Shown one piece after another: positions 1 to 64,000 of a DNA stretch of 64,000 nucleotides. The translations under genes were made by a program, and so were the position numbers. The notes beneath the pieces were generated by a model, which saw only the letters and a program-made list of their open reading frames with translations, ran no database searches and was not told where the DNA came from. The DNA is from a virus. Taxonomy: Duplodnaviria > Heunggongvirae > Uroviricota > Caudoviricetes. Position 1 is the first letter of the stretch; each line of letters opens with the position of its first letter. The stretch is from positions 1 to 64,000 of IMG/VR virus record IMGVR_UViG_3300047548_001036; one strand, written 5' to 3'.

Positions 1-13
1 GTTGACAATTCTC

Positions 14-131
14 TAATTCAAGTGTATTTATGCAGACTGGAAAGAAACCTTAATAGGCAAAATCTATTAAGAATTGCTGGTTAATAGGCGGAACCTATTA
101 GATAAAACCTATTAACCAGCTGCTGCAATAG
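14..131. repeat. three short palindromes TAATAGG-n7-CCTATTA (two complete, one half-site) downstream of the minus-strand gene at the window start
   Basis: seen directly: ttaataggcaaaatctattaag, ttaataggcggaacctattag, aaaacctattaacc. Confidence 0.5.
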
Positions 132-137
132 CCAAAA

Positions 138-365
138 TCAATCGGGATCTTCACTGAATCCCCAGGTATGGTCAGGAAGATCTGTTATCATGTATTCTTT
201 GCACTCTTCCCAGGCGGCATAGTCGAAATGTTCCCAAACCATGCCCCGTTGACTGTACTTGATACAGTGAACTCTACCGGTGTCATTGACCTGATACACA
301 TATGTATAGTGTGTAGGATACCTAAAATGCGCTAACTCGATGACTTGATCACTCATTCTACTCAT
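138..365 (-). CDS. hypothetical protein (75 aa)
   Basis: ORF with GGGAGA RBS upstream on minus strand. Confidence 0.4.
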   Translation of the reverse strand: MSRMSDQVIELAHFRYPTHYTYVYQVNDTGRVHCIKYSQRGMVWEHFDYAAWEECKEYMITDLPDHTWGFSEDPD

Positions 366-536
366 AGGAATCTCCCTGGATATATAAAGTATATAGCATT
401 TTAGCAGGATTTCTGCTAAAAGTGCAAGTTTTCCTGTAGTTTATTTCAAGGTTTCATTGTGTCTGCAAGGTGCTGTATTTTTCTTGCCGGACAATAGAAA
501 AAATCTATTGAGCCTGGTGTTCAGCGGCATAGTCAA

Positions 537-650
537 AATACTCTGATGTACTCTGATGTACTCTGAGAGAGTCTGATGCGCTCTTAAAGGGTTTGGCGTA
601 ATTTTTCATACTCTGATGCACTCTTAGAGGGTTTGACGTAATTTTTTAAG
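537..650. repeat. direct repeats: TACTCTGATG x2-3 and two copies of a ~35-bp unit (TCTGATGCRCTCTTARAGGGTTTGRCGTAATTTTT)
   Basis: seen directly in non-coding leader. Confidence 0.6.
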
Positions 651-738
651 GGGTTTCCCACTGCCGCGTGTGGGGTTTCTAGAACGAGGGAAAAATTCTG
701 TGAACCCTATCTTCTGACAGTGCATATATGCTAGACGT

Positions 739-775
739 GTGCACGTATGCATGTGTGCATGTGTGCACGTTTATA
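739..775. repeat. alternating purine-pyrimidine tract (GTGCACGTATGCATGTGTGCATGTGTGCACG), Z-DNA prone
   Basis: seen directly. Confidence 0.5.
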
Positions 776-802
776 ATCAAGCGTCTGCGTTTACAGACAC
801 AT

Positions 803-1039
803 GCGCAGCGGACATGTTTGTTCGTTATGTGTTAATCACTGCGCATGCCCACACATGCGCAGCGGACACTTTTACTGTGCATGCGGGTATTCGTGTATAC
901 GTCTGTACTTGCGCAGCGGACATGATCGCTGTATGCATGTCCTTGTGTATGTGTACTCAGGTATGCGCAGCGGACAAATTTATTGAATTCTTTATTTTAT
1001 TCTTCTCATACGTGTATAATGCAACAAGCGCAGCGGACA
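803..1039. repeat. iteron-like array: 5 copies of GCGCAGCGGACA at 803, 857, 911, 965, 1028 (spacing 54, 54, 54, 63 bp)
   Basis: exact 12-mer repeated with helical-phase periodicity. The ORFs predicted here (739-1074, 801-986) are repeat artifacts. Confidence 0.7.
1011..1019 (+). promoter_or_regulatory. candidate extended -10 promoter (GTGTATAAT) overlapping the fifth iteron, upstream of 1071 ORF
   Basis: TG+TATAAT motif. Confidence 0.35.
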
Positions 1040-1070
1040 AATATAACATCGCTGCTTATATTATGGACCT

Positions 1071-1337
1071 ATGACTAAAACAAAAAAATCTACTATTCCA
1101 CCACCCCAACATCGAGATCTCCTGGGACATGTGATTGCGCTTGATGATTACGTGGTCTACCCCAGTCACAATACTCTGGTTGTGGGACGAGTTGCCAAGC
1201 TCAATGCAAAAATGATCGGTATCTCGGATGTTTCACGTCGAGCTTATCATGGTTACACCAACAAGTACCCTGATGATGTCACCGTGGTAGAGGGCGCCCG
1301 TGTCACCTGGTACTTGCTCAAACATGCTGGTGCTTGA
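1071..1337 (+). CDS. hypothetical protein (88 aa)
   Basis: ORF, first gene after leader. Confidence 0.45.
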   Translation: MTKTKKSTIPPPQHRDLLGHVIALDDYVVYPSHNTLVVGRVAKLNAKMIGISDVSRRAYHGYTNKYPDDVTVVEGARVTWYLLKHAGA

Positions 1338-1390
1338 CTTATATTCTGTCTCGTGCAACACTGTGCAATCTAATAAAACTACTACTTAAT

Positions 1391-1933
1391 ATGAATAACA
1401 AACATTACGTTTTCATGCGCGACATCATTGTGCGCTATCATCCCGACTTCACCTGCAGTCGTTACCTACGGGGTCTGGGCTTGCGCAAGCCCCTGCTGTT
1501 CAACATCGAACGCTTGGTGGAGGAGAGTCTAGCTGCCCAGGGTGGCTACAACTTTGTGGATGAGCCCGGGCGGGACTTTGATGATGCCGAAAATTCGGAC
1601 AGCAAAACCGTCAGCGTGGTCAGTAACAGCAACACTCGACCCAGCTACAGCTTTAGCATACACAACGTGGACACCAAGATCGGTAGCTTGCGGGTCAGCG
1701 TGTTCAATCCCTGGAAAGATGGTGTGGACTATATGTATATTCCACGACAGGCAGTCACCCAGCTGCAGGAGAATGATGGCACACGTGGCACTGCCAACAT
1801 GACCAAGCGACGCATACGCACCACCTGGAGCCAGCCCCTGGATCACTACAATCGACTGGACAGCTATCGTGTACCCAGCTTTCCACAGCTGGCACAGTGT
1901 CAGGCAGTGCCCACAGTTCGTTGGACCATTTGA
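1391..1933 (+). CDS. hypothetical protein (start uncertain; ORF opens at 1334)
   Basis: ORF 1334-1933; internal ATG at 1391. Confidence 0.4.
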   Translation: MNNKHYVFMRDIIVRYHPDFTCSRYLRGLGLRKPLLFNIERLVEESLAAQGGYNFVDEPGRDFDDAENSDSKTVSVVSNSNTRPSYSFSIHNVDTKIGSLRVSVFNPWKDGVDYMYIPRQAVTQLQENDGTRGTANMTKRRIRTTWSQPLDHYNRLDSYRVPSFPQLAQCQAVPTVRWTI

Positions 1934-1991
1934 CACGCTCAGTTTGCGCACATACAATAGACACACGTTAACAACACACAGGAATAGACGC

Positions 1992-4160
1992 ATGATTCTC
2001 AACAACGCACCCGTCGACCGGGCCCTGGTCAGTAATGTGGGCGCCGTGGGCGAATTCCGTATTCGCAACAGTGCCAAGGCCTTTAGCATTCTCAGCTCGG
2101 GTTTGTATGCCAACAAGATTCGCGCTATCATTCGAGAGCTCAGTACCAATGCCCTGGACAGTCATCGGGCTGCGGGTCGTGTGCATGTGCCCTATGATCT
2201 GCACTTGCCCACCAGCCTGGAACCCTGGTTTGCCATTCGTGACTATGGTACGGGCCTGGATGCTGCACAAGTACAGGACATCTATACCACTTACTTCGAA
2301 AGTACGAAAACGGAGAGCAATGACTACGTGGGCTGCTTGGGTCTGGGCAGCAAGAGTCCTTTTGCCTACACCGATAACTTTACTGTTACTGCCATCAAGG
2401 GCGGCGTGCGCACCATCTACACTGCCTTCATCAACGAGCAGGGTGTGCCCAGCATTGCGCAGATGATGACCGAAGCCAGTGATGAGCAGTCGGGTGTGGA
2501 GGTCAAGTTTGCCGTGGACAACGCTGCTGACTTCAATCGTTTCCGTCAGGAAGCACAGCATGTCTACCGACATTTTGCCCATCGCCCTGTGGTCAATGTT
2601 GATAACTTTGAGTTCATCAACGTCAAATACGAACAGCGTGACATTGTACCCGGTGTGCATCAGGTCACGCAGCATGGTGCCAGCCTGGCGGTCATGGGCA
2701 ACATTGCCTACCCCATTGATGTGCCCAACCCCGATCAGACTCTGGGTCATCTGGCTAACCTGCTGCGCTGTGGTCTGGAACTGCACTTTGACATTGGTCA
2801 ACTGGACTTCCAGGCCAGTCGTGAAGGTCTCAGCTATATTCCCAGCACCGTGGAAGCTATCCGCCAGCGACTGCAAGAGCTCAATCAGGCACTGTACCAG
2901 GTGCTCGAGCGCGAGGCAGCTGAATACACCAATGCTTGGGAACTGGCGCTCTGGCTGGACCGGCGCCTGGATACCCCGCTTTGGTCGGCTGCTGCCATCA
3001 AGTACGTGACCGACACCCAGTTTCCCCTGATCGACACCAGTCGTGGCAGCTATGACCGCATGAAGAAGTTTGAGTTCACTGAAGACGACTTGGCCTCCAA
3101 GTACAACATCAGCATCCAGGGCTTTACTAGGTATCGCGGTGATGTTGCTGCCAAGCACATGAAGCCGGATAACCGCAGTGTCAATCGCGTGGGTGGGGGC
3201 ATTGTGCGTGAGAACTACTGGCGCATTCGCATTGGCAACGACGTCTACTTTGCTGAAAATGACACCAAGATCGGGGCCATGGAGCGTGGTAAGTATCACT
3301 GGCGCGAGAACCAGAAGACTATGCCCACCACCAGCAACGTGGTCTACATTCTCAGTGCCGTGGACAAGACCCAGCCCATGAAGTTTGCCGAGTTTATGGC
3401 CGCACTGCATAACCCTCCGCGTCAGTGCAAGGTCAGCAGCTGGCTGCAGAAGCCGCGTGCCAACACCGGCGCTGCATTGGCTCGTGATGTCACCGTGCTC
3501 AAGCTCGAGGATGAAGACCGCGGCTATTGGAGTCGTCAACGTGGCAAGGTCTGGCGTGATGCTGGTCGGGCTGATGGGTTCCTTACTGATAAGACTTACT
3601 TCTATCTGCCGCTCAGTAGCTATGCTCTGGTCACCACACATGGCGAAGTTGACGCCAAGCACCTTTGCATTCAGGTTACTAGCTCGGGACTGTTTAACAT
3701 CAGTGATTTCTATGGGGTGCGCAAGGCCGATCTGGATTGGGTCAAGGCCCAGCCCAACTGGGTTAACCTGGAAGATCATCTGGCTGCGCAGTTTAAGAAA
3801 GGGTTCTCGACGAAAACGATTTCGGGTCTGGCTCTCAAAATCTATGAGAACAAGCATACCCGCATGAGCATCAGCGACCCCCTGCTGGACAAGATTGTGG
3901 ATGCCAAGAGCCCGTTTGTTCAGGCTGTGAGTACGTTTAAGGGTATCAGTTCCATTGAATACAATAGTCTGAGTATCGAGTGGTTGGCCCGTCGTTATGC
4001 GGGCAAGGATCCTCTCAAGCAGGCCCTGGCGCTGGCGGATCAGGTGGCTGACAGCTTTGCTAGGTATCCCATGATGCGCTTGGTTAATTCTGGGTACGGG
4101 CTCAACAACATTGAAGTCGTTGCGGAATATATTAATCTGGTGGATCGCACTACGGTATAA
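1992..4160 (+). CDS. rIIA: rIIA-like protein with N-terminal GHKL (Bergerat-fold) ATPase domain
   Basis: N-box IRELSTNALDS, G1 box IRDYGTGLD, G2-like GLGSKSPF. Size ~720 aa. AGGAA RBS before ATG 1992; the first 123 nt of the ORF overlap the previous gene. Confidence 0.6.
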   Translation: MILNNAPVDRALVSNVGAVGEFRIRNSAKAFSILSSGLYANKIRAIIRELSTNALDSHRAAGRVHVPYDLHLPTSLEPWFAIRDYGTGLDAAQVQDIYTTYFESTKTESNDYVGCLGLGSKSPFAYTDNFTVTAIKGGVRTIYTAFINEQGVPSIAQMMTEASDEQSGVEVKFAVDNAADFNRFRQEAQHVYRHFAHRPVVNVDNFEFINVKYEQRDIVPGVHQVTQHGASLAVMGNIAYPIDVPNPDQTLGHLANLLRCGLELHFDIGQLDFQASREGLSYIPSTVEAIRQRLQELNQALYQVLEREAAEYTNAWELALWLDRRLDTPLWSAAAIKYVTDTQFPLIDTSRGSYDRMKKFEFTEDDLASKYNISIQGFTRYRGDVAAKHMKPDNRSVNRVGGGIVRENYWRIRIGNDVYFAENDTKIGAMERGKYHWRENQKTMPTTSNVVYILSAVDKTQPMKFAEFMAALHNPPRQCKVSSWLQKPRANTGAALARDVTVLKLEDEDRGYWSRQRGKVWRDAGRADGFLTDKTYFYLPLSSYALVTTHGEVDAKHLCIQVTSSGLFNISDFYGVRKADLDWVKAQPNWVNLEDHLAAQFKKGFSTKTISGLALKIYENKHTRMSISDPLLDKIVDAKSPFVQAVSTFKGISSIEYNSLSIEWLARRYAGKDPLKQALALADQVADSFARYPMMRLVNSGYGLNNIEVVAEYINLVDRTTV

Positions 4161-4182
4161 GCTAACAGGAGCTCATGCTCCT

Positions 4183-4199
4183 GTGCTATAATATACACA
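4183..4199 (+). promoter_or_regulatory. conserved phage promoter cassette (TGTGCTATAATATACAC)
   Basis: member of the >=15-copy GTGYTATAATACAC family, followed by ACATAGAGCAAACAACAAGGAG leader. Confidence 0.6.
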
Positions 4200-4224
4200 T
4201 AGAGCAAACAACAAGGAGTTAAAT

Positions 4225-4599
4225 ATGCAACACGATGCAGCAGTGCATACCCCGGGACCCTGGATTGTAGATCGCTATGAAGTTGACAAGATCTACATTA
4301 TTGCCGATCAAGGAAAGAGGTGGGATAACCCAGTTGTTTGCTCTCTTTTCCAGGATGTGACCCCTGCGGACTCGGTGACCCTGGGCCCCTGGTTGGAGGC
4401 CTATGAAAACGATCAAGCCAACGCCCGATTAATTGCTTCAGCACCTGACTTGCTAGCAGCATTGAAAGAAGCAGTTCGAATTATAGACATTGCATTTGAC
4501 TACAACATCAATGCATTCAGAATTGATCACAATGATGCAGTCGATGCACTGCTCGATGCCCGCTCTGTTATCGCCAAAGCAACAGGAGAAACTAAATGA
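4225..4599 (+). CDS. hypothetical protein (124 aa)
   Basis: ORF downstream of promoter cassette, AAGGAG RBS. Confidence 0.55.
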   Translation: MQHDAAVHTPGPWIVDRYEVDKIYIIADQGKRWDNPVVCSLFQDVTPADSVTLGPWLEAYENDQANARLIASAPDLLAALKEAVRIIDIAFDYNINAFRIDHNDAVDALLDARSVIAKATGETK

Positions 4600-5189
4600 G
4601 CAAGATCACACTAGACCGCGACGTGGTGGAGCAGGCACTGGAGGCTGCTGATGCGTTTTATTCACATTACAAACGAAACGTTTTTTCTGGCTGTGTTCCA
4701 AGTGAAGTGCTGTATTTTTCTGCAGCCAGAGCATCACTCCGCGCAGCACTGGAGAAACCTGTAGAGCAGGACGAATCCGCCTACCAGCGAGGCGTGACCG
4801 CAGGACGGCACGAGCTGGCCGCCGAGTACCCGCTGCCAGCCGATCTGTATGACAGCAAGGATTGGCGCTGCGGGACATACGCCGAGCGCGTCGAATGGTT
4901 GCACACGATGTATGAAGATGCAAAGAATCAGATCGCAGCACTGGAACAGCCTGTTGAGCAGGAGAGGTGCCACCTGTGTGACTGCACTGGAGACATCCAC
5001 GGCCTTGACGGCGAGTGGCGCGGGGAGTGCCCGTATTGCAGGCCGCAGCCACCTCGCCAGCCGCTGACGGATGAGCAGATCAGCGTTATCGTTGCAAACC
5101 ACCGTCTCAACGTAGGCGACTGGTCCAGGAATGGTGTAAGTGTTGCCCGCGCAGTGGAGCGTGCCCACGGGATCGGGGGTGAGGTATGA
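4596..5189 (+). CDS. hypothetical protein with C-terminal Cys cluster (CHLCDC...CPYC)
   Basis: ORF, ATGA overlap with upstream gene. Confidence 0.5.
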   Translation: MSKITLDRDVVEQALEAADAFYSHYKRNVFSGCVPSEVLYFSAARASLRAALEKPVEQDESAYQRGVTAGRHELAAEYPLPADLYDSKDWRCGTYAERVEWLHTMYEDAKNQIAALEQPVEQERCHLCDCTGDIHGLDGEWRGECPYCRPQPPRQPLTDEQISVIVANHRLNVGDWSRNGVSVARAVERAHGIGGEV

Positions 5190-5404
5190 CCCGAGACGAA
5201 ATTGACATCCTCTGGCAGCGCGCCATGCAACAGGCCGTGGAGGATGGCGAGATGTTCACCCGCTACCACTTCGCCGCCATGGTCGCCGATGCCGAGCGCG
5301 AGGCGTGCGCTCAGGTGTGTGATCGTCGCTACATGGGGGACAACACCCGTGAGGACATGGAGGCCAGGCGGTGCGCTGAAGCTATCAGAGCTAAAAAAGA
5401 TTAA
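5186..5404 (+). CDS. hypothetical protein (72 aa)
   Basis: ORF, ATGA overlap. Confidence 0.45.
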   Translation: MTRDEIDILWQRAMQQAVEDGEMFTRYHFAAMVADAEREACAQVCDRRYMGDNTREDMEARRCAEAIRAKKD

Positions 5405-5428
5405 TGAATTTTCTTACGACTGGGCTTA

Positions 5429-5451
5429 TTGTGCGTATAATTGTACGCATG
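5429..5451 (+). promoter_or_regulatory. candidate promoter with palindrome TGCGTA-n6-TACGCA around TATAAT
   Basis: seen directly. Confidence 0.35.
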
Positions 5452-5488
5452 TTTGCTATGATAGCAGCATTTATTCACTGGAGTACAG

Positions 5489-5666
5489 CGTGATCAAATA
5501 TACACCCGAGTACGAAGATCATCTGTGGTATCCTATTATTGTAACAAACTTCCTTGACGGCACTAGGCAAATTGTTGAAATGCAGGGGCGAGAAGTCAAT
5601 GCCTACAATCGTATTGTAAACCACTACTACACACCACCAAGTTACCCAAGAGGATGGAGAATATGA
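5489..5666 (+). CDS. hypothetical small protein (GTG start)
   Basis: GGAG RBS + GTG. Alternative ORF 5202-5666 overlaps 5186-5404. Confidence 0.3.
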
Positions 5667-5899
5667 AGAATAGTATATACAATGATATTGCACTAGATTG
5701 TAGTGTAAAATACCTTGCTAGCCCCGAGTGGATTTTTACAGACGCAGAACTTGAGCAGTTTGCCGATGCAATCGTTGCACGGTGTCAAAGCGTAATACGG
5801 GCAAGATTGTTCACTCAAGCTCAGACTGAACTACAGGTTGCGCATAACAATGCGCTATACTGTGCAATACATGACATTAACGATCATTTTGGAGATTAA
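5654..5899 (+). CDS. small protein, divergent member of FAELIV..HFG paralog family
   Basis: FADAIVARC ... HFGD motifs. Confidence 0.5.
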   Translation: MENMKNSIYNDIALDCSVKYLASPEWIFTDAELEQFADAIVARCQSVIRARLFTQAQTELQVAHNNALYCAIHDINDHFGD

Positions 5900-5902
5900 G
5901 TA

Positions 5903-6118
5903 ATGAAAAAAAGGTTTGCGGAACTGGCCGAGAATTGTGGTATTTACATCGATCCCCATAACATGGGGGCAACATGGCGTGAAATTGAATTCTTGTGCGA
6001 ACAAGTCGTTCGCGAATGTGCAGAGTTTGTAGACAATAATACCAGTTACGACAATTGCGGTAATGTAGAAGCAGTTACCGGCAGTGAACTCCTTGAACAC
6101 TTTGAAATTAACCCGTGA
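5903..6118 (+). CDS. FAELIV..HFG family small protein
   Basis: MKKRFAELAENCG...VVRECAEF...HFEINP. Confidence 0.55.
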   Translation: MKKRFAELAENCGIYIDPHNMGATWREIEFLCEQVVRECAEFVDNNTSYDNCGNVEAVTGSELLEHFEINP

Positions 6119-6336
6119 ACAAACAAATTCAAGACCTAGTGGATCAAGCTGGAATATGGTGCCCAACACAGGAACACAATACCTGGGTGAAAGGTGAATT
6201 CATTGCCTCGCCGGGAGAACTGTCAACATTTGCTAAATTGATAGTTACTAGCGTATTCGATAAAATTGATGAGCTAGGGTTCGAAGTTTACGAACCGGTA
6301 GTAAAAGCAGTTAAAACACACTTTGGGGTTGAATAA
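6115..6336 (+). CDS. FAELIV..HFG family small protein
   Basis: MNKQIQDLVDQAG...FAKLIV...HFGVE. Confidence 0.55.
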   Translation: MNKQIQDLVDQAGIWCPTQEHNTWVKGEFIASPGELSTFAKLIVTSVFDKIDELGFEVYEPVVKAVKTHFGVE

Positions 6337-6668
6337 TGAGAGAATCGGAAGATTGGATTGATATCGACGGCAAAGACTCAAATGGGTATCCTGCTAGTTA
6401 CGATGGCTCTGATATTCGGTCAGAGTCAAGTGACTATTCCGAATATAACCATATCCCCAAATCAAAGGAGCAAATTCAGGAAGAGCGTATACGTGAGTTC
6501 GAAAACGATATTTCACAAAAACGCAAATCTCTGGAAAGGTGCAAACAGTATTCAGGCGAGGCATTTAAAGAGTATCAGAGATATGAAGATGCCATTTCTC
6601 GATTGAATAAGGAAATTAACGATATTACTTCTTGGATAGGAGAGTTGAGGAATGAACAACCGAATTAA
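6336..6668 (+). CDS. hypothetical acidic/coiled-coil protein (110 aa)
   Basis: ORF. Confidence 0.45.
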   Translation: MRESEDWIDIDGKDSNGYPASYDGSDIRSESSDYSEYNHIPKSKEQIQEERIREFENDISQKRKSLERCKQYSGEAFKEYQRYEDAISRLNKEINDITSWIGELRNEQPN

Positions 6669-6885
6669 AGATCTTGCTGAACAGGCTAGGCGAGAATTTC
6701 TAAAACTGCCAACAGGGTATACATCTGACCAAGTCGGCATGTTTCCACAATTAATGGCAAAGTTTGCCGAACTGATAGTTCGGGAGTGTGCCGAAGTTGC
6801 CTACGAATATGACGCTCCGAAAATGAGCGGACCTGGTATGATTATTGCCGGTAGGATTGAAACACATTTCGGATTTGATGAATGA
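6652..6885 (+). CDS. FAELIV..HFG family small protein
   Basis: MNNRIKDLAEQA...KFAELIVRECAEV...HFGFDE. Confidence 0.6.
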   Translation: MNNRIKDLAEQARREFLKLPTGYTSDQVGMFPQLMAKFAELIVRECAEVAYEYDAPKMSGPGMIIAGRIETHFGFDE

Positions 6886-7118
6886 AACAAGAAATTCTAA
6901 AAGAGATTGCTAGACAAGCCGGGTTCTACTTTTACAACATGCACGATGTTGATGGACAAGACCTAGGTGAAACTGTTGAAGCAGATAGTTGGTCGGCTGT
7001 GGAGAAGTTTGCAGAACTGATTGTCAAAGAGTGTTTTAAGTCAGCAATGGTTGAATCAAAGGGGCATCTGAACCCGGTCGATTTAATTGAATCGATGAAA
7101 GCACGAGTAGGACTATAA
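6882..7118 (+). CDS. FAELIV..HFG family small protein
   Basis: EIARQAGFYF...KFAELIVKEC. Confidence 0.55.
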   Translation: MKQEILKEIARQAGFYFYNMHDVDGQDLGETVEADSWSAVEKFAELIVKECFKSAMVESKGHLNPVDLIESMKARVGL

Positions 7119-7648
7119 TGATTAAAGAAACTATTGAATATCACCTGATCTCCAAGCACTACGGGGATCGTGTGGCCAAAAGAAGTCAGGTCCCGTTGAT
7201 TAACCACATCAATGAGGGCCTTATTGTTCTAGACAGCCTTACTTCAGACATTGCTGCCAAACAGGCGTTCTGCATTCACCCTCTTGTACAAAACGATATG
7301 GATTTGCGAGAAAACTGGCCAACAGTTGCTAACATGTGTACACCCAAGGTAGTTATGTATGCAATGGAATACAGGAATATTGCTAACGCATTCTTAAGTG
7401 ATAAGATTCCTGATTTCCAAAATAGTCCCATCAAGTTAAGTCCCATCGCCGCAGTTAACGACATGTTGATTGCCGATAAGGTTCAAAACTGTAAAGATTT
7501 TTGGACATATCATCATGGCACACATCCTAGGAGCAACGAATTGGAAATTTATTTTGATAAATGGCTAGATGCCCTCGATGTTTCCGAAGAACAGTATGAA
7601 GAATTTTGTATGGTAATCGATACGCTCAGAGCGAATAACGTGTTATAA
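7118..7648 (+). CDS. hypothetical protein (176 aa)
   Basis: ORF. Confidence 0.5.
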   Translation: MIKETIEYHLISKHYGDRVAKRSQVPLINHINEGLIVLDSLTSDIAAKQAFCIHPLVQNDMDLRENWPTVANMCTPKVVMYAMEYRNIANAFLSDKIPDFQNSPIKLSPIAAVNDMLIADKVQNCKDFWTYHHGTHPRSNELEIYFDKWLDALDVSEEQYEEFCMVIDTLRANNVL

Positions 7649-7655
7649 TAACATT

Positions 7656-7880
7656 ATGAATACAGTACTTAAAAGACTACACGACGAAGCAGTGATTTAC
7701 ACTGTCGGGCTTTGCGGGCAAGAACATGCAAACGGACCACGCCCTTTCCAAGAAGTACTCGACGAAAAGTTCGCTGAGTTGATTGTCCGAGAGTGTTGCG
7801 ATGTGTTCGTTGAACTTAGGGCTCGTCCTGCTGATCTAGCTGTGAAAGATGTAAAGAACCATTTCGGAGTTGAAGAATGA
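7656..7880 (+). CDS. FAELIV..HFG family small protein
   Basis: KFAELIVRECCDV...HFGVEE. Confidence 0.6.
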   Translation: MNTVLKRLHDEAVIYTVGLCGQEHANGPRPFQEVLDEKFAELIVRECCDVFVELRARPADLAVKDVKNHFGVEE

Positions 7881-8086
7881 TCACACTTGAATTAGATAAA
7901 GAACAAAGCCGTAAAGTTACAGTTGAGCATATTGCTGATACATTGATTATCCAGAAGCAATACCTTGACGATACACAGATTGCCAAGTACAAGTTCATGC
8001 TGAATGAGTTTGCTATTCTGGTTGAGCTAGACAATATTGCAGATCGGTTTGATCGAGCATGGCCAACCGATGTTAAATGGAGCTAA
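7877..8086 (+). CDS. hypothetical protein (69 aa)
   Basis: ORF, ATGA overlap. Confidence 0.45.
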   Translation: MITLELDKEQSRKVTVEHIADTLIIQKQYLDDTQIAKYKFMLNEFAILVELDNIADRFDRAWPTDVKWS

Positions 8087-8089
8087 CTC

Positions 8090-8305
8090 ATGAGATTTGT
8101 TAAGCGATATAAGTGGGATCCTAACGAAACTAGCGAACATACCCTAGTTAGTGAGATTGTAAACGATGAGTTACCTTGCGGCGTACAGGAGCAGCTACAA
8201 CAACAAGTAAAAATCTTGACTGATATTGTAGGCTTAGTTGTTTCCCGTATGTCAGAGCAACAACTAGTCGAGCTTGCTGATTACTTTGGATGGGATAAAA
8301 AATGA
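8090..8305 (+). CDS. hypothetical protein (71 aa)
   Basis: ORF. Confidence 0.45.
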   Translation: MRFVKRYKWDPNETSEHTLVSEIVNDELPCGVQEQLQQQVKILTDIVGLVVSRMSEQQLVELADYFGWDKK

Positions 8306-8559
8306 ACGAACGAGTACAAGCCCTGTTGCCGAAACCGTGGACATTTCCTTACCCAGACAGGGAAATGTATACCAAGGAACAAATGGTGCATTTTGCCGAA
8401 CAAATTGCAAAGGAAGCAATTGACGAGATCTATACCGTTGGATATAAACCATCAAACGATATAAATGCAGACATTACGGAACTATTCATACTTCGATTGA
8501 AATATCGATTTGGCATTAAACCGACAAAGGACTATCATGACCCTAATGAAACAAATTAA
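8302..8559 (+). CDS. small protein related to FAELIV family (HFAEQIAKEA)
   Basis: MNERVQALL...HFAEQIAKEA. Confidence 0.5.
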   Translation: MNERVQALLPKPWTFPYPDREMYTKEQMVHFAEQIAKEAIDEIYTVGYKPSNDINADITELFILRLKYRFGIKPTKDYHDPNETN

Positions 8560-8944
8560 GAATAAGCAAATTGCAGCACGTAAGGAAGGTTCTGCAGACG
8601 CAAGTCTGCTAACTACTCTGCTAGGCGAAGCTGCCATGGTGGGGAAGAACGCCAATCGTGAAACTACTGATCAGGAAGTAGTTGCGGTAGTTAAGAAGTT
8701 TATCAAGAATATTGACGAGACTATCGCGGCACTGACTACTCGCAACCAAGATGCCGGCAGTTTTCTGGCAGAACGAGCTGTTCTAGAAAAGTTTCTGCCC
8801 TTGCAACTTACCGAACTCGCGCTCGAGAACATTGCTAAACAGCATAAGTCTATGCCGGAGTTTATGAAGTTCCTCAAGGAAAATCATGCAGGTCAGTACG
8901 ACGGCAAGCTGGCATCCACTGTGGCTAAGAAGATTTATAACTAA
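8537..8944 (+). CDS. GatB/YqeY-domain protein
   Basis: resemblance to the GatB_YqeY domain at residues EVVAVVKKFIKN...AERAVLEKFLPLQLTELALENIA. AAGGA RBS before ATG 8537; ORF opens at 8510. Confidence 0.45.
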   Translation: MTLMKQIKNKQIAARKEGSADASLLTTLLGEAAMVGKNANRETTDQEVVAVVKKFIKNIDETIAALTTRNQDAGSFLAERAVLEKFLPLQLTELALENIAKQHKSMPEFMKFLKENHAGQYDGKLASTVAKKIYN

Positions 8945-8954
8945 GGATTAAATC

Positions 8955-9398
8955 ATGGATCTGTTTGTTCAATACAATGAACGTTGCACTCATAGTTCGC
9001 GCGAGCCGGTTGAGTACGGGGATTGGCGCGAAGAGTATGAATTCCGAGTTACAGGGGTTAGTCTTACCAGTCAAGATCGATGGTCTGAGGAAAAGCTAGG
9101 GTGCTTAGTTGATGTTAAAGCAGGCGAGCCAGTATTTGTTCTGTATATGACTTACGACACAGGCGACAGCTTTGGATATGCTACAGGCAAGGGCGAAGTT
9201 ATCTGGGTCTTTAAAGATCCCGCGCTGGCCATGGCAGCTAAGGCAAAGTGGGAAGCTGGAAACGCCAAGCGCGATCCAGATTACTCTATCGAGTTCGAAG
9301 TCGATGGGGGCAAGACTATAAAGCAGCACAACCCGGCAGCTGGATATTTTGAGAATATAGGCTATGTCGAAGTTCAAACATTCTTGTTGAATCCATGA
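8955..9398 (+). CDS. hypothetical protein (147 aa)
   Basis: ORF. Confidence 0.5.
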   Translation: MDLFVQYNERCTHSSREPVEYGDWREEYEFRVTGVSLTSQDRWSEEKLGCLVDVKAGEPVFVLYMTYDTGDSFGYATGKGEVIWVFKDPALAMAAKAKWEAGNAKRDPDYSIEFEVDGGKTIKQHNPAAGYFENIGYVEVQTFLLNP

Positions 9399-9631
9399 AT
9401 CAGATTATTGAAAAACTTTCCAAACAGTGTTATGTAACAGGGCCACTAACCCGAGATGGGTGGCCTGAGTACTGCACTTTTGATGAGCAACGGTTTGCTG
9501 ATCTAATTATTCATGAGTGTATCAATGCATTGGCTGCTGAAATAGTGTATAATGAACACTATACAGAACGCAACAAAATTATCGGAGACATGATGATAGT
9601 TGTAAAGAAACACTTCGGAGATGCACAATGA
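9395..9631 (+). CDS. FAELIV..HFG family small protein
   Basis: RFADLIIHECINA...HFGDAQ. Confidence 0.55.
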   Translation: MNQIIEKLSKQCYVTGPLTRDGWPEYCTFDEQRFADLIIHECINALAAEIVYNEHYTERNKIIGDMMIVVKKHFGDAQ

Positions 9632-9807
9632 AAGACTTGAATGAGACTAACCTGCGATACATTAGTACAATGTCGTCTGAAGATCAACACCAGTGGTATC
9701 TGCGTATTAAAGAGTCTTTGCCAACACTGCGTCGAGTGTTTTCTGCCGAAGATATCAAAGAAATAGAAACTGAAATTGAAAATTATGAGCTCCGTTGGAT
9801 GGAATAA
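9628..9807 (+). CDS. hypothetical small protein (59 aa)
   Basis: ORF below 60-aa cutoff, overlaps stops with neighbours. Confidence 0.35.
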   Translation: MKDLNETNLRYISTMSSEDQHQWYLRIKESLPTLRRVFSAEDIKEIETEIENYELRWME

Positions 9808-9809
9808 AA

Positions 9810-10061
9810 ATGAACGAACGAATCCGAGAGCTAGCTGCACAAGCACATGAATATGCTCGTAACTACGTAGCGGATTGTAAGACTTATGGACACTACATGG
9901 ACTCAGACGAACTCGAACAGCAGTTTGAACGAAAGTTTGCCGAACTGCTGATCCGTGAATGTGCCAGTATTGCCAGGGAAGCTGACTCCGTTAATGTGTT
10001 CGGCGCCGGCTTTGGTTATGAGATTGCAGACAACATCGAACAGCAACTAGGAATCTTCTGA
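9810..10061 (+). CDS. FAELIV..HFG family small protein
   Basis: MNERIRELAAQA...KFAELLIRECASIA. Confidence 0.6.
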   Translation: MNERIRELAAQAHEYARNYVADCKTYGHYMDSDELEQQFERKFAELLIRECASIAREADSVNVFGAGFGYEIADNIEQQLGIF

Positions 10062-10318
10062 TGAATATCCGCAAGCGTTTGAAAAACAAACTCAAGTTGT
10101 TGCCTAGGTATAGTGATCACCAAGCAACCGAATCGCGTAGGCCTCGAAAGAACGCAACTTACTTTAGTGATTGGTGTTGTTCCCAATGTTATTGGGATTG
10201 GGGACGTGGATGGGATGGACACTATAATTATCGGCATAACTGTGCAAAAAGCAATTACGACGGGTTACTGAAGAAATACTGGAAACCAACTGACAACTAC
10301 AAGGATAATAATGAGTAA
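10061..10318 (+). CDS. hypothetical basic, W/C-rich protein (85 aa)
   Basis: ORF. Confidence 0.4.
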   Translation: MNIRKRLKNKLKLLPRYSDHQATESRRPRKNATYFSDWCCSQCYWDWGRGWDGHYNYRHNCAKSNYDGLLKKYWKPTDNYKDNNE

Positions 10319-10496
10319 TTTATGGTTTAATATACGGTTCGGCACACGACACTGGCAGTGGGGTCCGGATGGCATGAACTTTAGTCAGAACCCGGCTCAG
10401 GTTGAATGGAAACACTCTGAACCGGAAACCTGGAGGTGGTTCGCGATTTATACCGCGTTTGGTAAAAATTTGAACCCCACATATGAACTGTGGTAA
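10311..10496 (+). CDS. hypothetical Trp-rich small protein
   Basis: ORF. Confidence 0.35.
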   Translation: MSNLWFNIRFGTRHWQWGPDGMNFSQNPAQVEWKHSEPETWRWFAIYTAFGKNLNPTYELW

Positions 10497-10526
10497 TTTT
10501 AAACCCTATACTTCAGAAACACCACT

Positions 10527-10718
10527 ATGAGTTACATGACATACACAATCAACGAACAGATTAAATTTCTCGAAAGTGAAATCACACGAGTTAAAGAACT
10601 GATAAACGAATCCAGTTTTGATTGCACCACTAGTGTTTACGTTATTGTTAAGCAGTACCGTGATGCTATGAAGAAACATCTGCAAATTCTTCGAATGAAC
10701 CTAGAGGACATCGAATGA
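10527..10718 (+). CDS. hypothetical protein (63 aa)
   Basis: ORF. Confidence 0.4.
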   Translation: MSYMTYTINEQIKFLESEITRVKELINESSFDCTTSVYVIVKQYRDAMKKHLQILRMNLEDIE

Positions 10719-10810
10719 AACGCTTTTGGATGACCTGTACCGAGTGTGCACTAACCGAAGTGATGCAACCATGTGAAGCCTGTCCAAACAGACGGGCACA
10801 AGGACTATGA
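10715..10810 (+). CDS. tiny CxxC..CxxC zinc-ribbon-like peptide (31 aa)
   Basis: MKRFWMTCTECALTEVMQPCEACP, ATGA-coupled. Confidence 0.3.
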   Translation: MKRFWMTCTECALTEVMQPCEACPNRRAQGL

Positions 10811-11091
10811 ACTCTACTTTTGAACGGCTTGCCAAACAAGCCGGTGCACATTGGAATCACGGAGACTTCAATATGGGTGCATCTGTAGAGTTCCAAGAAA
10901 GTGATTTGGAAAAGTTCGCTATGTTGATTGTTCAGCAATGTATACACTACCTCGACGGTGAGATTAACCGGTTGTGCGAGTATCAGAAGTCCTTGCCAGA
11001 CCGAGATGAAAATAAGCGAGACAATGTTGATTTGGTCATTGAAAAATGTATGGACAACATTGCCGGGTTAAAAGAACATTTCGGAATTTAA
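10807..11091 (+). CDS. FAELIV..HFG family small protein
   Basis: MNSTFERLAKQAGAHW...KFAMLIVQQC...EHFGI. Confidence 0.55.
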   Translation: MNSTFERLAKQAGAHWNHGDFNMGASVEFQESDLEKFAMLIVQQCIHYLDGEINRLCEYQKSLPDRDENKRDNVDLVIEKCMDNIAGLKEHFGI

Positions 11092-11101
11092 AAGGTAACT
11101 T

Positions 11102-11626
11102 ATGTGGCACGCACCGCTCCCGTTAAAACTTGTTCCAACGACTAGTTCCGAATCATTTAAACAAATGCCCAGGGGTCACACTGGTCTTCCCCTGCGTCCG
11201 CATCCAGGCGCGTTTGCGGTAAAAAGAAAGCATCATATCCATGAGGGTATAGATTTATATGCACCCGTAGGTACACCCGTGTTTGCTGTCGAGACTGGAG
11301 AAGTCAAATCCGTTAGGCAGTTTACTGGTCCGGAGCTGGGTCATGATTGGTGGCTGCCAACCTGGGCTGTCTGGGTTGAAGGTGCCAGCGGGGTAGTCGT
11401 GTATGGTGAGCTGGAGCCCAGGGTGCATGTCGGCGACCACATTCGTGCCGGGGATTGTGTGGGCGCTATTGTACCGGTGTTAAAAACTAATAAAGGTAGG
11501 CCAACTAGCATGTTGCATTTAGAACTCAGGACACCTAATGCTATGCAGGACATCGACTGGCATGCAGATTCCCGGATGCCTGATGGGTTACTCGATCCTA
11601 CACAATTTTTGTTGGATATTTGTTGA
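11102..11626 (+). CDS. M23 family (LytM-like) metallopeptidase
   Basis: HxGIDLYAPVGTPVFAVETGEV motif typical of peptidase M23. Confidence 0.6.
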   Translation: MWHAPLPLKLVPTTSSESFKQMPRGHTGLPLRPHPGAFAVKRKHHIHEGIDLYAPVGTPVFAVETGEVKSVRQFTGPELGHDWWLPTWAVWVEGASGVVVYGELEPRVHVGDHIRAGDCVGAIVPVLKTNKGRPTSMLHLELRTPNAMQDIDWHADSRMPDGLLDPTQFLLDIC

Positions 11627-11643
11627 AATCTGAGGAGTTAAAA

Positions 11644-11907
11644 ATGACATATGCATATAGTGAGGCTGTAGCCTTTGAGAGCTCGGGAGATTTGCCCTAT
11701 AACCAAGAAACAAAAGAGTTTACGCTCACACACGAAACTTTAGAGCAGTATGCAAGGATCATTGCTTATAAGGTAGCACATAATATTAGTAATGGGTATA
11801 AAATGGATCCCACAATTGATCCGCTAACTTACATCGACTGTCGTAACTTTTCTAACGATAACGGATACCCGGATTATGAAATAATGCCAGTTGACGAATC
11901 AGATTGA
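11644..11907 (+). CDS. hypothetical protein
   Basis: GAGGAG RBS before ATG 11644; ORF opens at 11620. Confidence 0.45.
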   Translation: MTYAYSEAVAFESSGDLPYNQETKEFTLTHETLEQYARIIAYKVAHNISNGYKMDPTIDPLTYIDCRNFSNDNGYPDYEIMPVDESD

Positions 11908-11920
11908 TTATCACTTTCAA

Positions 11921-12172
11921 ATGAACCAACAAATACTTGACATTGTTAGGCAAAATGAACGAATCCGTAATCTCTATGAGATCGGACCAGTTCAGCAGGC
12001 AGAGGTAGAGCAGTTTGCAGAAGACTTGCTGATCATTGCTCGAAATATCGTGTTAAACGGACTTTACGATGAAGAAGAATTTAACCCTGCAGATCCTTGG
12101 CATCAGGGTCACAACCAGGCATTGATCAATGTTGCTGAAGGCATAAAGAACTACTTTGAGTTGCGTGTATAA
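11921..12172 (+). CDS. small protein, divergent FAELIV-like (QFAEDLLIIARN...NYFEL)
   Basis: motif similarity; ORF opens at 11891. Confidence 0.45.
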   Translation: MNQQILDIVRQNERIRNLYEIGPVQQAEVEQFAEDLLIIARNIVLNGLYDEEEFNPADPWHQGHNQALINVAEGIKNYFELRV

Positions 12173-12180
12173 TATACACA
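12164..12180 (+). promoter_or_regulatory. conserved phage promoter cassette
   Basis: CGTGTATAATATACACATAGACAACAAAC. Confidence 0.6.
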
Positions 12181-12202
12181 TAGACAACAAACTGGAGCAG
12201 AT

Positions 12203-12571
12203 ATGAAGCGTGGTGATCAAGTTAGCGTGTGCTACGATGGCAAGTGGGGTCGTCGAGTAGAAGGCACTGTCCTTGCTACTGACCGTGGAGGACGTATCTT
12301 GGTTCGATTTGTTCCTTGGGCCAGTGACCTGGAAAATCCAGTGGATCATTGGTTCCATGTTCGTCGTCGCAGTGCTCGTTATGGTGGGCCGCGCAAGTAT
12401 TTCGCAGGCTTTGTTCCGGTGCAGGTCAGCCTCATGCGCAATCTGTTTGGCACGTATGGAGATTGGTATGAAGTCAAGTCACTTTCGTACAATGTTGATA
12501 ACACCAAAACAGGTCGTTGGTTTCGTAAGCAACTGTACAAGATGAACACCGAAAATAAAACATCCACTTGA
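12203..12571 (+). CDS. hypothetical protein (122 aa)
   Basis: ORF after promoter cassette. Confidence 0.5.
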   Translation: MKRGDQVSVCYDGKWGRRVEGTVLATDRGGRILVRFVPWASDLENPVDHWFHVRRRSARYGGPRKYFAGFVPVQVSLMRNLFGTYGDWYEVKSLSYNVDNTKTGRWFRKQLYKMNTENKTST

Positions 12572-12575
12572 GCCC

Positions 12576-12592
12576 GCGTTATAATACACACA
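12576..12592 (+). promoter_or_regulatory. conserved phage promoter cassette
   Basis: GCGTTATAATACACACATAGACAGCAAAAAC. Confidence 0.6.
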
Positions 12593-12623
12593 TAGACAGC
12601 AAAAACCGTTAAAGGAACACACA

Positions 12624-12917
12624 ATGCGTAAAGAGAACTTGGAATATAATGTCAAGAATGCGATCTCTGCTCTGCAAGATCTGATGGATCAAGGCTACAA
12701 GGTCGAGGATGATACGGTGCTGGAGTGGAAGGACAAGTATTACGACCTAGTGTTCACTATTCGAGATCACCTGTATAATGCCGAGGCCCTGTACAAAGAT
12801 ATGCAAGACAACGGTCTGACTCTAGGCACTGCCGAGGCCGAAGGCTATCTGCGTGGTGCTAGGTACTTGTATAATTGTGTCAAAGATGACATTGCAGGAG
12901 ACGATGGCGAAATTTGA
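12624..12917 (+). CDS. hypothetical protein (97 aa)
   Basis: ORF after promoter cassette, AAAGGAAC RBS. Confidence 0.5.
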   Translation: MRKENLEYNVKNAISALQDLMDQGYKVEDDTVLEWKDKYYDLVFTIRDHLYNAEALYKDMQDNGLTLGTAEAEGYLRGARYLYNCVKDDIAGDDGEI

Positions 12918-12932
12918 GTGTATAATACACAT
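12916..12932 (+). promoter_or_regulatory. conserved phage promoter cassette
   Basis: GAGTGTATAATACACAT. Confidence 0.55.
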
Positions 12933-12959
12933 ATGGACACCAACACAGAGGAACGACAA

Positions 12960-13700
12960 ATGAACATTGAACAAACTATTAACAAACTGGCTGTAGGCTG
13001 CCTGCCTAAGTGGCCGCAGATGCTAGTTTCAGGAAAGCCAGTTACTGTTGAACAGGCCAAGGACATTATCCTGCGCACTGATCGGTTCCTTACTGATGCA
13101 GACGATTTTGCCGGAGGTAATGCTCGTGAGTTTAATCGCGAGTATCGTAAGATGGCCGGATTGACTCGCATTCAGAAAACCAAGCAGTACCCTGAAGGCC
13201 ATAGTTATGTTACTGCTGATTGGGATCTGCAAGACAAAGTCAAAGACGCACTTGGCGTAATTGAAACTGAGTATGTGCGTAATGATTGGGCTAGCTGTAG
13301 TTTCATCGGTGGTCCGCACGGCTGGTGTCATCCTGACGGCACCATTTACTTTGACGACAATGTAGGCAAGTGGCCTAGCATTGAAGACATTTACAGAGAG
13401 TGGGGGGACATCGCTCAAGAATTTCCCTATCTTGACCTGCATGTCACGCTGATGAGCGGTGAGAGCTGCGATGATTACAGCCGCCCAGTGATCAATATTC
13501 GCGTAGTCAATGGCGAGGCTACCTTGGCCGAGCCTGATGACACAGTGCATAGTTATCAGAAGCAGACCTCGGAAGATAAGGTGGAACAATTTGTTGAATC
13601 CATGCGTAATTTTGGTACCAGTCGAGAAATTGGCCTTCCGGCAAAGTGGTATGAAGAATTCGCTGAGCGGGTTCGCACTGCGGTGGCAACCGTGCTATAA
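12960..13700 (+). CDS. hypothetical protein (~246 aa)
   Basis: first ATG with RBS (GAGGAAC) downstream of the promoter box. The ORF-list start 12918 lies inside the -10 box. Confidence 0.5.
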   Translation: MNIEQTINKLAVGCLPKWPQMLVSGKPVTVEQAKDIILRTDRFLTDADDFAGGNAREFNREYRKMAGLTRIQKTKQYPEGHSYVTADWDLQDKVKDALGVIETEYVRNDWASCSFIGGPHGWCHPDGTIYFDDNVGKWPSIEDIYREWGDIAQEFPYLDLHVTLMSGESCDDYSRPVINIRVVNGEATLAEPDDTVHSYQKQTSEDKVEQFVESMRNFGTSREIGLPAKWYEEFAERVRTAVATVL

Positions 13701-13709
13701 TACACATAG
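13690..13709 (+). promoter_or_regulatory. conserved phage promoter cassette
   Basis: CCGTGCTATAATACACATAG. Confidence 0.6.
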
Positions 13710-13728
13710 ACAATAAAGGACTAAGACG

Positions 13729-13953
13729 ATGGCAAAGGCAAAATCATACTTTTGGACTAAAGCAGCAGGGGTCAATGCCGACATTGAACGCCATCGTGAA
13801 CGGGAACAAGAGCTGCAAGCACGCATAGATGAACTGGAGGCCAAACCAGTCAAGACCGAGCGTGATCTGATTGCGATCCGCACTTGGCGGAACTTCATGT
13901 GCCAGCTGCAAGCTAGCAAGGCTGAAGCTGTGGGCCGTCTTGGCCGTAAGTGA
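13729..13953 (+). CDS. hypothetical coiled-coil protein (74 aa)
   Basis: ORF. Confidence 0.45.
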   Translation: MAKAKSYFWTKAAGVNADIERHREREQELQARIDELEAKPVKTERDLIAIRTWRNFMCQLQASKAEAVGRLGRK

Positions 13954-13962
13954 CGCAAATCT

Positions 13963-13977
13963 GTGCTATAATTGACT
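13963..13977 (+). promoter_or_regulatory. conserved phage promoter cassette (variant)
   Basis: TGTGCTATAATTGAC. Confidence 0.5.
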
Positions 13978-14006
13978 TACCGCAACAAACAACACACGAT
14001 CCAAAC

Positions 14007-14147
14007 ATGTTCTACGTTAACCTATTTTTCAGCGCGTACAGTTCATATCTGTTTGCAACTTCAGAAACTGGCCTGGACCGTACGATTAACGGTTTGGCGA
14101 TTTTTCTGAATTTGGCAGCAGTGTGGTTACACCTTGCTAACCAATAA
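14007..14147 (+). CDS. small hydrophobic protein (FFSAYSSYLFATSET...LNLAAVW), paralog of 17372-17518
   Basis: ORF plus paralogy. Confidence 0.45.
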   Translation: MFYVNLFFSAYSSYLFATSETGLDRTINGLAIFLNLAAVWLHLANQ

Positions 14148-14162
14148 CAAAGGAACACTACC

Positions 14163-14279
14163 ATGCAACTGAAACTGAAACTTACTCTCCGCCAAGTCAC
14201 TGCCCGCACCCAAGCTGAAGTTATGGGCCGCACAGTTAATTGGGCAGCGTTTAAGCAGGTCATGGACCGCGCATATTAA
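14163..14279 (+). CDS. small protein MQLKLKLTLRQVTARTQAEVM..., N-terminus paralogous to 16505-16843
   Basis: shared 21-aa N-terminus. Confidence 0.4.
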   Translation: MQLKLKLTLRQVTARTQAEVMGRTVNWAAFKQVMDRAY

Positions 14280-14409
14280 AAGGAACATCGATCATGGAAA
14301 AGCGTGATATCATCACAATTGGAGTCGGATTCGTTATTATGACAGCTGGAATCGTCTGGTTGGTTAGTATTGTTCAGCGTATCAGTTGTGGAAGTTAAAG
14401 GAGAACAGC

Positions 14410-14610
14410 ATGGCACAGATTACCAAACCCATAGCATATCGCGTAGATATCATGGAGTTCGATCGTTTTATGGGCAGCAAGTTGGATGAAACTATCTACT
14501 TTGATAACGAAGCAGAAGCTCGCGAACATGTACGCAATTTCAATTCTCTGAACACTGCAGACACTGTACCGGATTGGTATATGGTTGCTGAATATTGTGG
14601 GCGGGTTTAA
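14410..14610 (+). CDS. hypothetical protein (66 aa)
   Basis: AAAGGAGAA RBS before ATG 14410; ORF opens at 14386. Confidence 0.45.
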   Translation: MAQITKPIAYRVDIMEFDRFMGSKLDETIYFDNEAEAREHVRNFNSLNTADTVPDWYMVAEYCGRV

Positions 14611-14611
14611 T

Positions 14612-14857
14612 ATGAACGAACGAATTCGAGAACTTGCTGAACAGGCTAGCGAAAAAATCAATTACAGAGTCGATCCGAATACATTCAGTGAAATTGACGA
14701 TCCGAACGGTCCCCACATTCGAACACAATTCAATAAAGAAAAGTTCGCCGAGTTGATTGTGAAAGAATGTATGCAAGTGTCAATGAAGTCTGTTGAAATG
14801 GACGCAGATTACGAAGCATGGTATTTGATTAAACAGCATTTCGGAGTTGACGAATGA
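14612..14857 (+). CDS. FAELIV..HFG family small protein
   Basis: MNERIRELAEQASEK...KFAELIVKECMQ...HFGVDE. Confidence 0.6.
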   Translation: MNERIRELAEQASEKINYRVDPNTFSEIDDPNGPHIRTQFNKEKFAELIVKECMQVSMKSVEMDADYEAWYLIKQHFGVDE

Positions 14858-15011
14858 AACAATTTAAGGTATCTGTCCAGATTGGGTTCTATTCGGAACC
14901 TTATGCTCATCACACAGTGTGGGCATACAATAAGCAGGATGCTCTTGCTCGTGTTGATGCAATGTTGCCCAAGTATGCGGGTCATAGATTTTTGAATGTT
15001 GTGATGGCATG
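14854..15011 (+). CDS. hypothetical small protein (52 aa)
   Basis: ATGA-coupled ORF. Confidence 0.35.
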
Positions 15012-15245
15012 AACGAACGAATTGGAAAACTATTGAGTCGGTCCGGTGGTGAATTTTATGAGGGATGGTTAGGTAGTCCCAATACTATCAGGTTTACCGA
15101 GGATGAATTGAAAACTTTCATCGAGTTGATTGTGGAAGAGTGTGTTAGTCAATGCTGGACTGCATCAGAAATTGAACACAAAGGATATGTTATTTCTGAA
15201 TGTTCTAAAAGGATGAGAAAACATTTCGGAGTTGAAAATGAATGA
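15009..15245 (+). CDS. FAELIV..HFG family small protein
   Basis: MNERIGKLL...FIELIVEECVSQ...HFGVENE. Confidence 0.6.
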   Translation: MNERIGKLLSRSGGEFYEGWLGSPNTIRFTEDELKTFIELIVEECVSQCWTASEIEHKGYVISECSKRMRKHFGVENE

Positions 15246-15441
15246 ACGAATTCGAGAACTATCAGCACAGGCTGGCTTCACAGCGAATGATGATCAAAAG
15301 GTTTTCTTGAGGGTATATGAACAAGAACTGGTAAAGTTCGCAAAGTTGATTGCGCAAGAATGCGCTGATATTTGTTACAACAGGGATTATACCTGTGGCA
15401 GCGCATACGGCGATGATATTGTGGAACTTTTTGGAATCTGA
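15241..15441 (+). CDS. FAELIV..HFG family small protein
   Basis: MNERIRELSAQAGF...FAKLIAQECADI...LFGI. Confidence 0.6.
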   Translation, partial: NERIRELSAQAGFTANDDQKVFLRVYEQELVKFAKLIAQECADICYNRDYTCGSAYGDDIVELFGI

Positions 15442-15447
15442 CTGAAC

Positions 15448-15469
15448 TTGTGCTATAATATACACATAC
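15448..15469 (+). promoter_or_regulatory. conserved phage promoter cassette
   Basis: TTGTGCTATAATATACACATAC. Confidence 0.6.
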
Positions 15470-15493
15470 AGTAAACAACACAAAGGACCAAAA

Positions 15494-15742
15494 ATGCAAA
15501 CTGATCTTTACAATACGGCATTGCGTTATGCAAAGATTGTTCGTGATAGCACCAACAGCAATGGCAAACCCAACACCCATGTTAAACGCGATAATGTTCT
15601 GGCGGTGCTCACTTATCAGTTTGCAGGGACTGATGCCACCGGCCAAGGACGAGTTGTTACACGCGAGTTTATGGAACGACTGGCGCGAGATGTGGGTGGA
15701 ACTTACGAACTCAATCCTGCTCGAATTGTGTTCACACGTTAA
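15494..15742 (+). CDS. hypothetical protein (82 aa)
   Basis: ORF. Confidence 0.45.
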   Translation: MQTDLYNTALRYAKIVRDSTNSNGKPNTHVKRDNVLAVLTYQFAGTDATGQGRVVTREFMERLARDVGGTYELNPARIVFTR

Positions 15743-15785
15743 ACTGACATAATATCTGACAACGAAATGGATAAGGAATAAGATC

Positions 15786-16148
15786 ATGGCACGCAAGACC
15801 AAGGCAGAACGCGAAGCAGAAGCACATCTGGCCCGCGTCGAACAGGAAATGAGGGCTCGAGACGCATACCCAGCCCTGCTCATGGAGACGCTAGAACGCG
15901 CAGCCAAACTGAGCTTCGACCTTCGCGTTCGTGACGGCAAGTTCGAAGTCCTTGATAGTAATTCTCCGGTAGACTATTGGACGCTGACCTATGACTACAC
16001 CCCCGACGCTGACAGCGATCTGGACATGCTCCGGTGGGAAGTTGAGCGGCAAGAACAAGCCATAGCAGAAGCCAATCGCAAGATCCAAGCCCGGCAAGCT
16101 GCTCTGGCCAAACTGAGCCTGGAAGAACGCGAACTGCTGGGACTTTAA
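15786..16148 (+). CDS. hypothetical coiled-coil protein (120 aa)
   Basis: ORF. Confidence 0.5.
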   Translation: MARKTKAEREAEAHLARVEQEMRARDAYPALLMETLERAAKLSFDLRVRDGKFEVLDSNSPVDYWTLTYDYTPDADSDLDMLRWEVERQEQAIAEANRKIQARQAALAKLSLEERELLGL

Positions 16149-16268
16149 CACGCAATGAAGCCCATTACTCGAATTAGAATCGCAAGTATTTTAGCTATGC
16201 TACTCTGCCTAATTACAGTCATTGTTGGTAGCATACTTGCCCAATTATAAAGATCTAGAAGACAAACC

Positions 16269-16466
16269 GTGCTGGATAAAATTTATGACCTAGCTTTGGG
16301 TTGGGCTGGATTAGTATGCCTGTGCATAGCGTTGCTAATAGGACTGGCATCTACTGTTGGCCCAGGTCCTGGCTATGATACCAAAGCTGATTGCGAATCT
16401 GCCGGTGGCCAATGGGTACAGACTATGAAAGCCTACCACACCTGTAAGTTCAGTAAATCCAATTAA
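16269..16466 (+). CDS. small membrane protein (65 aa; start uncertain)
   Basis: hydrophobic N-terminus. Confidence 0.35.
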   Translation: MLDKIYDLALGWAGLVCLCIALLIGLASTVGPGPGYDTKADCESAGGQWVQTMKAYHTCKFSKSN

Positions 16467-16468
16467 CC

Positions 16469-16488
16469 CTGTGCTATAATACACTCAC
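16469..16488 (+). promoter_or_regulatory. conserved phage promoter cassette
   Basis: CTGTGCTATAATACACTCAC. Confidence 0.6.
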
Positions 16489-16504
16489 ACAAAGGAACAC
16501 AATC

Positions 16505-16843
16505 ATGCAACTTAAACTTAACCTTACTCCCCGCCAAGTCACTGCCCGTACCCAAGCCGAAGTCATGAGTCGCATTCGTGATCGACATTTGTTCAGTTTT
16601 GGCGGTCTGGGTAATGCTCTTATCCCCTACCCTGGCGACCGCAAAGACCATGTGCGAGTCTATAGCCTGGAGAAGCGTCGTAAGCGTGTTGAACGAGTCA
16701 ACACTGGCTTGGTTCGTAGTACCCATGTGATTAGCCGCGGTCATTGGGTTGGTAACTACTACGATATTCCTGCTAGTCTGCTGGAAGCTGCTGGTCTGAA
16801 AGTTGTTCAAGGACCACGAACTTTTGAGATCAAGAAGCGATAA
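16505..16843 (+). CDS. hypothetical protein (112 aa), N-terminus MQLKLNLTPRQVTARTQAEVM
   Basis: ORF. Confidence 0.5.
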   Translation: MQLKLNLTPRQVTARTQAEVMSRIRDRHLFSFGGLGNALIPYPGDRKDHVRVYSLEKRRKRVERVNTGLVRSTHVISRGHWVGNYYDIPASLLEAAGLKVVQGPRTFEIKKR

Positions 16844-16844
16844 T

Positions 16845-16865
16845 GGTGTTATAATACACTTACAG
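16845..16865 (+). promoter_or_regulatory. conserved phage promoter cassette
   Basis: GGTGTTATAATACACTTACAG. Confidence 0.6.
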
Positions 16866-16886
16866 CAACACACTAGGAGTAGAAAA

Positions 16887-17050
16887 TGACCAATTATGTT
16901 GTCTATCAAGTTGAGTTTGGTGCAGATGTTGATGGTCGCGGACCGGAGCGCTGGAGGTGTGGTGAAGTGGGGCGCTTTGCCACCGAAGCAGAAGCAGAAG
17001 CTTTCATGGAAACTTTCTATGATTACTGTGAGGTTGAGGTAGAAGACTAA
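16887..17050 (+). CDS. hypothetical small protein (54 aa)
   Basis: TAGGAG RBS, follows promoter. Confidence 0.4.
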
Positions 17051-17056
17051 CGGACT

Positions 17057-17078
17057 GATGTTATAATACACTTACAGC
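17057..17078 (+). promoter_or_regulatory. conserved phage promoter cassette
   Basis: TGATGTTATAATACACTTACAG. Confidence 0.6.
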
Positions 17079-17099
17079 AAACAACACCTGGAGTAAGAG

Positions 17100-17318
17100 A
17101 TGGCAACTGTAGCAGAAATGATCGAGTTCTTCAAGACCCTTCCGCAGGATGCCATCGTTGAGTGCGGTGTGGAGCAGATTGGCGGCTATTACACTGAGAT
17201 GGCCATGAAGCCCGTGGACATTGAATCCATCAAAGTCCTCGACTATTCGAGCGAGGAATACCGCAAGCTCTATCCGTCGATGGAAGGAAAAATCTACATC
17301 GAACTCCACGGCGAGTGA
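17100..17318 (+). CDS. hypothetical protein (72 aa)
   Basis: ORF after promoter, GGAG RBS. Confidence 0.5.
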   Translation: MATVAEMIEFFKTLPQDAIVECGVEQIGGYYTEMAMKPVDIESIKVLDYSSEEYRKLYPSMEGKIYIELHGE

Positions 17319-17322
17319 CATT

Positions 17323-17344
17323 CTGTGCTATAATACAATTACAG
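17323..17344 (+). promoter_or_regulatory. conserved phage promoter cassette
   Basis: CTGTGCTATAATACAATTACAG. Confidence 0.6.
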
Positions 17345-17371
17345 CAACACACTACACATTGAGTTCAAAAC

Positions 17372-17518
17372 ATGATCTACATCTACATCAATATCTTTTT
17401 CAGCGTAGTCAGTGCATATCTTTTTGCAACTTCAGAAACCGATTCGTCCCGTGCGATTAGCGGTTTGGCGCTTTTGCTGAATTTGGCAGCAGTATGGGTT
17501 AACATCGCTAATCAATAA
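17372..17518 (+). CDS. small hydrophobic protein, paralog of 14007-14147
   Basis: FFSVVSAYLFATSET...LNLAAVW. Confidence 0.45.
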   Translation: MIYIYINIFFSVVSAYLFATSETDSSRAISGLALLLNLAAVWVNIANQ

Positions 17519-17531
17519 CAAAAGTTCACAC

Positions 17532-17702
17532 ATGCCACTTTATGAAATTAGGTTTAAGGTCATATATCAATATGCTGATCTTAGTGCAAGTGTGGAAACG
17601 ACCCGCATCCGCGCAATGTCCCGCAGTCAAGCAATAGATCAATTCTATGGTGACATGACGGGATACAGTTTTGAAATCATCGACGTTACGGAATGTAATT
17701 AA
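17532..17702 (+). CDS. hypothetical small protein (56 aa)
   Basis: ORF. Confidence 0.3.
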   Translation: MPLYEIRFKVIYQYADLSASVETTRIRAMSRSQAIDQFYGDMTGYSFEIIDVTECN

Positions 17703-17711
17703 GGAATAACC

Positions 17712-17993
17712 ATGTTGACAGCAGCAGAGGCACTTAAAATTAGTTGTGCAAATGATCCCGGCGGGATTGTAACCAAGATTCTATCTCTGGTGGAGGCCGC
17801 AGCAAACCAGGGCGATCGTTCGATTCAGTATCGAGGAGCCGGTTTCGGTGACAGTGCGGTCTATAATGTAGAAACACAATGGCCCAAGATGAATCAGTTG
17901 GTTGTCAAACGTCTACGAGACCTGGGTTACTCTGCGAATGTTCGCTGCGAAGAACGACAGTTTGTTGATCTATGGCTGGAGGTTAATTGGTGA
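17712..17993 (+). CDS. hypothetical protein (93 aa)
   Basis: ORF. Confidence 0.5.
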   Translation: MLTAAEALKISCANDPGGIVTKILSLVEAAANQGDRSIQYRGAGFGDSAVYNVETQWPKMNQLVVKRLRDLGYSANVRCEERQFVDLWLEVNW

Positions 17994-18214
17994 ACATGGA
18001 TCATGTTACAATAGGAACACGGGTGCAGGTTACCACTGGACGTAACGCTGGCGAAGTTGGCAACGTTATTAATACTGAGCGTACACCCAATGGTGTGCTA
18101 TTGGTTTATATTGATTTTGATCGAATGATTAACGTCAACGAGGGGTATGGTTCGGTAAACATGTACCCGGATGGATACTGGGTTTCGGTTAACGATATTA
18201 AGGAAGTTATATGA
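17987..18214 (+). CDS. hypothetical protein (75 aa)
   Basis: ORF. Confidence 0.45.
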   Translation: MVNMDHVTIGTRVQVTTGRNAGEVGNVINTERTPNGVLLVYIDFDRMINVNEGYGSVNMYPDGYWVSVNDIKEVI

Positions 18215-18558
18215 CAGTTCGTTTTGAATTTGAACTCAGTGATGTGGATGCAGAAAACCTGCTAGACATCCTTCATTCGGAGTATACTCGTACTTTGCTC
18301 AATCAAGAGCGTGCCATGGTTAAAGAGCAGACTGCAGAAGCAGGTTGGTACAGTCGGCATGCAGAGTATATTGCACAGCTGAAGGCCAAAATCGCAGCTG
18401 GCAGCAGCCGTGCCGAGGATAATAAAGCAGAACCTGTGTTAACTGATGCAGACATCGAAAAACTTATTGTGCCCGGCGATTATCTGACACCTGCTGGTCT
18501 GGTAAAGTTTGTGCGATCTGTGTTAAACGCTTGTCGACAAGGAGGAACCTTTCAATGA
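18211..18558 (+). CDS. hypothetical protein (115 aa)
   Basis: ORF, ATGA overlap. Confidence 0.5.
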   Translation: MTVRFEFELSDVDAENLLDILHSEYTRTLLNQERAMVKEQTAEAGWYSRHAEYIAQLKAKIAAGSSRAEDNKAEPVLTDADIEKLIVPGDYLTPAGLVKFVRSVLNACRQGGTFQ

Positions 18559-18803
18559 AACAGGTAGAAGTATTTCGTTTGGCCCGGCAAGCCGGATTTG
18601 CCATAGACGTTCACACCGGCAACATTTGTGCATCGCATGGTATGCGCAACTGGGTAATAACTGAAGAACTGCAACGACTTGTTCAACTAGTGGTTGATGC
18701 TGAAAGAGCTGCAGCGGAGAAGCGTATAATTGAAACGTTTAAAACGTTAGGGGATGCATATCTTCCAAACATCATCGACGCAATTAAGGACACACATGAC
18801 TAA
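18555..18803 (+). CDS. hypothetical protein (82 aa)
   Basis: ATGA-coupled ORF, AAGGAGG RBS; ORF opens at 18531. Confidence 0.5.
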   Translation: MKQVEVFRLARQAGFAIDVHTGNICASHGMRNWVITEELQRLVQLVVDAERAAAEKRIIETFKTLGDAYLPNIIDAIKDTHD

Positions 18804-18996
18804 ACTTGAGACCTGGGTCTTGAAGCGGATTATTGCACGAGCCGTTCGCCAGGGCGATCATAAAAATCGAATTGTTGAAATTTTTAAAATGATTCGTATT
18901 GCTTGTGAATACGAGTTTTACGAAGACAACACTGTAACCCTTAACTCAAATCTAAAGGAATGGTTTGAGGAAAGTCTACGAAAGTCCACAAAATGA
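18796..18996 (+). CDS. hypothetical protein (66 aa)
   Basis: ATG overlapping upstream stop; ORF opens at 18754. Confidence 0.4.
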   Translation: MTKLETWVLKRIIARAVRQGDHKNRIVEIFKMIRIACEYEFYEDNTVTLNSNLKEWFEESLRKSTK

Positions 18997-19178
18997 TCGA
19001 ACTACGATGGCGAGAAATTTTAAGTAAAGTTGAGTACAATAAGTCTAGACCTGTAGTGAAAACTGTGCTACAATACAGACAGACACAGGCAGTTGTAAAT
19101 GCAAGCGGCGCAGTTTGCGGACACACTGATTGGTCTGAGTGGGTAGATGTTCCCACTATTCAAGAAATCCCTAACTAA
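18993..19178 (+). CDS. hypothetical protein (61 aa)
   Basis: ORF. Confidence 0.35.
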   Translation: MIELRWREILSKVEYNKSRPVVKTVLQYRQTQAVVNASGAVCGHTDWSEWVDVPTIQEIPN

Positions 19179-19192
19179 CTGAAAGGCAAACT

Positions 19193-20290
19193 ATGTTTCC
19201 GTATATTATTCAAGGCAATTCTATCAGCATCGTCGTCGACCGCAAGCCTTATACCATTAACAAGACGCACATTACCTACGATAAGCTTCGTGCGGCCATC
19301 AAGGCTGAGGACTGGAATGCAGTTCGTGAGCTGGTCGAACCCAAACAGGTGGTGATTAATTATGCAGTGGGCAACGTCACTATCCGTGGTGACGAGTTCT
19401 TCTGGAACAATCGCCCCATGCACAATGCATTGAGCAACAAGATGATCGAGATGCTGCGTGAAGGGTTCACTATCGATCCCCTGATCAACTTCACTGAAAA
19501 CCTCATGCAGAACCCTAGCAAGCGTGCAGTTGATGAACTCTATGGCTTCCTTGACAAGGGCAACCTCCCCATCACACCCGACGGCCACTTCCTGGCTTAC
19601 AAGAAGGTTCGCGAGGATTACACTGACTGCCATACTGGCAAGATCAGCAACCATGTTGGCGCACTCGTTACCATGGAGCGCAATGAAGTTGATGACAACC
19701 GTGATCAGACTTGCAGCACTGGCCTGCACTTCTGCAGTCAAGAGTACCTCAAGAGCTTTGGTGGCGCTCGCACCATGATCCTTAAGATCAACCCGCGTGA
19801 TGTTGTCAGTATCCCTAGCGATTACAACGACAGCAAGGGACGCTGCTGCCAGTACGAAGTTATCGGTGAGCTGGAAGCTGCTCCGGAAAAAGCTTTTACC
19901 AAACCCGTGCAAGCTAACGCACAGGGTGTCAAGACTATTGAACCCAAGACTGGCAGCACCCCGTTCTATCATGGCTACAACGATGGCTATCAAGGACTCT
20001 ACCATGCTTCGGATGCATATTGCCTGAGTGAAAAGGATCGCACTGATTACAACGAAGGTTACAGCAAGGGCAACACGGATCGTTGGAATGGCACCGAACG
20101 TTATCGTTACGTTCCCAAGCCGCAAGTTGACAGTCGTGGTCGCGCACTAAGTATGACCAAGGATGCTATTCGCAAGCGCGAGGCCCGTGCACGGGCCCGT
20201 GCGCAAGCTGCTGCTAACAATGTAGCTGCTGCTACTGTAGCTACTGCTAACGCTAACACGGGCTCTGCATGGCCCTTCCCTAAGGCCTAA
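19193..20290 (+). CDS. hypothetical protein (365 aa) with Tyr/Asp/Gly-rich segment and Ala-rich C-terminal tail
   Basis: large ORF with RBS; no family recognised. Confidence 0.55.
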   Translation: MFPYIIQGNSISIVVDRKPYTINKTHITYDKLRAAIKAEDWNAVRELVEPKQVVINYAVGNVTIRGDEFFWNNRPMHNALSNKMIEMLREGFTIDPLINFTENLMQNPSKRAVDELYGFLDKGNLPITPDGHFLAYKKVREDYTDCHTGKISNHVGALVTMERNEVDDNRDQTCSTGLHFCSQEYLKSFGGARTMILKINPRDVVSIPSDYNDSKGRCCQYEVIGELEAAPEKAFTKPVQANAQGVKTIEPKTGSTPFYHGYNDGYQGLYHASDAYCLSEKDRTDYNEGYSKGNTDRWNGTERYRYVPKPQVDSRGRALSMTKDAIRKREARARARAQAAANNVAAATVATANANTGSAWPFPKA

Positions 20291-20293
20291 GCT

Positions 20294-20470
20294 ATGGCAA
20301 AGATGATCTTGGTATTCTTGATTGTCTTTGCCTTGGTCTTTGCGGGTATGGAAACATTCCGTAGCATGACCCAAGGTGAACGATGGTCATTGACAAAAAG
20401 TGTAGGCTATAGTATAATTATTGCTGTAGTAACTCTAATCTTGCTTGCAGGGTTTGTTATACTTTTTTAA
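20294..20470 (+). CDS. small two-helix membrane protein (58 aa)
   Basis: MAKMILVFLIVFALVFAG ... IIIAVVTLILLAGFVILF. Confidence 0.4.
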   Translation: MAKMILVFLIVFALVFAGMETFRSMTQGERWSLTKSVGYSIIIAVVTLILLAGFVILF

Positions 20471-20479
20471 GGATTTAAA

Positions 20480-21520
20480 ATGAAGCAAAAGATTCTTCCT
20501 GCAATGCTGGCCGCATGCCTAGTTTCTGCAGTTACTGTAGATGCATATGCAGCTATCGGTCGGGCTGGCGGCGGCGCTCGTCCATCGTTTAGTAGGGCTG
20601 TATCCGCACCGAAGGTTCCTTCGGTTCCATATTCGAAACCGGCGATAAGTCCGTCACAGGCAAGACCAGGAGGAATCGGTGGGACTACTGGATCCGTCGG
20701 AGTCAGGAAGCCCGAAGTAACTCAGCAGGTTGCTAACAAAGTAAATCCTCAGCCAGCCACTAGCCCAGGCACAGTTCAAAGTAGGCCAGCATATGCTCCA
20801 ACAAATCCTGCTACTACTCCGGTTTACTCGCAGCCTGCCTCCAATGTAACTAATGGCAGCACATTTATGAGCTCCTTGGGCGGGGCATTTGTTGGTAGCG
20901 CGTTGGGTAACATGATTTTTGGGAATCATGGAGCTACTGGTAGCACTACAGTAATTAACAATGGGGCAGGTGTTTCTGCTTCACCTGCAGCAACCACTAC
21001 AGCGGGCCCTAGTACAGGACCTACTAACTATGTTGACTCAAATGGAGTAGTTACCAGCCAGCAATATCAACCACAGTCATACGGACTGTGGGGGTTTATT
21101 AAGGATGTATTCCTATTCGGTGTTCTCGTTCTACTAATTGGAGGAATTGGATTCGTGTTTTACCAAGGATTTAAAAAATTGAAAGCATACTGGAATCGTG
21201 AGCGCGGCATTGCACCTGCTCAACCAGTTAATCCAACGCAAATGTTCTGGCGCATTCAGCAAATGCATGCTGAAGGTAGTGTGTCGGGTTTGACGGAACT
21301 ACTTGGTCCAGATGTGCTCGACGAGCTCACTCAGAACTTGCAACCTTATACGTTGCTCATTAGCCAAGTCAGTCACGAGGTTGTACTGTCAAATGCTCGA
21401 GAGTTCAGTGTTCACTACACCTTCTATGAAGATAGCACCAAGCTTGAACAAGTCTGGCACTATGAACTGATCAATGGCAGTTGGAAACTCAACGGCATTG
21501 AAAACATTGAAGCATGTTGA
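20480..21520 (+). CDS. secreted/membrane protein: signal peptide, S/T/P/A-rich region, one TM helix, Tim44-like C-terminal domain
   Basis: MKQKILPAMLAACLVSAVTVDAYAA; TM LFGVLVLLIGGIGFVFY; weak Tim44-like similarity in the C-terminal region. Confidence 0.5.
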   Translation: MKQKILPAMLAACLVSAVTVDAYAAIGRAGGGARPSFSRAVSAPKVPSVPYSKPAISPSQARPGGIGGTTGSVGVRKPEVTQQVANKVNPQPATSPGTVQSRPAYAPTNPATTPVYSQPASNVTNGSTFMSSLGGAFVGSALGNMIFGNHGATGSTTVINNGAGVSASPAATTTAGPSTGPTNYVDSNGVVTSQQYQPQSYGLWGFIKDVFLFGVLVLLIGGIGFVFYQGFKKLKAYWNRERGIAPAQPVNPTQMFWRIQQMHAEGSVSGLTELLGPDVLDELTQNLQPYTLLISQVSHEVVLSNAREFSVHYTFYEDSTKLEQVWHYELINGSWKLNGIENIEAC

Positions 21521-21576
21521 CTAACACGCTGATTGCAGCTATAATTAATACGTAAACAACTTTAAAGGAAACACAC

Positions 21577-22377
21577 ATGAAACGTTTTGCAACTCTTTCC
21601 GTCCTGGCTGCTGCTGTTCTGGCTACTGGCTGTACTCGAATTACTACCGGCGAGGTCGGCGTTCGAGTTGACATGAGCCGTCAAGTTCAAGGTGCTGAAC
21701 TTATGCCCGGTAGCTGGAACCAAACGCTGATTGGCGATGTGCTGACTTTCCCGGTCAAGGACATTGCAGTCACTCTGGAAAACAAAGCGCCCATGACTGC
21801 AGATAACAGTGCGCTGGCAGACTTTGATATCACTGTGGTCTACGGCATCAATCCATCCAGTGTTGCCGAACTTTACACTACCAAGAGCAAGAGTTTCCAT
21901 GCTTATAATGATAAGGAGGGCGATACCTATCTCATGTATAACTACATGGTGACCTTGGTCAACAACGCCAGCTACAAAGCAGTTCGCCAATACAAGGCAT
22001 TGGAGGTTGCAGATAATCGAGCTAAGATTGAAGAAGAAATCAAGGCCCTAGTTACCGAGCAGCTCAAGGAAGAAAAGCTGGACACTGCACTCACGCTGAA
22101 CGTGGTTCAGGTGCGCAACGTTGCCCCTAACGCTGAGATCCTTAAGGCAGCTACTGAGTTCGTTCGCAGTCAAAACGAACTGAAGATCAAGGAAAACGAA
22201 GTGGCAATTGCCAAGAAGGAAAGTGAGCGTATGGCTGCACTGGCACAGAACAGTCAGCAGAGCATTGCATACATGAATGCTCAGGCACAGCTCATGATTG
22301 CAGAAGGTATCAAGAACGGCAAGGTGCAAACCATTGTTGTTCCGGCTAACTTCAATTCGCTGATGTTGCCCAAATAA
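21577..22377 (+). CDS. SPFH (band-7/prohibitin-like) domain lipoprotein
   Basis: lipobox LATGC; SPFH-like core TGEVGVRV...; C-terminal Ala/Glu-rich coiled coil. Confidence 0.5.
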   Translation: MKRFATLSVLAAAVLATGCTRITTGEVGVRVDMSRQVQGAELMPGSWNQTLIGDVLTFPVKDIAVTLENKAPMTADNSALADFDITVVYGINPSSVAELYTTKSKSFHAYNDKEGDTYLMYNYMVTLVNNASYKAVRQYKALEVADNRAKIEEEIKALVTEQLKEEKLDTALTLNVVQVRNVAPNAEILKAATEFVRSQNELKIKENEVAIAKKESERMAALAQNSQQSIAYMNAQAQLMIAEGIKNGKVQTIVVPANFNSLMLPK

Positions 22378-22395
22378 TCGTTAGTTGGCATTAGC

Positions 22396-22428
22396 TAGGC
22401 CCGCAAGGGCCTTTTTTTAAGAATTAAA
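22396..22428 (+). terminator. rho-independent terminator
   Basis: AGGCCCGCAAGGGCCT followed by T7. Confidence 0.7.
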
Positions 22429-22429
22429 A

Positions 22430-22753
22430 ATGAAACTCTATATTGCAGTATTGGATGAGTTCCCGGACTATATGGTGCCTACTCTAGTGGCCCATGCTGT
22501 ACTAGGGGCTCACCTAGAATTTGAACACCGTTTGGAGTACCGTGGGTGGCTGCTAAATTCTTTTAAGAAATGCGTATTGCGGGTTAACCAAAAGGAGTTT
22601 GATAAGATTGCGGCACTTGATGATGTGTATCTTGCTCACGAAAATAAAACTCTGAGTGCTAAAAAATCGTGTGCAGTGGTGATGCCGCGCGAAGATAACC
22701 CCAACGTACTAAAATTTGCCAAACTTTGGAAACCAAACGGAGGTGTACAATGA
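22430..22753 (+). CDS. hypothetical protein (107 aa)
   Basis: ORF. Confidence 0.5.
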   Translation: MKLYIAVLDEFPDYMVPTLVAHAVLGAHLEFEHRLEYRGWLLNSFKKCVLRVNQKEFDKIAALDDVYLAHENKTLSAKKSCAVVMPREDNPNVLKFAKLWKPNGGVQ

Positions 22754-22989
22754 CCATCCTAGTAGATATGCGAGGTGACCGTTTTCATGAAGGTTGCAAG
22801 GTTGCAAGGGCAGTACATTCAGGTAAGATCGCCATTTGTACCGTAACACGCATACACAATGGTCAGATCTATTTAGATTTTAGTAAGGTGCCAATTAATT
22901 ATCCCAGGAGGCTACTGATCCTTGAAAAGGATCCCTTGATTTCCATGATGGATAAGTACGAAAAAACAAATAACCTTCCGTCAGTTTAA
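22750..22989 (+). CDS. hypothetical protein (79 aa)
   Basis: GGAGG RBS, ATGA overlap; ORF opens at 22726. Confidence 0.45.
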   Translation: MTILVDMRGDRFHEGCKVARAVHSGKIAICTVTRIHNGQIYLDFSKVPINYPRRLLILEKDPLISMMDKYEKTNNLPSV

Positions 22990-23005
22990 ACTAGGAGTAT
23001 CGACT

Positions 23006-23281
23006 ATGAGTGTCTGGGCCAATGTGTCGGGAAACATTACGGTAAGTAAGCATTGCCGTTTGTCAATTGCCAAGCTAATCAAGGAAATGTTTGACGAACA
23101 TAACATCAATAAGATTAATCAAGTTAACCGAGACCAGGTATTTTCAACTGATGTTGACTTTGTATTTTCCTTGGACGGCATGGATGCTGCAATCCAAGTC
23201 AATAAGTTTGTCCTGGCGATAAAGGATGCTGATAAACATGCTAGGGTAGACCTTGATGCAACTGTTAGGTTTCTAGCCTAA
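23006..23281 (+). CDS. hypothetical protein (91 aa)
   Basis: ORF. Confidence 0.45.
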   Translation: MSVWANVSGNITVSKHCRLSIAKLIKEMFDEHNINKINQVNRDQVFSTDVDFVFSLDGMDAAIQVNKFVLAIKDADKHARVDLDATVRFLA

Positions 23282-23289
23282 CGCTTCTT

Positions 23290-24444
23290 ATGAATAATAC
23301 AGTCGTCGATTACTACAAACACCTATGTTCAGAATGGAACTTTACACCGACTGCACCTGTTAGCACCGGCTACGAGTCTGTGGAACCACAGTTAAAGAGC
23401 CTGTCCAAACAACGATGGGAATCGGAAAATGAGGCAGGCAAGCAGGCAATTGAGCAGGAAGTGTTTGATATCTACCGTGAGGTGGATGTGCTTCCCATCA
23501 CATACTACACACTAGATGGATGCGTGAGTGAACTCAAATCAATTGCAAGCAAATCAGCTGCCGTTGAGCATGGGAGCATTGGTGTGGGTAACACTGCAGG
23601 ACAAAGCTTCTGCCGCTTTTGGTTCCCTAACATGCAGGAAGCCCGTAACCTCAAGGACAAAGAGGCTAGCTTGCGCAGTAGGTTCTACAACGACACTAAG
23701 CTTAGACGGGCTATACAGCTCTGCTACAAGCATCGCAACGAGGGGGACAGGAGTGTGCTGCCCCAGAACATTAGACGGGCACTGGACCTCGTCTGCGGCG
23801 GCAGCATACAAAACTTCAAGCCCATGAGCGCTCGTGCAGTCTACGAGGAAATATGCCCACAAATGTTTGGGCGTTTACTAGACTTCAGCTCGGGCTATGG
23901 CGGGCGCATGCTGGGCGCCCTAACTAGCAACATGCGTTATCACTACACGGGCATTGATCCAAATACAAAAACATACCACGGGCTAGATGCACTGGGAAAC
24001 CTACTCACGGACCTGGGCATGGGCAGTGGTGTTGACATGCACCATACAGTCAGTGAAGAGTTTGATGCTGATACGGGTACGTTTGATGCAGCCTTCTCCA
24101 GCCCGCCCTACTTCAATCTAGAGATCTACTCGGACGAGCCCACACAGTGCATGAACCGGTGTTCCAACCTAGATGCATGGTTTGAACTGTATGTTGAGCC
24201 TACCTTGAGGATGCTGCACAAAGTCTTAGCACATGATGCAATCTATGCCGTAAACATTGCAGATTACAAAATTAATCAGACAACATTTGAAATCGAACAA
24301 CGCTGGAAAGAGTTGTCCACCAAGCTGAACTTTAGGTACGAACGCGACATCAAAATGATGCTAAATGTTCGACCTGGCAATGGCAACAACAAATTGCAAA
24401 ATGGTCACAAGCATGAGCTCATTTACGTTTTTAGAAAAGTCTAA
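23290..24444 (+). CDS. DNA amino-methyltransferase (N6-adenine or N4-cytosine)
   Basis: motif I LDFSSGYGG before motif IV SPPY (AAFSSPPYFN). Confidence 0.6.
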   Translation: MNNTVVDYYKHLCSEWNFTPTAPVSTGYESVEPQLKSLSKQRWESENEAGKQAIEQEVFDIYREVDVLPITYYTLDGCVSELKSIASKSAAVEHGSIGVGNTAGQSFCRFWFPNMQEARNLKDKEASLRSRFYNDTKLRRAIQLCYKHRNEGDRSVLPQNIRRALDLVCGGSIQNFKPMSARAVYEEICPQMFGRLLDFSSGYGGRMLGALTSNMRYHYTGIDPNTKTYHGLDALGNLLTDLGMGSGVDMHHTVSEEFDADTGTFDAAFSSPPYFNLEIYSDEPTQCMNRCSNLDAWFELYVEPTLRMLHKVLAHDAIYAVNIADYKINQTTFEIEQRWKELSTKLNFRYERDIKMMLNVRPGNGNNKLQNGHKHELIYVFRKV

Positions 24445-24455
24445 CTCTTTCTAGC

Positions 24456-24492
24456 TTGACTAGATGCATGAGTGTGTGTATAATAAACACAT
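24456..24492 (+). promoter_or_regulatory. sigma70-consensus promoter TTGACT-17-TGTATAAT plus conserved cassette
   Basis: TTGACT at 24456-61, TATAAT at 24479-84, TG at -15/-14. Confidence 0.65.
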
Positions 24493-24512
24493 AAACTAAC
24501 AGAGGTACATAT

Positions 24513-25454
24513 ATGGGATGTTGGAATAAGACCTGCGGCCTAAGCGGCTTGCACATTTGGAGTGGTACTGAGGTAATTGTGTTTGCGCTTGAGCAACACA
24601 CTGATTACCATGATCGCTGCTACACTACTGCATTCTGGAAGCCTGTATGGGTTCCGTTTTACAGCAAATATAACGACTACGGCGGTGGTGAGGGGAGCTA
24701 TGGCATTGGCTTTGACTTGCTGATGAAAGGTCTCAAAGAGCAGCTTATTGAAAAAGATGTGGGCGAGAATGAATGCCACGATATTGCCGTTCGTGCAGCT
24801 GACATGAATGAAGAATTGTTCTTCAACGCTGTACACGAAGGTCGTCTGGAAGTCACCGGCTGGAGGAACAAGACCAGCCTAGTTGATTTTGTCATGTTCC
24901 GCAAAGATGTGGTCGACGATATTCTTGCCAACTTCAAGTGTGAAGACTACGTGGGCGATGGCAAGGGCACACACGGCTGGAACGACAACTACATCACCTA
25001 CGGATTCTCTGACGTGCTAGCCTCCGTTCCCGAGTTCATGACCAAGTTGAAAGCAAAACTTGAAAGCGTAACTGATCCGGCCATGCGTAAGTATGCAGGT
25101 AGTCGTGAATTGTTTGACTTCCGAGACCCCAACCTAGCAGCCAAGTACCTGCGTGACAGCGACAATTATCGTTATAGTAAGTTGATCCGACCTTTTACTG
25201 AACTGGACTCACTGGTCATGGATGGGCGTCTGGAACAAGCAGAAGAGCTACTCAAAGACTGGCTGACCATGAGCTATCTAGATTCATTTATGCACTCAAC
25301 ACGTAAGGTGTGGGTACCCGGAAGTCATGAAGGCAGCCAGGCAAGCAGTCATCATGGGTATCGCGTATTGTCCGCAGCGGTAAACTCTGCACTGGATCGT
25401 GAGAAAGCAGAATTCCTGGAAGAAAATGACATTGAAGAATGGAGTGACATGTGA
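24513..25454 (+). CDS. hypothetical protein (313 aa)
   Basis: ORF after promoter. Confidence 0.55.
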   Translation: MGCWNKTCGLSGLHIWSGTEVIVFALEQHTDYHDRCYTTAFWKPVWVPFYSKYNDYGGGEGSYGIGFDLLMKGLKEQLIEKDVGENECHDIAVRAADMNEELFFNAVHEGRLEVTGWRNKTSLVDFVMFRKDVVDDILANFKCEDYVGDGKGTHGWNDNYITYGFSDVLASVPEFMTKLKAKLESVTDPAMRKYAGSRELFDFRDPNLAAKYLRDSDNYRYSKLIRPFTELDSLVMDGRLEQAEELLKDWLTMSYLDSFMHSTRKVWVPGSHEGSQASSHHGYRVLSAAVNSALDREKAEFLEENDIEEWSDM

Positions 25455-25603
25455 TGTTGTTTGATATTTTATCTTTAGTATTTTTTATGACGGCATTTGC
25501 TGCAGTCTGGACATTTGGGTTTTTTGTATTTGACGCAGAAATCCTTGACGGATACTTTAAGAAAAAGCTGCAGCGGAAATTTAATAAAGACGAAATTAAG
25601 TAA
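25454..25603 (+). CDS. small membrane protein (49 aa)
   Basis: ATGTGATG overlap; hydrophobic helix. Confidence 0.3.
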   Translation: MLFDILSLVFFMTAFAAVWTFGFFVFDAEILDGYFKKKLQRKFNKDEIK

Positions 25604-25621
25604 ACACAACAGGAGTAAAAC

Positions 25622-25828
25622 ATGCTAAAAGAACGACTTGAACTCGTTGAATTCGAAATCGAAAAGGTAACCCGTGAACTGATTGCGCTGTATCAGCAGA
25701 TTGCGATCAGGGGTAACGCCTCCCCGGCTAGCGAGGCCCTGTATCATACAAAGAAAAACGAGCTAGCTAGTCTGACGCATGCCAAGATCGAAATCATGGC
25801 CTTGCTGGAGCAGAACCCTAACATGTAA
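25622..25828 (+). CDS. hypothetical protein (68 aa)
   Basis: ORF, AGGAG RBS. Confidence 0.45.
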   Translation: MLKERLELVEFEIEKVTRELIALYQQIAIRGNASPASEALYHTKKNELASLTHAKIEIMALLEQNPNM

Positions 25829-25850
25829 CTGTGTTATAATACATATACAC
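25829..25850 (+). promoter_or_regulatory. conserved phage promoter cassette
   Basis: CTGTGTTATAATACATATACAC. Confidence 0.6.
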
Positions 25851-25870
25851 TAACACGCAAGGGCACATAC

Positions 25871-26476
25871 ATGAACCGACTTGAACAGCTTGAAAAGAAC
25901 CATACCAAGTATATGGAAGGTATTAAGAAGTATGCAGTCTCCGATCAACCCGAAATGCGGGCGCTGACTGATCTGCTCTTGGAGACTGAGGCTAACCCCT
26001 GGGGGTTCTTGCCCGAAGTCTGGGCGAGCTGTACTGAAAGTTCGTCAGGAATGTATTCGCTGTTGAACAACATCCATCACTCTCTGTACGACGATGGCGA
26101 CATTAGTTTCCCCATTGTTAACGGAGAACCGCGTATTGCGTTTGTATGGAAGGGCGAGGACAATTACGCTAATTATGTGCTCAGTGAAACTGAAAAGCGT
26201 ATGCGAGATCAATATGATTCGGAATACACTATCGAGTTCTGTACTGATGCACTAGACTTTGTAGCCCGGCATAAAGAGTACCATCGTACGGATATTCAAC
26301 GTTGTTTTATTCTTGATGCTGCCATGCATGGCATTACATTTGCAGTCAATCACTACTGCGAATATGCAAACTTTGACTCGGATTGGGAGTTTGACGACGA
26401 GATCATGGACAAGATCATGAAGCGTCGAGCAGTGTTTGGACATACTCCAGTTGACTATCCTGAGCCCAAGGAGTAA
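25871..26476 (+). CDS. hypothetical protein (201 aa)
   Basis: ORF. Confidence 0.55.
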   Translation: MNRLEQLEKNHTKYMEGIKKYAVSDQPEMRALTDLLLETEANPWGFLPEVWASCTESSSGMYSLLNNIHHSLYDDGDISFPIVNGEPRIAFVWKGEDNYANYVLSETEKRMRDQYDSEYTIEFCTDALDFVARHKEYHRTDIQRCFILDAAMHGITFAVNHYCEYANFDSDWEFDDEIMDKIMKRRAVFGHTPVDYPEPKE

Positions 26477-26478
26477 AC

Positions 26479-26808
26479 ATGTTTAGTTGGTTTAAGAAGA
26501 AACCGGTAGATCAACAGATTGTTGACAACAGCAACGATACAGTGTATAATAACAGTAGTTACCAAGATACTAACACCCCAGGAGAAACACCTATGTATCA
26601 AATCCCCCCGCGTCGTCCGCCCCCAGCACCTGCGGTTTGCTTGTACACTGTGGGAAATACACTCGATGGTCAAACTGTGCTTAGGATCTCTGACAACGAG
26701 CTCTACAGCACAACTACATTGACCATGAACCCTGCTAGTGTTAAGCAGCTAATTCGTATGCTTAACGCTAGTCTTGCTGACGAAGAAGAGGAAGATGACG
26801 ATGCGTAA
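26479..26808 (+). CDS. hypothetical Pro-rich/acidic protein (109 aa)
   Basis: ORF. Confidence 0.45.
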   Translation: MFSWFKKKPVDQQIVDNSNDTVYNNSSYQDTNTPGETPMYQIPPRRPPPAPAVCLYTVGNTLDGQTVLRISDNELYSTTTLTMNPASVKQLIRMLNASLADEEEEDDDA

Positions 26809-26968
26809 GATTTGGGAATTCCTATGGGATGGCTGTTGGCACCACTGGCAAGCAAAAGAGAAGAGAACAATGTACAGCAAGGAGTCCGATAAACTTCCAA
26901 TCGGAAACAAGTACGTTTATCAATGCAGCAAATGTTTTAAAATTAAATCTACTAAGGACTATCAATGA
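26795..26968 (+). CDS. small Cys/His/Trp-rich protein (putative Zn ribbon)
   Basis: C..C..H..C..C pattern; ORF opens at 26774. Confidence 0.35.
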   Translation: MTMRKIWEFLWDGCWHHWQAKEKRTMYSKESDKLPIGNKYVYQCSKCFKIKSTKDYQ

Positions 26969-27237
26969 AATTTCGAGGCGTTACTCTTATTGAACTAATG
27001 ATTGTCCTAGCCATACTAGGCATTCTTGCGGGTGTGGTAGTTCCCAGCGTTATCGGAGGAAACACGCATGTCAGCTCCGGTTACAGTATTGGCATCAACG
27101 GCACTGTGGAGGAGCGTTGTATTGCTGGCTATAAGTTTGTAGTTGGTAACAAGGGTCAGCCTACACAGGTCTTGGACCAATTTGGAAAAGGGGTACCATG
27201 TGACAATCAAGTATCAACTCCGGGGCAGTTCAAATAA
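26965..27237 (+). CDS. type IV pilin / pseudopilin-like protein (class III signal peptide)
   Basis: MKFRG|VTLIELMIVLAILGILAG: G at -1, E at +5, hydrophobic helix. Confidence 0.55.
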   Translation: MKFRGVTLIELMIVLAILGILAGVVVPSVIGGNTHVSSGYSIGINGTVEERCIAGYKFVVGNKGQPTQVLDQFGKGVPCDNQVSTPGQFK

Positions 27238-27336
27238 TGTGGGAACAAATTTTTAACTGGCTGAATCCATTCTTCTGGGGATTCATTATCGGTATTGCCT
27301 GTATGCCTATGCTAACGTTTATTCGTGTAGTTCGAC

Positions 27337-27672
27337 ATGAACTCAGGCTGGCAATCCAGGAATGGAAGAAACCCAATGGTTAGTTACAAAGACTACTTTG
27401 AAAAGAACAGATACAAACCCAAATACTTCCTTGGAGATCGGGTTATCGGCAAATGGAATAAAATTCCCTTTGTGGGCACCGTGGGAAACGATAGTCTGGT
27501 TTCCGAAGAAGAAGGTCCAAAGATTTCTGTTATGCTGGACTTGCCTATCAAGTATAAAGGTGAAATCAAGACAATTATATTTTGCAAGCACAGAGAAGTG
27601 AGGAAATTTCCAGAATGGACAGAGAAATCATTGGATACCAAGAAACCCAAGAGGGTTACAAGGAAATCCTAA
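27337..27672 (+). CDS. hypothetical Lys-rich protein (alternatives: 27362-27601 or a 48-aa membrane ORF 27236-27382)
   Basis: competing overlapping ORFs, none with strong RBS. Confidence 0.25.
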   Translation: MNSGWQSRNGRNPMVSYKDYFEKNRYKPKYFLGDRVIGKWNKIPFVGTVGNDSLVSEEEGPKISVMLDLPIKYKGEIKTIIFCKHREVRKFPEWTEKSLDTKKPKRVTRKS

Positions 27673-27830
27673 AACGCCGCAGCGGAGGAATTTATACACA
27701 GGCGCTTATTACCTGCACCGACTGCAAAACTATGATCAGTAGTTCAGGAGGTCCCAGATACAATAGCGTCTGCGTTAACTGCTATGGCATACGCAAGCTC
27801 GCAGGATTTGTTGATGGTAAAAAGGTCTAG
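27615..27830 (+). CDS. small CxxC-n27-CxxC zinc-ribbon protein
   Basis: GAGGAAA RBS before ATG 27615; ORF opens at 27582. Confidence 0.4.
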   Translation: MDREIIGYQETQEGYKEILKRRSGGIYTQALITCTDCKTMISSSGGPRYNSVCVNCYGIRKLAGFVDGKKV

Positions 27831-27858
27831 AAAAAATTTCGTTTCATTTCTTCTAGAC
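27825..27858. terminator. palindrome GTCTAGAA-n18-TTCTAGAC spanning the stops of two convergent genes
   Basis: seen directly; no clear U-tract. Confidence 0.35.
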
Positions 27859-28351
27859 GTTGCAGTATCTTAGGCAGTACTTTGCTTTCTGTTTCTCCAG
27901 CCGTGGTAACTGTTTCGGGAGGGTTATCTAGCATAACCAATGCGTTTTTAACAGGCTTTGGTGCAATGTCTACTACAGGGTCCACTACAGGGTCAACTAC
28001 TGGAACAGGATCTGGAACCATACTAGGAACCCACTCTGGCACCATTTCAGCTGGAGTCGAAACTTCCTCAATTATATCTAGATCTTCCTTAACAGGAACC
28101 TCGGGTTCTGCCTCCTTGGGAGGGTTGCGTACAACAAATGACATTAAGACGTTGGCGACTTCAACGATTTCCCTTTCAGTAGGATGTGGTGGTATTGTAG
28201 GATAAGCTACACGAAGACGCTGAGTTTTCCACAAATGTTCACTCTCAATTAACCATTTGTTGTGTAACTCAGCTCTTCTGTCAGTATACTCGCTAGTAAC
28301 CAACTCTTTGGCCATTCTAAGGATTTCTAAGTTGACCGGATCGTATTCCAT
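27827..28351 (-). CDS. Pro-rich hypothetical protein (174 aa)
   Basis: ORF, first gene of minus-strand cassette (last transcribed). Confidence 0.5.
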   Translation of the reverse strand: MEYDPVNLEILRMAKELVTSEYTDRRAELHNKWLIESEHLWKTQRLRVAYPTIPPHPTEREIVEVANVLMSFVVRNPPKEAEPEVPVKEDLDIIEEVSTPAEMVPEWVPSMVPDPVPVVDPVVDPVVDIAPKPVKNALVMLDNPPETVTTAGETESKVLPKILQRLEEMKRNFF

Positions 28352-28353
28352 GG

Positions 28354-28764
28354 TTATTTGCTAGTAGTTGGGGCAGGTGGTGTTGGTTCCGGCGGAGCTG
28401 GTTCGGTGGGTACTGGCTCGCAACTAGCACCGTATGGCATCGCATCGTATGCGCCAACAATATCCTCAAAATCAGTAAGATCTAGTATAACGCTAGGGTT
28501 ACTTAGGTCCAGCATATTTTCCACCATTTCATGTAGTTCCATGTCAGAGTTGACATCTTCTTTGGCATACTCAAGCAGTTTAAGCATTAGAGGAACGTTT
28601 ACCTTTAAGATGGGTTGTATTAGCTTGGGCCTTCTTGTTGGATCAACAGGCTGCATCTGAGGAGCCATTTGCGGCATTTGAGGCGGCATTGTATCAAAGT
28701 ATTCTTCGACGGTAGTTGTTTTCTTATACATATTACTTCCTTTTATTAGATCTTTTGCTAGCAC
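28354..28764 (-). CDS. Pro-rich hypothetical protein (136 aa)
   Basis: ORF. Confidence 0.5.
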   Translation of the reverse strand: MLAKDLIKGSNMYKKTTTVEEYFDTMPPQMPQMAPQMQPVDPTRRPKLIQPILKVNVPLMLKLLEYAKEDVNSDMELHEMVENMLDLSNPSVILDLTDFEDIVGAYDAMPYGASCEPVPTEPAPPEPTPPAPTTSK

Positions 28765-28984
28765 GGATTTTAGTACCAGGCGCCCTCATTTGATTAATGT
28801 TTGCATACTGATAAACGTCCTCCATGTACCCGCTGTTGTAGATATCTTGGTATATACCTGCGTAATAGTCAGGATAGTAGTATGGGTGATAGACATAATG
28901 TGGATAATACCGAGGATAATAACGGGGATAATAATGATAGTAATGATCGTAATACATAATATCTTCCTTTAAATAATCCACCAA
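28733..28984 (-). CDS. tyrosine-rich small protein (YYPRYYPRYYPHYVYHPYYYPDYY)
   Basis: ORF; extreme Tyr content. Confidence 0.4.
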   Translation of the reverse strand: MVDYLKEDIMYYDHYYHYYPRYYPRYYPHYVYHPYYYPDYYAGIYQDIYNSGYMEDVYQYANINQMRAPGTKIRASKRSNKRK

Positions 28985-29421
28985 CCTGCTGCTCGATAAA
29001 CAATTTGCACACTTTGGTTAGGCACGCTGATCGTATAATTTGTTTTTTTATCAATTAGTGTCCCGGTTGGCGGTTGTATTGTTATCTTTCCAGATCCTTG
29101 TCCGTATTCATCTTTTATAATATAAACGCGACCTTCTGGAGGAGTGTTGGGCAAAGTAATTGTTACTGCTGATGAGGAACTAACTCCAATGTATTCGTCA
29201 TCAATGGTTGCAGTATAACTTGTGGTTGTTCCGTAGACATGAATCAGATCGGCTCCAGTTGAGCTGATCATAATGAAATCAGTGTCGTACTCTACGGTAA
29301 TACCTGCTCCGGAGATTATTTCTGGGCTGCTGATAATTCCAGTGTCGTCGACGTTGATATAATTACCAACTTTGACTACACCGTATTCGGTTTTGCTAGT
29401 TGGTTGTGCTAGATAAGACAT
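28969..29421 (-). CDS. structural-like protein sharing C-terminal domain (..AAGWWII) with next gene
   Basis: AAGGAG RBS before MSYLAQPT; paralogous C-terminus. Confidence 0.5.
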   Translation of the reverse strand: MSYLAQPTSKTEYGVVKVGNYINVDDTGIISSPEIISGAGITVEYDTDFIMISSTGADLIHVYGTTTSYTATIDDEYIGVSSSSAVTITLPNTPPEGRVYIIKDEYGQGSGKITIQPPTGTLIDKKTNYTISVPNQSVQIVYRAAGWWII

Positions 29422-29432
29422 TCTTATTCTCC

Positions 29433-30130
<698 letters not shown>

Positions 30131-30144
30131 ACAAAACGAACGGA

Positions 30145-31044
30145 TTAACGAACGTTATTGCTTGTGCTAGACTGACCAACACCGGCCATTGTACCGAAGT
30201 TAACCATGCCTTGACGAGTGTCAGCTAGTTGGCTGTTGAAGTTCTGCATCATGGACTGTAGTTGAGCAAACTGAGCACCAAATTGGTTTTGCTCAGCAGC
30301 GTGTCTCCAGTGGCGATGTGCGTGACGCTCTTCAACTAATTCAGCATTGCGCTCAACTAGACCACGGTTTAGGTCGTGATACTTAAGGTCATTGATAAGC
30401 CCACGGGTACGATCACCTTCAGCTCCGATCTTGTCAGCAAGATACTGAGTATTCTTCTGAGCTTCGATAATGCCCTTGAGTGCAGCTAGTTCAGTATCCT
30501 TAGCAACACCTGCAAATCCTGCAACAACTTGCTGTTGTTGAGCAACGATTTGAGCGCGGATGTCTTGGGTGTCACGAGCAACTGTGAAGAAACGATCTCC
30601 CATTTGTGTTCGTAAATCTGCAACATCCTTAGCATTACGATCTTGAGCGTTTTCAACGCGGCTGCTTAGGTTGAAGTTAGAGTTATTGATAGCTGCATCT
30701 AAGCGATCAGTCGATGCCTCAACGCGACTTACAGTTTCATAACGTCCATCTTTAACGGCGTTAACGGTGTTGAAGTCGCCCTTTAGACCTTCTTTAACGA
30801 TTTCGTTAACATTGTCACCTATTTGACGGCTTAGTTCAAAAGCTTGACGCTGTTGTTCTAAACGAATGTCACTAGCTGTTGACGCAACTAGATCGCCAGT
30901 CTTGTCAATTCCAGCTGCAACTTCACGGCGAATATCGCCGCTACGTTCTGCCATGTTGTAACGAAGCTCTGCGGTGTGCTCAGCAGCTTCACGACGAATG
31001 TCAGCGTGCTGGTTTGTTAGCAATTGTGTATCTACTTCTGCCAT
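30145..31044 (-). CDS. coiled-coil, Ala/Gln/Asp-rich hypothetical (structural?) protein (299 aa)
   Basis: AGGAGAAAATT RBS; low-complexity helical repeats. Confidence 0.55.
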   Translation of the reverse strand: MAEVDTQLLTNQHADIRREAAEHTAELRYNMAERSGDIRREVAAGIDKTGDLVASTASDIRLEQQRQAFELSRQIGDNVNEIVKEGLKGDFNTVNAVKDGRYETVSRVEASTDRLDAAINNSNFNLSSRVENAQDRNAKDVADLRTQMGDRFFTVARDTQDIRAQIVAQQQQVVAGFAGVAKDTELAALKGIIEAQKNTQYLADKIGAEGDRTRGLINDLKYHDLNRGLVERNAELVEERHAHRHWRHAAEQNQFGAQFAQLQSMMQNFNSQLADTRQGMVNFGTMAGVGQSSTSNNVR

Positions 31045-31114
31045 AATTTTCTCCTAATTAGATTATGTCTTGAGCAGATAAAATATCATCTGCTCATAAT
31101 TACTTAAAAAGGTT

Positions 31115-31150
31115 TAGGTCCTAAAAACCTAAACCTTTGTTGATGGTTAT
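31115..31150 (-). terminator. rho-independent terminator (minus strand)
   Basis: AGGTTTAGG-loop-CCTAAACCT followed by TTTTT on minus strand. Confidence 0.55.
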
Positions 31151-31159
31151 ACTTCGGTA

Positions 31160-31741
31160 TTAAATGGCAGCGATAGAGAATTGCTGTATGTTGTTATAAA
31201 CGATACCCCATCCAAACTCTTGAGCTAGCTGGTTAATACATTGGTGTCCAGCATCTAATGAGGCGATATCTGCAGCCCAATCGCCTTGATCTCTGGATTC
31301 AACTTGGTTAACTGTTTGAGTTAAATGTTCTGTCCACACCGGGCCCATTTTGGTCACAGGCCAGTCTGTAGGATCAACCATGGCCATCCAATTAACGATA
31401 TCGTTTCCGTTGTCTGTTAACTTGGTTTTGACATCGACTAAGTCTGCTTTATTCTTAACCGCAGTGATATATTCTGCAGCAAAAGCAACATGTTTTTTTA
31501 GTAATGCTACAAATGCATCAACTTGTTCAAGACTATAATAAGGAGCAAGCAAAGCACCTATGTCTTCTTGATTTTTTAACAATCTAGCAGATATCGCTTC
31601 AACGTCAGGCAATCCCGCTAGAATGCTAACAATAGCCTGTCTTGTATAGTACAAGTGCTCGGTCCAATAGTAAGTGGATTTTTTGCAAATGCTATTAATT
31701 GCTTCTGGATTTTCTTTATAATAGGTTGTAACTTTGTACAT
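31160..31741 (-). CDS. hypothetical protein (193 aa)
   Basis: GGAGGAGAG RBS before MYKVTTYY; ORF opens at 31810. Confidence 0.5.
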   Translation of the reverse strand: MYKVTTYYKENPEAINSICKKSTYYWTEHLYYTRQAIVSILAGLPDVEAISARLLKNQEDIGALLAPYYSLEQVDAFVALLKKHVAFAAEYITAVKNKADLVDVKTKLTDNGNDIVNWMAMVDPTDWPVTKMGPVWTEHLTQTVNQVESRDQGDWAADIASLDAGHQCINQLAQEFGWGIVYNNIQQFSIAAI

Positions 31742-31760
31742 GGTGCTCTCCTCCATGTAC

Positions 31761-32534
31761 TTAAACGGGTAGTGCGTCAGAATCGGTAGACGGTAGTCTA
31801 CCCTGTACATTATTGGTTAACGGAAATCGTTTGGAAAACAATGCAAGCTGTGTTCTGTTTTTGCAACCATATTTTTTAAGAACTTTACCAACATGTAACT
31901 TAACTGTACTTTCACTGATATCCAACATCTTTGCAATGACTTTATTAGTTGCTCCTCGGTCACATATTAGTTTTAAAATTTGTTCTTCGCGAGGAGTTAG
32001 ATCAATGGTGTTTTTCTTACATACTATGGATTTTTTAGGCTTGAGCAAATCCAATACATGTTTAGGTATACTGTAATCTCCTGAAATGGTGCGCTTTAGG
32101 TTTTCTTTAACTAACTCATATCCCCATTTTTCGGTTAACAGCGTACCTAAAAAGATATCAGGCATTAGGATTGCTTGTCGAATTAACTTAGGATCGGTAA
32201 TATCTCCGACTAACAAGCAAATTTTAGTTTCTCGTCTAACAGGTTTTCCGATACCGTTCCTGTAAACCGTGCATTTTATTAGCGTAGATAAAGTATTGAT
32301 CATGTCAAATGCGTCCGCTTCGGCATGCGCATCAACTAATCGAGAAAGTGGCAGTGTTATAACGTCTATCCTAAGGGTCGGATCGCTTAACATTGGGAAT
32401 AGTTCAGAAATTGCATCAACTTCAATGAAGTCTATCCCTAACTCTCGTTCAATGGTTGCTAGCGCCCTCTGCTGAATAGTGTTAGAAACAGGCGGCTGCA
32501 TATATGTAAATACTAACCGTTTTTCGTTGCTCAT
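31761..32534 (-). CDS. LuxR/GerE-family HTH transcriptional regulator with atypical receiver-like N-terminal domain
   Basis: C-terminal LTPREEQILKLICDRGATNKVIAKMLDISESTVKLHVGKVLKKYGCKNRTQLA; GGGAGA RBS. Confidence 0.6.
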   Translation of the reverse strand: MSNEKRLVFTYMQPPVSNTIQQRALATIERELGIDFIEVDAISELFPMLSDPTLRIDVITLPLSRLVDAHAEADAFDMINTLSTLIKCTVYRNGIGKPVRRETKICLLVGDITDPKLIRQAILMPDIFLGTLLTEKWGYELVKENLKRTISGDYSIPKHVLDLLKPKKSIVCKKNTIDLTPREEQILKLICDRGATNKVIAKMLDISESTVKLHVGKVLKKYGCKNRTQLALFSKRFPLTNNVQGRLPSTDSDALPV

Positions 32535-32703
32535 TTTTAATCTCCCTATAATAATACTTACGCACTAGTAGTACAAGGCATGATGTGCACGAGTACTACC
32601 TGTACTTCAGCATATGTAATTGTGACAGCCAATTTCAATAATTTTACGCTACTATTTGATAGATGTCTATGCATCCGACTTTTATTTTTGCTAACTAATC
32701 CAG

Positions 32704-32737
32704 TTGACTTTACAGCTAAAGTGCGCTATAATACAGC
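32704..32737 (+). promoter_or_regulatory. sigma70 consensus promoter TTGACT-17-TATAAT + conserved cassette
   Basis: TTGACT 32704-09, TATAAT 32727-32. Confidence 0.65.
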
Positions 32738-32739
32738 TA

Positions 32740-33056
32740 TGACAGAACACTGCTATGTTGCATATTTTGACTGCTTGGGTTTCGAGTGCATTTTGGATGC
32801 AACCGCACATGACCGAAAACGGACTTGGAATGCCTTACAGGACAAATCTAGTGAACGGTTTCCTTTAACTGAGTTACTCTTGCGAGCTAGGCTTAATACA
32901 CAACGAAACCCCGAAGTCTGGAGCTTTTGGAGTGAGATTGACCTAGAAACACTTAACCGTTATTCGATCGAAATGCCGCAGCAATTTGCAGATCTCATTC
33001 GTGAAAAAGGTACTCCTCTTTACCAATCAGGTAAACAATCGCAAGTTATCAAATAA
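32740..33056 (+). CDS. hypothetical protein (105 aa)
   Basis: ATG 8 nt after -10 box (near-leaderless). The ORF-list start 32580 spans the promoter. Confidence 0.45.
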
Positions 33057-33132
33057 GCATGATATGGTATAGAGATGTTACCGTTCGAAAGCATTTGAAT
33101 ATCGATTTGTGTCAAAGTATTATGGTGATCAT

Positions 33133-33528
33133 ATGAATATTGGTGTTTACAGCAGAATTAAAATTCTGAAAGATTTTGAATACTGGGGCGTACCCCAGTA
33201 TTATGCAGATCCGATCTATAACTATCTAATACACGGATTTGATCCAGGCAGCTTCTTTACCAGCGTGTTAGCTAATGACTTTGTGGGCGCAGTTAGGCAT
33301 AGCCACGTCAGCAACAACATGGAGTCTCTGAAACACCTTTGCGGCTGGATGAATGAATTCTTACCCAAACAACTTTGGGGCAACTACAATAAAGTAAACA
33401 ACTGGGTGTTAAAATCAGATCAGGAACGCCGTGAATTTCTTGAAAAAGAGCGTATAATCTTTACTGAAAAAGAAGAAACTTGGAAAACTCTGCAGGGAGA
33501 AGATACCTGGGAACCCATGTTATTTTAA
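33133..33528 (+). CDS. hypothetical protein (131 aa)
   Basis: ORF; ORF opens at 33109. Confidence 0.45.
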   Translation: MNIGVYSRIKILKDFEYWGVPQYYADPIYNYLIHGFDPGSFFTSVLANDFVGAVRHSHVSNNMESLKHLCGWMNEFLPKQLWGNYNKVNNWVLKSDQERREFLEKERIIFTEKEETWKTLQGEDTWEPMLF

Positions 33529-33532
33529 TACC

Positions 33533-33781
33533 ATGAACATGAACGAAAATATTCAAGAGCTAGCCGAGCAAGCAGGGTTTTATGTTGCGATGTTCGATCC
33601 AGGTAACCAAGAAAACGCAAAGCTAGAACGCTTTGCTGAATTGATAATTAAACGATCCGCTGATCTGATCGCCATGCATGCAGGTCAACTGAGACAGTTT
33701 AACTTTGAACTAAACGCCAAGACTGCAGATACCGCAGCGGGGTTATTGCTAGAGCACTTTGGATTTAAGGAAACACAATGA
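33533..33781 (+). CDS. FAELIV..HFG family small protein (outlying member)
   Basis: MNENIQELAEQAGFY...RFAELIIKR...HFGFKE. Confidence 0.55.
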   Translation: MNMNENIQELAEQAGFYVAMFDPGNQENAKLERFAELIIKRSADLIAMHAGQLRQFNFELNAKTADTAAGLLLEHFGFKETQ

Positions 33782-34173
33782 GCGATACACTTGAACATGT
33801 TGTAGCAGACGGCGTGCAGTTTCTGCAGAGCCTTACTGCACATTATGGTGCAGAAAAAGGCATGGAAGTGTGGGAAGCAATGAGCGCGGCTGTAGGCAAC
33901 GAAGTTAAAGGCAAAGTATTCTTTGCCATGCTCACTGGTGCCGGCGGAGGCAAGCGAGTTAAGTTCACAACTGGAAATCCTACGTTTGCCGTTAACGGAG
34001 CAGTTGCTTGCATTAAGGCAATGAGGTCAGCCACTCGTATGCTAGACTTGAAGGCAGCTAAGGACCTGTATGATCAAAGCAAGACAGGTTATGTGACTTG
34101 CACTGCGGACAGTCCGGAACAAGCTCGTATGCTTATACGAGATCTTCGCGACTTAGGATGTGTGATTTCCTAA
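33778..34173 (+). CDS. hypothetical protein (131 aa)
   Basis: ATGA-coupled ORF. Confidence 0.5.
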   Translation: MSDTLEHVVADGVQFLQSLTAHYGAEKGMEVWEAMSAAVGNEVKGKVFFAMLTGAGGGKRVKFTTGNPTFAVNGAVACIKAMRSATRMLDLKAAKDLYDQSKTGYVTCTADSPEQARMLIRDLRDLGCVIS

Positions 34174-34175
34174 TT

Positions 34176-34195
34176 CTGTGTTATAATAAACTAAC
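34176..34195 (+). promoter_or_regulatory. conserved phage promoter cassette
   Basis: CTGTGTTATAATAAACTAAC. Confidence 0.6.
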
Positions 34196-34210
34196 AAACA
34201 AGGAACTAAT

Positions 34211-34765
34211 ATGATTACTCTCAAAGATTGGCTGGAAGCAATTAATTATCGTATCACTGGCGGCGATGAATATGGCTGGAACTGCTTTGGTAACAATGCC
34301 AGGATGCTAGATAGCTGGGACAACGACCAAGACGGTGTTCATTCCAGTATTGTTTTTGATACAGTTACACAAGAAGTTTACCTAGCTGAAGTAAATGATT
34401 ATGCACGCAATCGTGCATATCGGTTGGTTAATCCTGTCTACAACGATGCACGTATTAGCGAAGCCGCAGCCCGCAATGTCGACGATGATGTTGCGTGGGA
34501 AGAAGTTAACTTTGTAGATCTCGAAACTGACGAAGACTTTCTAGAAAAATGTCAGGCTATCATGAACTACGAAGATTACGATGTGCGTGTGGCCGTTCCT
34601 TTGGAAATGGATCAAGAAAATCTGTTTCGTCTTATGAAACTGGCACACGAGCGAGACATTACACTTAATCAACTAGTTGAGCAGGCTATTCTCAACGCGC
34701 TTGATGAGTTTGAACAGAATCCTGTAGAATTTGCAGCTCGACTAAAGGAATATGCGCATGGCTAA
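34211..34765 (+). CDS. hypothetical acidic protein (184 aa)
   Basis: ORF after promoter. Confidence 0.55.
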   Translation: MITLKDWLEAINYRITGGDEYGWNCFGNNARMLDSWDNDQDGVHSSIVFDTVTQEVYLAEVNDYARNRAYRLVNPVYNDARISEAAARNVDDDVAWEEVNFVDLETDEDFLEKCQAIMNYEDYDVRVAVPLEMDQENLFRLMKLAHERDITLNQLVEQAILNALDEFEQNPVEFAARLKEYAHG

Positions 34766-34958
34766 AGTTTGGCTTAATAAAGAGGACATTGATGCAATTC
34801 AACGCATCTTGGGGCAATTTCCCGATGTCTATCGGTTCCGGCTACACGAGCACAGCCAAAGTGGAATTGGCAGTTGTATTGACATGGTTTTTGATGCCGA
34901 AGTCAACCAAACTAAGTGTAAGATAACCGTGCCTATCGCCGACGAAACAAAATGGTAA
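34752..34958 (+). CDS. hypothetical protein (68 aa)
   Basis: ORF. Confidence 0.45.
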   Translation: MRMAKVWLNKEDIDAIQRILGQFPDVYRFRLHEHSQSGIGSCIDMVFDAEVNQTKCKITVPIADETKW

Positions 34959-35191
34959 AACAAATACTGGCTTTTCTTAAGTGGAAAATTTCAAAGTATA
35001 CAGTGTCTGATTATCTTTGGATGACAGCTTGTATCATGGTTGCGGTTGGCTATTATTATGCCCATTGGGTATTTTGGATCGGGCTAACACTAGGTGCAGG
35101 AAGCATATTTAGTTTCCTAATTCGAATCCAATGGGAGCAATGGAAGCAAGAACGTAATAAATTGTTTGAAACAATCAAGGACGGAAAATGA
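34952..35191 (+). CDS. small membrane protein (79 aa)
   Basis: two hydrophobic helices. Confidence 0.45.
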   Translation: MVKQILAFLKWKISKYTVSDYLWMTACIMVAVGYYYAHWVFWIGLTLGAGSIFSFLIRIQWEQWKQERNKLFETIKDGK

Positions 35192-35667
35192 AGAAGATTT
35201 TTTATACCAAAGAAGTTTCTGCTGGAGGGAAAGTCAAGTATGTTCCCGTGGCCGAGTATGATAACGATTACCTTGATAGCTTTCCAAAAGGTAATCACTT
35301 GGTCATGTGTTATCCGGGCGGTAAATCTCGTAGATTCAATATAGATCCGGATTATGCCGCCATGATCGCAGCGGGAAGGGTTGCAGAGGATGCTATTTGT
35401 GATGCTATTCGCAAGGCGGCTGAACTACGTCCGGCTAAGACTCCCATCACCGACCAACAACTAGCTGCTTGGAAAGCCCTGGCCGAGGCTTTCGGTGACG
35501 AATTGTGTACGCTTAACGGGTTATGCATACATGGCGTTGCGGTTGCGGGTGTTAAGGCAATGCAAGCAGAGGCTGACAAGCTATTGGCTAATCCTGCAGT
35601 AAAGAAAGCGTATGAGCATTTTCAAATGATCTGTAGTCTTACACGAGAACAAGAATCGAAAGTATGA
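35188..35667 (+). CDS. hypothetical protein (159 aa)
   Basis: ATGA-coupled ORF. Confidence 0.5.
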   Translation: MKKIFYTKEVSAGGKVKYVPVAEYDNDYLDSFPKGNHLVMCYPGGKSRRFNIDPDYAAMIAAGRVAEDAICDAIRKAAELRPAKTPITDQQLAAWKALAEAFGDELCTLNGLCIHGVAVAGVKAMQAEADKLLANPAVKKAYEHFQMICSLTREQESKV

Positions 35668-35945
35668 TTACTACAATCTGGGCACTTGAGCAAGATAAGT
35701 TTGATGAGGCCGACATGTCATGGTGCACGGGGTTGGGAGTAACAGTTAAAGTAGAGCCACTTTATTCTATGACTTACTCCTATGGACAATACGTAGGACA
35801 AGTAGTTCACGGATTGCGTATTAGACTAGCTAGTCTAAATAAAAAACAAGAAAATATGCTAAAGTTAAAGTACGGCAATCGACTTATAGAAATTCAAAGA
35901 TATACGGAACTTGACGAACATGAGCTACGCAACCTCAACTTCTAA
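35664..35945 (+). CDS. hypothetical protein (93 aa)
   Basis: ORF. Confidence 0.45.
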   Translation: MITTIWALEQDKFDEADMSWCTGLGVTVKVEPLYSMTYSYGQYVGQVVHGLRIRLASLNKKQENMLKLKYGNRLIEIQRYTELDEHELRNLNF

Positions 35946-36246
35946 AGCTGGATCTATACTAGAGTTTGTGCAGAGAGAAAAAGAATTGCACAAACAAAAG
36001 TACTTGCAACAAACAGTTGGAGAGGTATTATCTAATCCTATGAGCACAGGTATTAAAGACTGGGACAAGCGTTTTGCAACCCAAGGCTACTACTATGTGC
36101 CAATACCAATACGCAAAGGGTCGATTATTCAGATAATCGAGTGGTGCAATACACAATTCGGTAAAGACCACTTCTCTTTTGCCGCTGGTAAAATTTGGTT
36201 TGAAACGGAAAAGGCTGCTAACTGGTTTGTATTAAGGTGGAGTTAA
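35920..36246 (+). CDS. WC..G / TLFxLRWS family small protein (array member 1)
   Basis: IIEWCNTQFGKDH ... ANWFVLRWS; ORF opens at 35911. Confidence 0.55.
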   Translation: MSYATSTSKAGSILEFVQREKELHKQKYLQQTVGEVLSNPMSTGIKDWDKRFATQGYYYVPIPIRKGSIIQIIEWCNTQFGKDHFSFAAGKIWFETEKAANWFVLRWS

Positions 36247-36554
36247 TGAAAAAAGTAATGATACCTATAATTAATAAAGTTATGCCATCCCTAATCGTAC
36301 AAGAGATCACAGGGGTTCAACCTATGGGAGATTTAAGGTCTTATTTTATTCAGTCAAACCATAAAGAAGAAGTTCCGGAAGGATTCGTTGTAGTTGACGT
36401 TAAGTGGTTCTGTTGGGAGATTAAAGAATGGATCGAAAAACAAAACCCAAGCAAATGGAAACCGTCTGAGGATGAACGAAGTTTAGTACTGCACGCACGA
36501 TATATCATTTCTGAAGATTTATATACCATACTCGCATTAAAGTTTTCAAAATGA
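36246..36554 (+). CDS. divergent member of RWS family (…LYTILALKFSK)
   Basis: TAATGA coupling; ORF opens at 36237. Confidence 0.45.
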   Translation: MKKVMIPIINKVMPSLIVQEITGVQPMGDLRSYFIQSNHKEEVPEGFVVVDVKWFCWEIKEWIEKQNPSKWKPSEDERSLVLHARYIISEDLYTILALKFSK

Positions 36555-36778
36555 CCTATCGAGTTAACGTATGCGAACATCCAACCTGGATCAAAGCTTT
36601 TGAAAAATTTGCAGACACTGTTTGGTTTTTTATGCCTGAAACCACGAATGAATTTCGAATACGTGGTGATATAAACGAAGCGCTAAGTGTTTGGCACTGT
36701 AAAAGTATCACAAACACCCCGTTTATCGAGTTTAGATCCGAAAAGGATGCTATAATATTTTTGTTGAGGTGGACATGA
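36551..36778 (+). CDS. RWS family small protein
   Basis: …EKDAIIFLLRWT. Confidence 0.55.
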   Translation: MTYRVNVCEHPTWIKAFEKFADTVWFFMPETTNEFRIRGDINEALSVWHCKSITNTPFIEFRSEKDAIIFLLRWT

Positions 36779-36984
36779 GGCAATTAAACAAGGCCATTTG
36801 GCCGCACTGTATTACTGTTGGGCAAGGCGATAACTACGCCGCCATCACTCGTGCAGAAAAGTGGGCAACACAAAAACTAGGAAAAAAGACACATCGGTGG
36901 ACTATGGTCCAGGGCTATGAATCTACACGGTTCTATTTTAAGGAAGGCCGTGATGCCACATTATTTTCTCTATCATGTCTGTAG
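36775..36984 (+). CDS. RWS family member with degenerate C-terminus (…RDATLFSLSCL)
   Basis: motif truncated relative to next gene (RDATLFSLRWGL). Confidence 0.4.
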   Translation: MRQLNKAIWPHCITVGQGDNYAAITRAEKWATQKLGKKTHRWTMVQGYESTRFYFKEGRDATLFSLSCL

Positions 36985-37214
36985 TAGTTAGAACAAATAA
37001 TCAAGAGAGAACAATAATCGAAATGGATGAGTTATTTCGATGGTGCCTCTCTACATTTGGAATTCCGGGCAACGAGCTCGATTCAACCTGGATGTATGGA
37101 AAAACTCCAGATTGGACCGGATCTTCTCGGCCTAACGGCCCGTGGGATGTCGAATGGATTGAATTTCGAAATGATCGAGATGCCACACTGTTTTCTTTAA
37201 GATGGGGTTTATAA
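36975..37214 (+). CDS. RWS family small protein
   Basis: LFRWCLSTFGIPGN ... RDATLFSLRWGL. Confidence 0.6.
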   Translation: MSVVVRTNNQERTIIEMDELFRWCLSTFGIPGNELDSTWMYGKTPDWTGSSRPNGPWDVEWIEFRNDRDATLFSLRWGL

Positions 37215-37439
37215 ATGAACTGGCAATTTCGATTACGTGAGATTCATGTTCTGCTAATGAATAGCACATCGGAGTTAACTAGTAACGCAGCTGGTTTTGC
37301 AACCTTGATAATGCACCAGCATTATCCGGGTAAATATCGAGTTGTCGAGAATTATGAGCCTGCTCGAGGATGCTTTGAATTCAAACTAAAATTCGACGAT
37401 CCGCGTGAAGAAACATTATTTTTAATAAAATATTCATGA
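37215..37439 (+). CDS. RWS family small protein
   Basis: …REETLFLIKYS. Confidence 0.5.
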   Translation: MNWQFRLREIHVLLMNSTSELTSNAAGFATLIMHQHYPGKYRVVENYEPARGCFEFKLKFDDPREETLFLIKYS

Positions 37440-37648
37440 AACCAATTGACCATGTCATGGCCCATTTTGGGCTATACTTTATGAATGAAATAACACGGCG
37501 TAAAGTGGTCTATTTTCTTAACGAAAATTACCCTGAAGCAACATGGGAGGTTGAATTTTTTAAGGATAATGTTAATCAAAAAATAGTGATCAACCCTGTG
37601 TTCAAAAATCCAAAAGATGAAACTTTCTACCGGTTAATGTGGAGTTAA
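37436..37648 (+). CDS. RWS family small protein
   Basis: …KDETFYRLMWS. Confidence 0.5.
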   Translation: MKPIDHVMAHFGLYFMNEITRRKVVYFLNENYPEATWEVEFFKDNVNQKIVINPVFKNPKDETFYRLMWS

Positions 37649-37649
37649 T

Positions 37650-37880
37650 GTGATCATTTATACGTATCCTAATCCTTTTCCTCTTGGCGGTCACGTAGTA
37701 TCATTTCTTTCTTTTCGGTTAATTGACAACATCAAGGAATGGTGTTATAATACATACGGAGAACCGGGAATACCTACTAATACTACTTCTAGATGGTACG
37801 ACAGCATAAAATATGGAGAAATTTTATTTAGAGATGAAAGAGATGTAACATTATTCTTACTGAGATGGTCAAGCGAATGA
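37650..37880 (+). CDS. RWS family small protein
   Basis: IKEWCYNTYGEPG ... RDVTLFLLRWSSE. Confidence 0.6.
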   Translation: MIIYTYPNPFPLGGHVVSFLSFRLIDNIKEWCYNTYGEPGIPTNTTSRWYDSIKYGEILFRDERDVTLFLLRWSSE

Positions 37881-38299
37881 TAAGCAAACTTAAACATTGG
37901 ATTTCCCAAAAACTGTTAGCTCGTAAGCTACGTAAAAGCGGATTCCGTACCTGGGAAGCGTACAATCGTTGGTACGATCCAGATGTTGACCAACGAGCGC
38001 ACCGTGTAGAAGATTTCTACTGCGGTTATCCCTATGTTTACTGCTTTGAAGATCGAGGACACCATGCTTATCAATTAATTTATGATCACGGTCCCGGCGG
38101 ATATAAAGATGCTATCGATACTATCAGTGAATGGTGTAAACATACATGTAAAGATAAAACCAGGATTGATTTTCACAGAGTATCCAAAGAAAGCTGGGAT
38201 ACTCGGTGGGTAGTTAATGAACTAGGTGGCGGAGATTATATATTTGTAGCATTTAAAAGTGAAAGAGATTACCTATGGTTTCTAATGAAGTGGTCGTAA
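37876..38299 (+). CDS. RWS family protein (larger, 141 aa)
   Basis: ISEWCKHTCKDKT ... RDYLWFLMKWS; ATGA overlap. Confidence 0.55.
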
Positions 38300-38493
38300 C
38301 TGTAGACCTTGGTCCTTTATCTTATAAGTTAGCTAGAGACATCATCTTCTGGTGCTATCGAAACGGACATGATCAAGAAAAGTGCCACGAGCTAATTAAT
38401 TACATGTGCAGTGTTGCTCCTCCAGAAGTATTAGACTGGACTGTAACGCTTCCTGAAAAGAACTTTACTTGGTTTTTACTAAAGCACTCATGA
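38275..38493 (+). CDS. RWS family small protein
   Basis: IIFWCYRNGHDQ ... KNFTWFLLKHS. Confidence 0.5.
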   Translation: MVSNEVVVTVDLGPLSYKLARDIIFWCYRNGHDQEKCHELINYMCSVAPPEVLDWTVTLPEKNFTWFLLKHS

Positions 38494-38717
38494 AACGTTT
38501 AGATTACGAAGTAATAGTCCCTCGAAGATCGGTGCATGAGAATGTACAAATAGATCTATGGTGTACTAAGCAATGGGGTCTGAGATGGGATCCTATTGAT
38601 AATCGAGAAGGACATTGGGCAGTATTTTGGGCAGGACCGAAAATTCGTCCAAGTTCTTTCAGATGGCGTTTTGATACACAAGAACGCGCTAACTGGTTTG
38701 CACTGAAGTGGCTATGA
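38490..38717 (+). CDS. RWS family small protein
   Basis: IDLWCTKQWGLRW ... RANWFALKWL; ATGA overlap. Confidence 0.55.
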   Translation: MKRLDYEVIVPRRSVHENVQIDLWCTKQWGLRWDPIDNREGHWAVFWAGPKIRPSSFRWRFDTQERANWFALKWL

Positions 38718-38929
38718 AATATAGAATCATAGAACTCGGACCCTGGGCAATAAAAGGCCATCCTTACGACTGTAAAATAGAATTAATTGACTACGGACTC
38801 GATACACGTGAGCAAATCGCGGATTGGTTAGAAGAATCTAAAATTCCGCACTTCACATTCGGACGAACAAGTTCGGTTATTTACTTAGAGAAAAAACACG
38901 CTACTTGGTTTGCACTACGATGGACTTGA
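38714..38929 (+). CDS. RWS family small protein
   Basis: …KKHATWFALRWT. Confidence 0.55.
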   Translation: MKYRIIELGPWAIKGHPYDCKIELIDYGLDTREQIADWLEESKIPHFTFGRTSSVIYLEKKHATWFALRWT

Positions 38930-39129
38930 CTTTACCTTTTACCGGCAATCACCGCGCCGTGTCGTATGTTCGAGAAAAATATAAGTTAAAAGACTACCAA
39001 ACTTCAGCCGAACTTTTTGAGAAAGAATTCAACTGTAAGATAAAGTGGAACTGGGGAGATTGCTATATTGAATTTAATGATGAAAAATCTTACATATGGT
39101 ATCAACTAAAATGGTCAACGTCTTCTTAA
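38920..39129 (+). CDS. RWS family small protein
   Basis: …EKSYIWYQLKWSTSS. Confidence 0.5.
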   Translation: MDLTLPFTGNHRAVSYVREKYKLKDYQTSAELFEKEFNCKIKWNWGDCYIEFNDEKSYIWYQLKWSTSS

Positions 39130-39344
39130 CCGATAAAGGCATTGCTTACCGAGATACCGAGCAGCACTTTGCTAGTATAGATGCATGGGCACAGAAATAC
39201 TGCCCAACATACGTAGGGTATCATGTGCAAGATGTTAGCGACGTTAGTTACTACTACGACCAAATTGCCTGCTATCAATTTAACGAAGAACGGTGTGCAA
39301 ACTGGTTTAAATTAAAGTGGAGCAGCAATGAGTGCCGTAGTTAG
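39111..39344 (+). CDS. RWS family small protein
   Basis: IDAWAQKYCPTY ... RCANWFKLKWSS. Confidence 0.5.
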   Translation: MVNVFLTDKGIAYRDTEQHFASIDAWAQKYCPTYVGYHVQDVSDVSYYYDQIACYQFNEERCANWFKLKWSSNECRS

Positions 39345-39525
39345 TTTAAAATACGACCCTGCTTGGGTAGCGTTAGACTGGGCAAAAAAGCACTGCCGCA
39401 GCTACATTACTAATGTGCAAGCATCTGCTATAAATTATCCGGCGGGCGTTAAAATCAACTACTATTTTGCTAGCGAACGAGATGCGTTTTTGTTTAAACT
39501 ACGGTGGAGCGATCAAGTTGTCTAA
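39328..39525 (+). CDS. RWS family small protein
   Basis: VALDWAKKHCRSY ... RDAFLFKLRWSDQVV. Confidence 0.55.
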   Translation: MSAVVSLKYDPAWVALDWAKKHCRSYITNVQASAINYPAGVKINYYFASERDAFLFKLRWSDQVV

Positions 39526-39739
39526 ACAGGATTATTGCATACACTTTGCCGAAGTGTCGCACCTTTCTATGCAAGAAAGATTTGAAGCTGCTATGTGGTG
39601 CTTAATTCGATTTGATCAAGCTACAGTAGATCTGTTTGGAACTAAACAAGTAATCGGCCGATATAGCACCGAAACTGTTTACGGTTTCTACTTTGCTAGA
39701 GAAAAAGATGTTACAATGTTTAGACTAGCATGGGGATGA
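39467..39739 (+). CDS. RWS family small protein (start uncertain)
   Basis: …KDVTMFRLAWG. Confidence 0.45.
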   Translation: MLANEMRFCLNYGGAIKLSKQDYCIHFAEVSHLSMQERFEAAMWCLIRFDQATVDLFGTKQVIGRYSTETVYGFYFAREKDVTMFRLAWG

Positions 39740-39742
39740 TAA

Positions 39743-39895
39743 ATGAACTGGCAATATAACGGAGTAGCACCGTGGACTGACATTGTAGATTGGTGTTGGT
39801 CTACGTTTGGTGCAGATAATGTTTCAGCTAAGTGGGAAACTATTCATTTTAGCCGCCCTCGAGACTACACTTTATTTTTGTTAAAGTGGGGATAA
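39743..39895 (+). CDS. RWS family small protein (50 aa)
   Basis: IVDWCWSTFGADN ... RDYTLFLLKWG. Confidence 0.5.
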   Translation: MNWQYNGVAPWTDIVDWCWSTFGADNVSAKWETIHFSRPRDYTLFLLKWG

Positions 39896-39896
39896 C

Positions 39897-40106
39897 ATGA
39901 AAACTCTTCCTAAACATCCGTACTTACAAAATATTGTTAACGAATATCATCGCGTAAGCGGTGGAACTTGGCCGGTAGGGCCTGAATACAGATATTGGCT
40001 TGCCCAGTTTGGATTTAAAGTTCCTGTACGAGAAGACTACCTAGAGTTTCCGGATGACTTTAGCGAAAAAGAACTGCTACTGTTTACTATAAGGTTCGGC
40101 GGATGA
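39897..40106 (+). CDS. RWS family small protein
   Basis: …KELLLFTIRFGG. Confidence 0.5.
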   Translation: MKTLPKHPYLQNIVNEYHRVSGGTWPVGPEYRYWLAQFGFKVPVREDYLEFPDDFSEKELLLFTIRFGG

Positions 40107-40360
40107 GACAATTAACTACACTTACAAAAACTTGGAAGGGTGTAGAGTACTATTGCGTTGATGTAGAAATGAATGACCCGGATGCAAGTAATAGCTTAAC
40201 TACTTGGATAGCAATGCAGAGGTGGTGTATAAATCTGCTAGGGCCGCAAGGAGACCCGTGGGAAGAGTCGGTTCCAAGGTGGTATTTTAACAACAGCAAG
40301 TTTTGGTTTAGAGAAGATCATAACCGGACACTGTTTATACTAAGATGGTCTCATGGTTAG
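40103..40360 (+). CDS. RWS family small protein
   Basis: WIAMQRWCINLLGP ... HNRTLFILRWSHG. Confidence 0.6.
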   Translation: MRQLTTLTKTWKGVEYYCVDVEMNDPDASNSLTTWIAMQRWCINLLGPQGDPWEESVPRWYFNNSKFWFREDHNRTLFILRWSHG

Positions 40361-40532
40361 AATATGCATACAGTGCCCTATTACTTGGGCCGACCAGCTT
40401 GCGTGGATTCATCAACGGTGTAAAAATTACCGTGATGTTACCAACTGGCGAAGTTGGTGTTTAGGCGTTCATCCTATTTACTACGAGCTCACAGAAAAAG
40501 ATGCCACTCTATTTCATCTTAGGTGGAGCTAA
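40353..40532 (+). CDS. RWS family small protein (59 aa, below ORF-track cutoff)
   Basis: my translation: MVRICIQCPITWADQLAWIHQRCKNYRDV...EKDATLFHLRWS. Confidence 0.45.
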   Translation: MVRICIQCPITWADQLAWIHQRCKNYRDVTNWRSWCLGVHPIYYELTEKDATLFHLRWS

Positions 40533-40747
40533 TGGACTACAAAGCTGTCATCGCACTTAAAACTAATAATGTTTGGGACACAGAAGCTCGTGTTAATGAG
40601 ATATGGGAGATTAAAGAATGGCTAGACGAATTAGTAAAATGGCAAAGAGGGATGTATTCTGTGCAATATTTAACAACTAGCCAACAATTACTGGTTTGGT
40701 TCAGAGAAGAACGACATGCAACGATGTGCTCCTTGAGGTGGTCATGA
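40532..40747 (+). CDS. RWS family small protein
   Basis: IKEWLDELVKWQRG ... RHATMCSLRWS; TAATG coupling. Confidence 0.55.
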   Translation: MDYKAVIALKTNNVWDTEARVNEIWEIKEWLDELVKWQRGMYSVQYLTTSQQLLVWFREERHATMCSLRWS

Positions 40748-41121
40748 GTTTAAGGATGCTATGGAAAATGAATAAAAAATCAAGCGACTGGTGGGTGCTT
40801 GACGTTATAAGTAACCGTAAGCAGTTGGTTAATATCTGGCATACAGTCTGGTGGAAATTGATGCCTGGAACGGAAATTAAAGTGCCGTGGCCACATGGAT
40901 GGACTGAACCCGTAGTGTCAGCAGACGGTAGTATTGTTCAAACAGAATCCAGTGACCCAAACGACCATTATAGGCCGTGGCTTGTTAAAAATGTAGGCCG
41001 GCAAGGATGGGACTGGCAGTGGGATCTACGCGACTACGACATCATTGATAATACATTAACTATTAAGTTTCGGCAAGGAAAATCAAAGTGGGCAACGGTT
41101 GCAGCAATTAAATGGAGTTAA
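40744..41121 (+). CDS. RWS family protein (125 aa)
   Basis: …KSKWATVAAIKWS; ATGA overlap. Confidence 0.5.
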   Translation: MSLRMLWKMNKKSSDWWVLDVISNRKQLVNIWHTVWWKLMPGTEIKVPWPHGWTEPVVSADGSIVQTESSDPNDHYRPWLVKNVGRQGWDWQWDLRDYDIIDNTLTIKFRQGKSKWATVAAIKWS

Positions 41122-41122
41122 C

Positions 41123-41545
41123 ATGAGAGCACAAGATTACATATACCTATTTGAAAAAAACTTAAACAAGTTCTGTTCGCAGTATCGAGCCCATGTAAAA
41201 GCAGGACAACCGATGCGTAGAGTTGATCCTATATGGGCCGATCCTATCTCTAATAATTATCGTGATTTTCATGTGACTACATACGAAGTTCCTACCGTGG
41301 AGATCGTTATTAGTGAAAATGATTTATCTGCGCTAATGAACGACCTTGCTGAAATGGATACGTCGGAGTATAACGAATTTGTAAGATACAATAAAATTTT
41401 AGGCCGAGGGTTTATGAACGATCTACAAACATACAAATATCGCCAGTCTAAGGAAGAACACATAAGAAATCAAAACCCTGGAGTAAAAAAAGCTTGGGAA
41501 AACTATCAGCTTATGCTAAAATTAGCAGGGAATAATACACAATGA
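41123..41545 (+). CDS. hypothetical protein (140 aa), not a family member
   Basis: GGAG RBS; ORF opens at 41099. Confidence 0.5.
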   Translation: MRAQDYIYLFEKNLNKFCSQYRAHVKAGQPMRRVDPIWADPISNNYRDFHVTTYEVPTVEIVISENDLSALMNDLAEMDTSEYNEFVRYNKILGRGFMNDLQTYKYRQSKEEHIRNQNPGVKKAWENYQLMLKLAGNNTQ

Positions 41546-41664
41546 ATAAAATTTCTTATACTATTAGGTGGCAACAAAACTACAATACCTGGGATCAGCT
41601 GGAGATCCCAATTACAGATTTTACAGAAGCTCGAGCAGTATTAGACAGGATCATGAAACTATGA
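41542..41664 (+). CDS. tiny ORF (40 aa) MNKISYTIRWQQ..., possible family remnant
   Basis: ATGA-coupled at both ends. Confidence 0.25.
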   Translation: MNKISYTIRWQQNYNTWDQLEIPITDFTEARAVLDRIMKL

Positions 41665-41894
41665 CCGTAGCACATATGAAACTAAAAACCTGTGAAGTTG
41701 GCTTGTTTAGACTTCCGGGTATAGTTATAGAACATGACAAAGATGTAGGAGACTCGGAAATGAAGCGGCGGCTTGACGAAGCAGAGGTGTGGAGTGAAGA
41801 AACTAACTGTGGTAAGCGTATGAATGACTACTTGTGGTCTTTCCGCAACGAAAAGCAGAGAGACATGTTTATACTTAGATGGAGTGAACAATAA
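41661..41894 (+). CDS. RWS family small protein
   Basis: …KQRDMFILRWSEQ; ORF opens at 41568. Confidence 0.5.
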   Translation: MTVAHMKLKTCEVGLFRLPGIVIEHDKDVGDSEMKRRLDEAEVWSEETNCGKRMNDYLWSFRNEKQRDMFILRWSEQ

Positions 41895-42003
41895 TGGGGC
41901 AGGGTACACCACCTTGAATCGACGAAAATTTAATTCCGGAATTGTTGATGCACAAAATAAATTTCAAATAATTGACAATAAGATAGTTGAATACCGCAGG
42001 ATC

Positions 42004-42246
42004 ATGGTGCATCAGTTTACGGTCAAAGAAGAAGACACTGAACTGTTTGCATCAACTGAGCTCTGGAAATGGCAACAGAGCGAACAAGGCAAATGGGTAA
42101 TAGAACATGCTGTAGAACAACCGGAATGGCATATCATTGACAATCCTACCTGGTTTGTCACCAAGGTTGCAGTGATTGCCAGGTTGTCGGGGAAGGACAT
42201 AACATTTTGGGAGCTTAAATGGGGGAACACTATTAGACAACTCTAG
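42004..42246 (+). CDS. RWS family small protein (start uncertain; ORF opens at 41824)
   Basis: LWKWQQSEQGKW ... KDITFWELKWGNT. Confidence 0.4.
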   Translation: MVHQFTVKEEDTELFASTELWKWQQSEQGKWVIEHAVEQPEWHIIDNPTWFVTKVAVIARLSGKDITFWELKWGNTIRQL

Positions 42247-42252
42247 TATTAT

Positions 42253-42273
42253 GTTGTATAATATATGTACACA
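42253..42273 (+). promoter_or_regulatory. conserved phage promoter cassette
   Basis: TGTTGTATAATATATGTACAC. Confidence 0.55.
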
Positions 42274-42291
42274 GACACTAAAGAGGCTTGT

Positions 42292-42642
42292 ATGACTGGA
42301 TATAGTACCGTAATTAAACTTCGTCGATTCGAAGAAGATATCGATAAACTTGGTCTGCGCATGGCATACCCCAAATATGGTGGGCTTAGTAACCAGGGAT
42401 ACGGGGAAGTTCTAGCTCTGCTTCCCAAAGACAATGACAGCCTTCCTATATACAGTCGAGATGCAGAACTGTTTGTTGGCACACTGGAGCAAGCTGAAGA
42501 ATGGCTTCGAGGTGTCGCCTGGGCAAGGCAATACGATCAGCTATTAGGACTAACGGATGACAAAAAACGAGAAAGAAAAGAACAGATTGAACGAAATCGT
42601 TTGTTGCTTAGAACAATTAAAGAACCAGGGGCTGTTAACTAA
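42292..42642 (+). CDS. hypothetical protein (116 aa)
   Basis: AAAGAGG RBS after promoter. The ORF-list start 42265 lies within the -10 region. Confidence 0.5.
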   Translation: MTGYSTVIKLRRFEEDIDKLGLRMAYPKYGGLSNQGYGEVLALLPKDNDSLPIYSRDAELFVGTLEQAEEWLRGVAWARQYDQLLGLTDDKKRERKEQIERNRLLLRTIKEPGAVN

Positions 42643-42664
42643 CTCTAACCGCTACACAATACAC

Positions 42665-42856
42665 ATGTCACGTATGAATAAAACACTTACCCCAAACACT
42701 GCCTGGACTGATCAGGAAGGACAGAAGTTTGTAGTCACCGGACTTAACCAACAGAAATCTCAAACCTGGGTCACTTATAAAAAAGTATCCAACGGACTAA
42801 CATTCAAGTGTCTTGTCCCGGCATTCCTGCAACGATTTTTTGAATTTATTAACTAA
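42665..42856 (+). CDS. hypothetical protein (start uncertain; ORF opens at 42557)
   Basis: ORF. Confidence 0.3.
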   Translation: MSRMNKTLTPNTAWTDQEGQKFVVTGLNQQKSQTWVTYKKVSNGLTFKCLVPAFLQRFFEFIN

Positions 42857-42865
42857 GGCAACTAC

Positions 42866-43226
42866 TGTGGACATTTTTCTCTTGGCTCTAATTTGTGGAA
42901 TCGTTGGCTTTGTTTTGGGCTGGCTTATGCATGCAAAAGTGCTTGCCGACCGTCTACTGGAAGACCCGGATAGCATGATCAAAGCATTGCAAGACTACAA
43001 AGAAGAAGAACAGCTAAATGCTCGATCAACTTCAGCAAATGTACGAGAACTCGAAGTAGAACAAAAGGATGGTGTATTCTATCTGTATGCTAAGGATAAT
43101 GGGCAGTTCCTTTCTCAGGCATCCACACTAGATGATGCACTTGAGCTAGTGTACGAGCGTTTTCCAAATCAAGAATTTCAAGGGGTTATTTCCAAAGAAG
43201 ATGCAAAACGAATGGGTCTGTCCTAA
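42866..43226 (+). CDS. membrane-anchored hypothetical protein (N-terminal TM helix)
   Basis: AAGG RBS + GTG; DIFLLALICGIVGFVLGWLM. Confidence 0.4.
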
Positions 43227-43233
43227 CTAAAGT

Positions 43234-43265
43234 ACAGAGCATTTTCCAAAATGCTCTTTTTTGCC
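43234..43265 (+). terminator. rho-independent terminator
   Basis: AGAGCATTTT-CC-AAAATGCTCT followed by TTTTT. Confidence 0.65.
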
Positions 43266-43289
43266 TTATAAATACATCAAGGTGGCAAT

Positions 43290-44114
43290 ATGAAAACAAG
43301 AGTATTAGTTACAGGACACGATGGCTTTATAGGCCGCAACATGACAAGTTGGTTAGACCAACAAGGCTACCTAGTAGATGGATGGGAATGGGACCCAGAC
43401 ACATTCCCCAATGTAGAAAGCTATGATTGGGTTATACATCTAGGTGCCATTACAGATTCCACAGTGCGCGATGTTGATGCAGTTATGAGACAGAACTTTG
43501 AGTTTAGTCAGCGATTGTTCAACGAATGCAACGCACATGGCACGCATTTTCAGTATGCCAGTACAAGTAGTGTTTACGGAAATACTAAAGATTTTTCTGA
43601 AACAGCACCATGTTTTCCTCAGAGTCCGTACGCATGGAGCAAATACTTGTTCGACCGCTGGGTGTTTCAACAACCACATAACATAATGGTTCAGGGTTTC
43701 CGATATTTCAACGTCTATGGTAAATGGATGCATTTAAGAAAAGGACGAACAAACTTTATATACCGATGCCGTCAACAAGCAAAGAAGCAGGGCTATATCG
43801 AAGTTTGGGAAGGTGCAGAGCATGTGCGCAGGGACTGGACCTGGGTCGGCGACCTATGTCGCTTACATACAGATTTTATTGAATCAGTGGTGGGCAGTGG
43901 TATCTGGAACGTGGGAACGGGACTTTCCCATAGCTTTCTAGACATTGCAGAAACGATTGCAGAACAAGAAGGTGTAGAAATTCGAGAAGTGCCTGTTCCG
44001 GACGAAGAACGAGCCAAATGGAGACAAAGCACCTGTGCCAACCTTAAACATTTAAAAGAAACTGTGGGCAAACGCCCCTGGCTTAATGTTTATGAATGGT
44101 TAGAAAAAGAATAA
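43290..44114 (+). CDS. NAD-dependent epimerase/dehydratase (SDR family; ADP-heptose-6-epimerase / UDP-sugar epimerase-like)
   Basis: N-terminal Rossmann VLVTGHDGFIGRN; size 274 aa. Confidence 0.55.
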   Translation: MKTRVLVTGHDGFIGRNMTSWLDQQGYLVDGWEWDPDTFPNVESYDWVIHLGAITDSTVRDVDAVMRQNFEFSQRLFNECNAHGTHFQYASTSSVYGNTKDFSETAPCFPQSPYAWSKYLFDRWVFQQPHNIMVQGFRYFNVYGKWMHLRKGRTNFIYRCRQQAKKQGYIEVWEGAEHVRRDWTWVGDLCRLHTDFIESVVGSGIWNVGTGLSHSFLDIAETIAEQEGVEIREVPVPDEERAKWRQSTCANLKHLKETVGKRPWLNVYEWLEKE

Positions 44115-44125
44115 ATATTAATACT

Positions 44126-44374
44126 ATGCTAATACACGAATTTATTAATCAACAAGATATCGACGACTTAGACGAAAAGGCCAGTCGAGCACTATGCCTA
44201 AGTACCAAATCAAACAAATCACTGGGTGCAAGTAATTTATCCAGTTGTAAAGCACAAGGCCTACGCTCACGCGAGGGTAAAAAGAAATACAAGATAGGAA
44301 AGAAGAACATCTCAGTTGGTGGACAAAAGGTCAAGGGCGAAAAATATGGTGGCCCAATTCATGATTATGGTTGA
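44126..44374 (+). CDS. hypothetical basic protein (start uncertain)
   Basis: ORF 44096-44374. Confidence 0.3.
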   Translation: MLIHEFINQQDIDDLDEKASRALCLSTKSNKSLGASNLSSCKAQGLRSREGKKKYKIGKKNISVGGQKVKGEKYGGPIHDYG

Positions 44375-44392
44375 TCCACAAGATAGTTAAAA

Positions 44393-45349
44393 ATGAAAGC
44401 TAGAGAATTTTTAAAAGAAGCTAAATCAGCCAAGTATAACAACTTGGCTATGAAGTATGCCTTTAATGATAATGCTTTAATATTGAAGGCATTTTCTAAA
44501 GAAGGCCCGTTAGCTTTCGCCAAATTTCTAAAAGAAGATCAGAATCTTTATCCACAACATCTATTTGTACATGATGACCATCAAAACAAAGGTATTGCTA
44601 AAGCAATGTATGACTATCTAAAGAGTGAAGGTTATACCATTCATAGAAGTCATGATCAAACTAAGGCAGGTGCTGGGTTTTGGGATAATCATCGTGGTAA
44701 AGGGTCGTCAGTTTGGGAAGAAGCTGCACTAGGTGAAGCTCCATTGCCCGCGGACTGGGATCCTGCGCAATATCGGCCAGGCACCACATTCAAGGATCGC
44801 CTAGCTTATGCTTTAGAAAGAGCAAAAAAGCTAGGAACTGGATCCAGTCGAGTTGCCACCATTATTGAATATCAAGGTCGTCCTACAGTGTTAAAGATTG
44901 CAAAAAATCGAAAAGGACTGGCACAAAACTCTGTAGAAGCCAGCATATTAGAGGATTGGTATGCCAAGAAACTGGATATCCTAATCCCTCTGATTGATTA
45001 CGACGAGCAAAATCAAGACCCCACGTGGATTCACACCGAAGTAGCAAATAAAGCTACTGAAAGGCAGTTGTGCAACCTTATGAAATGCGATAACTTAAGT
45101 CAGCTGGTTAATATGTCGAGTTCTATCGCAAAAAGGAAAATGTTTCAAGATCATTTTAGATCCAAAGGCCGAAGTGAAGAGGATATTGAAATCGTCAGTG
45201 AATATGCTGACAAGTTATACGAGCTGTATACAAATTTCGATGTAGAATTAGTGGACATGATCGGCGCCCGTAATTGGGGCATCTACAATGGCAAGCCAGT
45301 TATAATCGATATTGGGTTTAATACCGATGTAATGAAAAGGTTTTATTAA
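44393..45349 (+). CDS. putative capsid-packaged internal protein: CTS-like N-terminus MKAREFLKEA, GNAT-like segment, unknown C-terminal domain
   Basis: N-terminus matches T4 IP capsid-targeting sequence pattern MK..EF(I/L).EA; QNKGIAKAMYDY resembles GNAT motif A. Confidence 0.5.
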   Translation: MKAREFLKEAKSAKYNNLAMKYAFNDNALILKAFSKEGPLAFAKFLKEDQNLYPQHLFVHDDHQNKGIAKAMYDYLKSEGYTIHRSHDQTKAGAGFWDNHRGKGSSVWEEAALGEAPLPADWDPAQYRPGTTFKDRLAYALERAKKLGTGSSRVATIIEYQGRPTVLKIAKNRKGLAQNSVEASILEDWYAKKLDILIPLIDYDEQNQDPTWIHTEVANKATERQLCNLMKCDNLSQLVNMSSSIAKRKMFQDHFRSKGRSEEDIEIVSEYADKLYELYTNFDVELVDMIGARNWGIYNGKPVIIDIGFNTDVMKRFY

Positions 45350-46207
45350 ATGAGAGCTAGAGAATTTTTAAGAGAAGCACCTAACCCTGCAGCAACTGCT
45401 ACAGCACCAGTGACACCAAAACCAGGTGCATTTAGCGTAGATGTGCCACAGGGCAGGCGAGGGGTTGAAGTTGCAGATTTACAAAAAGCTCTGATAGCAT
45501 TAGGTTATCAGCTGCCCAAGCACGGTGTTGATGGTATACGTGGTCCGGAAACTAGCGCAGCCGTAAAACAATTTCAACAAGACACCCAGTTAAACACAGA
45601 TGGAATTCCTGGACCAGAAACCATTGATAAACTTAATGATGTCTTAGCATCTAAGCCTAACATTACTGCTACTCTTAAAAAGAGTCTGCCCGCAGAAGTA
45701 AAAGCACCTGCTGCTAGTAGCTCGAACATTGATACCACACACATTCAAGATCCTACGTTTAATGGAAAGCTTAAGAAAATTGCAGATGACCTTGGAGTTA
45801 AATCTTCGGACCTGATTGCCATAATGAAACTGGAATCGGGTGTGAATCCTAAAGCAGTTAACTCTATGTCTGGTGCAACAGGACTTATACAGTTTATGCC
45901 TAAAACGGCACAGTCCCTAGGCACAACTACACAAGCACTGTATAGTATGTCTGCTGTAGACCAACTCGATTATGTCTACAAATACTTTAAAATGGTAGGT
46001 GTTAAGCCAGGTATGACCTTACAGGATTTATACATGGCAGTGTTTATGCCTGCAGCAATGGGCAAGGGCCCCGACCATGTGTTGGGGCAAAAAGATGCGC
46101 CTGGTTTTGCCGGCAAAGTGTACGCACAAAACGCAGGCCTAGACAAAAATCGGGACGGAACAATAACTGTTGCAGATGCAACTCAATCGGTATCAAAATT
46201 TGCATGA
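45350..46207 (+). CDS. peptidoglycan-binding + lytic transglycosylase (SLT-like) protein with CTS-like N-terminus MRAREFLREA
   Basis: PG_binding_1-like LQKALIALGY...DGIRGPETSAAVKQFQ; SLT motif ESGVNPKAVNSMSGATGLIQFMPKTA. Confidence 0.6.
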   Translation: MRAREFLREAPNPAATATAPVTPKPGAFSVDVPQGRRGVEVADLQKALIALGYQLPKHGVDGIRGPETSAAVKQFQQDTQLNTDGIPGPETIDKLNDVLASKPNITATLKKSLPAEVKAPAASSSNIDTTHIQDPTFNGKLKKIADDLGVKSSDLIAIMKLESGVNPKAVNSMSGATGLIQFMPKTAQSLGTTTQALYSMSAVDQLDYVYKYFKMVGVKPGMTLQDLYMAVFMPAAMGKGPDHVLGQKDAPGFAGKVYAQNAGLDKNRDGTITVADATQSVSKFA

Positions 46208-46755
46208 AACATCTTATAGGAAACTTACTTATCTCTCCTCCTAGCATTGACCATGGATTCTTTCAGAAAAGCGTTATACTGCTAACTGAAGATCACTCCG
46301 GAGGCAATGTAGGAGTCGTATTGAACAAAACTAGCAAAGTAAGTTTAAACGAGTTTGCAAAGCATAATAATGTTATATTAGATGTGCCAGGGTATGCACA
46401 TATAGGAGGACCAGTAAACCCAAAAGCGTTGACCATGATTCACACCAATGATTGGGCTTGTTCGAATACTATGCGTATCAATGATTTGTTCAGTATTAGT
46501 AGCAGCCCTGATATATTTAATTACTTGGCCAATGGATATTGTCCGGAACATTGGAGGATATTTGTTGGTTTGTGTAAATGGACTCCGGGACAGTTATCAA
46601 AAGAGGTTAATGGGTTACCTCCATATGAACATAAGTCTAGCTGGTTAACCGCAACCGCGGACTTGGATATTGTGTTCGAAACAGATGCCGATGACCAGTG
46701 GAGTGAATCCATAGAAAGATCAGGTTCTGAATTCGCTCAAAACCTCTTTGAATAA
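46204..46755 (+). CDS. YqgE/AlgH family (DUF179/UPF0301) protein
   Basis: GNLLISPPSIDHGFFQKSVILLTEDHSGGNVGVVLNK matches YqgE/AlgH N-terminal signature. Confidence 0.6.
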   Translation: MKHLIGNLLISPPSIDHGFFQKSVILLTEDHSGGNVGVVLNKTSKVSLNEFAKHNNVILDVPGYAHIGGPVNPKALTMIHTNDWACSNTMRINDLFSISSSPDIFNYLANGYCPEHWRIFVGLCKWTPGQLSKEVNGLPPYEHKSSWLTATADLDIVFETDADDQWSESIERSGSEFAQNLFE

Positions 46756-46811
46756 ATACTAATCTATCGTATAATGTAGTAGTTACAGTACTACACACGC
46801 AGAGCATTATT

Positions 46812-47327
46812 ATGAGCGATACACTTTTACTAAATTCGGATGCGCAGCCTGTCAGCTGGTTACCACTTAGCACATTGACATGGCAAGATGCCATTAAGTA
46901 CATGATTCTTGAAAAAGCTCGTGTAGTTGAATGGCATGAAAATTGGATAGTACATTCTGCCAGTTGGGAAACTCAGGTCCCGGCAGTTATGATGTTAACT
47001 GAATACATGAAACCAAAAACTGCAGTTAGATTTTCCAAGTCTAATGTGTTTTTACGAGATCAGTACACCTGCGCTTACTGCGGATCTAAACTAGAAAAGG
47101 GCGTATGCACATTAGATCATATTTTACCTAGTAGCCATGGTGGACGTACTACGTTCGAAAATTGCGTAACTGCATGTTCGCCGTGTAACGCACGAAAAGG
47201 AAACAATAAGAAGATTGTTCCCAAGTTTAAGCCGCACAAACCTGATTTTTGGGAATTGGTGCACAAACGCAAGCTGCAACCGTTTCATGTCAAACATCCA
47301 AGTTGGTTTGACTACATACAAGTATGA
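46812..47327 (+). CDS. HNH endonuclease
   Basis: CAYCGSKL...LDHILPSSHGGRTTFENCVTACSPCNARKGN. Confidence 0.7.
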   Translation: MSDTLLLNSDAQPVSWLPLSTLTWQDAIKYMILEKARVVEWHENWIVHSASWETQVPAVMMLTEYMKPKTAVRFSKSNVFLRDQYTCAYCGSKLEKGVCTLDHILPSSHGGRTTFENCVTACSPCNARKGNNKKIVPKFKPHKPDFWELVHKRKLQPFHVKHPSWFDYIQV

Positions 47328-47734
47328 AGCAATTTTTATGGAAACTGTTGGGCTTTGCTAGTCTGTGTCTGGCATACATTGGGTTGATTACTCCGGGCTT
47401 GCCTTACTCGCCGTTTATTGTATTTGCTGCCTATTGCTTTTCAAAAGGGAGCCCGCGTATGCATGCCTGGATTTACAATCACAAGGTATTTGGGCCATTT
47501 CTAACAAACTGGACCGAAAAACGAGTGTTCCCCATACGTATGAAATTCTTCATGCTGGCCATGATGACTACCAGTTTAATCATCATGTTTAGCAGCGGAG
47601 TTAAACTCATAGGTGTTATTTCTACTGCAATTTTCATGGCACTGGTTGCTATCTGGGCCTGGAGATTCCCCAGCAGTGTGACCGAACATGAACGTAGAAT
47701 TGCACAAGGTAAAAAGATCGGTTGGTTTAAATAA
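47324..47734 (+). CDS. YbaN-like inner membrane protein (DUF454)
   Basis: [50 protein letters not shown]. Confidence 0.55.
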
Positions 47735-48914
47735 TTGCTTTCAGTGCATTTATTAAATCTTCAATCATACCATCTGTATGCATAGGGGTAGGAACTAATC
47801 TTAAACGTTCAGTTCCTACATCTACTGTTGGTGAATTTATAGCCTGAACATATATGCTATACTCATTTAACAATATATCACTGAACTCCTTAGTCTTAAA
47901 CGCATCACCTATCAATATGGGAACGATATGCGTATTGCTAGGCATAAACGGCAACCCTGCTTTATCTAATAAGTACTTGAGTTTTTGGACTCTACCCTGA
48001 TGCTCTTCTCTAAGACTGTTGTGTTCTTTTAGATATCTTACAGACGCCAATGCCCCTGCACACAACACGGGACTAAGACTGGTTGTAAAAATAAACCCTG
48101 CTGCAATACTACGAATTGCATCAATAACTACAGAATCTGCAGCAATGTATCCCCCCTGAACACCAAATGCCTTACCCAAGGTGCCGTTTACAATATCAAC
48201 ACGATCTTGTAATCCTAGTTTCTCTAATTTGCCGGCGCCTGTTCCTCCATACAGTCCAACGGCGTGGACTTCGTCGATGTAAGTCATAGCCTGGTATTGA
48301 TCTGCAAGGTCGCAAATTTCACGAATCTTGCTGACATCACCGTCCATGGAATAGACGCTTTCAAACACCACACATGGTGTTTTTCCTTGCTCTCGACTAC
48401 GTCGTAAACACGATTCTAGATCATCTAAGTCATTGTGAATAAAAACTTGTTTTGCAGCCTGGCTATGTTTAATGCCTACGATTATACTGTTATGATTTTT
48501 ACTATCACTGATAAATTCGATGTTAGGGATTATTTTGGACAATGCAATCATAGTCCATTCATTGGCCACATAGGCACTGCTGAACAACAGTGCTCGATTT
48601 TTCTTGTGTAATGTAGCAAGCTCATGTTCTAATGCTACATGATAATGAGTGGTTCCAGATATATTACGTGTGCCACCACTGCCTGCACCAGTCATATCAA
48701 TCGCGGTATGCATGGCATCAAGTACAACTTTATGCTGCCCCATGCCCAAATAATCATTACTGCACCAGTTTACGATGTTCTTAATAGCGTATGGTCCGTA
48801 CCAAATTGAATTAGGAAACTTCCCACTTTCTCGCAATATGTTGTTAAAAACCCTGTATTTGCCCTGCTGTTTTAAGTCAGTGATAACATTTTGAAATATA
48901 CTTCGGTCTATCAT
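47727..48914 (-). CDS. hemA: 5-aminolevulinate synthase (PLP-dependent alpha-oxoamine synthase family)
   Basis: KYRVFNNI...[12 protein letters not shown]...[13 protein letters not shown]...ELATLHKK and PLP-lysine region TLGKAFG. Confidence 0.75.
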
Positions 48915-48964
48915 ATGTCGCTCATTATATGCTTATATTTATCTATGACGACTTTAAAACTTTG

Positions 48965-48994
48965 ATACGTAATGATAATCTAAACCTAGATTAT
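48965..48994. promoter_or_regulatory. Fur-box-like palindrome TAATGATAATCTAAACCTAGATTATCAT between divergent hemA-like and tail-fiber genes
   Basis: 9-bp perfect inverted arms GATAATCTA/TAGATTATC; first 11 nt match Fur consensus (TAATGATAATC). Confidence 0.4.
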
Positions 48995-49007
48995 CATAAA
49001 TATAGTT

Positions 49008-49571
49008 ATGGCAAAGAAAATAATTAACATCGGAAGTGCTCCTAACTCTAGAGACGGCGACACCGTTCGAACAGCATTTAATAAAATAAATCAGAACTTC
49101 GACGAGTTGTATCAACAAGTATCTGCAATAACGGGTGTTGCAGATCCTGATGCTATATCTAACTTGGACATTAAAGGGTCTGTTTATGCAGAAGACGGAA
49201 CCTTAATGATCGACGCAGCATCTGGCAAAATTTTACCTTCAGCATTACCCAATAATACACCGTCGAGTTACACGTTTAATGCTATATTTGATAGTCAAGG
49301 AAACTTGTCTGCGATTGATGGATTACCGGAAGGTTGGTCGGCTAACGTATCCGACAACTTTGTTACAATTATACATCCGTTGATGAGGCTGCCAAATACT
49401 ATCAGCTACTGGGGTCACCGAGATAATGGAGAGTTTAGATTAAGATTCCCAACACCGGGGTATCCAGCGCTGGTATTACCCTCTATGGATTATAGAATAG
49501 AATTACAATTAACTGCTGCAACAACAGGTGCAGACGAGAATCAATTTGCCGTAATAACTATAATGATTTAA
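49008..49571 (+). CDS. putative tail fiber / virion structural protein (187 aa)
   Basis: N-terminal MAKKIINIGSAPNSRDGDTVRTAFNKINQNFDELY motif resembling tail-fiber N-termini; first gene of fiber cluster. Confidence 0.45.
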   Translation: MAKKIINIGSAPNSRDGDTVRTAFNKINQNFDELYQQVSAITGVADPDAISNLDIKGSVYAEDGTLMIDAASGKILPSALPNNTPSSYTFNAIFDSQGNLSAIDGLPEGWSANVSDNFVTIIHPLMRLPNTISYWGHRDNGEFRLRFPTPGYPALVLPSMDYRIELQLTAATTGADENQFAVITIMI

Positions 49572-49572
49572 A

Positions 49573-50910
49573 ATGACCCAACTTGCACCTCCGAAGATTT
49601 TAAAAATAAATGTAACTAGATTGGATCCACTCGATGCATATGGATCTGAACCGTTTGCATCTCAGCCATGGAAATTCAGAGTTAGGTTATTAGTAGAACC
49701 ACAGATACACAGTGATTTACGAACCCCTAGACCTGGAATATATAACGGATTTGATGTAGTACCTGGCAATTTTATTTCTACTCAACGATCAAAAATTTTA
49801 AAAATTGATCAAATAGAATCACAAACTGCTGACCAGCTAATTTGTATATGCTCAGATACTAATCGTATAAACTCCAGCATTGACGAAAACCAAACTGGCG
49901 AAAGTGCAATTGAAACAGGATACGGGTTACTATTTACCGCAACTAAAGGTGTTCCGGTATTATTCCCATTACCAGGTAATATACAAGGTATCAGCACCAG
50001 CGATTTAATTGGAATCATTGGTAGATTCTTCTACTCCGATGCATCTGGATTTGCAGAAGGCGTATTAGGTTACACCGGATCTCAAGGCTATAGAGGATAT
50101 ACTGGCAGTAGAGGCCCATCGGGTACCAATATTGTTGTAAAAGGAAACGTACCTACTGCAAGTGATTTGCCTCCTACTGGAAATGCAGTCAACGATTCAT
50201 ATTTTGCTGATGACACCAAAGAACTATGGATATGGAGTAGTGCTGGCAACTGGTATAGTGCGGGACGTATCGTAGGCCCAACAGGTGACGTAGGATATAC
50301 CGGATCCGCTGGATACACGGGTAGTCAGGGTATTTCTGGATACACGGGTAGCCAAGGCCTACCTGGAGATCAAGGTGGCATCGGGTTTACTGGAAGTCAG
50401 GGCTATGTAGGTAGTCGAGGTGTCGAAGGCCCCGCTGGGCCTATCGGATATGCTGGTAGCCAAGGTGAAACTGGTTACGTCGGTAGTCGAGGACTACAAG
50501 GGTTCCGTGGAGAGTTAGGATATACTGGTAGCCAAGGTCCACAAGGTGCACCGGGAACGGCTGGTGGTACAGGGGCGTCTGGTTACACAGGTAGTCAAGG
50601 TATACAAGGATTTGCAGGTCCATCAGGCTACGCAGGTAGTCGAGGGTCCTTAGGATACACGGGATCGATTGGATATACCGGTAGTACTGGGATAATGGGG
50701 TACACCGGTAGCACGGGCGGGGATGGCGCAGATGGATATACCGGTAGCCGAGGATATACCGGTAGTAATGGACCAAATGCGATTGGACAGGCGACAATTA
50801 GCCAGGTACAAGCAGAAAACGGGGCAGTTTTGGTATATTCTGCTCAAGTCAACGAGTGGGCACCAAAAGTAACGCTTGATGCTCAAATCGTAGAAGGCGG
50901 GTTTTTTTAA
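49573..50910 (+). CDS. collagen-like repeat tail fiber protein
   Basis: ~30 GYTGSxG / G-X-Y repeats (GYTGSQGYRGYTGSRGPSG...). Confidence 0.65.
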   Translation: MTQLAPPKILKINVTRLDPLDAYGSEPFASQPWKFRVRLLVEPQIHSDLRTPRPGIYNGFDVVPGNFISTQRSKILKIDQIESQTADQLICICSDTNRINSSIDENQTGESAIETGYGLLFTATKGVPVLFPLPGNIQGISTSDLIGIIGRFFYSDASGFAEGVLGYTGSQGYRGYTGSRGPSGTNIVVKGNVPTASDLPPTGNAVNDSYFADDTKELWIWSSAGNWYSAGRIVGPTGDVGYTGSAGYTGSQGISGYTGSQGLPGDQGGIGFTGSQGYVGSRGVEGPAGPIGYAGSQGETGYVGSRGLQGFRGELGYTGSQGPQGAPGTAGGTGASGYTGSQGIQGFAGPSGYAGSRGSLGYTGSIGYTGSTGIMGYTGSTGGDGADGYTGSRGYTGSNGPNAIGQATISQVQAENGAVLVYSAQVNEWAPKVTLDAQIVEGGFF

Positions 50911-50938
50911 TAAATATAAAAAATAGGAGCAATGTCAA

Positions 50939-53713
50939 ATGGCATCAGAAATTAGAATCAAACGGTCAGGTAATACAGTTGTACCAACCAGTTTAAAACC
51001 AGGAGAATTGGCGTATTCTTGGGCGAACGGGGCAGATAAACTTTATATAGGTTGGGGTACTGACCAAAATGGAAATTCAACAGATATAGTATCGATTGGT
51101 GGTAAATTTTTCACCGACATGTTGGATCATACTGCAGGTACACTCACTGCTAGTTCGGCAATCATAGTCGATTCCAACAGTAAAATTGATCAGCTATTAG
51201 TTGATAACTTAAAACTTGATGCCAATACATTAAGCAGCACTGACACCAACGGTAATATACTAATTTCTCCCGACGGTACCGGGTATGTTCAAATTGTTGG
51301 TACAAACGGGCTAGTCCTTCCTGTAGGAACTACTGCACAACAAGGTCCTGCAGTTACTGGTGCTGTTCGTTTCAACTCAACCACAAGTCAGTACGAAGGG
51401 TATAACGGTACTAATTGGGCGTCACTGGGTGGAGTTCGATCAGTTGATGGGTTAACTTACATAACTGCAGAATCTACACCTGGTGCATCAAACGACACCA
51501 TAAGTTTCTATACCGCCGACAGTGCTACTACAACCACGTTAGCAGCCACACTAACCGCAACATCGCTAGATATTAATCTTACTACTGATTCTACATCCAC
51601 TTCATCTGGTGCATTGATTGTTGACGGTGGCGCCGGAATTGCTAAGAACTTATATGTGGGTGGTGATCTAAGGGCCCTAGGGGACACTTACCTAGGTGAT
51701 TCAACAACAGATAGCCTACTAGTTACTGGAGACGTAACTGTTAGCTTGCCTGACAATACATCAATTGCACTTGATATTAAACAAGGTGACGACTCATATA
51801 TCAAGGTTGTAACTACTGATGATGCTGAGAAAGTTGTTTTTGGTACTATTACAGATGTAAACATTGCTAGCACCACAGCCGCAACAAGTACGACAACTGG
51901 CGCGTTGACAGTTGCGGGGGGTGTGGGAATTGCCGGTGCATTATATGTCGCCGGTGCAATTAGTGCTGAATCCGCAACATTCGATTCCATCAATGCTACA
52001 CCAATTGGAAACGTAACACCCGACACTGGTGCATTTACTGTTCTTAATGTTGATAATCTTCAACTCGATGATAGCACTCTTAGTTCAACTAACGTTAATG
52101 GTGACATTAACATTACGCCTAATGGAACTGGTAAGCTAGTATTAGCTAATCCTTACGTTGGTACAGACTCTTTACAAGAATATATTGAAGATAGTGTTAA
52201 TTCGTTAGTTGCAGCTGGTGAAGGCATTGATGTTACCTATGATGACGTTAACGGCACCTTAACAATTGATGCTGAAATTGCAACAACTACCAATCGAGGT
52301 GTTGCATCGTTTGCTGACGCAGATTTTAATGTAACAGACGGCGCTGTTGAATTAAAAGATACTGTTGTTAAAGGATTCACAGTTGACGCCGACGCAGTAG
52401 TTACTCCTTCCGGCCACTCTGTTAAGATTACTGGCGGAGAAGGCATTGATGTCACTGTAGACGGTGCTGTAATTACCGTTGCAGGCGAAGATGCAACCAC
52501 TACCAATAAGGGCGTTGCATCGTTTGATACTGCTAACTTTACTGTAACCAACGGTGCTGTTTCAACAAAAGACATTACATTAGGTACATCAACATTAACT
52601 AACGGCTCAACCACACTTAGTTTATCTGGACTACAATCTCTCGCTGTCGATAACTTAACTATTGATGGTAACGAAATTAGTTCTAGTAACGCTAATGGTA
52701 ACATTAGCTTAAATCCAAATGGCACTGGTACAGTTGATGTTAACGGCGCAAGAATTACAACACTTGCTACTCCAGTTGACGGGACAGATGCTGCTACTAA
52801 GGCATATGTTGACTCTGTAGCAAATGGATTAGATGTTAAACAGTCAGTTCGCGTAGCAACAACTTCCGTATTAACTGCTACATACAGCAACGGTACCAAC
52901 GGCGAAGGCGCCACATTAACAAACGCAGGATCGCAAGCGGCGCTGGTACTTGATGGAGTCAGTGTTGTTCAAGGTGACCGTGTCTTAGTTAAAGATCAAA
53001 CGACGGCGTTACAGAACGGTATTTACGTTGTCACTACTGTTGGTTCAGGAAGTACTAACTGGGTATTAACACGAGCAACTGACTTTGATAACAGCCCAGG
53101 AACAGAAGTTACTGCAGGCGTATTTACCTTCGTTGAAGAAGGTACTAGCCTACAAGACAATGGATATGTTGTTACAACAAATGGTCCAGTTGTAATTGGC
53201 ACAACAGACATCGTTTGGAATCAGTTCTCGGGTGCTGGTCAAATCGATGCAGGTGATGCGTTAACCAAGACTGGAAACAGACTAGACGTTGTCGTTGCTG
53301 CTAGTGGCGGTATCGAAATTTCTGGTGATGCTTTACAACTAAAATCAAGTGTTGCTGGAGCAGGGTTAACATACACCTCAGGCGTTATAAATGTTGTTGG
53401 TACAACAGATCGAATTACCGTTAACGCTGACTCCATTGATATTGCTAGTACATACGTAGGTCAAACCAGCATAACAACTTTGGGAACAATTACAACAGGT
53501 GTTTGGAATGGCACAACTGTAACGGTTCCATACGGCGGTACTGGAGTAACTTCGTTTACAACTAACGGCATAGTCTATGGTAATGGGTCCGGAGCACTAC
53601 AAGTTACTGCAGCAGGAACCTGGGATTCTACACATAGCGTGGGACAACTATTAAGCGTAAATAGCAGCGGAGTTCCTACATGGACTAACATCATAGATGG
53701 CGGAACATTCTAA
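50939..53713 (+). CDS. large tail fiber protein (924 aa)
   Basis: N-terminal IKRS...GELAYSWANGADKLYIG tail-fiber motif; RFNSTTSQYEGYNGTNWASLGG repeat; Thr/Gly/Ala-rich beta-rich repeats. Confidence 0.7.
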   Translation: MASEIRIKRSGNTVVPTSLKPGELAYSWANGADKLYIGWGTDQNGNSTDIVSIGGKFFTDMLDHTAGTLTASSAIIVDSNSKIDQLLVDNLKLDANTLSSTDTNGNILISPDGTGYVQIVGTNGLVLPVGTTAQQGPAVTGAVRFNSTTSQYEGYNGTNWASLGGVRSVDGLTYITAESTPGASNDTISFYTADSATTTTLAATLTATSLDINLTTDSTSTSSGALIVDGGAGIAKNLYVGGDLRALGDTYLGDSTTDSLLVTGDVTVSLPDNTSIALDIKQGDDSYIKVVTTDDAEKVVFGTITDVNIASTTAATSTTTGALTVAGGVGIAGALYVAGAISAESATFDSINATPIGNVTPDTGAFTVLNVDNLQLDDSTLSSTNVNGDINITPNGTGKLVLANPYVGTDSLQEYIEDSVNSLVAAGEGIDVTYDDVNGTLTIDAEIATTTNRGVASFADADFNVTDGAVELKDTVVKGFTVDADAVVTPSGHSVKITGGEGIDVTVDGAVITVAGEDATTTNKGVASFDTANFTVTNGAVSTKDITLGTSTLTNGSTTLSLSGLQSLAVDNLTIDGNEISSSNANGNISLNPNGTGTVDVNGARITTLATPVDGTDAATKAYVDSVANGLDVKQSVRVATTSVLTATYSNGTNGEGATLTNAGSQAALVLDGVSVVQGDRVLVKDQTTALQNGIYVVTTVGSGSTNWVLTRATDFDNSPGTEVTAGVFTFVEEGTSLQDNGYVVTTNGPVVIGTTDIVWNQFSGAGQIDAGDALTKTGNRLDVVVAASGGIEISGDALQLKSSVAGAGLTYTSGVINVVGTTDRITVNADSIDIASTYVGQTSITTLGTITTGVWNGTTVTVPYGGTGVTSFTTNGIVYGNGSGALQVTAAGTWDSTHSVGQLLSVNSSGVPTWTNIIDGGTF

Positions 53714-53720
53714 CTAATGT

Positions 53721-53748
53721 AAAATAAAAAAAGCGGGCAAGGCCCGCT
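53721..53748. terminator. bidirectional rho-independent terminator between convergent genes
   Basis: A7-GCGGGCAAGGCCCGC-T7. Confidence 0.8.
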
Positions 53749-53752
53749 TTTT

Positions 53753-55012
53753 TTATCTCCTGCTAAAATGATAGTCGCCGTCAGGACCATTATCGCAAAA
53801 CGGTCCTGACAGGAAATTAAATCCTAGGGATAGCACATATCTAATTACTTCATCCCTTAACGGTGCGCCTTTATTGTACTCTACCGCTTGCAACTCGAGT
53901 ATTAAATCAGTGCAATGCCTTAGACATTCTGTTGCACCCATTAAGACATCAAGTTCGGCCCCTTGTACATCCATTTTAATTAAATTTGGCATGGGCAGAC
54001 CTTTTTGTTTGACCACAGTATCAAGTGTCATGGCAGTAACAGTTCTTTTATGTTTTTCATTAAACAGCTCTTTAGCAGCCGGACTTAATTCTACGTTTTC
54101 TCTGTAATAACTGTTTCCTCCCGGATGTTCAGTATTTTGATAAAACTCTAGTGTTCTTCCATCATAGTTACTGAGCACTCCAATCGCGTAGTCAAGTCCC
54201 TTTTCCTTATATAAGGACTCGACTTCTGGCATAGCCTCAAATGCTATAAATTTAGCATCGGGCCATATCGCACTAGCTTCATTGGTCCAATGTAATACAC
54301 ATGCACCTATGTCGTAAATTACATTGGGCGTTACTTGATGACTCAAGGCTTTTAAATAATCCACATGAGTCTGAGGTAACAGGCGCCGACTGCCTAATTC
54401 CTTAAGGTGTTGTTGAACAGTGGGTGTTGGATTGTCATCAACTACAAACACGCTACTTCCATGATGCCCGCAATGTATGCTGGTATCTGCAAATATCTTA
54501 TATCCTTTTTCTTTTGCACGCAAGCAAAAATAAGTATCTTCGCTAACAGTATTTGCATGGTCTATGGCGGACTTATAAACAAACTGAGGATACCCAATAT
54601 CTCTAATCACTTGGCTTTTAACCAACACACATCCAAATCCACAGCCATCAACTTCAACCAGACCTTTTCCTTTAATACTATTATAAGATATGTTAATTCC
54701 ATTATTATAAAGTTCAAGAATGTGCTGCCCGGGTTTCCTTTGAATATACAGGCCTGAAACTACGTCTTTGTCATGTGCCAATAATTTCTTTAACGTATCG
54801 GGCTTAAATGATATGTCACTATCTACACTGAACAAATAATCATACTTTTCAGCCCAATGTGCAATTAAATTTCTAATCTGATCAACTTGATCCGAAACAA
54901 AAGGTTGGAATGTTAAATTATGTCCGGCCGGAACTTCTAAGTCATATATGCTTTTAAATGTTTCTGGTTCAACGTACTTATCAGTTGGGACTGCGATTAA
55001 AATTGTTTTCAT
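53753..55012 (-). CDS. bifunctional glycosyltransferase (DxD, GT2-like) / FkbM-family methyltransferase
   Basis: N-terminal domain with DSD; C-terminal VIYDIGACVLHW...MDVQGAELDVL (FkbM-like). Confidence 0.55.
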   Translation of the reverse strand: MKTILIAVPTDKYVEPETFKSIYDLEVPAGHNLTFQPFVSDQVDQIRNLIAHWAEKYDYLFSVDSDISFKPDTLKKLLAHDKDVVSGLYIQRKPGQHILELYNNGINISYNSIKGKGLVEVDGCGFGCVLVKSQVIRDIGYPQFVYKSAIDHANTVSEDTYFCLRAKEKGYKIFADTSIHCGHHGSSVFVVDDNPTPTVQQHLKELGSRRLLPQTHVDYLKALSHQVTPNVIYDIGACVLHWTNEASAIWPDAKFIAFEAMPEVESLYKEKGLDYAIGVLSNYDGRTLEFYQNTEHPGGNSYYRENVELSPAAKELFNEKHKRTVTAMTLDTVVKQKGLPMPNLIKMDVQGAELDVLMGATECLRHCTDLILELQAVEYNKGAPLRDEVIRYVLSLGFNFLSGPFCDNGPDGDYHFSRR

Positions 55013-55070
55013 GGTATATTTGCAATAAAAATTAACTTTTGATAAATATATTTATCAAAAGGAGATTCTA

Positions 55071-56087
55071 ATGGATTATATTCCCTATACATATCTCATA
55101 GGATGGTCAAAATTAAACAAATGGTATTACGGAGTTGAGTACGGAATTAAAAAAATTCCTTGTGCAAATCCAAAAAACTTATGGACCACATACTTTACTT
55201 CTTCGAACATAGTTTCTCACTTTCGAAAAACCCACGGAGAACCAGATATTATTCAGGTAAGAAAACTTTTTTCTAAAGGGCCTCTAGAAGAAAGGATGGA
55301 AATGTCTATAAATTGGGAGAAGAAAGTTTTATCGAAAATTAACATTGGAGATGAAAAGTGGATTAATGGAAGAATTGGGGGCAATATTTGCCCTTCTGCT
55401 AATAAAAAAATTGCTAGACTTCGATACGGAGTCGATAATGTTTTTCAAGCAGAAGAAATAAAGAAAAAAATAAAAGAAAGAAATTTAAAAAAATTTGGAG
55501 TTGAACACCCGTCATACTCGACAGTTTTATTAGACAAGAAAAAGAAAAATAATATTGAAAAATACGGAATCACTTGTAATTTGAGTTTTTCTTCTGTGAG
55601 AGAGAAAGCAAAAGAATCGCTTCGAACAGAAGAGGTTAAAAAGAAAAGAAAAGAAACTATTAAAAGTAGATACGGGGTCGAACACCTAACACAATCCAAC
55701 GACATTAAAGCGCGTGTACTTGCAACTCGTAGCATTTTATCAGAAAGACCTAATGTTAAACTTATAAAAGAATATCAAAGAGTTTTTAATATAACATTGA
55801 CTAGCGGTTGGTATCAAGGATCAGATGAAAAATTAATCTTAATACTACAAGAAATACATTCCATGTATGGAGTATACTCTTATAGTGAGTTGTCTGAAAT
55901 TGCGTTACCTAAAAAATATTCATCTTCTATAAAAGAATTACAAGAGAGACCTATTGTGAAAAAAATTAAACAATATAAAGATACATACGGTAGAAAAATT
56001 AAAATAGGTCGCTCATGGGATAGAAAATCTGAAGAGTATCTTATTGAAGTTTTAAGTATGCTGGAAAAAACGTACGGACTACTTTAA
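55071..56087 (+). CDS. GIY-YIG homing endonuclease-like protein with K-rich repeated (K/R)YGVEHP modules
   Basis: YTYLIGWSKLNKWYYGVEYG ... SHFRKTHGE ... EERMEMSINWEKK ... NGRIGG; four YGV(E/D)(H/N) repeats; very AT-rich. Confidence 0.5.
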   Translation: MDYIPYTYLIGWSKLNKWYYGVEYGIKKIPCANPKNLWTTYFTSSNIVSHFRKTHGEPDIIQVRKLFSKGPLEERMEMSINWEKKVLSKINIGDEKWINGRIGGNICPSANKKIARLRYGVDNVFQAEEIKKKIKERNLKKFGVEHPSYSTVLLDKKKKNNIEKYGITCNLSFSSVREKAKESLRTEEVKKKRKETIKSRYGVEHLTQSNDIKARVLATRSILSERPNVKLIKEYQRVFNITLTSGWYQGSDEKLILILQEIHSMYGVYSYSELSEIALPKKYSSSIKELQERPIVKKIKQYKDTYGRKIKIGRSWDRKSEEYLIEVLSMLEKTYGLL

Positions 56088-59000
56088 AATTCTGTCTTTA
56101 TACGTGGCTAAATAAGAAACGCTAGCACCTGCAGTTTTAGCTCGTTCTACAAAATCTAGTTCTTCAATTTTTTCAGATTCTAAAGGTTGAAAGTGTGGGT
56201 AATTTAAAAGATTAACAAAAACTGTTTGTTTAATAAACAAACAAGACATGTTATCTAATAATACTATATCTTTATTCTTAGCTAACATATCTATTAAGAG
56301 AGATTTATCTAATATTGTATCTCTTTTTAAAAGAAGCGTATAATCATAATGTTGAGCCCAATGCGCAATTAAGTTTCTAATCTGAGACCTAGAATATCCG
56401 TAGAAGTACTGAAAGTGTGTTTTATATCCTTCAGGAACTTCTAAGTCGTAAACACTTTTAAAAGTTTCAGGTTCAATGTACTTATTTGTTGGGATTGCAA
56501 TTAGTATTTGCTTTTCTCTATTGGTATGAGATGTAGTAGTTTTTTGAGTGTGAACCACGGGCGCGTCCTTGTTGATGTTTTCCGAGAGTTTTGCAGACCA
56601 ATCTTGATAAAATGGAAGTTCTTTTTCGTAATATCCGCCGGTAATAGATTTATCACTTGAGGTTTGCGCCATTGGAGATTCAAATCTGGTATTATAAATC
56701 ATAATAGGTGCAGCCTTTCTAGTCACAGAGCAATGAAAGATAAAGTCATCACCAAAGTAAATTTCCAACTCTGGAATAATAGGAACCCAGTCGGACTTGT
56801 GCATGAACATTAGTTGTCCAAAACAATGGATAATATCTCCAGGTTTCCATTCAATGAAGTCTATGGAAAAGTCTGTGCTTGCTGGCTGATTGAAATGTGC
56901 TTCTCCAGTTATTAACCCGTGAACAGGAGAACCTGGCTGTATCCTAGATTCCAACTTAGAGAATACTGCAGGATCCACCCAAATATCATCGTTAGCAATG
57001 CATAACTTGTCGTATGTTGACAGAGCGACACCGAGATTCCATGCAGGATTAACTTTAATGTTTGTTGTCTGGTTAATCATTCGTATTTTAGTATTCTGCA
57101 AAATATCCCAGTCTGGTGTTTTTGCAACATCGTTATTGATAAGAATGATTTCCCCAACGAGATCCTGTCCAATATAACTTCTTAGAGCTTTGTCCATTAC
57201 CGGCAATGCTCTCCACATAGTGGGAATAATTACTGAAAATTTATTTTTCAGAGTCTTTTGTTCAAGTATGGCATTGGCATTCCGTGTTTGTTCAACTCCA
57301 TTAACTTTATAGTCGTTTAATGGGTTGATGTCATTGTAATTGTAAACCACATCTTGAACCACTTTAACTTTATCAGGATCAGCTTTCTCAATTAGTGAAT
57401 AGAAAACCGCACCATCACCTCCGGCTTTGTACCAATTTCCATATTGATCTTTAAATACAGATTCATCGACCCCATCAAGCAATGATGCTTTAAATGTACG
57501 TAGATGCGTATAAGGCATATTCCAGTTAAACTTATGGGTTCTGTAAGATTTATTAGCTTTAACAGATTTTGGATAGGGTTGCGCTACTAATGGAATTTTA
57601 TCTGCCTGGCTCCAACAACTTCCGTAGCTGAACTCAGTGGTTCCGTCATACAAATTATTGTAGTAATGGAATATTTGATTGCTATTAACTAGGCTATCAT
57701 CACCATCTAACAGCATAATAATATCTTCAGGGTTGCAATATTTTTTAATTGTGGTTATTTGATTGTAAACTGCTCCGCGATTTTCTGTATTTTTAAGTAC
57801 TTGTATCTTATCTCGAAAATGTAAGGGAACAGACTCAATTGCAGTTTCAAATGTAGAATCTGTACTGGCATCATCAATGATAAACATCTCCCAGTTGTCA
57901 TAATCTTGTATTACCACGCTGGCAATACATTTGGCTATATACCTCTCAGCATTATATACTGGTGTTATGATCTTAATTGCTTTCTCTTTGGTGCGTGGGA
58001 TATACCTTTCTTCTTTATTAGAGAATCGTCGACCAAATACTTGTTGCACTCGATTATTAATTTTGGATACAGCTCGATACTCGTGAACTGGTAAGTATTG
58101 TCCCAGTATACGATACAGGTGCTGTTTCCATTGCAGGGCAACGGTATCCCAGGTGGATATGTCTTTTACTATGTTACAATAGTATTGCTTCTGTTGAAGC
58201 AAATATCTATCAGAACTGGCACGCAGAGTTAAATCGACAAACTTGTCAACTTGTGCAGAAGCATTGATTCCGGGGAATAACCCGTTTGGTTCTATTGCAT
58301 AATCTATTAGATAGCAGGCTTGGGTGACTGCAGTTTCTTCTAATGCACCAAACCGAGTGGTAATTAACGGAGTATTGTAAATTAAGGATTCTAAAGAACT
58401 GATGCCAAATGTTTCCGGAAATGCACCAGGGTAAATTGTAAAACTAGCATTTGAAAGTATTTCTGCTATTTCACTTTGCTTGATTACACCAGTAAACTCT
58501 ATATCTAAGTCTCTGTATTTAGGATCATCAACCATGGAACGCCAAGTTTTTTCTTGTTCGTCTGGTTCGGCGTTTTCTCTAAAACGGTAGTATCCGCCGA
58601 TAACTTTCAGCTTTGCTTGCGGGATGTGTTCTTTGACTTTTGGCCAAATAGAATTTACCAAAGGTAGCATGCCCTTGGTAACAGACGCATTATAAACATA
58701 TAGATAAGGATCTTTTGCAGCAATATCCACCTCGTCTTTGTAGTTGACTATACCATTGCGAGTCATGAAAACATTATTTTTAAGAACTTCAAACATTCTA
58801 CGTTTTCCGTGATCACAATTAGTAACATAACTTGTGTGGAAGTCGCTCAGCGTAAACAGTTCGTTAATGTCTTTATTGACCACTAGGTCTTCTAGCAGGT
58901 GATCTCCCTTACAAAAGGTATCATGCATCCAGACTGCTCTATACTTTGCAGATGTTTTTATTTTTTGGTATCGCTGTGGATTATATCCTGCAAATTCAGA

Positions 59001-59294
59001 ATATAGTTGTGGTGTCAGGAACGGGATCACAGTTCGAGAACTGATAACAACATCATAGACAAAACTATTAGGACTGTCTAACTCTGTATGATCTCTATAG
59101 GTAACTCCGTCATAGACACCCGGGACTGCTTCAGAATCGATGCAGTTATTAAACACGGTCACCTTAAACCCCAGTTTTGCTAATTCTTTACTCATTAGGA
59201 TAACAGCAGATTCAGACCCACCTAATCCTCTTTTTGATAGGGTTGTGCCATCATAGGTTAACCCGATTACATCAATAATTGCTATGGAAATCAT
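56079..59294 (-). CDS. multidomain glycosyltransferase (GT4/GT1-like + two GT2-like modules + degenerate copy of the neighbouring GT N-domain), 1071 aa
   Basis: FPETFGISSLESLIYNTPLITTRFG (GT1/4); IITPVYNAERYIAKCIASVVIQDYDNWEMFIIDDASTD (GT2); FSVIIPTMWRALP...; C-term LIAIPTNKYIEPETFKSVYDLEVPEGY. Confidence 0.65.
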   Translation of the reverse strand: MISIAIIDVIGLTYDGTTLSKRGLGGSESAVILMSKELAKLGFKVTVFNNCIDSEAVPGVYDGVTYRDHTELDSPNSFVYDVVISSRTVIPFLTPQLYSEFAGYNPQRYQKIKTSAKYRAVWMHDTFCKGDHLLEDLVVNKDINELFTLSDFHTSYVTNCDHGKRRMFEVLKNNVFMTRNGIVNYKDEVDIAAKDPYLYVYNASVTKGMLPLVNSIWPKVKEHIPQAKLKVIGGYYRFRENAEPDEQEKTWRSMVDDPKYRDLDIEFTGVIKQSEIAEILSNASFTIYPGAFPETFGISSLESLIYNTPLITTRFGALEETAVTQACYLIDYAIEPNGLFPGINASAQVDKFVDLTLRASSDRYLLQQKQYYCNIVKDISTWDTVALQWKQHLYRILGQYLPVHEYRAVSKINNRVQQVFGRRFSNKEERYIPRTKEKAIKIITPVYNAERYIAKCIASVVIQDYDNWEMFIIDDASTDSTFETAIESVPLHFRDKIQVLKNTENRGAVYNQITTIKKYCNPEDIIMLLDGDDSLVNSNQIFHYYNNLYDGTTEFSYGSCWSQADKIPLVAQPYPKSVKANKSYRTHKFNWNMPYTHLRTFKASLLDGVDESVFKDQYGNWYKAGGDGAVFYSLIEKADPDKVKVVQDVVYNYNDINPLNDYKVNGVEQTRNANAILEQKTLKNKFSVIIPTMWRALPVMDKALRSYIGQDLVGEIILINNDVAKTPDWDILQNTKIRMINQTTNIKVNPAWNLGVALSTYDKLCIANDDIWVDPAVFSKLESRIQPGSPVHGLITGEAHFNQPASTDFSIDFIEWKPGDIIHCFGQLMFMHKSDWVPIIPELEIYFGDDFIFHCSVTRKAAPIMIYNTRFESPMAQTSSDKSITGGYYEKELPFYQDWSAKLSENINKDAPVVHTQKTTTSHTNREKQILIAIPTNKYIEPETFKSVYDLEVPEGYKTHFQYFYGYSRSQIRNLIAHWAQHYDYTLLLKRDTILDKSLLIDMLAKNKDIVLLDNMSCLFIKQTVFVNLLNYPHFQPLESEKIEELDFVERAKTAGASVSYLATYKDRILK

Positions 59295-59449
59295 TTTATA
59301 CTTTTATAATTAACTATATATGCTTGCTCATAGTCTTACGACTAAAAACCCGTAATTCATTCTAAATGGAACGGATAAATAGATTATACGTGAATATTAC
59401 ACGAAAAACAAGTACTCTTAGCCTATATAGGCAATTATGAGGGGGCCAT

Positions 59450-61072
59450 ATGGCAAATAAAATTCAAATTAAACGTAGTGCTGTTCCCGGTAAAGCGCCT
59501 GCCATAGGTGATATTGACCTGGGCGAACTAGCCATTAACACATACGACGGAAAACTCTTTCTTAAGAAAGAGTTTGTTAACGACCAAGGAAATCAAGAAC
59601 AATCTATCATACAGTTTTTCGGTAAAGTTTATATCGAAAATACACTGTATGTTCAAAAAAATGGAAAAAATTCCAACGATGGAAAAAGTTGGGATACTGC
59701 TGTAGCCACACTTGAAAAGGCATTAGAACTTGCATGGGACAGAACGAGCCCAACATTAATTGACATTGCGCCAGGAACATACGAATCTGAAGGTAATCTT
59801 GATATGCCTGACCAATGTGCAATTCGAGCAGTGCATCGAACAGTAATTATTAAACCTAAAACTGGATTTGAAGTTAATAATGTTATACGTATGGGATCCG
59901 GATGCTTTATAGAAGGACTTCTGTTCGAGGATTGGAAACTTGATAATTTAACCGCCCCTACAAAAGGATTTGCAGTATCGTTTAGGCCCGGAGCGGTCAT
60001 AACTCGAGCCCCGTATGCTCACAAAATTGCAGTCAGAACAACTCCTTATTGGAGTACAGTGGCGCCTCCTCTAGATCGTAACAATGCAAATCCACTGGTG
60101 GGTATCGGTGGCGGTGTAATTCTGGCAGACGGTGCGGTGTGTTCTCCATATTCCGTATACCCAAACATAATGACTTGGGGTGCTACTCCTGTAAGTCATA
60201 ACGGAATCGGGTACTGTGCAAAAAACGGTGCATTAATTAATGCAGTTAACGCGGTTTCTATGTGGGCACATAAGCATTTCTTAGCCCTATCTGGTGGGCA
60301 AATTATTTTATCAAGTTGCTCAACACAATTCGGCGACTACACAATGGTTGCGTCTGGATTTCGACAAATTATAATACCCACAGAGGTTACAATTGCCCTT
60401 AGTGTACAAACTGCTGATGCTACTGCAATCACTAATGCAAAAACTACAATCATTGATAATTTATGGAATGCTCTAGTAGCACAAGGTTATACTACTGGAT
60501 GGAACGCCGAGGATGAAACTTTTACCCGTCGAGATGCTGGGTCTTTTTTACAGTCAATGAGCTGGGTACTGGAAAGCGCCAACGAAAAACCAATGCTAGA
60601 TTTTGCAAAAGGATTATATAAAGTAGATGGTACTGCCGTATTCTCATCTGATAAACTTAGTTCATTTACATTCTCATTTAACTACATGAGAGATCAAATT
60701 AATGCAATCGTTAGTTCACCTTCGCAGACTATTATCACTGCATTAACCGCAGCATTAAATACCACTATTTCTAATCCAGCCAAAAGAGCCGAACCATCGA
60801 CTATTACTGCAATAGGACATACTTGGACTGCTATACTAGCAGGAGTTGCGTTGACAAAAATTCCACCGGCAAGGAACCAAGCCACTATTGCAGAATCAAT
60901 ACTAGAGCTTAATCAGGGTGTCGTTATTGCATCAGGACAAGACGACCAAGGATCTGCATTGTTTATCGGAGGATTAGAAATCAACGCCGATACCGGAGAA
61001 CTAACAGGTCCTCCTTTTGATCAAGCAGTTAATCGAATCGCAACACGAGCAGCTATTGCAAGGAGTTTTTAA
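59450..61072 (+). CDS. tailspike/tail fiber protein with probable right-handed beta-helix domain
   Basis: N-terminal MANKIQIKRSAVPGKAPAIGDIDLGELAINTYDGKLFLK; GTYESEGNL... beta-helix-like region. Confidence 0.55.
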   Translation: MANKIQIKRSAVPGKAPAIGDIDLGELAINTYDGKLFLKKEFVNDQGNQEQSIIQFFGKVYIENTLYVQKNGKNSNDGKSWDTAVATLEKALELAWDRTSPTLIDIAPGTYESEGNLDMPDQCAIRAVHRTVIIKPKTGFEVNNVIRMGSGCFIEGLLFEDWKLDNLTAPTKGFAVSFRPGAVITRAPYAHKIAVRTTPYWSTVAPPLDRNNANPLVGIGGGVILADGAVCSPYSVYPNIMTWGATPVSHNGIGYCAKNGALINAVNAVSMWAHKHFLALSGGQIILSSCSTQFGDYTMVASGFRQIIIPTEVTIALSVQTADATAITNAKTTIIDNLWNALVAQGYTTGWNAEDETFTRRDAGSFLQSMSWVLESANEKPMLDFAKGLYKVDGTAVFSSDKLSSFTFSFNYMRDQINAIVSSPSQTIITALTAALNTTISNPAKRAEPSTITAIGHTWTAILAGVALTKIPPARNQATIAESILELNQGVVIASGQDDQGSALFIGGLEINADTGELTGPPFDQAVNRIATRAAIARSF

Positions 61073-61075
61073 ATT

Positions 61076-61540
61076 ATGTCAAGAATTACATGTCGTACAC
61101 CATCAACTGGTAAACCATTAAGAATTTCACAAGCAAACGTTCCAACAACGAACACCACAATTGCCGAAGCTCCTGACTTTTCAGTCCCGGATGCTTCAGA
61201 AAAGTTTTCTACAAGAGATCCAGTCGATGACACAAGAGCTATTAGGCCCGGAGAAATATTCTTTTTAACTCCACTATCGGCAAAAAATAAGACTAGTTCA
61301 ACCCAATGGATTGAAGTTTCTATTGTAACGGAAGATTCGATTACTATTGAGTTTGGGAAGATTGAAGTTCCGGCATATGATACCGCGTTGATCCCGATTC
61401 AGGGACGTAGTTTGTTTAAAAGAGATGCAGCCGGTACATACGGAGACCGGTTAATAGTAAAAGCGCAAAATGCTGACACCTTTGATGTTTGGGCTTCTGG
61501 AGAAGAAAAACTATCTAACGAGCACGCTGGCGTGGTTTAA
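61076..61540 (+). CDS. virion structural protein candidate (154 aa)
   Basis: ORF within fiber cluster. Confidence 0.45.
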   Translation: MSRITCRTPSTGKPLRISQANVPTTNTTIAEAPDFSVPDASEKFSTRDPVDDTRAIRPGEIFFLTPLSAKNKTSSTQWIEVSIVTEDSITIEFGKIEVPAYDTALIPIQGRSLFKRDAAGTYGDRLIVKAQNADTFDVWASGEEKLSNEHAGVV

Positions 61541-61542
61541 TA

Positions 61543-62430
61543 ATGTCGAATGATGTAGAATACCTTTCAGGAAGAGTAAAGAAAACTCCGCCGTCACAAG
61601 TATCGGCGGATAGATACCAGTGGCTTAAACCCAACGACGTCGAACCAGACCTAGGAATTCCCCCAGTTAATAATGCAGTGGCTGCATCTCTAACTTCAGG
61701 TACAAGAAAATGGTTAGAGCTATCGTCCGGATTAAAAATAACCAGCGATGTAGTAACGGTTGACGAAACAACTGTTCCAGTTGATACAACTAATTTCATT
61801 TACAGTTCCTCTTCCAACCTTGCAGATGTATTAGCAGACCTTGATACAAATATTTCCGCGGCAGTTGGAGGGAATTTAGCTACTGTTAATCACGATAGTT
61901 CTTTATCAGGTGCTGGAACAGTATCATCGCCATTAAGTGTTCTTAAATGGGCCACCCCAGTTAGTATATCGTTAACAGGCGATGTAAGCGGAACAGTGTC
62001 TATTGATGGTAGTGGTAATGTTAGTTTAGAGACAACCATTACCGTAACCGGTGGATCAGCGTCTGATTTACTGACCATTACCAAATCGTTAACACTAACA
62101 ACCGATTGGCAAGATGTAGGCATTTCAGGAACGAACTTAACCACAGGATCTTACCTAATTCAATTATTTGCCAACGATGTGGGAGCAGGTGGTACAAACA
62201 CCAACGAGTATTATACAGGTACAATGAGTTGGTATGCGGGTGCAACAGGCTCTAGTAATGAGTTACCCACAGATGAAATACCGTTACATCGAGCCGGTGC
62301 CGGAGGAGACGGATCTTTGTATTTGCGTACTTACAGGTCTTCCAACGGTTTTTTAAAACTTCAAATTTATGCAAATCAACCGAATACATCAGCTTCCAAC
62401 TATGTATTCAAATTTAGACGATTGATCTGA
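61543..62430 (+). CDS. tail fiber-associated structural protein (295 aa)
   Basis: Ser/Thr/Gly-rich beta-rich ORF, coupled to upstream gene. Confidence 0.5.
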   Translation: MSNDVEYLSGRVKKTPPSQVSADRYQWLKPNDVEPDLGIPPVNNAVAASLTSGTRKWLELSSGLKITSDVVTVDETTVPVDTTNFIYSSSSNLADVLADLDTNISAAVGGNLATVNHDSSLSGAGTVSSPLSVLKWATPVSISLTGDVSGTVSIDGSGNVSLETTITVTGGSASDLLTITKSLTLTTDWQDVGISGTNLTTGSYLIQLFANDVGAGGTNTNEYYTGTMSWYAGATGSSNELPTDEIPLHRAGAGGDGSLYLRTYRSSNGFLKLQIYANQPNTSASNYVFKFRRLI

Positions 62431-62458
62431 TAAATAAGGTAAAATAAGGAGAAGCTAA

Positions 62459-64000
62459 ATGGCTTTTAAAATTAAAGACGGTGTCAGGATTGGTACCGTA
62501 GACATATTTAATAATTCAGCAGAAACATTAAATTTAAATGTTAAAGATACCAATGCAGGCACTGGTAAAGTTACGATTAATACAGCCTCATTAGGATCTA
62601 CTACTTATACTCAAACACTACAGGCTGCAACAGGAACCATTGCATTAACCAGTGATGTTACTAATGATTTCGGTGTCGTAAAGATTGTTAACACAGATTC
62701 TGGATATACCTGGGTCACTACAGACAATACTACTACCTCAGCTGATGCGAGGGCAGATACTCTTTCAATCGTTGCTGCAAAAACAGGATCGACTTATGGT
62801 ATCCAGGTAAAGGTTGATGCTGCGGCGGATGCTATAGGTATTGCACACGCAGACACATCAACACTATCAGGTGCTCAAGGTACCGCAGGTATCGCATCTA
62901 TTACCCTAGATGAAATGGGTCACATAACAGCAGTGACCACCGCTACTTACCTGACTACCAGTAAAAATGTAGTTGGTGCGAGTAACACAGCCACTGCAGA
63001 TGCGGCAGCTACTAATGGAAACGTATACCTAAATCATTTAGCTAATGGTTCTGTATCTAGTGCTCATAAGATCACAGGCGCTGGTAGTACAACAGTTACC
63101 AGCGATGCTAGCGGCAATATTACTATTACTTCTACAGATAATAATACTGACACCCTGCAAAGCGTAGCGGATGATACTGGAACTACTGAACGATTCATAC
63201 ACTTTGTTAACAGCGCCACTGGTGCACAAACTGCAGGATCGTCTGCAAACTTTAAGTTCACCCCTGGTACAACAACCGGTTCACCAACATTACTAATTGG
63301 TGGAGCCACTGGCACCTCTCCCGTTATCACTACCACAAGTACAGGCACAGTATCCGTTTTCAATACAAACGCTACAGTTGCAAATGCATTCGGTGCCGCA
63401 ACAACTGTTAGTATTGGTGCGTCAACAGGTACTACTACCGTTAACAACAACTTAGTGGTGACCGGTAACTTAACAGTTAATGGTACCAGCACAATTGTTA
63501 ACTCAACAGTCACTTCAGTCGACGATCCGGTTCTAATCTTAGGCGGGGACACATCAACAGTTGAAGTGACAAAGGATCGTGGTATTGAAGCAAAGTGGAA
63601 TGGCACAACGCTAACCATGACCAACTTTATCGGTGCTGGTACTACCACTGTAACTGGTACTGTTGCCAGTACAACTGGTTATGCTGTCGGTGATATTATT
63701 ACTATCAGCGGAGCAACTGGTACTGAGCAGTCTAAGCTAAACGGAACCTGGAAGATTGCGTCTGTACCAAACGGTACAACGTTTACCTTTGTTGTATCGT
63801 CTACTGTTTCAGCTGGTACTCTTACTACAACCCTAGGTACTACAGTTAAGTCTAAGGATGCGTTTTTTGGTCTTGATCAAAGCACCGGTAAGTTTACATT
63901 TATACCACAAGCTGATAATAACGGTGAAGTATTCTCTGGTACCAAGGGTGAAATTGATGCTTATGTGGCGTTTAGTAACGTTACAGGAGCTACGCTACAA
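62459..64000 (+). CDS. tail fiber / structural protein, 3' partial (runs off window)
   Basis: AGGAGAAG RBS + ATG 62459; open frame to window end by my translation; Thr/Gly/Ala/Val-rich. Confidence 0.55.
   Translation, partial: MAFKIKDGVRIGTVDIFNNSAETLNLNVKDTNAGTGKVTINTASLGSTTYTQTLQAATGTIALTSDVTNDFGVVKIVNTDSGYTWVTTDNTTTSADARADTLSIVAAKTGSTYGIQVKVDAAADAIGIAHADTSTLSGAQGTAGIASITLDEMGHITAVTTATYLTTSKNVVGASNTATADAAATNGNVYLNHLANGSVSSAHKITGAGSTTVTSDASGNITITSTDNNTDTLQSVADDTGTTERFIHFVNSATGAQTAGSSANFKFTPGTTTGSPTLLIGGATGTSPVITTTSTGTVSVFNTNATVANAFGAATTVSIGASTGTTTVNNNLVVTGNLTVNGTSTIVNSTVTSVDDPVLILGGDTSTVEVTKDRGIEAKWNGTTLTMTNFIGAGTTTVTGTVASTTGYAVGDIITISGATGTEQSKLNGTWKIASVPNGTTFTFVVSSTVSAGTLTTTLGTTVKSKDAFFGLDQSTGKFTFIPQADNNGEVFSGTKGEIDAYVAFSNVTGATLQ

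Follow-up and report, generated by a model that had tools for sequence, protein, structure and literature searches.

T4-type phages have small early genes in the plastic ("hyperplastic") regions of their genomes, among them those for the host-takeover proteins AsiA, Alc, Ndd, Arn and Dmd. Tandem gene families are also known from large DNA viruses, including the K3L accordion of poxviruses and the repeat-protein families of giant viruses. In T4, the Lit protease is activated by the Gol region of gp23, the major capsid protein, a region that also binds EF-Tu (PMC3014915, PMC9712102).

We describe an array of 24 old paralogs of one small-protein family, 20 of them strongly supported and four divergent, in a T4-like phage genome from a metagenome; the window analysed is a stretch of 64,000 nucleotides, to which all coordinates refer. 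The array resembles the T4 early genes in its tightly packed genes of 50-140 codons, all read from a single strand and with stop codons that overlap the next start, as well as in its rIIA-near accessory location, its putative sigma-70-type promoters and its patchy presence among related phages.

Layout, membership and spread of the array

Twenty-six consecutive plus-strand ORFs of 40-140 aa run head to tail from 35911/35920 to 42246 (Table 1), with practically no intergenic space in 35920-42246. The first-pass annotation had described about 25 paralogous tandem genes, many of them coupled by ATGA or TAATG start-stop overlaps. Such overlaps are indeed present: with ATG starts, 10 junctions are 4-nt ATGA-type and two are 1-nt TAATG overlaps, the others ranging from a 3-nt gap up to longer overlaps. 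Of the 26 ORFs, 24 carry the C-terminal motif F-x-x-E-x-D-x-T-x-F-x-L-(R/K)-W-(S/G), while those at 41123-41545 and 41542-41664 lack it and are not members. The motif co-aligns in all 24. In the proposed N-proximal WC...(F/Y)G motif, the W is shared by at least 90% of members, whereas about half have the C next to it and the (F/Y)G; most of the 24 have the upstream W(C)..(F/Y)G helix. Motif codons vary synonymously, with four Arg, five Ser and five Leu codons in use.

An HMM of the 24 members, run against the 1055 six-frame ORFs of the window, gave no match outside the array; the best non-array score was that of the upstream neighbour (E=0.04), followed by E>=0.6. Leave-one-out profiles placed 16 of the 24 held-out members at E<1e-4 and a further four at E 0.005-0.02, and did not recover the remaining four (36246-36554, 39897-40106, 40744-41121 and 41824-42246). 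The assignment of these four rests on motif and array position, and in three cases also on relatives found elsewhere (P0132 for 40744, P0008 for 41824 and, for g02, relatives of the fusion type). Two members previously read as double-length (37877-38299 and 40744-41121) proved to consist of a single C-terminal domain with an N-terminal extension, not of two domains, whereas the deviant SLSCL ending of 36775-36984 is real; its TCA TGT codons contain the start codon ATG of g05.

Table 1. Array genes and neighbouring features (E, leave-one-out E-value; dN/dS, against the close relative L092).
Feature	Coordinates	Strand	aa	E	dN/dS	Remarks
rIIA	1869-4160
Putative promoter, sigma-70-like	32704-32732	+				11/12 matches; heads plus-strand block containing the array
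g01, member	35920-36246	+	108	2.4e-9		ends ANWFVLRWS; N-terminal extension, then single C-terminal domain at residues 56-108
g02, divergent member	36246-36554	+	102	missed		N-terminal MKKVMIPIINKVMPSLIVQEITGVQPM; C-terminus ...ILALKFSK
g03, member	36551-36778	+	75	6.9e-7		...DAIIFLLRWT
g04, member, altered ending	36775-36984	+		3.1e-6		...RDATLFSLSCL
g05, member	36975-37214	+	79	7.9e-9		first protein modelled
g06, weak member	37215-37439	+	74	0.021		...REETLFLIKYS; junction and MNWQ start in common with g17 (repeat D2)
g07, weak member	37436-37648	+	70	0.015		...KDETFYRLMWS
g08, member	37650-37880	+	76	1e-12	0.20	GTG start; IKEWCYNTYG ... RDVTLFLLRWSSE; second protein modelled
Putative promoter inside g08	37723-37751	+				TTGACA, 17 nt, TGnTATAAT; 12/12 matches, TG present
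g09, member	37877-38299	+	140	3.9e-7	0.08	73-aa N-terminal extension; one domain, residues 74-140
g10, weak member	38275-38493	+	72	0.022	0.08	...FTWFLLKHS
g11, member	38490-38717	+	75	0.0047	0.20	IDLWCTKQWG ... RANWFALKWL
g12, member	38714-38929	+	71	3.7e-5	0.05	...KHATWFALRWT
g13, member	38920-39129	+	69	3.4e-5	0.04	...KSYIWYQLKWSTSS
g14, member	39096-39344	+	82	1.6e-7	0.07	length from 39096; MVSTKM start kept by orthologs (P0002)
g15, member	39328-39525	+	65	5.3e-7	0.09	...RDAFLFKLRWSDQVV
g16, member	39482-39739	+	85	2.4e-5	0.28	...KDVTMFRLAWG
g17, minimal member	39743-39895	+	50	1.3e-8
g18, motif-only member	39897-40106	+	69	missed	0.06	...KELLLFTIRFGG; conserved in L092
g19, member	40103-40360	+	85	2.8e-8		QRWCINLLG ... 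RWYFNNSKFWFREDHNRTLFILRWSHG; relatives P0016, P0017
g20, member	40353-40532	+	59	9.7e-7
g21, member	40532-40747	+	71	3.4e-8	0.06	...RHATMCSLRWS
g22, divergent member	40744-41121	+	125	missed		N-terminal extension; single domain, residues 53-125; ...ATVAAIKWS; relative P0132 ends canonically
g23, non-member inside array	41123-41545	+	140			family profile E=1.7; no Pfam match; ortholog at L001 12781-13209, likewise within the L001 array
g24, non-member	41542-41664	+	40			putative ORF
g25, member	41661-41894	+	77	5e-4		length from 41661 ATG; alternative start GTG at 41568; ...RDMFILRWSEQ
g26, divergent member	41824-42246	+		missed		start uncertain, 41824 to 41914; single domain, residues 79-139; ...KDITFWELKWGNTIRQL; close ortholog P0008
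Strong sigma-70 consensus site	42234
Intrinsic-terminator-like hairpin	43236-43257	+				9-bp stem and T run; ~1 kb past the array end

The domain family, which the first reading had not recognised, has no match in Pfam, PHROGs, NCBIfam, PADLOC or PDB either, and the array domain matches no T4 protein in sequence or structure. A profile search nevertheless retrieved 1457 protein clusters (50% identity) at E<=1e-3. In IMG/VR, motif-pattern matches pointed to 119 stretches, all of which hold true members (up to 17 each) and 108 of which hold at least two, always on one strand. Other contigs, of 142-278 kb, carry arrays with 9-12, 17 and 31 or more members, the largest on one contig of 164 kb, and related phages differ in copy number from 0 to at least 31. 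Among prokaryotic genomes (185,579 species, 596 Gb) the family was found on two MAG contigs only. It turns out to be very large, phage-specific and usually organized in arrays.

Predicted fold and evolution of the paralogs

Two members were modelled with AlphaFold (AF2). Each array gene is predicted to encode a Trp-rich soluble domain of ~50-60 residues, in which a beta-hairpin and a helix (W-C..F-G) are followed by another beta-hairpin and the C-terminal helix (E-x-D-x-T-x-F-x-L-R-W). The g05 model (pLDDT 77, pTM 0.64) places FRWCLSTF in a helix at 14-28, followed by a strand at 59-64 and a helix at 67-77 with DATLFSLRW; the g08 model, from 149 sequences, has a b-b-a-b-b-a arrangement (pLDDT 83, pTM 0.71). 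The two conserved motifs thus appear as two helices of one small fold, and it is these helices that reach the highest pLDDT in both models. Since conservation falls mostly on large hydrophobic residues, together with an E-x-D that caps a helix, the two end motifs would form the structural core, with the variable residues predicted to sit in loops, surfaces and N-terminal extensions. The family alignment contains no conserved polar or catalytic residues and no conserved histidines.

Array genes were compared with those of a close relative, L092 (74-79% DNA identity; 12 orthologous pairs). Per-gene dN/dS was 0.04-0.28 in 11 of the 12 pairs, with saturated dS (0.6-2.6); for g19 dS was not computable. 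Conservation spans the whole length of each compared paralog, contrary to the earlier impression of hypervariable middles. The paralogs are kept by purifying selection, and the array ORFs are real, selected proteins. The accompanying suggestion of rapid diversification finds no support either: the paralogs are old, no pair exceeds ~45% identity, blastp links only 23 of 276 pairs at E<1e-3, and there are no recent duplicates among them, DNA repeats being limited to short motif stretches. Recognisable orthologs of individual paralogs are present in several contigs. A whole-gene cassette, g17, is missing from L092. It has TGGGGAT(G)A(T)AA on both sides, where the W-G-stop codons of g16 and of g17 itself provide a TGGGGAT microhomology; entire genes are gained and lost through recombination in the repeated 3' motif and the junction.

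Expression context and putative function

We infer that the array lies in an accessory, early-type part of the T4-like genome, downstream of rIIA. A minus-strand gene block ends at 32534, ahead of the promoter-like site that heads the plus-strand block. The -10 of the g08-internal site is built from C-Y-N-T codons; its L092 counterpart keeps the entire -10 and 5/6 positions of the -35, and L089 has similar promoter sites ahead of its array. Promoter-like sites are not commoner than in shuffled sequence (39 vs 31 ± 5), and only the top-scoring ones are suggestive. Judged from these signals, the array is probably transcribed as a polycistronic message by the host sigma-70 RNA polymerase, which would read it early. 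Translation is probably coupled along the array: stop codons overlap the following starts, and the (R/K)-W-(S/G) codons (ARR TGG RG) would double as ribosome-binding sites for the next gene. Ahead of ~11 of 25 downstream starts, at a distance of 7-12 nt, they form Shine-Dalgarno sequences of the GGTGGAG or TGGGG type, and AGG encodes the motif Arg in 7/14 cases, against 10/116 elsewhere (p=4e-4).

The N-terminal segment of g02 aligns with positions 5-30 of Pfam PF07068 (Gp23); its score of 21.5 bits (E=1.8e-4) falls short of the gathering score, 24.4. In hhalign, the g02-type fusion subfamily, which comprises at least 569 clusters (105-167 aa in the best 120) and whose members related to g02 have the canonical C-terminus, matches MCPs at 96.6% (E=5.5e-10) on T4 gp23 residues 92-140, where an alignment of four MCPs has its highest density of invariant residues. 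We take this segment to include or overlap the EF-Tu-binding Gol region, presumably residues 93-122 of gp23. With its copy of this best-conserved gp23 segment, g02 probably engages whatever binds that segment.

Host takeover, anti-defence or a modular binding scaffold constitute the most plausible class of putative roles. Within it we tentatively favor, as a real possibility, that the array supplies a repertoire of small, early-transcribed modules for binding, an idea that rests on the absent catalytic features and on context. The wide pI span of the members, 4.6 to 9.9, likewise speaks for it. Members would act as small protein-binding modules, each with a different host, defence or phage partner, the capsid-segment copy in g02 serving to engage the partner(s) of that gp23 segment. 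A rather unlikely alternative is a set of fast-evolving arms-race effectors, rapidly amplified and diversified, with positively selected hypervariable middles that track host defences. The strong divergence of the paralogs outside the motifs (mean column identity 14%), the wide range of copy numbers and the whole-gene indel between close relatives would suit such effectors; the low full-length dN/dS at saturated dS, the lack of similar pairs or longer DNA repeats and the orthologs of individual paralogs would not. Given purifying selection and the age of the paralogs, a classical arms-race set fits less well than a stable housekeeping-like repertoire.

It is also unlikely that the members are tied to the structural proteins whose segments some of them carry, as assembly helpers, decoration, internal (packaged) proteins or head-assembly regulators. 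In addition to the large gp23 fusion subfamily, a tail-fibre-like N-terminal motif of P0023, matching 15 PHROGs (large virion or unknown proteins), and a weak match of P0203 to the middle of a major-head PHROG point in this direction. However, the array is situated in the rIIA-side accessory region, not within a structural module; g02 alone among the 24 members has the capsid-like segment, which may therefore say little about the others; the N-termini are not conserved, leaving no common capsid-targeting sequence; and hhalign, with a probability of 0.3%, shows no relationship between the domain proper and the capsid protein. Small regulators of translation or transcription, binding nucleic acids through an eIF1/KH-like alpha/beta fold, are very improbable given the heterogeneous charge of the members (pI 4.6-9.9; 7 acidic and 7 basic of 24), the single R/K before the final W as the only conserved basic residue, and the difficulty of squaring one target with dozens of paralogs per genome. 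The Shine-Dalgarno-type codons, the AGG enrichment and the indel breakpoints within motif sequence could even suggest a repeated DNA element, such as a recombination site or a cassette for ribosome binding or coupling, that is read as protein, with no true family behind it. This reading is already largely refuted and its probability negligible: conservation begins at least 14 residues ahead of the SD-like codons while synonymous sites vary freely, another motif located 30-50 residues upstream co-varies with this one, the fold is predicted with confidence, the profile retrieves its many clusters as proteins, and dN/dS is well under 1.

Relation to known systems

At the level of the fold only, the array domain resembles DCoH/pterin-4a-carbinolamine dehydratase (PDB 2ebb, 1uso; acRAF RuBisCO assembly factor 4low), with 3-10% identity; profile searches against Pfam and PDB sequences gave no match, and unlike that fold, it has no conserved histidines or other catalytic residues. 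The fusion subfamily including g02 shares with the Gol region of T4 gp23 a segment homologous to residues 92-140; here, however, the segment is joined to an unrelated domain of 50-60 residues in a protein of 100-160 aa, rather than forming part of an HK97-fold capsid protein. As in gene accordions, many tandem paralogs lie on one strand and recombination between copies produces differences in copy number, but the array copies are old, highly diverged and individually conserved instead of being recent, near-identical amplifications. The putative repertoire of binding modules can be likened to the small early host-takeover proteins of T4; while few of the T4 early genes are related to each other, the array consists of 20-24 neighbouring paralogs of one domain, and of at least 31 elsewhere.

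Composition of the array and probable double use of gene ends

The array consists of 26 back-to-back ORFs of 40-140 codons on the + strand, running from 35911/35920 to 42246, and in 24 of them the C-terminal motif F-(R/K)-x-E-(R/K)-D-x-T-x-F-x-L-(R/K)-W-(S/G) is found at the stop codon or a few residues before it. These 24 proteins co-align at the motif and share a Trp 30-50 residues upstream, often in the context (I/L)-x-(E/D)-W-C-x-x-x-(F/Y)-G; the ORFs at 41123-41545 and 41542-41664 lack the motif. In the 64-kb window, an HMM of the 24 members run against 1055 six-frame ORFs detected no further copies. Leave-one-out profiles recovered 16 of the 24 at E<1e-4 and four more at E 0.005-0.02, and missed g02 (36246), g18 (39897), g22 (40744) and g26 (41824), numbered by their order in the array, which are counted as divergent members. 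The tandem array with shared end motifs that the first-pass annotation had described is confirmed by co-alignment, HMM and leave-one-out searches; the two long members it called double-length each consist of a single domain with an N-terminal extension, and the aberrant SLSCL ending it noted at 36775-36984 exists because these codons hold the ATG of the next gene. True two-domain proteins, with two family domains per chain, do occur among the relatives (P0029, P0034, P0129 and P0163) and none is encoded in the window. The first non-member, g23 (140 aa), is unrelated to the family, has no Pfam or PHROG match, and has an ortholog at the same relative place in a 142-kb contig (L001:12781-13209).

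When ATG starts are taken, ATGA-type overlaps of 4 nt occur at ten junctions and TAATG overlaps at two, the remainder ranging from a 3-nt gap to longer overlaps; at TTAAGGTGGAGTTAATG-type junctions (e.g., 36232-36248, 37634-37650 and 40518-40534) the stop overlaps the start. With the terminal (R/K)-W-(S/G) coded as ARR TGG RGN, about 11 of the 25 junctions have GGTGGAG, TGGAG or TGGGG at a distance of 7-12 nt upstream of the following start codon. For the motif Arg, AGG is used in 7 of 14 cases, as opposed to 10 of 116 at other positions of these genes (Fisher p=4e-4). We infer that the final codons of each gene serve as the ribosome-binding (Shine-Dalgarno) site of the next, and this double use would partly account for proteins that end exactly at the motif.

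A 2.9-kb metagenome contig (L092), with DNA identity of 78.6% to 37665-39737 and 73.5% to 39886-40766, lacks the 50-codon g17 (39743-39895; window 39737-39895 versus L092:2060-2080). In the window, g17 lies between GCATGGGGATGATAAATG and AAGTGGGGATAACATG, which encode W-G-stop at the ends of g16 and g17, and at the breakpoint L092 has a single hybrid copy of the flanking sequence, the indel breakpoints falling within the repeated TGGGGAT(A/G)A. It follows that recombination in the conserved 3' motif adds or removes whole cassettes. The array presents a clear case of dual coding, in which C-terminal codons are also a predicted ribosome-binding site and a recombination target for cassettes.

Selection, age and predicted fold

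The array genes encode real, selected proteins. In 11 of 12 orthologous pairs with L092, dN/dS is 0.04-0.28 at dS 0.6-2.6 (for g19, the twelfth, dS was not computable), and the low values span the whole gene length, also in g10 and g18, both weak members, and in the variable middles. DNA repeats within the array are only 14-50 nt long, 60-94% identical, and located on motifs and junctions; an explanation of the array as a pure DNA-repeat artefact, the motif being a DNA element alone, is refuted by the free variation of synonymous codons at the motif (Arg as AGG, AGA, CGA or CGG; Ser as AGT, AGC, TCA, TCG or TCT; five Leu codons). No paralog pair exceeds ~45% protein identity, blastp E<1e-3 is reached by only 23 of the 276 pairs, and the longest direct repeats (42-50 nt, 60-78% identity) are confined to motifs and junctions, which points to an old, maintained repertoire and not to recent amplification; a recent ‘gene accordion’ was rejected given the absence of near-identical DNA copies. 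The first-pass annotation had proposed rapid diversification from ‘hypervariable middles’. A fast-evolving arms-race set of this kind is contradicted both by dN/dS, low in the middles too, and by the age of the paralogs.

Confident AlphaFold2 models were obtained for g05 (pLDDT 77, pTM 0.64) and, from a 149-sequence alignment, for g08 (pLDDT 83, pTM 0.71), the latter with a beta-beta-alpha-beta-beta-alpha topology. As modelled, the W-C..F-G motif corresponds to the first helix, E-x-D-x-T-x-F-x-L-R-W provides both the N-cap and the body of the C-terminal helix, and these two segments are the highest-confidence parts; since both helices would lie on the same sheet face in such a two-layer fold, they should pack together, a possibility already raised in the first-pass annotation. 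The nearly invariant columns among the 149 sequences (W, W, F, F, L, W) belong to the core and do not make up a catalytic set. The proteins, which are soluble, have an unusually high Trp content (5.7%) and heterogeneous charge (pI 4.6-9.9, net charge -4 to +6). In the models they share the fold of PCD/DCoH (pterin-4a-carbinolamine dehydratase), but its conserved catalytic histidines and profile membership are absent, and no Pfam or PDB profile match links the two. Profile searches of the PDB gave nothing below E=0.17, and Foldseek against BFVD returned only uncharacterised proteins of uncultured phages.

Relatives and their N-terminal additions

The domain has no match in Pfam, PHROGs, NCBIfam, PADLOC or PDB sequences. 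Searches of all array members against Pfam, PHROGs, NCBIfam and PADLOC gave nothing besides an N-terminal Gp23 match of g02, with no known anti-phage defence in PADLOC and no meaningful NCBIfam match. When 1.84 billion cluster representatives were searched with the profile, 1457 proteins were recovered at E<=1e-3, most of them 55-140 aa long and ending ...LRWS; the source names obtained all read ‘hypothetical protein’. A degenerate DNA pattern for the motif matched at least 119 IMG/VR stretches; among the matches listed, HMM-confirmed members were present in 119 of 119, two or more in 108 and up to 17 per stretch, on one strand in every stretch. Applied to 596 Gb of genomes from 185,579 prokaryotic species, this pattern gave eight matches, only two of them real, both freshwater Bacteroidota MAG contigs and again small arrays. 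Against 50,697 phage records, megablast of the array found no match, nor did tblastn of the HMM consensus or of one relative (P0041) against phages; another relative (P0017) gave a single weak match, to Sinorhizobium jumbo phage Phosso, in which the HMM finds about three members, all annotated ‘hypothetical’. This was the only cultured phage found to have members.

Copy number varies from zero to at least 31. The 142-kb contig L001 has the same flanks (a 159-aa gene upstream, the epimerase downstream), 9-12 members and the g23 ortholog; most of 80 IMG/VR loci with the shared upstream gene are without members and some have 1-7; unrelated large contigs carry 17 members (278 kb) or at least 31 within 12 kb (164 kb). 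The family is large and phage-specific, tandem arrays of the kind first noticed in the window are its normal state, and the array in the window is one of the larger cases. In further large phage contigs, arrays adjoin auxiliary genes: an eIF-1a/IF1-like gene, an Fe-superoxide dismutase gene and an Fe-S assembly gene (L087/L088, 13680-14777) or NAMPT and NUDIX/NMNAT genes (L089, 442-3722).

The first 27 residues of g02, MKKVMIPIINKVMPSLIVQEITGVQPM (window 36246-36335), match the start of Pfam Gp23, the major capsid protein of T4-type phages (PF07068; model positions 5-30 of 376, 21.5 bits, E=1.8e-4), and none of the other 23 members does. We rejected g02 as a Gp23 capsid protein, given that the HK97-fold body is unmatched and the score is below the gathering score of 24.4. 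The same model positions are matched by 7 of 149 relatives at up to 43.6 bits, and a profile of 15 fusion proteins found at least 569 clusters, of which the best 120 are all 105-167 aa long, score E 1e-25 to 1e-35 and with few exceptions carry a stored PF07068 match. In profile-profile comparison the fused segment (25-49 residues) corresponds to T4 gp23 residues 92-140 (96.6%, E=5.5e-10), the most conserved block of the capsid protein; for the family domain itself, derivation from the capsid protein was rejected at an hhalign probability of 0.3%. We take this block to overlap the Gol region, presumably gp23 residues 93-122. Gol is listed among capsid-derived immune triggers (PMC9712102).

All PHROG matches among the 149 relatives stem from N-terminal additions of a few proteins and not from the domain, those other than major-head matches coming from P0023 alone. 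Residues 2-46 of P0023 carry a tail-fibre-type motif, GTTxxRPxxPxxGxxRYN...W, fused to the family domain; the motif is typical of large phage fibre and virion proteins and matches 15 PHROGs. Mimicry of the terminase Walker A by GRQTGKS-like N-termini (P0031, P0057) had no profile support. Together, the g02-type fusions and the P0023 motif suggest that the domain can carry short functional peptides, a lead that concerns one gene of the array.

Genomic setting and possible function

The window comes from a distant T4-like phage, with a tail fibre resembling those of Methylophilales phage Melnitz and Pelagibacter phage Mosig, and the array belongs to a + strand block beginning after a - strand block that ends at 32534.

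Features of the window, and relatives with the capsid-segment fusion
Feature	Position or identifier	Strand	Observation
rIIA	1869-4160		PHROG 612, E=5e-119; identity <=43% to cultured phages
Sigma-70 consensus site	32704		11/12 matches
Sigma-70 consensus, perfect extended	37723-37751	+	12/12 with TG, inside g08 coding sequence
Sigma-70 consensus site	42234		11/12 matches
Terminator-like hairpin	43236		
NAD-dependent sugar epimerase	43290-44114		shortly after array; syntenic in L001 and L095
Collagen-repeat protein, then tail fibre	49573-53713		
1071-aa multi-glycosyltransferase (- strand)	56079-59294		
Capsid-segment fusion relatives	P0020, P0027, P0043, P0050, P0058, P0075, P0234, L095:3128-3454, L089:8655-9047		

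The - strand gene block (27827-32534) interrupts an otherwise + strand window, with a switch in the sign of AT skew, and the divergent region at ~32534-32580 has promoter-like sites on both strands. Within g08, the -10 element of the perfect extended site consists of the W-C motif codons for Cys-Tyr-Asn-Thr; in L092 the -10 is identical and the -35 matches at 5 of 6 positions. Promoter-like sites overall are not enriched over shuffled sequence, which leaves early transcription of the array no more than plausible. The neighbouring small genes have no Pfam or PHROG matches, and Rfam found nothing in 32000-44500.

On the reading with the best support, the array would be an early-region, polycistronic and translationally coupled repertoire of small binding modules, in which one stable fold serves as the base and specificity would reside in loops and N-terminal extensions; each paralog is individually maintained, and cassettes are swapped through recombination at the common 3' motif. 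The structural and evolutionary parts of this proposal are established by the comparisons made here; early timing and a binding function are tentative, with chances somewhat short of even. The fusion proteins hint at a role connected with the capsid or virion, but the genome position and the 23 other members argue against such a role. T4-type internal proteins have a conserved N-terminal capsid-targeting sequence, and packaged proteins of this type were rejected, as the family has no conserved N-terminal columns besides the start Met. Weak fold hints would fit nucleic-acid-binding regulators, but the heterogeneous charge argues against a uniform role of this sort or as DNA mimics, and anti-restriction proteins of the Ocr/Arn type were discarded for want of uniform strong negative charge.

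A further reading, which we regard as unlikely, is that the family is a display scaffold, a small stable domain presenting short N-terminal or loop peptides, some of them copies of the most conserved segments in structural proteins of the phage itself, so that the array would combine an arsenal of mimics of its immune-triggering structural motifs with other binders; examples would be the Gol-like segment matching gp23 92-140, present in g02 and at least 569 clusters, and the tail-fibre motif in one relative. If expressed early, such scaffolds could act as decoys or competitors that blunt capsid-triggered host sensors (Lit-like proteases, CapRel-like toxins), or could alternatively occupy EF-Tu beforehand.

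Known inhibitors of host machinery and defence come mainly from small early proteins of phages, most of which belong to no family. In several large aquatic phages, one undescribed domain accounts for between a quarter and a third of the genes in stretches of 6-12 kb, and given its presence in at least 1457 clusters, much phage ‘dark matter’ could be explained by the characterisation of this one fold. The fusion subfamily lends itself unusually well to testing, as it carries the best-conserved capsid segment, taken to include the Gol region, through which EF-Tu is bound and the abortive-infection protease Lit is triggered. Our literature searches found nothing relevant on the family or on capsid-segment decoys, and the family is absent from the libraries searched. 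Small early genes in clusters are well known from T4-type phages. What varies this pattern in a new way is a single undescribed domain occurring 20-30 times over, together with its wide distribution among phages, the junctions with dual coding and the subfamily fused to a capsid segment.

Follow-up and report, generated by a model that had tools for sequence, protein, structure and literature searches.

The adjacent genes ORF A and ORF B of the 64-kb window (the whole stretch of phage DNA that was analysed) encode proteins that have only a short N-terminus in common, and this N-terminus follows the pattern of the capsid-targeting sequence (CTS) of bacteriophage T4. We read it, with a probability of roughly 60%, as a T4-type capsid-targeting propeptide, and A and B as putative internal head proteins that would be ejected with the DNA.

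ORF A starts with MKAREFLKEA and ORF B with MRAREFLREA. The leaders proper, MKAREFLKE (44393..44419, + strand) and MRAREFLRE (45350..45376, + strand), each end in a predicted cut after Glu9 (FLKE↓A and FLRE↓A, where the arrow marks a known or predicted cut), and at the level of the motif they agree with L/I-x-E and a small or polar residue behind it. The two starts share 27 of 29 nucleotides and nine residues and nothing else. A repeat search recovers them as a direct repeat of 31 nt with 94% identity (44391-44421 and 45348-45378), and BLASTP of A against B aligns residues 1-9 only, which confirms both parts of what the initial annotation had described, near-identical gene starts over ~30 nt and otherwise unrelated proteins. 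Each of the two nucleotide differences within the leader is a K/R replacement, and synonymous differences are absent. The 29-nt leader pattern occurs exactly twice in the window, with 0 occurrences expected from 100 shuffles, and a six-frame search of the window for peptides of this type finds only ORF A and ORF B; within the window, the check for further MKAREFL-type starts that the annotation had suggested returns this pair alone. The DNA of the region has no similar sequence among 50,697 phage records, and a literature search for the literal leader strings found no mention of them.

Functional mapping of the T4 CTS assigns targeting to residues 4 and 7 and processing to 8 and 10; gp21 cleaves after L/I-x-E (PMC9026906). 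Like the CTS of IPI, IPII and IPIII, the leader lies at the extreme N-terminus, spans about 10 residues, ends in the L/I-x-E motif of gp21 and is shared, even as DNA, by adjacent and otherwise unrelated genes: T4 ipII and ipIII have an identical 32-nt start encoding MKTYQEFIAE↓A, after which they diverge. Asp in place of this Glu prevents processing in T4 and leaves targeting intact. When the sequences are anchored on the cleaved Glu, the Phe, Ile/Leu and Glu of the leader coincide with T4 F7, I8 and E10, so that E-F-(I/L)-x-E↓A is identical, and both systems have a variable cargo with small basic proteins among it. Unlike the T4 CTS, the MRA-type leader has nine residues rather than ten, with the consensus MRAxEF, and the position of T4 Tyr4 is taken by an invariant Ala; cyanophage intermediates keep an aromatic residue at position 4 (MKKFSAFLNE, MKNFAQYIEE). 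The MRA-type leader also differs in a far broader cargo, with multi-domain enzymes and wall hydrolases among its at least 33 families, and in its occurrence in uncultured, distantly T4-like phages, where packaging and cleavage are putative. The earlier proposal of a T4-CTS-like leader cut after L-x-E has survived every comparative test made here; the initial interpretation as a whole is partly supported, with packaging and cleavage of A and B, and the proposed roles (peptidoglycan cutting at entry, an acetyltransferase as anti-defence effector), as predictions.

The leader extends well beyond this genome. A scan of IMG/VR with MRAxEF[ILV]xE gave at least 150 matches from at least 120 stretches, 147 of them at the start of ORFs of at least 40 aa; these counts are lower bounds because the search pattern fixes an AGA codon. 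An upstream in-frame ATG is present in 9 of the 150 matches listed, and a stricter pattern (Arg4, K/R8) gave zero matches in IMG/VR. Stripped of the leader, the ORFs fall into at least 33 unrelated cargo clusters among the matches listed, so that a short N-terminal sequence is common to otherwise unrelated proteins both within the window (residues 1-9 of A and B) and across these clusters. Leader genes are often grouped, with two to five lying side by side. In the set listed, position 7 is I in 92 cases, L in 31 and V in 19, and position 10 is mostly G/A/S/D/E/Q. Across loci the residues are kept and the codons vary (GCT/GCA/GCC/GCG, GAA/GAG, TTT/TTC, ATA/ATT/ATC/TTA/CTA), and between the leaders of 57 neighbouring pairs 0-11 of the 27 nucleotides differ, with up to five synonymous codon changes. 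Because codons vary synonymously, selection acts on the leader peptide. By these comparisons, protein-level conservation of the leader extends over dozens of unrelated cargo proteins, and the leader is no local accident.

Most of these cargo families consist of cytoplasm-type enzymes or of small basic proteins, not of proteins destined for export. Cargo with combined domains includes Kinase-PolyVal-like proteins (weak Pfam matches, below cut-off), Amidoligase_2, LysM plus lysozyme, and GH19; a ParB-like 'GNHR' motif was spotted by eye in the sequence. Three wall hydrolases (L021, L065 and L005) have a Tat-like signal right behind the leader, and in L093, a leader protein of 704 aa, a twin-arginine-type signal lies internally, straight after ..NINE↓A, and could function only once the protein is cleaved at that site.

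ORF A (318 aa, 44393..45349, + strand) comprises the leader, a minimal GNAT domain and a kinase-like domain, a 'polyvalent' effector architecture. The probable GNAT acetyltransferase domain (aa 10-114, 44420..44734, + strand) is unusually short, about 105 aa, and contains the acetyl-CoA motif Q-N-K-G-I-A, of the Q/R-x-x-G-x-G/A type. The GNAT-like motif noted in the initial annotation agrees with this motif and with Foldseek, whose best 50 matches in the PDB are all GNATs, albeit with E about 2e-3 over ~80 aligned residues, but Pfam scores for the GNAT families all fall just under the cut-off (25.3 against 27, 22.6 against 23.6 and 19.4 against 20.7). The AlphaFold model has a pLDDT of about 80-92 across most of residues 10-105. 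A second predicted processing site, Glu115↓Ala116 (44735..44740, + strand; A-L-G-E↓A-P-L-P-A-D-W-D), follows the GNAT domain; all 31 aligned homologues keep its Glu115 and have L/I/V at position -3. Beyond it lies the C-terminal domain (aa 116-318, 44738..45346, + strand; phrog_4301), a probable minimal protein-kinase-like enzyme. It has no match to Pfam Kinase-PolyVal, and hhalign against a Kinase-PolyVal-like leader protein aligned a G-x-PVIID-x-x-F motif alone. In stand-alone versions of this domain in phages XacN1 (MKQVRLSQFLSE↓APLP) and Slicko01 (MKIYNLYSTLLE↓APLP), the Glu equivalent to ORF A Glu115 ends the leader itself. The initial annotation had overlooked the second L-x-E↓A site, the kinase-like motifs of the C-terminal domain and a third, upstream gene with a decayed leader.

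The leader is retained throughout the ORF A family: 108 of 120 listed homologues begin MRxx[ED][FLIV], and 98% of those have [LIV]xE within residues 5-16. The domain immediately behind it varies, being GNAT, HD_4, NUDIX, an unknown domain or the kinase-like domain alone, and relatives are built as HD_4+GNAT+C, NUDIX+GNAT+C or GNAT+GNAT+C.

ORF B (285 aa, 45350..46207, + strand) has the leader followed by a Pro/Ala/Thr-rich linker, a PG_binding_1 domain (aa 38-95, 45461..45634, + strand; PF01471, E 9e-17, 61.4 bits against a cut-off of 23) and an SLT lytic transglycosylase core (aa 143-195, 45776..45934, + strand; PF01464, E 5e-10, 39.3 bits against a cut-off of 21.3). Both scores exceed the gathering cut-off, in agreement with the PG-binding domain and SLT-like motif first recognized in this protein. 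The core holds a catalytic-type E-S motif in ..MKLESGVNPKAV...GATGLIQFMP, with ..LESGVNP.. read from the sequence; the catalytic domain extends to about aa 282, and aa 81-282 are covered by phrog_4928 and phrog_196 (baseplate hub). Among the homologues, 113 of 120 listed begin MRxx[ED][FLIV], and [LIV]xE falls within residues 5-16 in 75% of those, compared with 2% of control windows; about a quarter are without a clean [LIV]xE. Down to about 50% identity the family keeps MR[FA]xEF plus [LIV]xE, with the Glu at position 9 to 12. The two-domain architecture (PG_binding_1 plus lytic transglycosylase) is presumably that of the phiKZ gp144-type endolysins. B and its close relatives, however, bear the leader and linker, which the more distant jumbo-phage matches leave uncovered, aligning from about residue 29-45 onwards.

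Both genes may belong to a co-directional run of epimerase, an 82-aa gene, A, B and an AlgH-like gene headed by TATAAATA, a T4-late-promoter-like octamer (43267..43274, + strand) that lies 23 nt upstream of the epimerase ATG as a putative promoter and occurs once in the window, both strands counted. The 82-aa gene (44126..44374, + strand), for which the Logan gene call begins at the same ATG, encodes a basic protein starting MLIHEFINQQ, a decayed leader in which Arg2, Ala3 and the cleavage Glu9 are lost. With the C-terminal part of the leader proteins L094, L116 and P0239 the protein shares 47-55% identity (E 4e-20 to 4e-22); two of the three start MRASEFLNED.. (L094) and MRAQEFIKEE.. (L116). 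Window genes also include rIIA (36-43% identical to Straboviridae), rIIB, a gp9/10-like N-domain and tail fibres. The JGI contig of the region runs from 181 nt before the window to about 41 kb past its end, and the Logan contig, whose end falls in tail-fibre genes, stops about 5 kb beyond the window.

The 64-kb window contains no gene for a prohead protease, a scaffold or a major capsid protein, and because the head genes are outside it we infer packaging and cleavage of A and B. T4 and Slicko01 head proteins searched against 1.3 Mb of leader-bearing loci (tblastn, phmmer) found no head module, the sole match being a 118-aa ORF with a gp23-like motif in locus L126; conversely, a gp21 alignment searched against IMG/VR gave 80 gp21-bearing loci, with an MRA-type ORF in none. 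As neither the window nor the leader loci have head genes, the tie of the MRA-type leader to a gp21-type protease is drawn from relatives.

Several such relatives bear analogous leaders. The cytidylyltransferase T4-GC190 starts with MKKFSAFLNE↓A in S-SM1 and Syn19, MKKFNAFLIE↓A in P-RSM4, MKKFSEIIE↓A in Melnitz and MRFLDFIKE↓A in P-TIM40, and mass spectrometry detected it in purified S-SM1 virions at 25 peptide counts (PMC3037559). T4-like myoviruses encode a small basic protein that bears a leader (MRAYEFINE↓DW of the MRA type, MKNFAQYIEE↓DW in P-TIM40 and MKSFKQLRIDINE↓S in Syn1); the leader is missing from the same protein in three T7-like podoviruses, a small sample, so that the same cargo carries it in three T4-like lineages and lacks it where there is no T4-type head. 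The Bellamy and S-RIM8 versions of the small basic protein are fusions that follow ..LHAE↓G and ..VQNE↓G, neither of which fits L/I-x-E. Alishewanella phage Slicko01 has nine genes that start MKIxxLYES(L/M/I)(L/I)xE, one of them homologous to the ORF A C-terminal domain, together with a T4-type gp20/gp21/gp22/gp23 module and core proteins with (I/L)ITE↓S near their N-termini. A T4-type head module is also present in P-TIM40, another phage with an analogous leader. The paper on the XacN1 virion proteome leaves ORF170 unmentioned.

Other phage systems offer partial parallels. In giant phages (phiKZ, 201phi2-1, SPN3US), many head-internal proteins carry ejection or inner-body propeptides and are likewise processed after Glu, and the SPN3US paralogues gp53 and gp54 have identical 15-residue N-termini with cleavage motifs, the remainder having diverged (PMC5694885). 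Those propeptides differ in that they are usually longer than 100 aa and are cut at A/S-x-E by gp21-related proteases, and no short universal leader spans dozens of families. Polyvalent proteins, for which packaging in the capsid, delivery with the DNA and splitting into effectors have been predicted (Iyer et al. 2017; PMC5512222), resemble the leader proteins in their domains (GNAT, kinase, ParB-like, HD, NUDIX, lysozymes) and in the variable strings of conflict-type enzymatic domains within one polypeptide. The leader proteins are unlike them in being small, with two to three modules, in having as predicted processor a prohead protease acting at L/I-x-E rather than an embedded metallopeptidase, and in the lack of a Pfam Kinase-PolyVal match to the ORF A kinase-like domain.

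The common start of A and B could instead be a roleless junction left by recent duplication or gene conversion, with ORF B a plain endolysin and ORF A an ordinary intracellular enzyme, an alternative that the initial annotation had itself raised. The DNA identity of the pair is indeed unusually high, as in T4 ipII/ipIII: 2 of 27 leader nucleotides differ, neither of them synonymously, and the pair is one of the three closest among the 57 neighbouring pairs. The matches of ORF B in jumbo-phage genomes are annotated variously as a transglycosylase, an endolysin or a hypothetical protein, and endolysin PHROGs match its PG-binding part. Underneath this identity, however, peptide-level selection is clear, and the leader is kept in most listed homologues of both genes at 50-77% identity, with synonymous change abundant elsewhere. 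We consider the junction quite improbable, because such an artefact would not persist across A and B homologues; the catalytic part of B, moreover, best matches virion-associated lysins. The near-identical DNA of the two copies, again as in T4 ipII/ipIII, would also suit an element working as DNA or RNA (translation initiation, a regulatory RNA or a recombination signal) with the peptide incidental. This explanation we hold to be very improbable, given residues that are conserved across loci while codons vary, two 80-nt start regions without a common fold (z -1.7 and +1.5) or an Rfam match, and unrelated sequences upstream of the leaders.

The leader might also be a propeptide or tag for a process outside the head, a stability tag or one through which a cytoplasmic protease or chaperone times activation or export. 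The wall hydrolases with a Tat-like signal behind the leader, or behind an INE↓A site in L093, fit a scheme in which proteolysis governs the release of export-competent lysins within the producing cell, and head genes were not found beside leader genes in either the leader loci or the gp21-bearing loci. Such a tag would leave unexplained the match to the T4 CTS at functionally mapped positions, the presence of the leader-bearing T4-GC190 family in virions and the T7-like podovirus cargo without a tag, and the preponderance of cytoplasm-type enzymes and small basic proteins among the cargo speaks against a role in export. We therefore regard a non-head function as unlikely.

If the leader is a capsid-targeting propeptide, we infer the following course of core binding, cleavage, packaging and ejection. 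M-(R/K)-A-x-E-F-(L/I/V)-x-E would bind the scaffolding core during prohead assembly, so that the attached protein becomes enclosed; a gp21-type prohead protease would then cut after Glu9 of L/I-x-E and free the cargo inside the head, and A and B would exit along with the DNA when the virion next infects a cell. A further cut in ORF A, at ALGE115↓A116, would give a small GNAT acetyltransferase and a kinase-like enzyme, two candidate modifiers of host molecules. The predicted post-cleavage N-termini are AKSAKYNNLAMK.. and APLPADWDPAQYRPGTTFK.. for ORF A and APNPAATATAPVTPKPGAFSVDVPQGR.. for ORF B; for XacN1 ORF170, cleavage right after the leader Glu should yield the peptide APLPDDWDDAMYNDR. ORF B would serve as a peptidoglycan-binding lytic transglycosylase, and an unpackaged fraction could still serve lysis. 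A transglycosylase delivered to the cytoplasm without an export signal has no obvious route to the wall, and this counts against the packaging reading, as do the phiKZ-type endolysin architecture of B, the quarter of its homologues that lack a clean [LIV]xE, the Bellamy and S-RIM8 fusions, the missing counterpart of T4 Tyr4 and the absence of head genes from the window and the leader loci. The leader DNA may double as a short homology patch behind which cargo genes are duplicated or swapped, an idea that fits because leader DNA is near-identical here, as in T4 ipII/ipIII.

Since the same tag stands on dozens of unrelated proteins, it possibly marks the enzymes that these phages inject with their DNA. 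A head-loading signal of this kind would provide a simple sequence rule to find the DNA-co-injected proteins of uncultured phages, a class to which anti-defence and host-takeover factors belong and for which virion proteomics of cultured phages is otherwise the sole means of discovery. The T4 CTS principle, which has been established in T-even phages alone, would then reach distant T4-like lineages with leaders of their own, would account for the cyanophage cytidylyltransferase and similar enzymes in virions, and would supply new short tags for loading foreign proteins into phage heads. A bolder and rather doubtful extension takes MRAxEF(I/L/V)xE as the address label of a large unrecognized 'ejectome' in uncultured freshwater T4-like phages, in which L/I-x-E cleavage would unmask Tat signals and injected wall hydrolases would be re-exported to the periplasm of the new host. 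Were this true, packaged effectors, among them acetyltransferase, kinase, HD/NUDIX, ParB-like, amidoligase and small basic DNA binders, would become readable from metagenomes.

ORF A (44393-45349, plus strand, 318 aa, N-terminus MKAREFLKEA) and the abutting ORF B (45350-46207, same strand, 285 aa, MRAREFLREA) open with almost the same DNA. The 64 kb contain exactly two copies of a 29-nt start pattern, whereas shuffled sequence is expected to contain none, and by a repeat search the match spans 31 nt, 94% identical. Within the leader just two nucleotides differ, both giving K/R replacements, and BLASTP aligned nothing past residues 1-9, confirming the initial annotation, which had described near-identical gene starts on otherwise unrelated proteins. 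Further ORFs with this leader, for which it had proposed a search, are absent from the rest of the window by six-frame peptide search, while related IMG/VR loci hold many.

Among the 120 best homologues of ORF A, 108 start with MRxx[ED][FLIV], and 98% of those carry [LIV]-x-E inside residues 5-16. Similarly, 113 of the 120 best homologues of ORF B start in this way, mainly as MRFxEF; [LIV]-x-E, with Glu at position 9, 10, 11 or 12, is found in 75% of those 113 and in 2% of control windows from the same proteins. Behind the leader, the ORF A family varies (GNAT, HD_4, NUDIX or unknown modules, or, as MRAFEFLKEEIIDEMPLPADWDP illustrates, nothing but the kinase-like domain), and unrelated neighbours of ORF A relatives also bear leaders, up to five in 7 kb. 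In an IMG/VR scan with a degenerate leader pattern, 147 of the 150 matches listed lie at the start of ORFs 40 aa or longer, and an in-frame ATG precedes only 9 of the 150; among these matches, contigs reach 524 kb and the proteins, stripped of the leader, form at least 33 unrelated clusters. Their cargoes match DUF6267, Amidoligase_2, GH19 and LysM plus tail lysozyme in Pfam, with weaker matches under cut-off to Kinase-PolyVal and GNAT, and include a ParB-like GNHR motif and small proteins rich in K/R and in Gly/Tyr. Judged from these comparisons, the leader is a family trait independent of its cargo; we found no earlier description of it in the literature searched.

The pairing of peptidoglycan-binding and SLT-like domains proposed for ORF B is borne out, as PG_binding_1 (residues 38-95) and the SLT lytic transglycosylase domain both exceed Pfam cut-offs. 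The best PHROG matches of the catalytic part are large virion-associated lysins and baseplate hubs, those of the binding domain are endolysins, and alignments to transglycosylases of jumbo phages start no earlier than about residue 29-45, past leader and linker. Three ORF B relatives (P0134, P0142 and P0207, 443-469 aa) have, between leader and PG_binding_1, an SGNH/GDSL esterase (PF13472) that might remove acetyl groups from the wall. As a second candidate wall hydrolase, a leaderless 174-aa Peptidase_M23 protein encoded in the window (11102-11626, plus strand) is relevant to whether ORF B serves as the endolysin. The GNAT-like motif suggested for ORF A scores slightly below Pfam cut-offs. 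ORF A has an acetyl-CoA motif, Q-x-x-G-x-A, and its AlphaFold model is confident over most of residues 10-105; the top 50 Foldseek matches for this segment are all GNATs. The C-terminal, probably kinase-like domain stands alone in Xanthomonas phage XacN1 (MKQVRLSQFLSE↓APLP; arrows mark predicted cleavage after Glu) and Alishewanella phage Slicko01 (MKIYNLYSTLLE↓APLP). The Glu preceding (A/M)PLP is invariant across all homologues, with L, I or V always at position -3; in ORF A it is E115, within ALGE↓APLP, and this site predicts a second cleavage that would separate the GNAT from the kinase-like part.

ORF A and ORF B have a parallel in the T4 internal-protein genes ipII and ipIII, which adjoin endolysin gene e and nudE: their first 32 nt, encoding MKTYQEFIAE↓A, are identical, and the remainder has diverged. 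For head targeting, the ten N-terminal residues of IPIII are enough; in the capsid-targeting sequence (CTS), residues 4 and 7 serve targeting and 8 and 10 processing, and the prohead protease gp21 cleaves after L/I-x-E (PMC9026906). T4 capsid protein gp23 is cut at FLTE↓A. Anchored on Glu, MKAREFLKE↓A shares E-F-(I/L)-x-E↓A with the CTS, of which only Tyr4 lacks a counterpart. A published precedent is SPN3US gp53/gp54, with identical 15-residue N-termini containing cleavage motifs (PMC5694885).

Homologous cargo bears other, lineage-specific leaders in other phages. Nine Slicko01 genes from at least five unrelated families start MKIxxLYES(L/M/I)(L/I)xE, four of them homologous to the N-domain of a protein with the MRA-type leader (MRAxEF[ILV]xE). 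Slicko01 has a T4-type head module in which the gp21 homologue shares 30% identity with its T4 counterpart (E 7e-16), and its protease and core proteins have IITE↓S and MITE↓S close to their N-termini. The annotation of this module (L139 38612-41377, OQ508956.1 138612-141377) is apparently shifted: the label 'prohead core protein' stands on the gp21-type protease, 'precursor of major head subunit' on a gene that matches the gp22 scaffold, and 'DNA polymerase I' (140130-141377) on one that matches gp23, the major capsid protein (27% identity, E 2e-32). Cultured T4-like phages provide further examples. The N-terminus of the cyanophage core cytidylyltransferase T4-GC190 reads MKKFSAFLNE↓A in S-SM1 and Syn19, MKKFNAFLIE↓A in P-RSM4, MKKFSEIIE↓A in Methylophilales phage Melnitz and MRFLDFIKE↓A, the same form as the window leaders, in P-TIM40, which has gp20-21-22-23 and a capsid propeptide ending VLTE↓A. 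Purified virions of S-SM1 yielded 25 peptide counts for this protein, in a study that drew no connection to the CTS (Sullivan et al. 2010, PMC3037559). Directly upstream of it in cyanophages (P-TIM40 157342-159606, loci L220/L225; S-SM1 147295-149419, L232) lies a leaderless DUF6267-family gene (T4-GC71, MAKNTHLEHLEDD); its MRA-type relatives carry a leader (MRAFEFLTEA..VGREFNHLEDLVF), and the leader can thus be gained or lost within one cargo family.

A small basic protein bears the leader as MRAYEFINE↓DW in MRA-type phages, MKNFAQYIEE↓DW in P-TIM40 and MKSFKQLRIDINE↓S in Syn1; the P-TIM40 and MRA-type forms are 41-47% identical, their leaders aligned with a one-residue offset. In three T7-like podoviruses it begins directly at the basic region without a leader, a comparison that could have failed yet, judging by this small sample, passed. 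Where the protein is part of a fusion, in two myovirus versions, the junction departs from L/I-x-E. An ORF B relative, P0239 (378 aa), has a small basic protein of the 44126-44374 family (described below) fused ahead of the hydrolase. Other chains hint at processing. A 704-aa leader-bearing polyprotein (L093, minus strand, start at 5952 of the reverse complement) has a mid-chain twin-arginine-type signal right after the Glu of NINE (NINE↓AISRRGFLRGLGGAALAGAG, with Ala following Glu), then LysM and tail-lysozyme domains; without cleavage at that point, an internal export signal would make no sense. Stand-alone GH19-type lysins (L021 2992, L065, L005 10963) have such a signal right behind the leader Glu, as in MRATEFISE↓DISRRGFLGGLAG, and fusions P0040 and P0062 retain entire internal leaders (PKLMRASEFVKEEAK).

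We regard the window phage as a myovirus, uncultured and distantly T4-like. Its source, a metagenomic contig of about 106 kb, begins 181 nt ahead of the window. The phage encodes rIIA (1992-4160; 36-43% identical to Straboviridae proteins over the N-terminal 41-57%), rIIB (19193-20290), a gp9/10-type baseplate N-domain, several tail fibres and many small ORFs; it has no near DNA relative among 50,697 phage records, and the 64-kb window holds no portal, protease, scaffold or capsid genes. An epimerase gene (43290) heads the leader-gene cluster, followed by an 82-aa ORF (44126-44374), ORF A, ORF B, AlgH-like DUF179 (46204-46755), an HNH endonuclease (46812-47327) and DUF454 (47324-47734). The 82-aa ORF, of the same family as the basic protein in P0239, starts MLIHEFINQQ, a decayed leader given its 47-55% identity to the C-terminal part of proteins starting MRASEFLNED or MRAQEFIKEE. 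Flanked by the DUF454, HNH and AlgH-like genes, a class I/II aminotransferase (47727-48914, minus strand, 395 aa, PF00155, E 1e-67) looks like a 5-aminolevulinate or 8-amino-7-oxononanoate synthase and may be an auxiliary metabolic gene. The T4 late-promoter consensus TATAAATA occurs on either strand of the window only at 43267-43274, 23 nt upstream of the epimerase ATG; since none lies at the tail-fibre genes, late promoters of this phage may differ. About ten small ORFs (70-95 aa; 5903-18803, between rIIA and rIIB, and 33533-33781) start with a related motif (MNERIRELAEQA, MNNRIKDLAEQA, MNERIRELAAQA, MKQEILKEIARQAGF, MNMNENIQELAEQAGF) and look like a second shared-N-terminus gene family, or a paralogue family. 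In locus L126, part of a 118-aa ORF (951-1307, minus strand) matches T4 gp23 residues 94-139 at 48% identity (IVGVQPM). This ORF sits among small paralogous ORFs ending NWF(I/L)LRW(G/S) and is no complete capsid gene but a fragment or mimic of a capsid protein.

The shared start could be an incidental recent junction, the duplication alternative raised in the initial annotation. The window pair, with two differences and none synonymous, is indeed among the three most similar of 57 neighbouring leader pairs, which differ at 0-11 of their 27 nucleotides, up to five of the changes being synonymous; this points to recent duplication or conversion atop long-term conservation of the peptide. The leader's presence in nearly all of the best homologues of both ORFs makes a purely incidental origin distinctly improbable. 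Leader codons also differ synonymously from locus to locus, and the two start regions have neither a common RNA fold nor an Rfam match, so that a nucleic-acid element is very hard to credit; by codon comparison, selection is on the leader peptide. That the peptide is a propeptide for another protease-controlled process is an unlikely, if more serious, alternative.

Counting against head packaging, none of this phage's head genes was seen in the window. In addition, a packaged transglycosylase without an export signal would have no clear route to the wall, and ORF B may accordingly act in lysis also, or instead. We nevertheless favour, at a probability of about 60%, the reading of the leader as a variant T4-type capsid-targeting propeptide, by which ORF A and ORF B would be packaged into the head, trimmed by the protease and ejected as enzymes.

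Follow-up and report, generated by a model that had tools for sequence, protein, structure and literature searches.

Viral 5-aminolevulinate (ALA) synthases are encoded by valaS, an auxiliary metabolic gene that Wegner et al. described from phage contigs in metagenomes of aquatic origin (Nat Commun 2024; PMC11480375). A freshwater vAlaS from phage CB_2 complements an E. coli ALA auxotroph, many vAlaS proteins have lost the heme-feedback histidine and cysteine, and a single valaS is one of several arrangements described; promoters and regulation of the gene are not discussed there (PMC11480375). That phages can seize the committed step of tetrapyrrole synthesis has been established since 2024.

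In phage T4, the late promoter TATAAATA precedes the start site by roughly one turn of the helix and is read by gp55, gp33 and gp45. Such promoters are TATAAATA-like 8-mers that occur on either strand and lack a −35 element, and the phage protein DsbA binds A/T-rich sites that overlap them (PMC2988020).

The locus analysed here combines a valaS gene with promoter-like elements of this kind. It lies in a stretch of 64 kb that was analysed as a whole and is referred to as the window, and it contains the following genes.

47324–47734, plus strand: DUF454 (YbaN-like) gene, convergent with alaS and overlapping its 3′ end by 8 nt (PF04304, 3.7e-29).
47727–48914, minus strand: valaS (hereafter alaS), 5-aminolevulinate synthase, ATG start, 395 aa, assigned by TIGR01821 and structure matches.
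49008–49571, plus strand: baseplate wedge/tail-fibre connector-like gene with a T4 gp9/10 N-terminal domain (PF07880, 2e-05; phrog_677, 3.4e-10).
49573–50910 (collagen-like) and 50939–53713 (fibre/structural PHROGs): continuation of the tail-fibre module that opens with gene 49008.

As judged from its sequence, the ORF at 47727–48914 is a C4-pathway ALA synthase (ALAS) and neither a BioF nor a KBL enzyme. In profile searches it scored 575.6 bits with TIGR01821, well above the cutoff of 338.55, and the top-scoring solved structures are the ALA synthases 7x98 and 2bwn. The JGI annotation of the exact protein also reads 5-aminolevulinate synthase, and all four hallmark motifs quoted in the original prediction, including TLGKAFG, are present. 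The PLP Schiff-base lysine and the glycine- and succinyl-CoA-binding residues are all conserved in an alignment with 2bwn; the catalytic residues kept are R21, N53, T82, H141, K155, S189, D214, H217, T245, K248 and R372 (window numbering). The corresponding list for the Rhodobacter capsulatus enzyme (2BWN) is R21, N54, T83, H142, K156, S189, D214, H217, T245, K248 and R374. KBL, BioF or another α-oxoamine synthase would have the fold and the PLP motif in common with this ORF, and the KBL and BioF models do score 312–315 bits. These scores (315.4 and 312.6 bits) nevertheless fall below the models' own cutoffs of 460 and 426.45, as do those of the SPT models below theirs; ALAS structures give 394–441 bits against at most 210 for KBL and BioF, and the ORF has the full set of R. 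capsulatus ALAS residues that bind succinyl-CoA and glycine. The probability of such a reassignment is negligible, and the subfamily first proposed for the ORF is upheld.

The protein is predicted to be an active enzyme that differs from the R. capsulatus one in its response to heme. The heme ligand His342 (R. capsulatus numbering) is replaced by Lys340, and the second ligand, Cys400, is missing because the phage protein stops at residue 395. With both heme-feedback ligands absent, the phage ALAS would escape inhibition by heme. Association with hemO and pcyA/X, in a three-gene or a broken cassette, is an optional trait of the viral AlaS family. Here tblastn with published vHemO and FDBR sequences gave no significant match in the 64-kb window or in sequence flanking alaS at 160 related loci, and Pfam scans of candidate ORFs were negative. 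The proposed role of the gene is that a functional valaS, standing alone in the 64-kb stretch, would supply tetrapyrrole synthesis in infected cells and would not be inhibited by heme.

The window encodes an rIIB homologue (2.7e-77) together with proteins of tail-fibre and baseplate PHROGs, the gp9/10 N-terminal domain, a collagen-like fibre and an SLT lysozyme. On the strength of rIIB, the gp9/10-like baseplate gene, the tail-fibre genes and the late-promoter pattern described below, the ALAS gene is classified as phage-borne and the phage as T4-like. A search of the window for tRNAs that might point to the host found none.

By sequence, the phage ALAS belongs to the freshwater valaS clade. 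It matches the vAlaS rows of the Grosse Fuchskuhle freshwater UViGs in a published alignment (PMC11480375) and shares 59% identity with a marine vAlaS. Viral and metagenomic contigs carrying proteins of 72–80% identity number in the hundreds; at 72–79% there are 306 stretches in IMG/VR and over 551 in metagenomes. The nearest other sequence is at most 80% identical, and no relative at 80–100% identity was found in IMG/VR, the JGI metagenomes, 185,579 species genomes or a collection of 5.8 billion proteins. The contigs L246–L248 were rejected as second contigs, being the same phage at 100% identity. The species genomes gave only five matches, all of them MAGs of discordant taxa. A protein search of 50,697 phage records returned no ALAS-type match, only KBL/BioF-type ones of at most 36% identity, several of which are mislabelled bacterial records; a near-identity DNA search with positions 46–51 kb found no match in the same records, and there is no PHROG family for ALAS. 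The gene had been called unusual for a phage. This is true of deposited and cultured phages (0 of 50,697 records, no PHROG) but not of uncultured viral contigs, among which it is common.

The divergent intergenic region between alaS and gene 49008 spans 48915–49007, exactly the 93 bp originally reported, and contains the following elements.

48924–48951, minus strand: sigma-70-like match TCGTCA-16-TATAAT (10/12 in a consensus scan).
48936–48943, minus strand: T4-type late-promoter-like box GATAAATA, 21 nt upstream of the alaS ATG.
48964–48971, plus strand: GATACGTA, probably what remains of a late box for the divergent gene, recognised by alignment with relatives.
48972–48997, no strand assigned: perfect palindrome ATGATAATCTA-AACC-TAGATTATCAT, arms of 11 bp at 48972–48982 and 48987–48997.
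48995–49002, plus strand: late-promoter-like box CATAAATA, sharing 3 nt with the palindrome and separated by 5 nt from the start codon of the gp9/10-like gene.

The conserved element upstream of alaS is, on comparative grounds, a T4-type late-promoter box of the form (N)ATAAATA. The core NATAAATA has 11 copies in the window, 10 of which fall at 43–64 kb, the structural region, and most copies are intergenic or border an intergenic stretch, upstream of a gene and facing it. All 14 early promoters of the form TGnTATAAT, by comparison, lie at 4–38 kb. The nearest relatives, L240 and L241 (79–80% identity), keep (T/A)ATAAATA at the same spacing, TATAAATA and AATAAATA respectively, each 21 nt from the alaS ATG, with diverged flanks. 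Across the clade, TAAATA stands 4–8 nt before the ATG in 76 of 84 distinct valaS loci, against 40 of 676 other genes. These observations point to late transcription of alaS. Late-promoter-type signals conserved throughout the valaS clade suggest late production of the enzyme and its escape from heme feedback, and they bear on what the enzyme is for.

The sigma-70-like match is the weaker promoter candidate, because its TATAAT is not conserved (TATTAC in L240, TTAAAA in L241) and because neither the TGn nor the ATACAC feature of the phage's early promoters is present in it. Its −10 hexamer ends 9 nt before the alaS ATG and the late box lies within its spacer; some early expression of alaS may start from it. 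On the other side of the region, GATACGTA aligns with GATAAATA (TATTTATC in alaS orientation), followed by a shared CAAAG, in L240, L241 and L243. The alignment of the window with L240 scored 69.5, compared with a shuffle mean of 51.9 ± 5.1. The interval that separates the box CATAAATA from the start codon of the gp9/10-like gene holds no Shine-Dalgarno sequence.

The palindrome is non-random as an inverted repeat. Five perfect inverted repeats with arms of at least 11 bp and loops of at most 10 nt occur in the window, against 0.1 ± 0.3 in 30 shuffles; the other long perfect repeats include two terminator hairpins and one promoter pair, and one lies inside an ORF. The 9-bp arms GATAATCTA and TAGATTATC with their AACC spacer, on which the original prediction was built, are present at 48974–48995. 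The repeat exists as described; its arms are 11 bp rather than 9, and an end at 48994 clips it slightly. Only one copy of the palindrome is present in the 64-kb window together with 6.8 kb of additional flank from the same phage, and its half-site occurs nowhere else in these ∼71 kb, which is unusual for the operator of a regulator. It overlaps the late box of gene 49008 and not that of alaS. It is absent from 108 distinct valaS upstream regions and from the relatives of 79–80% identity. In the relative L243 the corresponding site between divergent late boxes is occupied by another, different palindrome that is nearly perfect, a hint that a role for such an element recurs there. Two sequence matches are coincidences: GATAATCTA-N4-TAGATTATC has eight matches in IMG/VR, all coding (...GDNLFLDYP...) and in unrelated low-GC contigs, and the 8-mer CTAAACCT shared with the hairpin at 31108–31138 is attributable to chance, 31% of shuffles giving at least three matches. 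That hairpin is an ordinary terminator. The best full-length relative of the gp9/10-like gene has 42% identity, and other relatives match it over just the N-terminal 35–40 residues and lie inside operons; they are too distant to trace the palindrome alongside the tail-fibre operon.

The palindrome had been proposed to be a Fur operator, at which host Fur-Fe2+ would repress alaS, and perhaps the tail-fibre operon too, so tying heme-precursor synthesis to iron. Host iron regulators govern some phage-borne genes, as in Stx1 phages, whose stx1 promoter carries a Fur box (PMC5552940), and both iron and heme regulate bacterial ALA synthesis (PMC11480375). Like a Fur box (GATAATGATAATCATTATC; TGATAAT-N-ATTATCA), the element is an AT-rich inverted repeat, its outer 7-mers TGATAAT and ATTATCA equal the half-sites of the 7-1-7 form, and TAATGATAATC is an exact 11-mer of the consensus. 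The identity to the consensus is real, but it is within chance, since 29.5% of shuffled windows contain one. A gap of 10 nt, where a Fur box has 1, separates the half-sites, and the best 7-1-7 match in the region reaches 10/14 and lies off the palindrome. Each arm holds about two GATAAT-like hexamers, against an operator criterion of at least three contiguous ones. The match to the 19-mer is 13/19, against a classical consensus that may not apply to the host; 15% of shuffles of the 93-bp region reach this score, and the window has 45 sites of at least 13/19 (21 in shuffles), the best of them (15/19) inside a gene. Nor does the site lie over either candidate alaS promoter: the centre of the repeat is ∼55–68 bp upstream of the inferred alaS starts rather than over −35/−10, and the repeat is set off from the late box by 28 nt and from the −35-like hexamer by 20 nt. 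In the valaS upstream regions of 100 distinct relatives, the highest Fur scores are 9–14/19 (mode 11), and the nearest relatives, at 79–80%, have no such repeat. Consensus scans for DtxR/IdeR, the Irr ICE, PerR, Zur and RirA yielded nothing convincing; DtxR gave the best of these matches (12/18, p ∼0.04 before correction for seven motifs), which is not centred on the palindrome. The sequence therefore does not support a Fur site, Fur control of alaS is very improbable, and the story of an iron-sensing phage heme gene should not be propagated.

A by-product of recombination would account for the palindrome without any function. The tail-fibre module would have joined the alaS module recently, and the repeat would have arisen where they meet, for example by template switching or through an inverted duplication. 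This agrees with the asymmetry of the locus. On its far side from the palindrome, alaS keeps its gene neighbours in many relatives (DUF454 in 71, HNH in 68, AlgH in 46 and an epimerase in 30 of 160 loci), the DUF454 homologues in the fetched flanks being up to 80% identical and, in the loci inspected, convergent and directly downstream of alaS; the upstream neighbour of alaS varies. In addition, alignable sequence runs through the decayed late box GATACGTA into the alaS-proximal arm and then ends, and the repeat is lineage-specific and single-copy. Perfect 11-bp arms, on the other hand, suggest either a very recent origin or upkeep by selection, the other long perfect repeats of the window include the two terminator hairpins and the promoter pair (one repeat in an ORF), and the near-perfect palindrome of L243 hints at a role that recurs. 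We consider a functionless origin somewhat unlikely, though a serious contender. Action as an RNA hairpin, either as a translational operator in the 5′-UTR of gene 49008 or as a terminator or insulator of read-through, is quite improbable. The element does fold (−11.2 kcal/mol, z = −3.4 on the plus strand; −10.8 kcal/mol, z = −2.9 on the minus strand) and ends 10 nt before the ATG of a gene without a Shine-Dalgarno sequence. Both late boxes, however, point outward, so that the full hairpin would be in neither transcript; the intergenic region has no good plus-strand promoter upstream of it, a T-run after it is absent on both strands, and it does not appear in the terminator scan list.

Our preferred reading, which we hold to be probable as a whole, is that alaS is functional and most likely has a late T4-type promoter, and that the palindrome is not a Fur box and, if functional, is an operator for a dimeric protein. 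Transcription of alaS would be late, most likely from GATAAATA 21 nt before the ATG, rather than set by host iron control. The 26-bp palindrome lies between two divergent late boxes, and if it has a function it would be bound by a dimeric protein; our best guess is an operator whose binding protein is probably phage-encoded, host Fur being the less likely candidate. The operator would act first on the plus-strand late promoter, and alaS could be affected only from an upstream position. The placement of the palindrome fits better with an effect on the divergent tail-fibre operon than with control of alaS. A bolder version is unlikely in full and is offered tentatively. Late valaS mRNAs would be leaderless or nearly so throughout the freshwater viral clade, a dedicated mode of expression for a metabolic gene, as argued from the late box 4–8 nt before the ATG in 76 of 84 lineages (against 6% of neighbouring genes) and from the lack of a Shine-Dalgarno sequence; the present lineage would have acquired a 21-nt leader and a private 26-bp operator, at which a putative dimeric regulator couples the alaS and baseplate promoters.

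In comparison with known systems, the palindrome resembles a T4 DsbA site in that an AT-rich candidate protein-binding site overlaps a late box; DsbA sites are not known to be 26-bp perfect palindromes. The late boxes themselves are like those of T4 in being 8-bp (N)ATAAATA elements upstream of late or structural genes, on either strand and without a −35 element, and differ in beginning with G, C or A more often than with T. With the bacterial AlaS/HemA of Alphaproteobacteria (R. capsulatus 2BWN; 7X98) the phage protein is colinear over its full length and has identical catalytic residues and PLP lysine, while it carries Lys for His342 and lacks the C-terminal region of Cys400. Solved bacterial ALA synthases score 416–441 bits against it, compared with 700–723 bits (75–80% identity) for the non-identical environmental matches listed, and unlike bacterial alaS genes the phage gene sits among structural genes. 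It is closest to the valaS genes described by Wegner et al. (PMC11480375), belonging to the same enzyme family, having lost the heme-feedback His and Cys and occurring as a single valaS. The window departs from that set in having hemO and pcyA absent from its 64 kb and in its divergence, contributing one further lineage, at most 80% identical to any other and carried by a T4-like phage.

The gene under study, alaS, is separated from a divergent gene by 93 bp (48915–49007), and the region contains the following features:

47324–47734, plus strand: DUF454 (YbaN-like membrane protein) gene, convergent with alaS and overlapping its 3′ end
47727–48914, minus strand: alaS ORF, 395 aa, ATG start
48943–48936, minus strand: GATAAATA, candidate alaS late box (T4-type late-promoter-like 8-mer), 21 nt before the ATG
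48951–48924, minus strand: TCGTCA-16-TATAAT, candidate sigma-70-like alaS promoter
48972–48982 and 48987–48997: ATGATAATCTA and TAGATTATCAT, palindrome with perfect 11-bp arms and an AACC spacer
48995–49002: CATAAATA, late box, 5 nt ahead of the gp9/10-like start codon
49008, plus strand: start of a baseplate gene with a gp9/10 N-terminal domain, divergent from alaS

The AlaS protein matches the NCBIfam model for 5-aminolevulinate synthase (ALAS; TIGR01821) at 575.6 bits (cutoff, 338.55), and the KBL, BioF and serine palmitoyltransferase models each remain under their own cutoffs. The Pfam match is limited to the generic class I/II aminotransferase fold. Compared with solved structures, the protein scores 394–441 bits against ALAS (7x98, 2bwn and human ALAS2) and at most 210 bits against KBL and BioF. 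The original prediction of an ALAS is thus borne out by the model and structure scores, the best homology clearly not being to BioF or KBL; its ORF was also recovered as described, at 395 aa and with all four quoted motifs. Alignment to R. capsulatus ALAS shows that the residues we take to bind PLP, glycine and succinyl-CoA are all kept (R21, N53, T82, H141, K155, S189, D214, H217, T245, K248, and R372, window numbering). Neither of the two heme-feedback ligands is conserved: His342 is replaced by Lys340, and Cys400 is absent, the protein stopping at residue 395. Judged from its sequence, assignment of the ORF to ALAS, an already known class, is correct.

The gene had been described as unusual for a phage. 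This holds for 50,697 deposited phage records, which contain no ALAS (the best tblastn matches are KBL/BioF-type, at most 36% identical), and PHROGs has no family for the protein. However, viral alaS (valaS) is a published class, found in marine and freshwater phage contigs either singly or with hemO and pcyA/X (Wegner et al., 2024, PMC11480375), and 306 stretches of the clade are present in IMG/VR, the best 80 of which are 73–78% identical to the window protein. The missing heme-feedback residues of many viral proteins (vAlaS) have been pointed out, and a freshwater vAlaS complemented an E. coli ALA auxotroph (PMC11480375). In the alignment from that study, the window protein is a close match to the Grosse Fuchskuhle freshwater UViG rows; one marine vAlaS shares 59% identity with it. 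Metagenomes yielded more than 551 stretches of the clade (best 80, 72–79% identity). The protein collection holds thousands of 90% clusters, including the exact window protein under the JGI annotation 5-aminolevulinate synthase; the second-best match is 80% identical. Only five of 185,579 species genomes have a valaS-clade match (66–68% identity), all of them MAGs of unrelated phyla (L235–L239, labeled Alphaproteobacteria, Flavobacteriales, Neomarinimicrobiota, Vibrio, and Polynucleobacter). Because the MAG taxonomy is discordant, these matches suggest phage contigs mis-binned into bacterial MAGs. The window adds a divergent valaS member in a T4-like phage.

Many of 160 related loci keep the gene order downstream of alaS, and the upstream neighbor is variable. 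On the downstream side (window 43290–47327 and 47324–47734), homologues near alaS in these loci include DUF454 (71 loci), HNH (68), AlgH-like DUF179 (46), nucleotide-sugar epimerase (30), and SLT lysozyme (22) genes. Neither the window nor the flanks of the 160 loci yielded a hemO or FDBR gene. A terminator-like hairpin with a T-run is located at 48573–48594 (plus strand), inside the alaS coding region and antisense to it. The hairpin could stop read-through from the upstream plus-strand HNH/DUF454 genes or may instead be due to chance, as three terminator-like hits were found in the region versus 1.9 expected.

Profile matches, including PHROGs, show that the window carries T4-like phage genes. 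These encode an rIIB homologue (phrog_609, 2.7e-77), a collagen-like fibre protein, a 924-aa fibre or structural protein, further fibre and baseplate proteins, an SLT lysozyme, and glycosyltransferases. The left end (1–6000) has a G+C content of 0.46–0.55, versus 0.34–0.48 in the remainder, and contains a 763-aa ORF, about 15 kb from the rIIB homologue, that shows a weak HATPase_c match and may be rIIA-like. At 35911–41121, about 19 small ORFs (59–144 aa) are arranged in tandem, tightly head to tail; most share a C-terminal motif such as ...(E/D)(R/K)DATLF.L(R/K)WS and BLASTP detects paralogy among several. They constitute a putative diversifying small-protein family.

The window has two promoter classes that are clearly apart in position. 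Fourteen extended −10 promoters, TG(C/T)TATAAT, lie at 4–38 kb (4184–37751), all on the plus strand; downstream of most come ATACAC...CAAACAA and a strong GGAG Shine-Dalgarno, and some have TTGACT at −35. This set is a predicted early-promoter family restricted to the left 38 kb. The second class comprises 11 (N)ATAAATA boxes, 10 of which are at 43–64 kb, where most sit within an intergenic stretch or at its edge and point to the downstream gene. The boxes fit the definition of the T4 late promoter, in which an 8-bp TATA box on either strand precedes the start site by about one helical turn and a −35 element is lacking (PMC2988020).

For alaS, comparison with the nearest relatives favors the late box. 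In two of them (L240 and L241), (T/A)ATAAATA is placed exactly 21 nt before the alaS ATG, as in the window, with TATTAC and TTAAAA, respectively, in place of the sigma-70-like TATAAT; the window–L240 intergenic alignment is modestly significant (69.5 vs 51.9 ± 5.1 for shuffles). The region just before the alaS start was surveyed clade-wide (loci L002–L081 and L155–L245). In 76 of 84 distinct valaS loci TAAATA occurs 4–8 nt ahead of the ATG, compared with 40 of 676 other genes, and a Shine-Dalgarno-like motif precedes 2/84 valaS genes, compared with 348/691 other genes. At 71 of 79 loci there is a divergent upstream neighbor, mostly 30–50 nt off, with its own box back to back (paired consensus, ATATTTA-N3-5-TAAATA). 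We infer that valaS belongs to the late class across the whole clade; the pattern suggests late mRNAs that are leaderless or near-leaderless. This clade-wide arrangement of a late box with no Shine-Dalgarno is a small new observation.

The palindrome in the intergenic region is real, although its arms had been predicted too short, at 9 bp. The window contains five perfect inverted repeats whose arms measure at least 11 bp and whose loop does not exceed 10 nt, versus 0.1 in shuffled sequence; the other four are:

31108–31138, minus strand: terminator hairpin, 12-bp arms (14 base pairs folded) followed by TTTTT, after gene 31160–31810
53724–53756: terminator hairpin ATAAAAAAAGCGGGC-AAG-GCCCGCTTTTTTTAT, between convergent genes, with a bidirectional form
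55036–55061: back-to-back promoter pair CTTTTGATAAATATATTTATCAAAAG, perfect palindrome with 13-bp arms in the 58-bp divergent region between an FkbM-methyltransferase gene (53753–55012, minus strand) and a DUF7487 gene (55071–56087, plus strand)
59552–59575: in-ORF repeat

The 55036–55061 palindrome is made of two GATAAATA late-type boxes, one per strand, and looks like a compact bidirectional late promoter. The half-site of the palindrome at 48972–48997 does not recur across the window plus 6.8 kb of extra flank of the same phage; the palindrome is a genuine single-copy feature, of a kind not expected by chance. It fills the space between two divergent late boxes and overlaps the CATAAATA box by 3 nt. 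Directly alaS-proximal to it, GATACGTA (48964–48971) can be aligned with the divergent GATAAATA box of the relatives and the shared CAAAG after it; it resembles a degenerate promoter, a remnant from the joining of another structural module at this site.

The original prediction read the palindrome as a Fur box. TAATGATAATC is indeed an exact 11-mer of the Fur consensus GATAATGATAATCATTATC, but an exact 11-mer also occurs in about 30% of shuffled windows. The 19-mer score is only 13/19 against the classical Fur box, which may not be relevant for the host; 15% of shuffles of the same 93 bp also reach 13/19, and the window has 45 sites of at least 13/19 (21 in shuffles), several better ones being inside genes. 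Under the 7-1-7 model of the Fur box, a single base separates the half-sites TGATAAT and ATTATCA, and a Fur dimer needs close half-site spacing or at least three contiguous hexamers. In the palindrome these half-sites are ten bases apart, and the best 7-1-7 match in the region (10/14) is off the palindrome. The palindrome also lies 20–28 nt further upstream than the candidate alaS promoters, its center being ∼55–68 bp from the inferred start sites, which argues against Fur repression of alaS. A similar repeat is present in none of 108 distinct valaS upstream regions. The nearest relatives (L240/L242, L241, and L243; 79–80% identity), which have a comparable intergenic length, lack the repeat, as does L012, the only relative with the same gp9/10-like divergent neighbor. 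The best Fur match upstream of valaS is 9–14/19 (mode 11) in 100 distinct regions, and scans of the window region for other iron or heme regulator motifs were unconvincing. Score, spacing, position, and conservation are all against a Fur site, which we consider the least probable reading, and a very improbable one. A role in RNA is scarcely more probable: neither late transcript would hold the whole hairpin, and the palindrome has no terminator features.

The protein collection contains no relative of the AlaS protein above 80% identity besides the exact protein, so from sequence the readings of the palindrome can only be ranked by probability. A neutral by-product of recombination is a distinctly weaker candidate than an operator bound by a dimeric protein that the phage itself probably encodes; the operator reading ranks first and, taken on its own, falls slightly short of an even chance. 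The 80%-identical valaS locus L243 has an unrelated near-perfect palindrome, CAAACTAAAAATTTTAAGTTTG, at its positions 1450–1471, between its divergent late boxes; since this is the equivalent place, lineage-specific palindromes may recur at this position. A protein bound at the candidate operator would act first on the CATAAATA promoter of the gp9/10-like gene. A precedent is T4 DsbA, a phage-encoded protein whose A/T-rich binding sites overlap late promoters (PMC2988020), just as the palindrome overlaps a late box.
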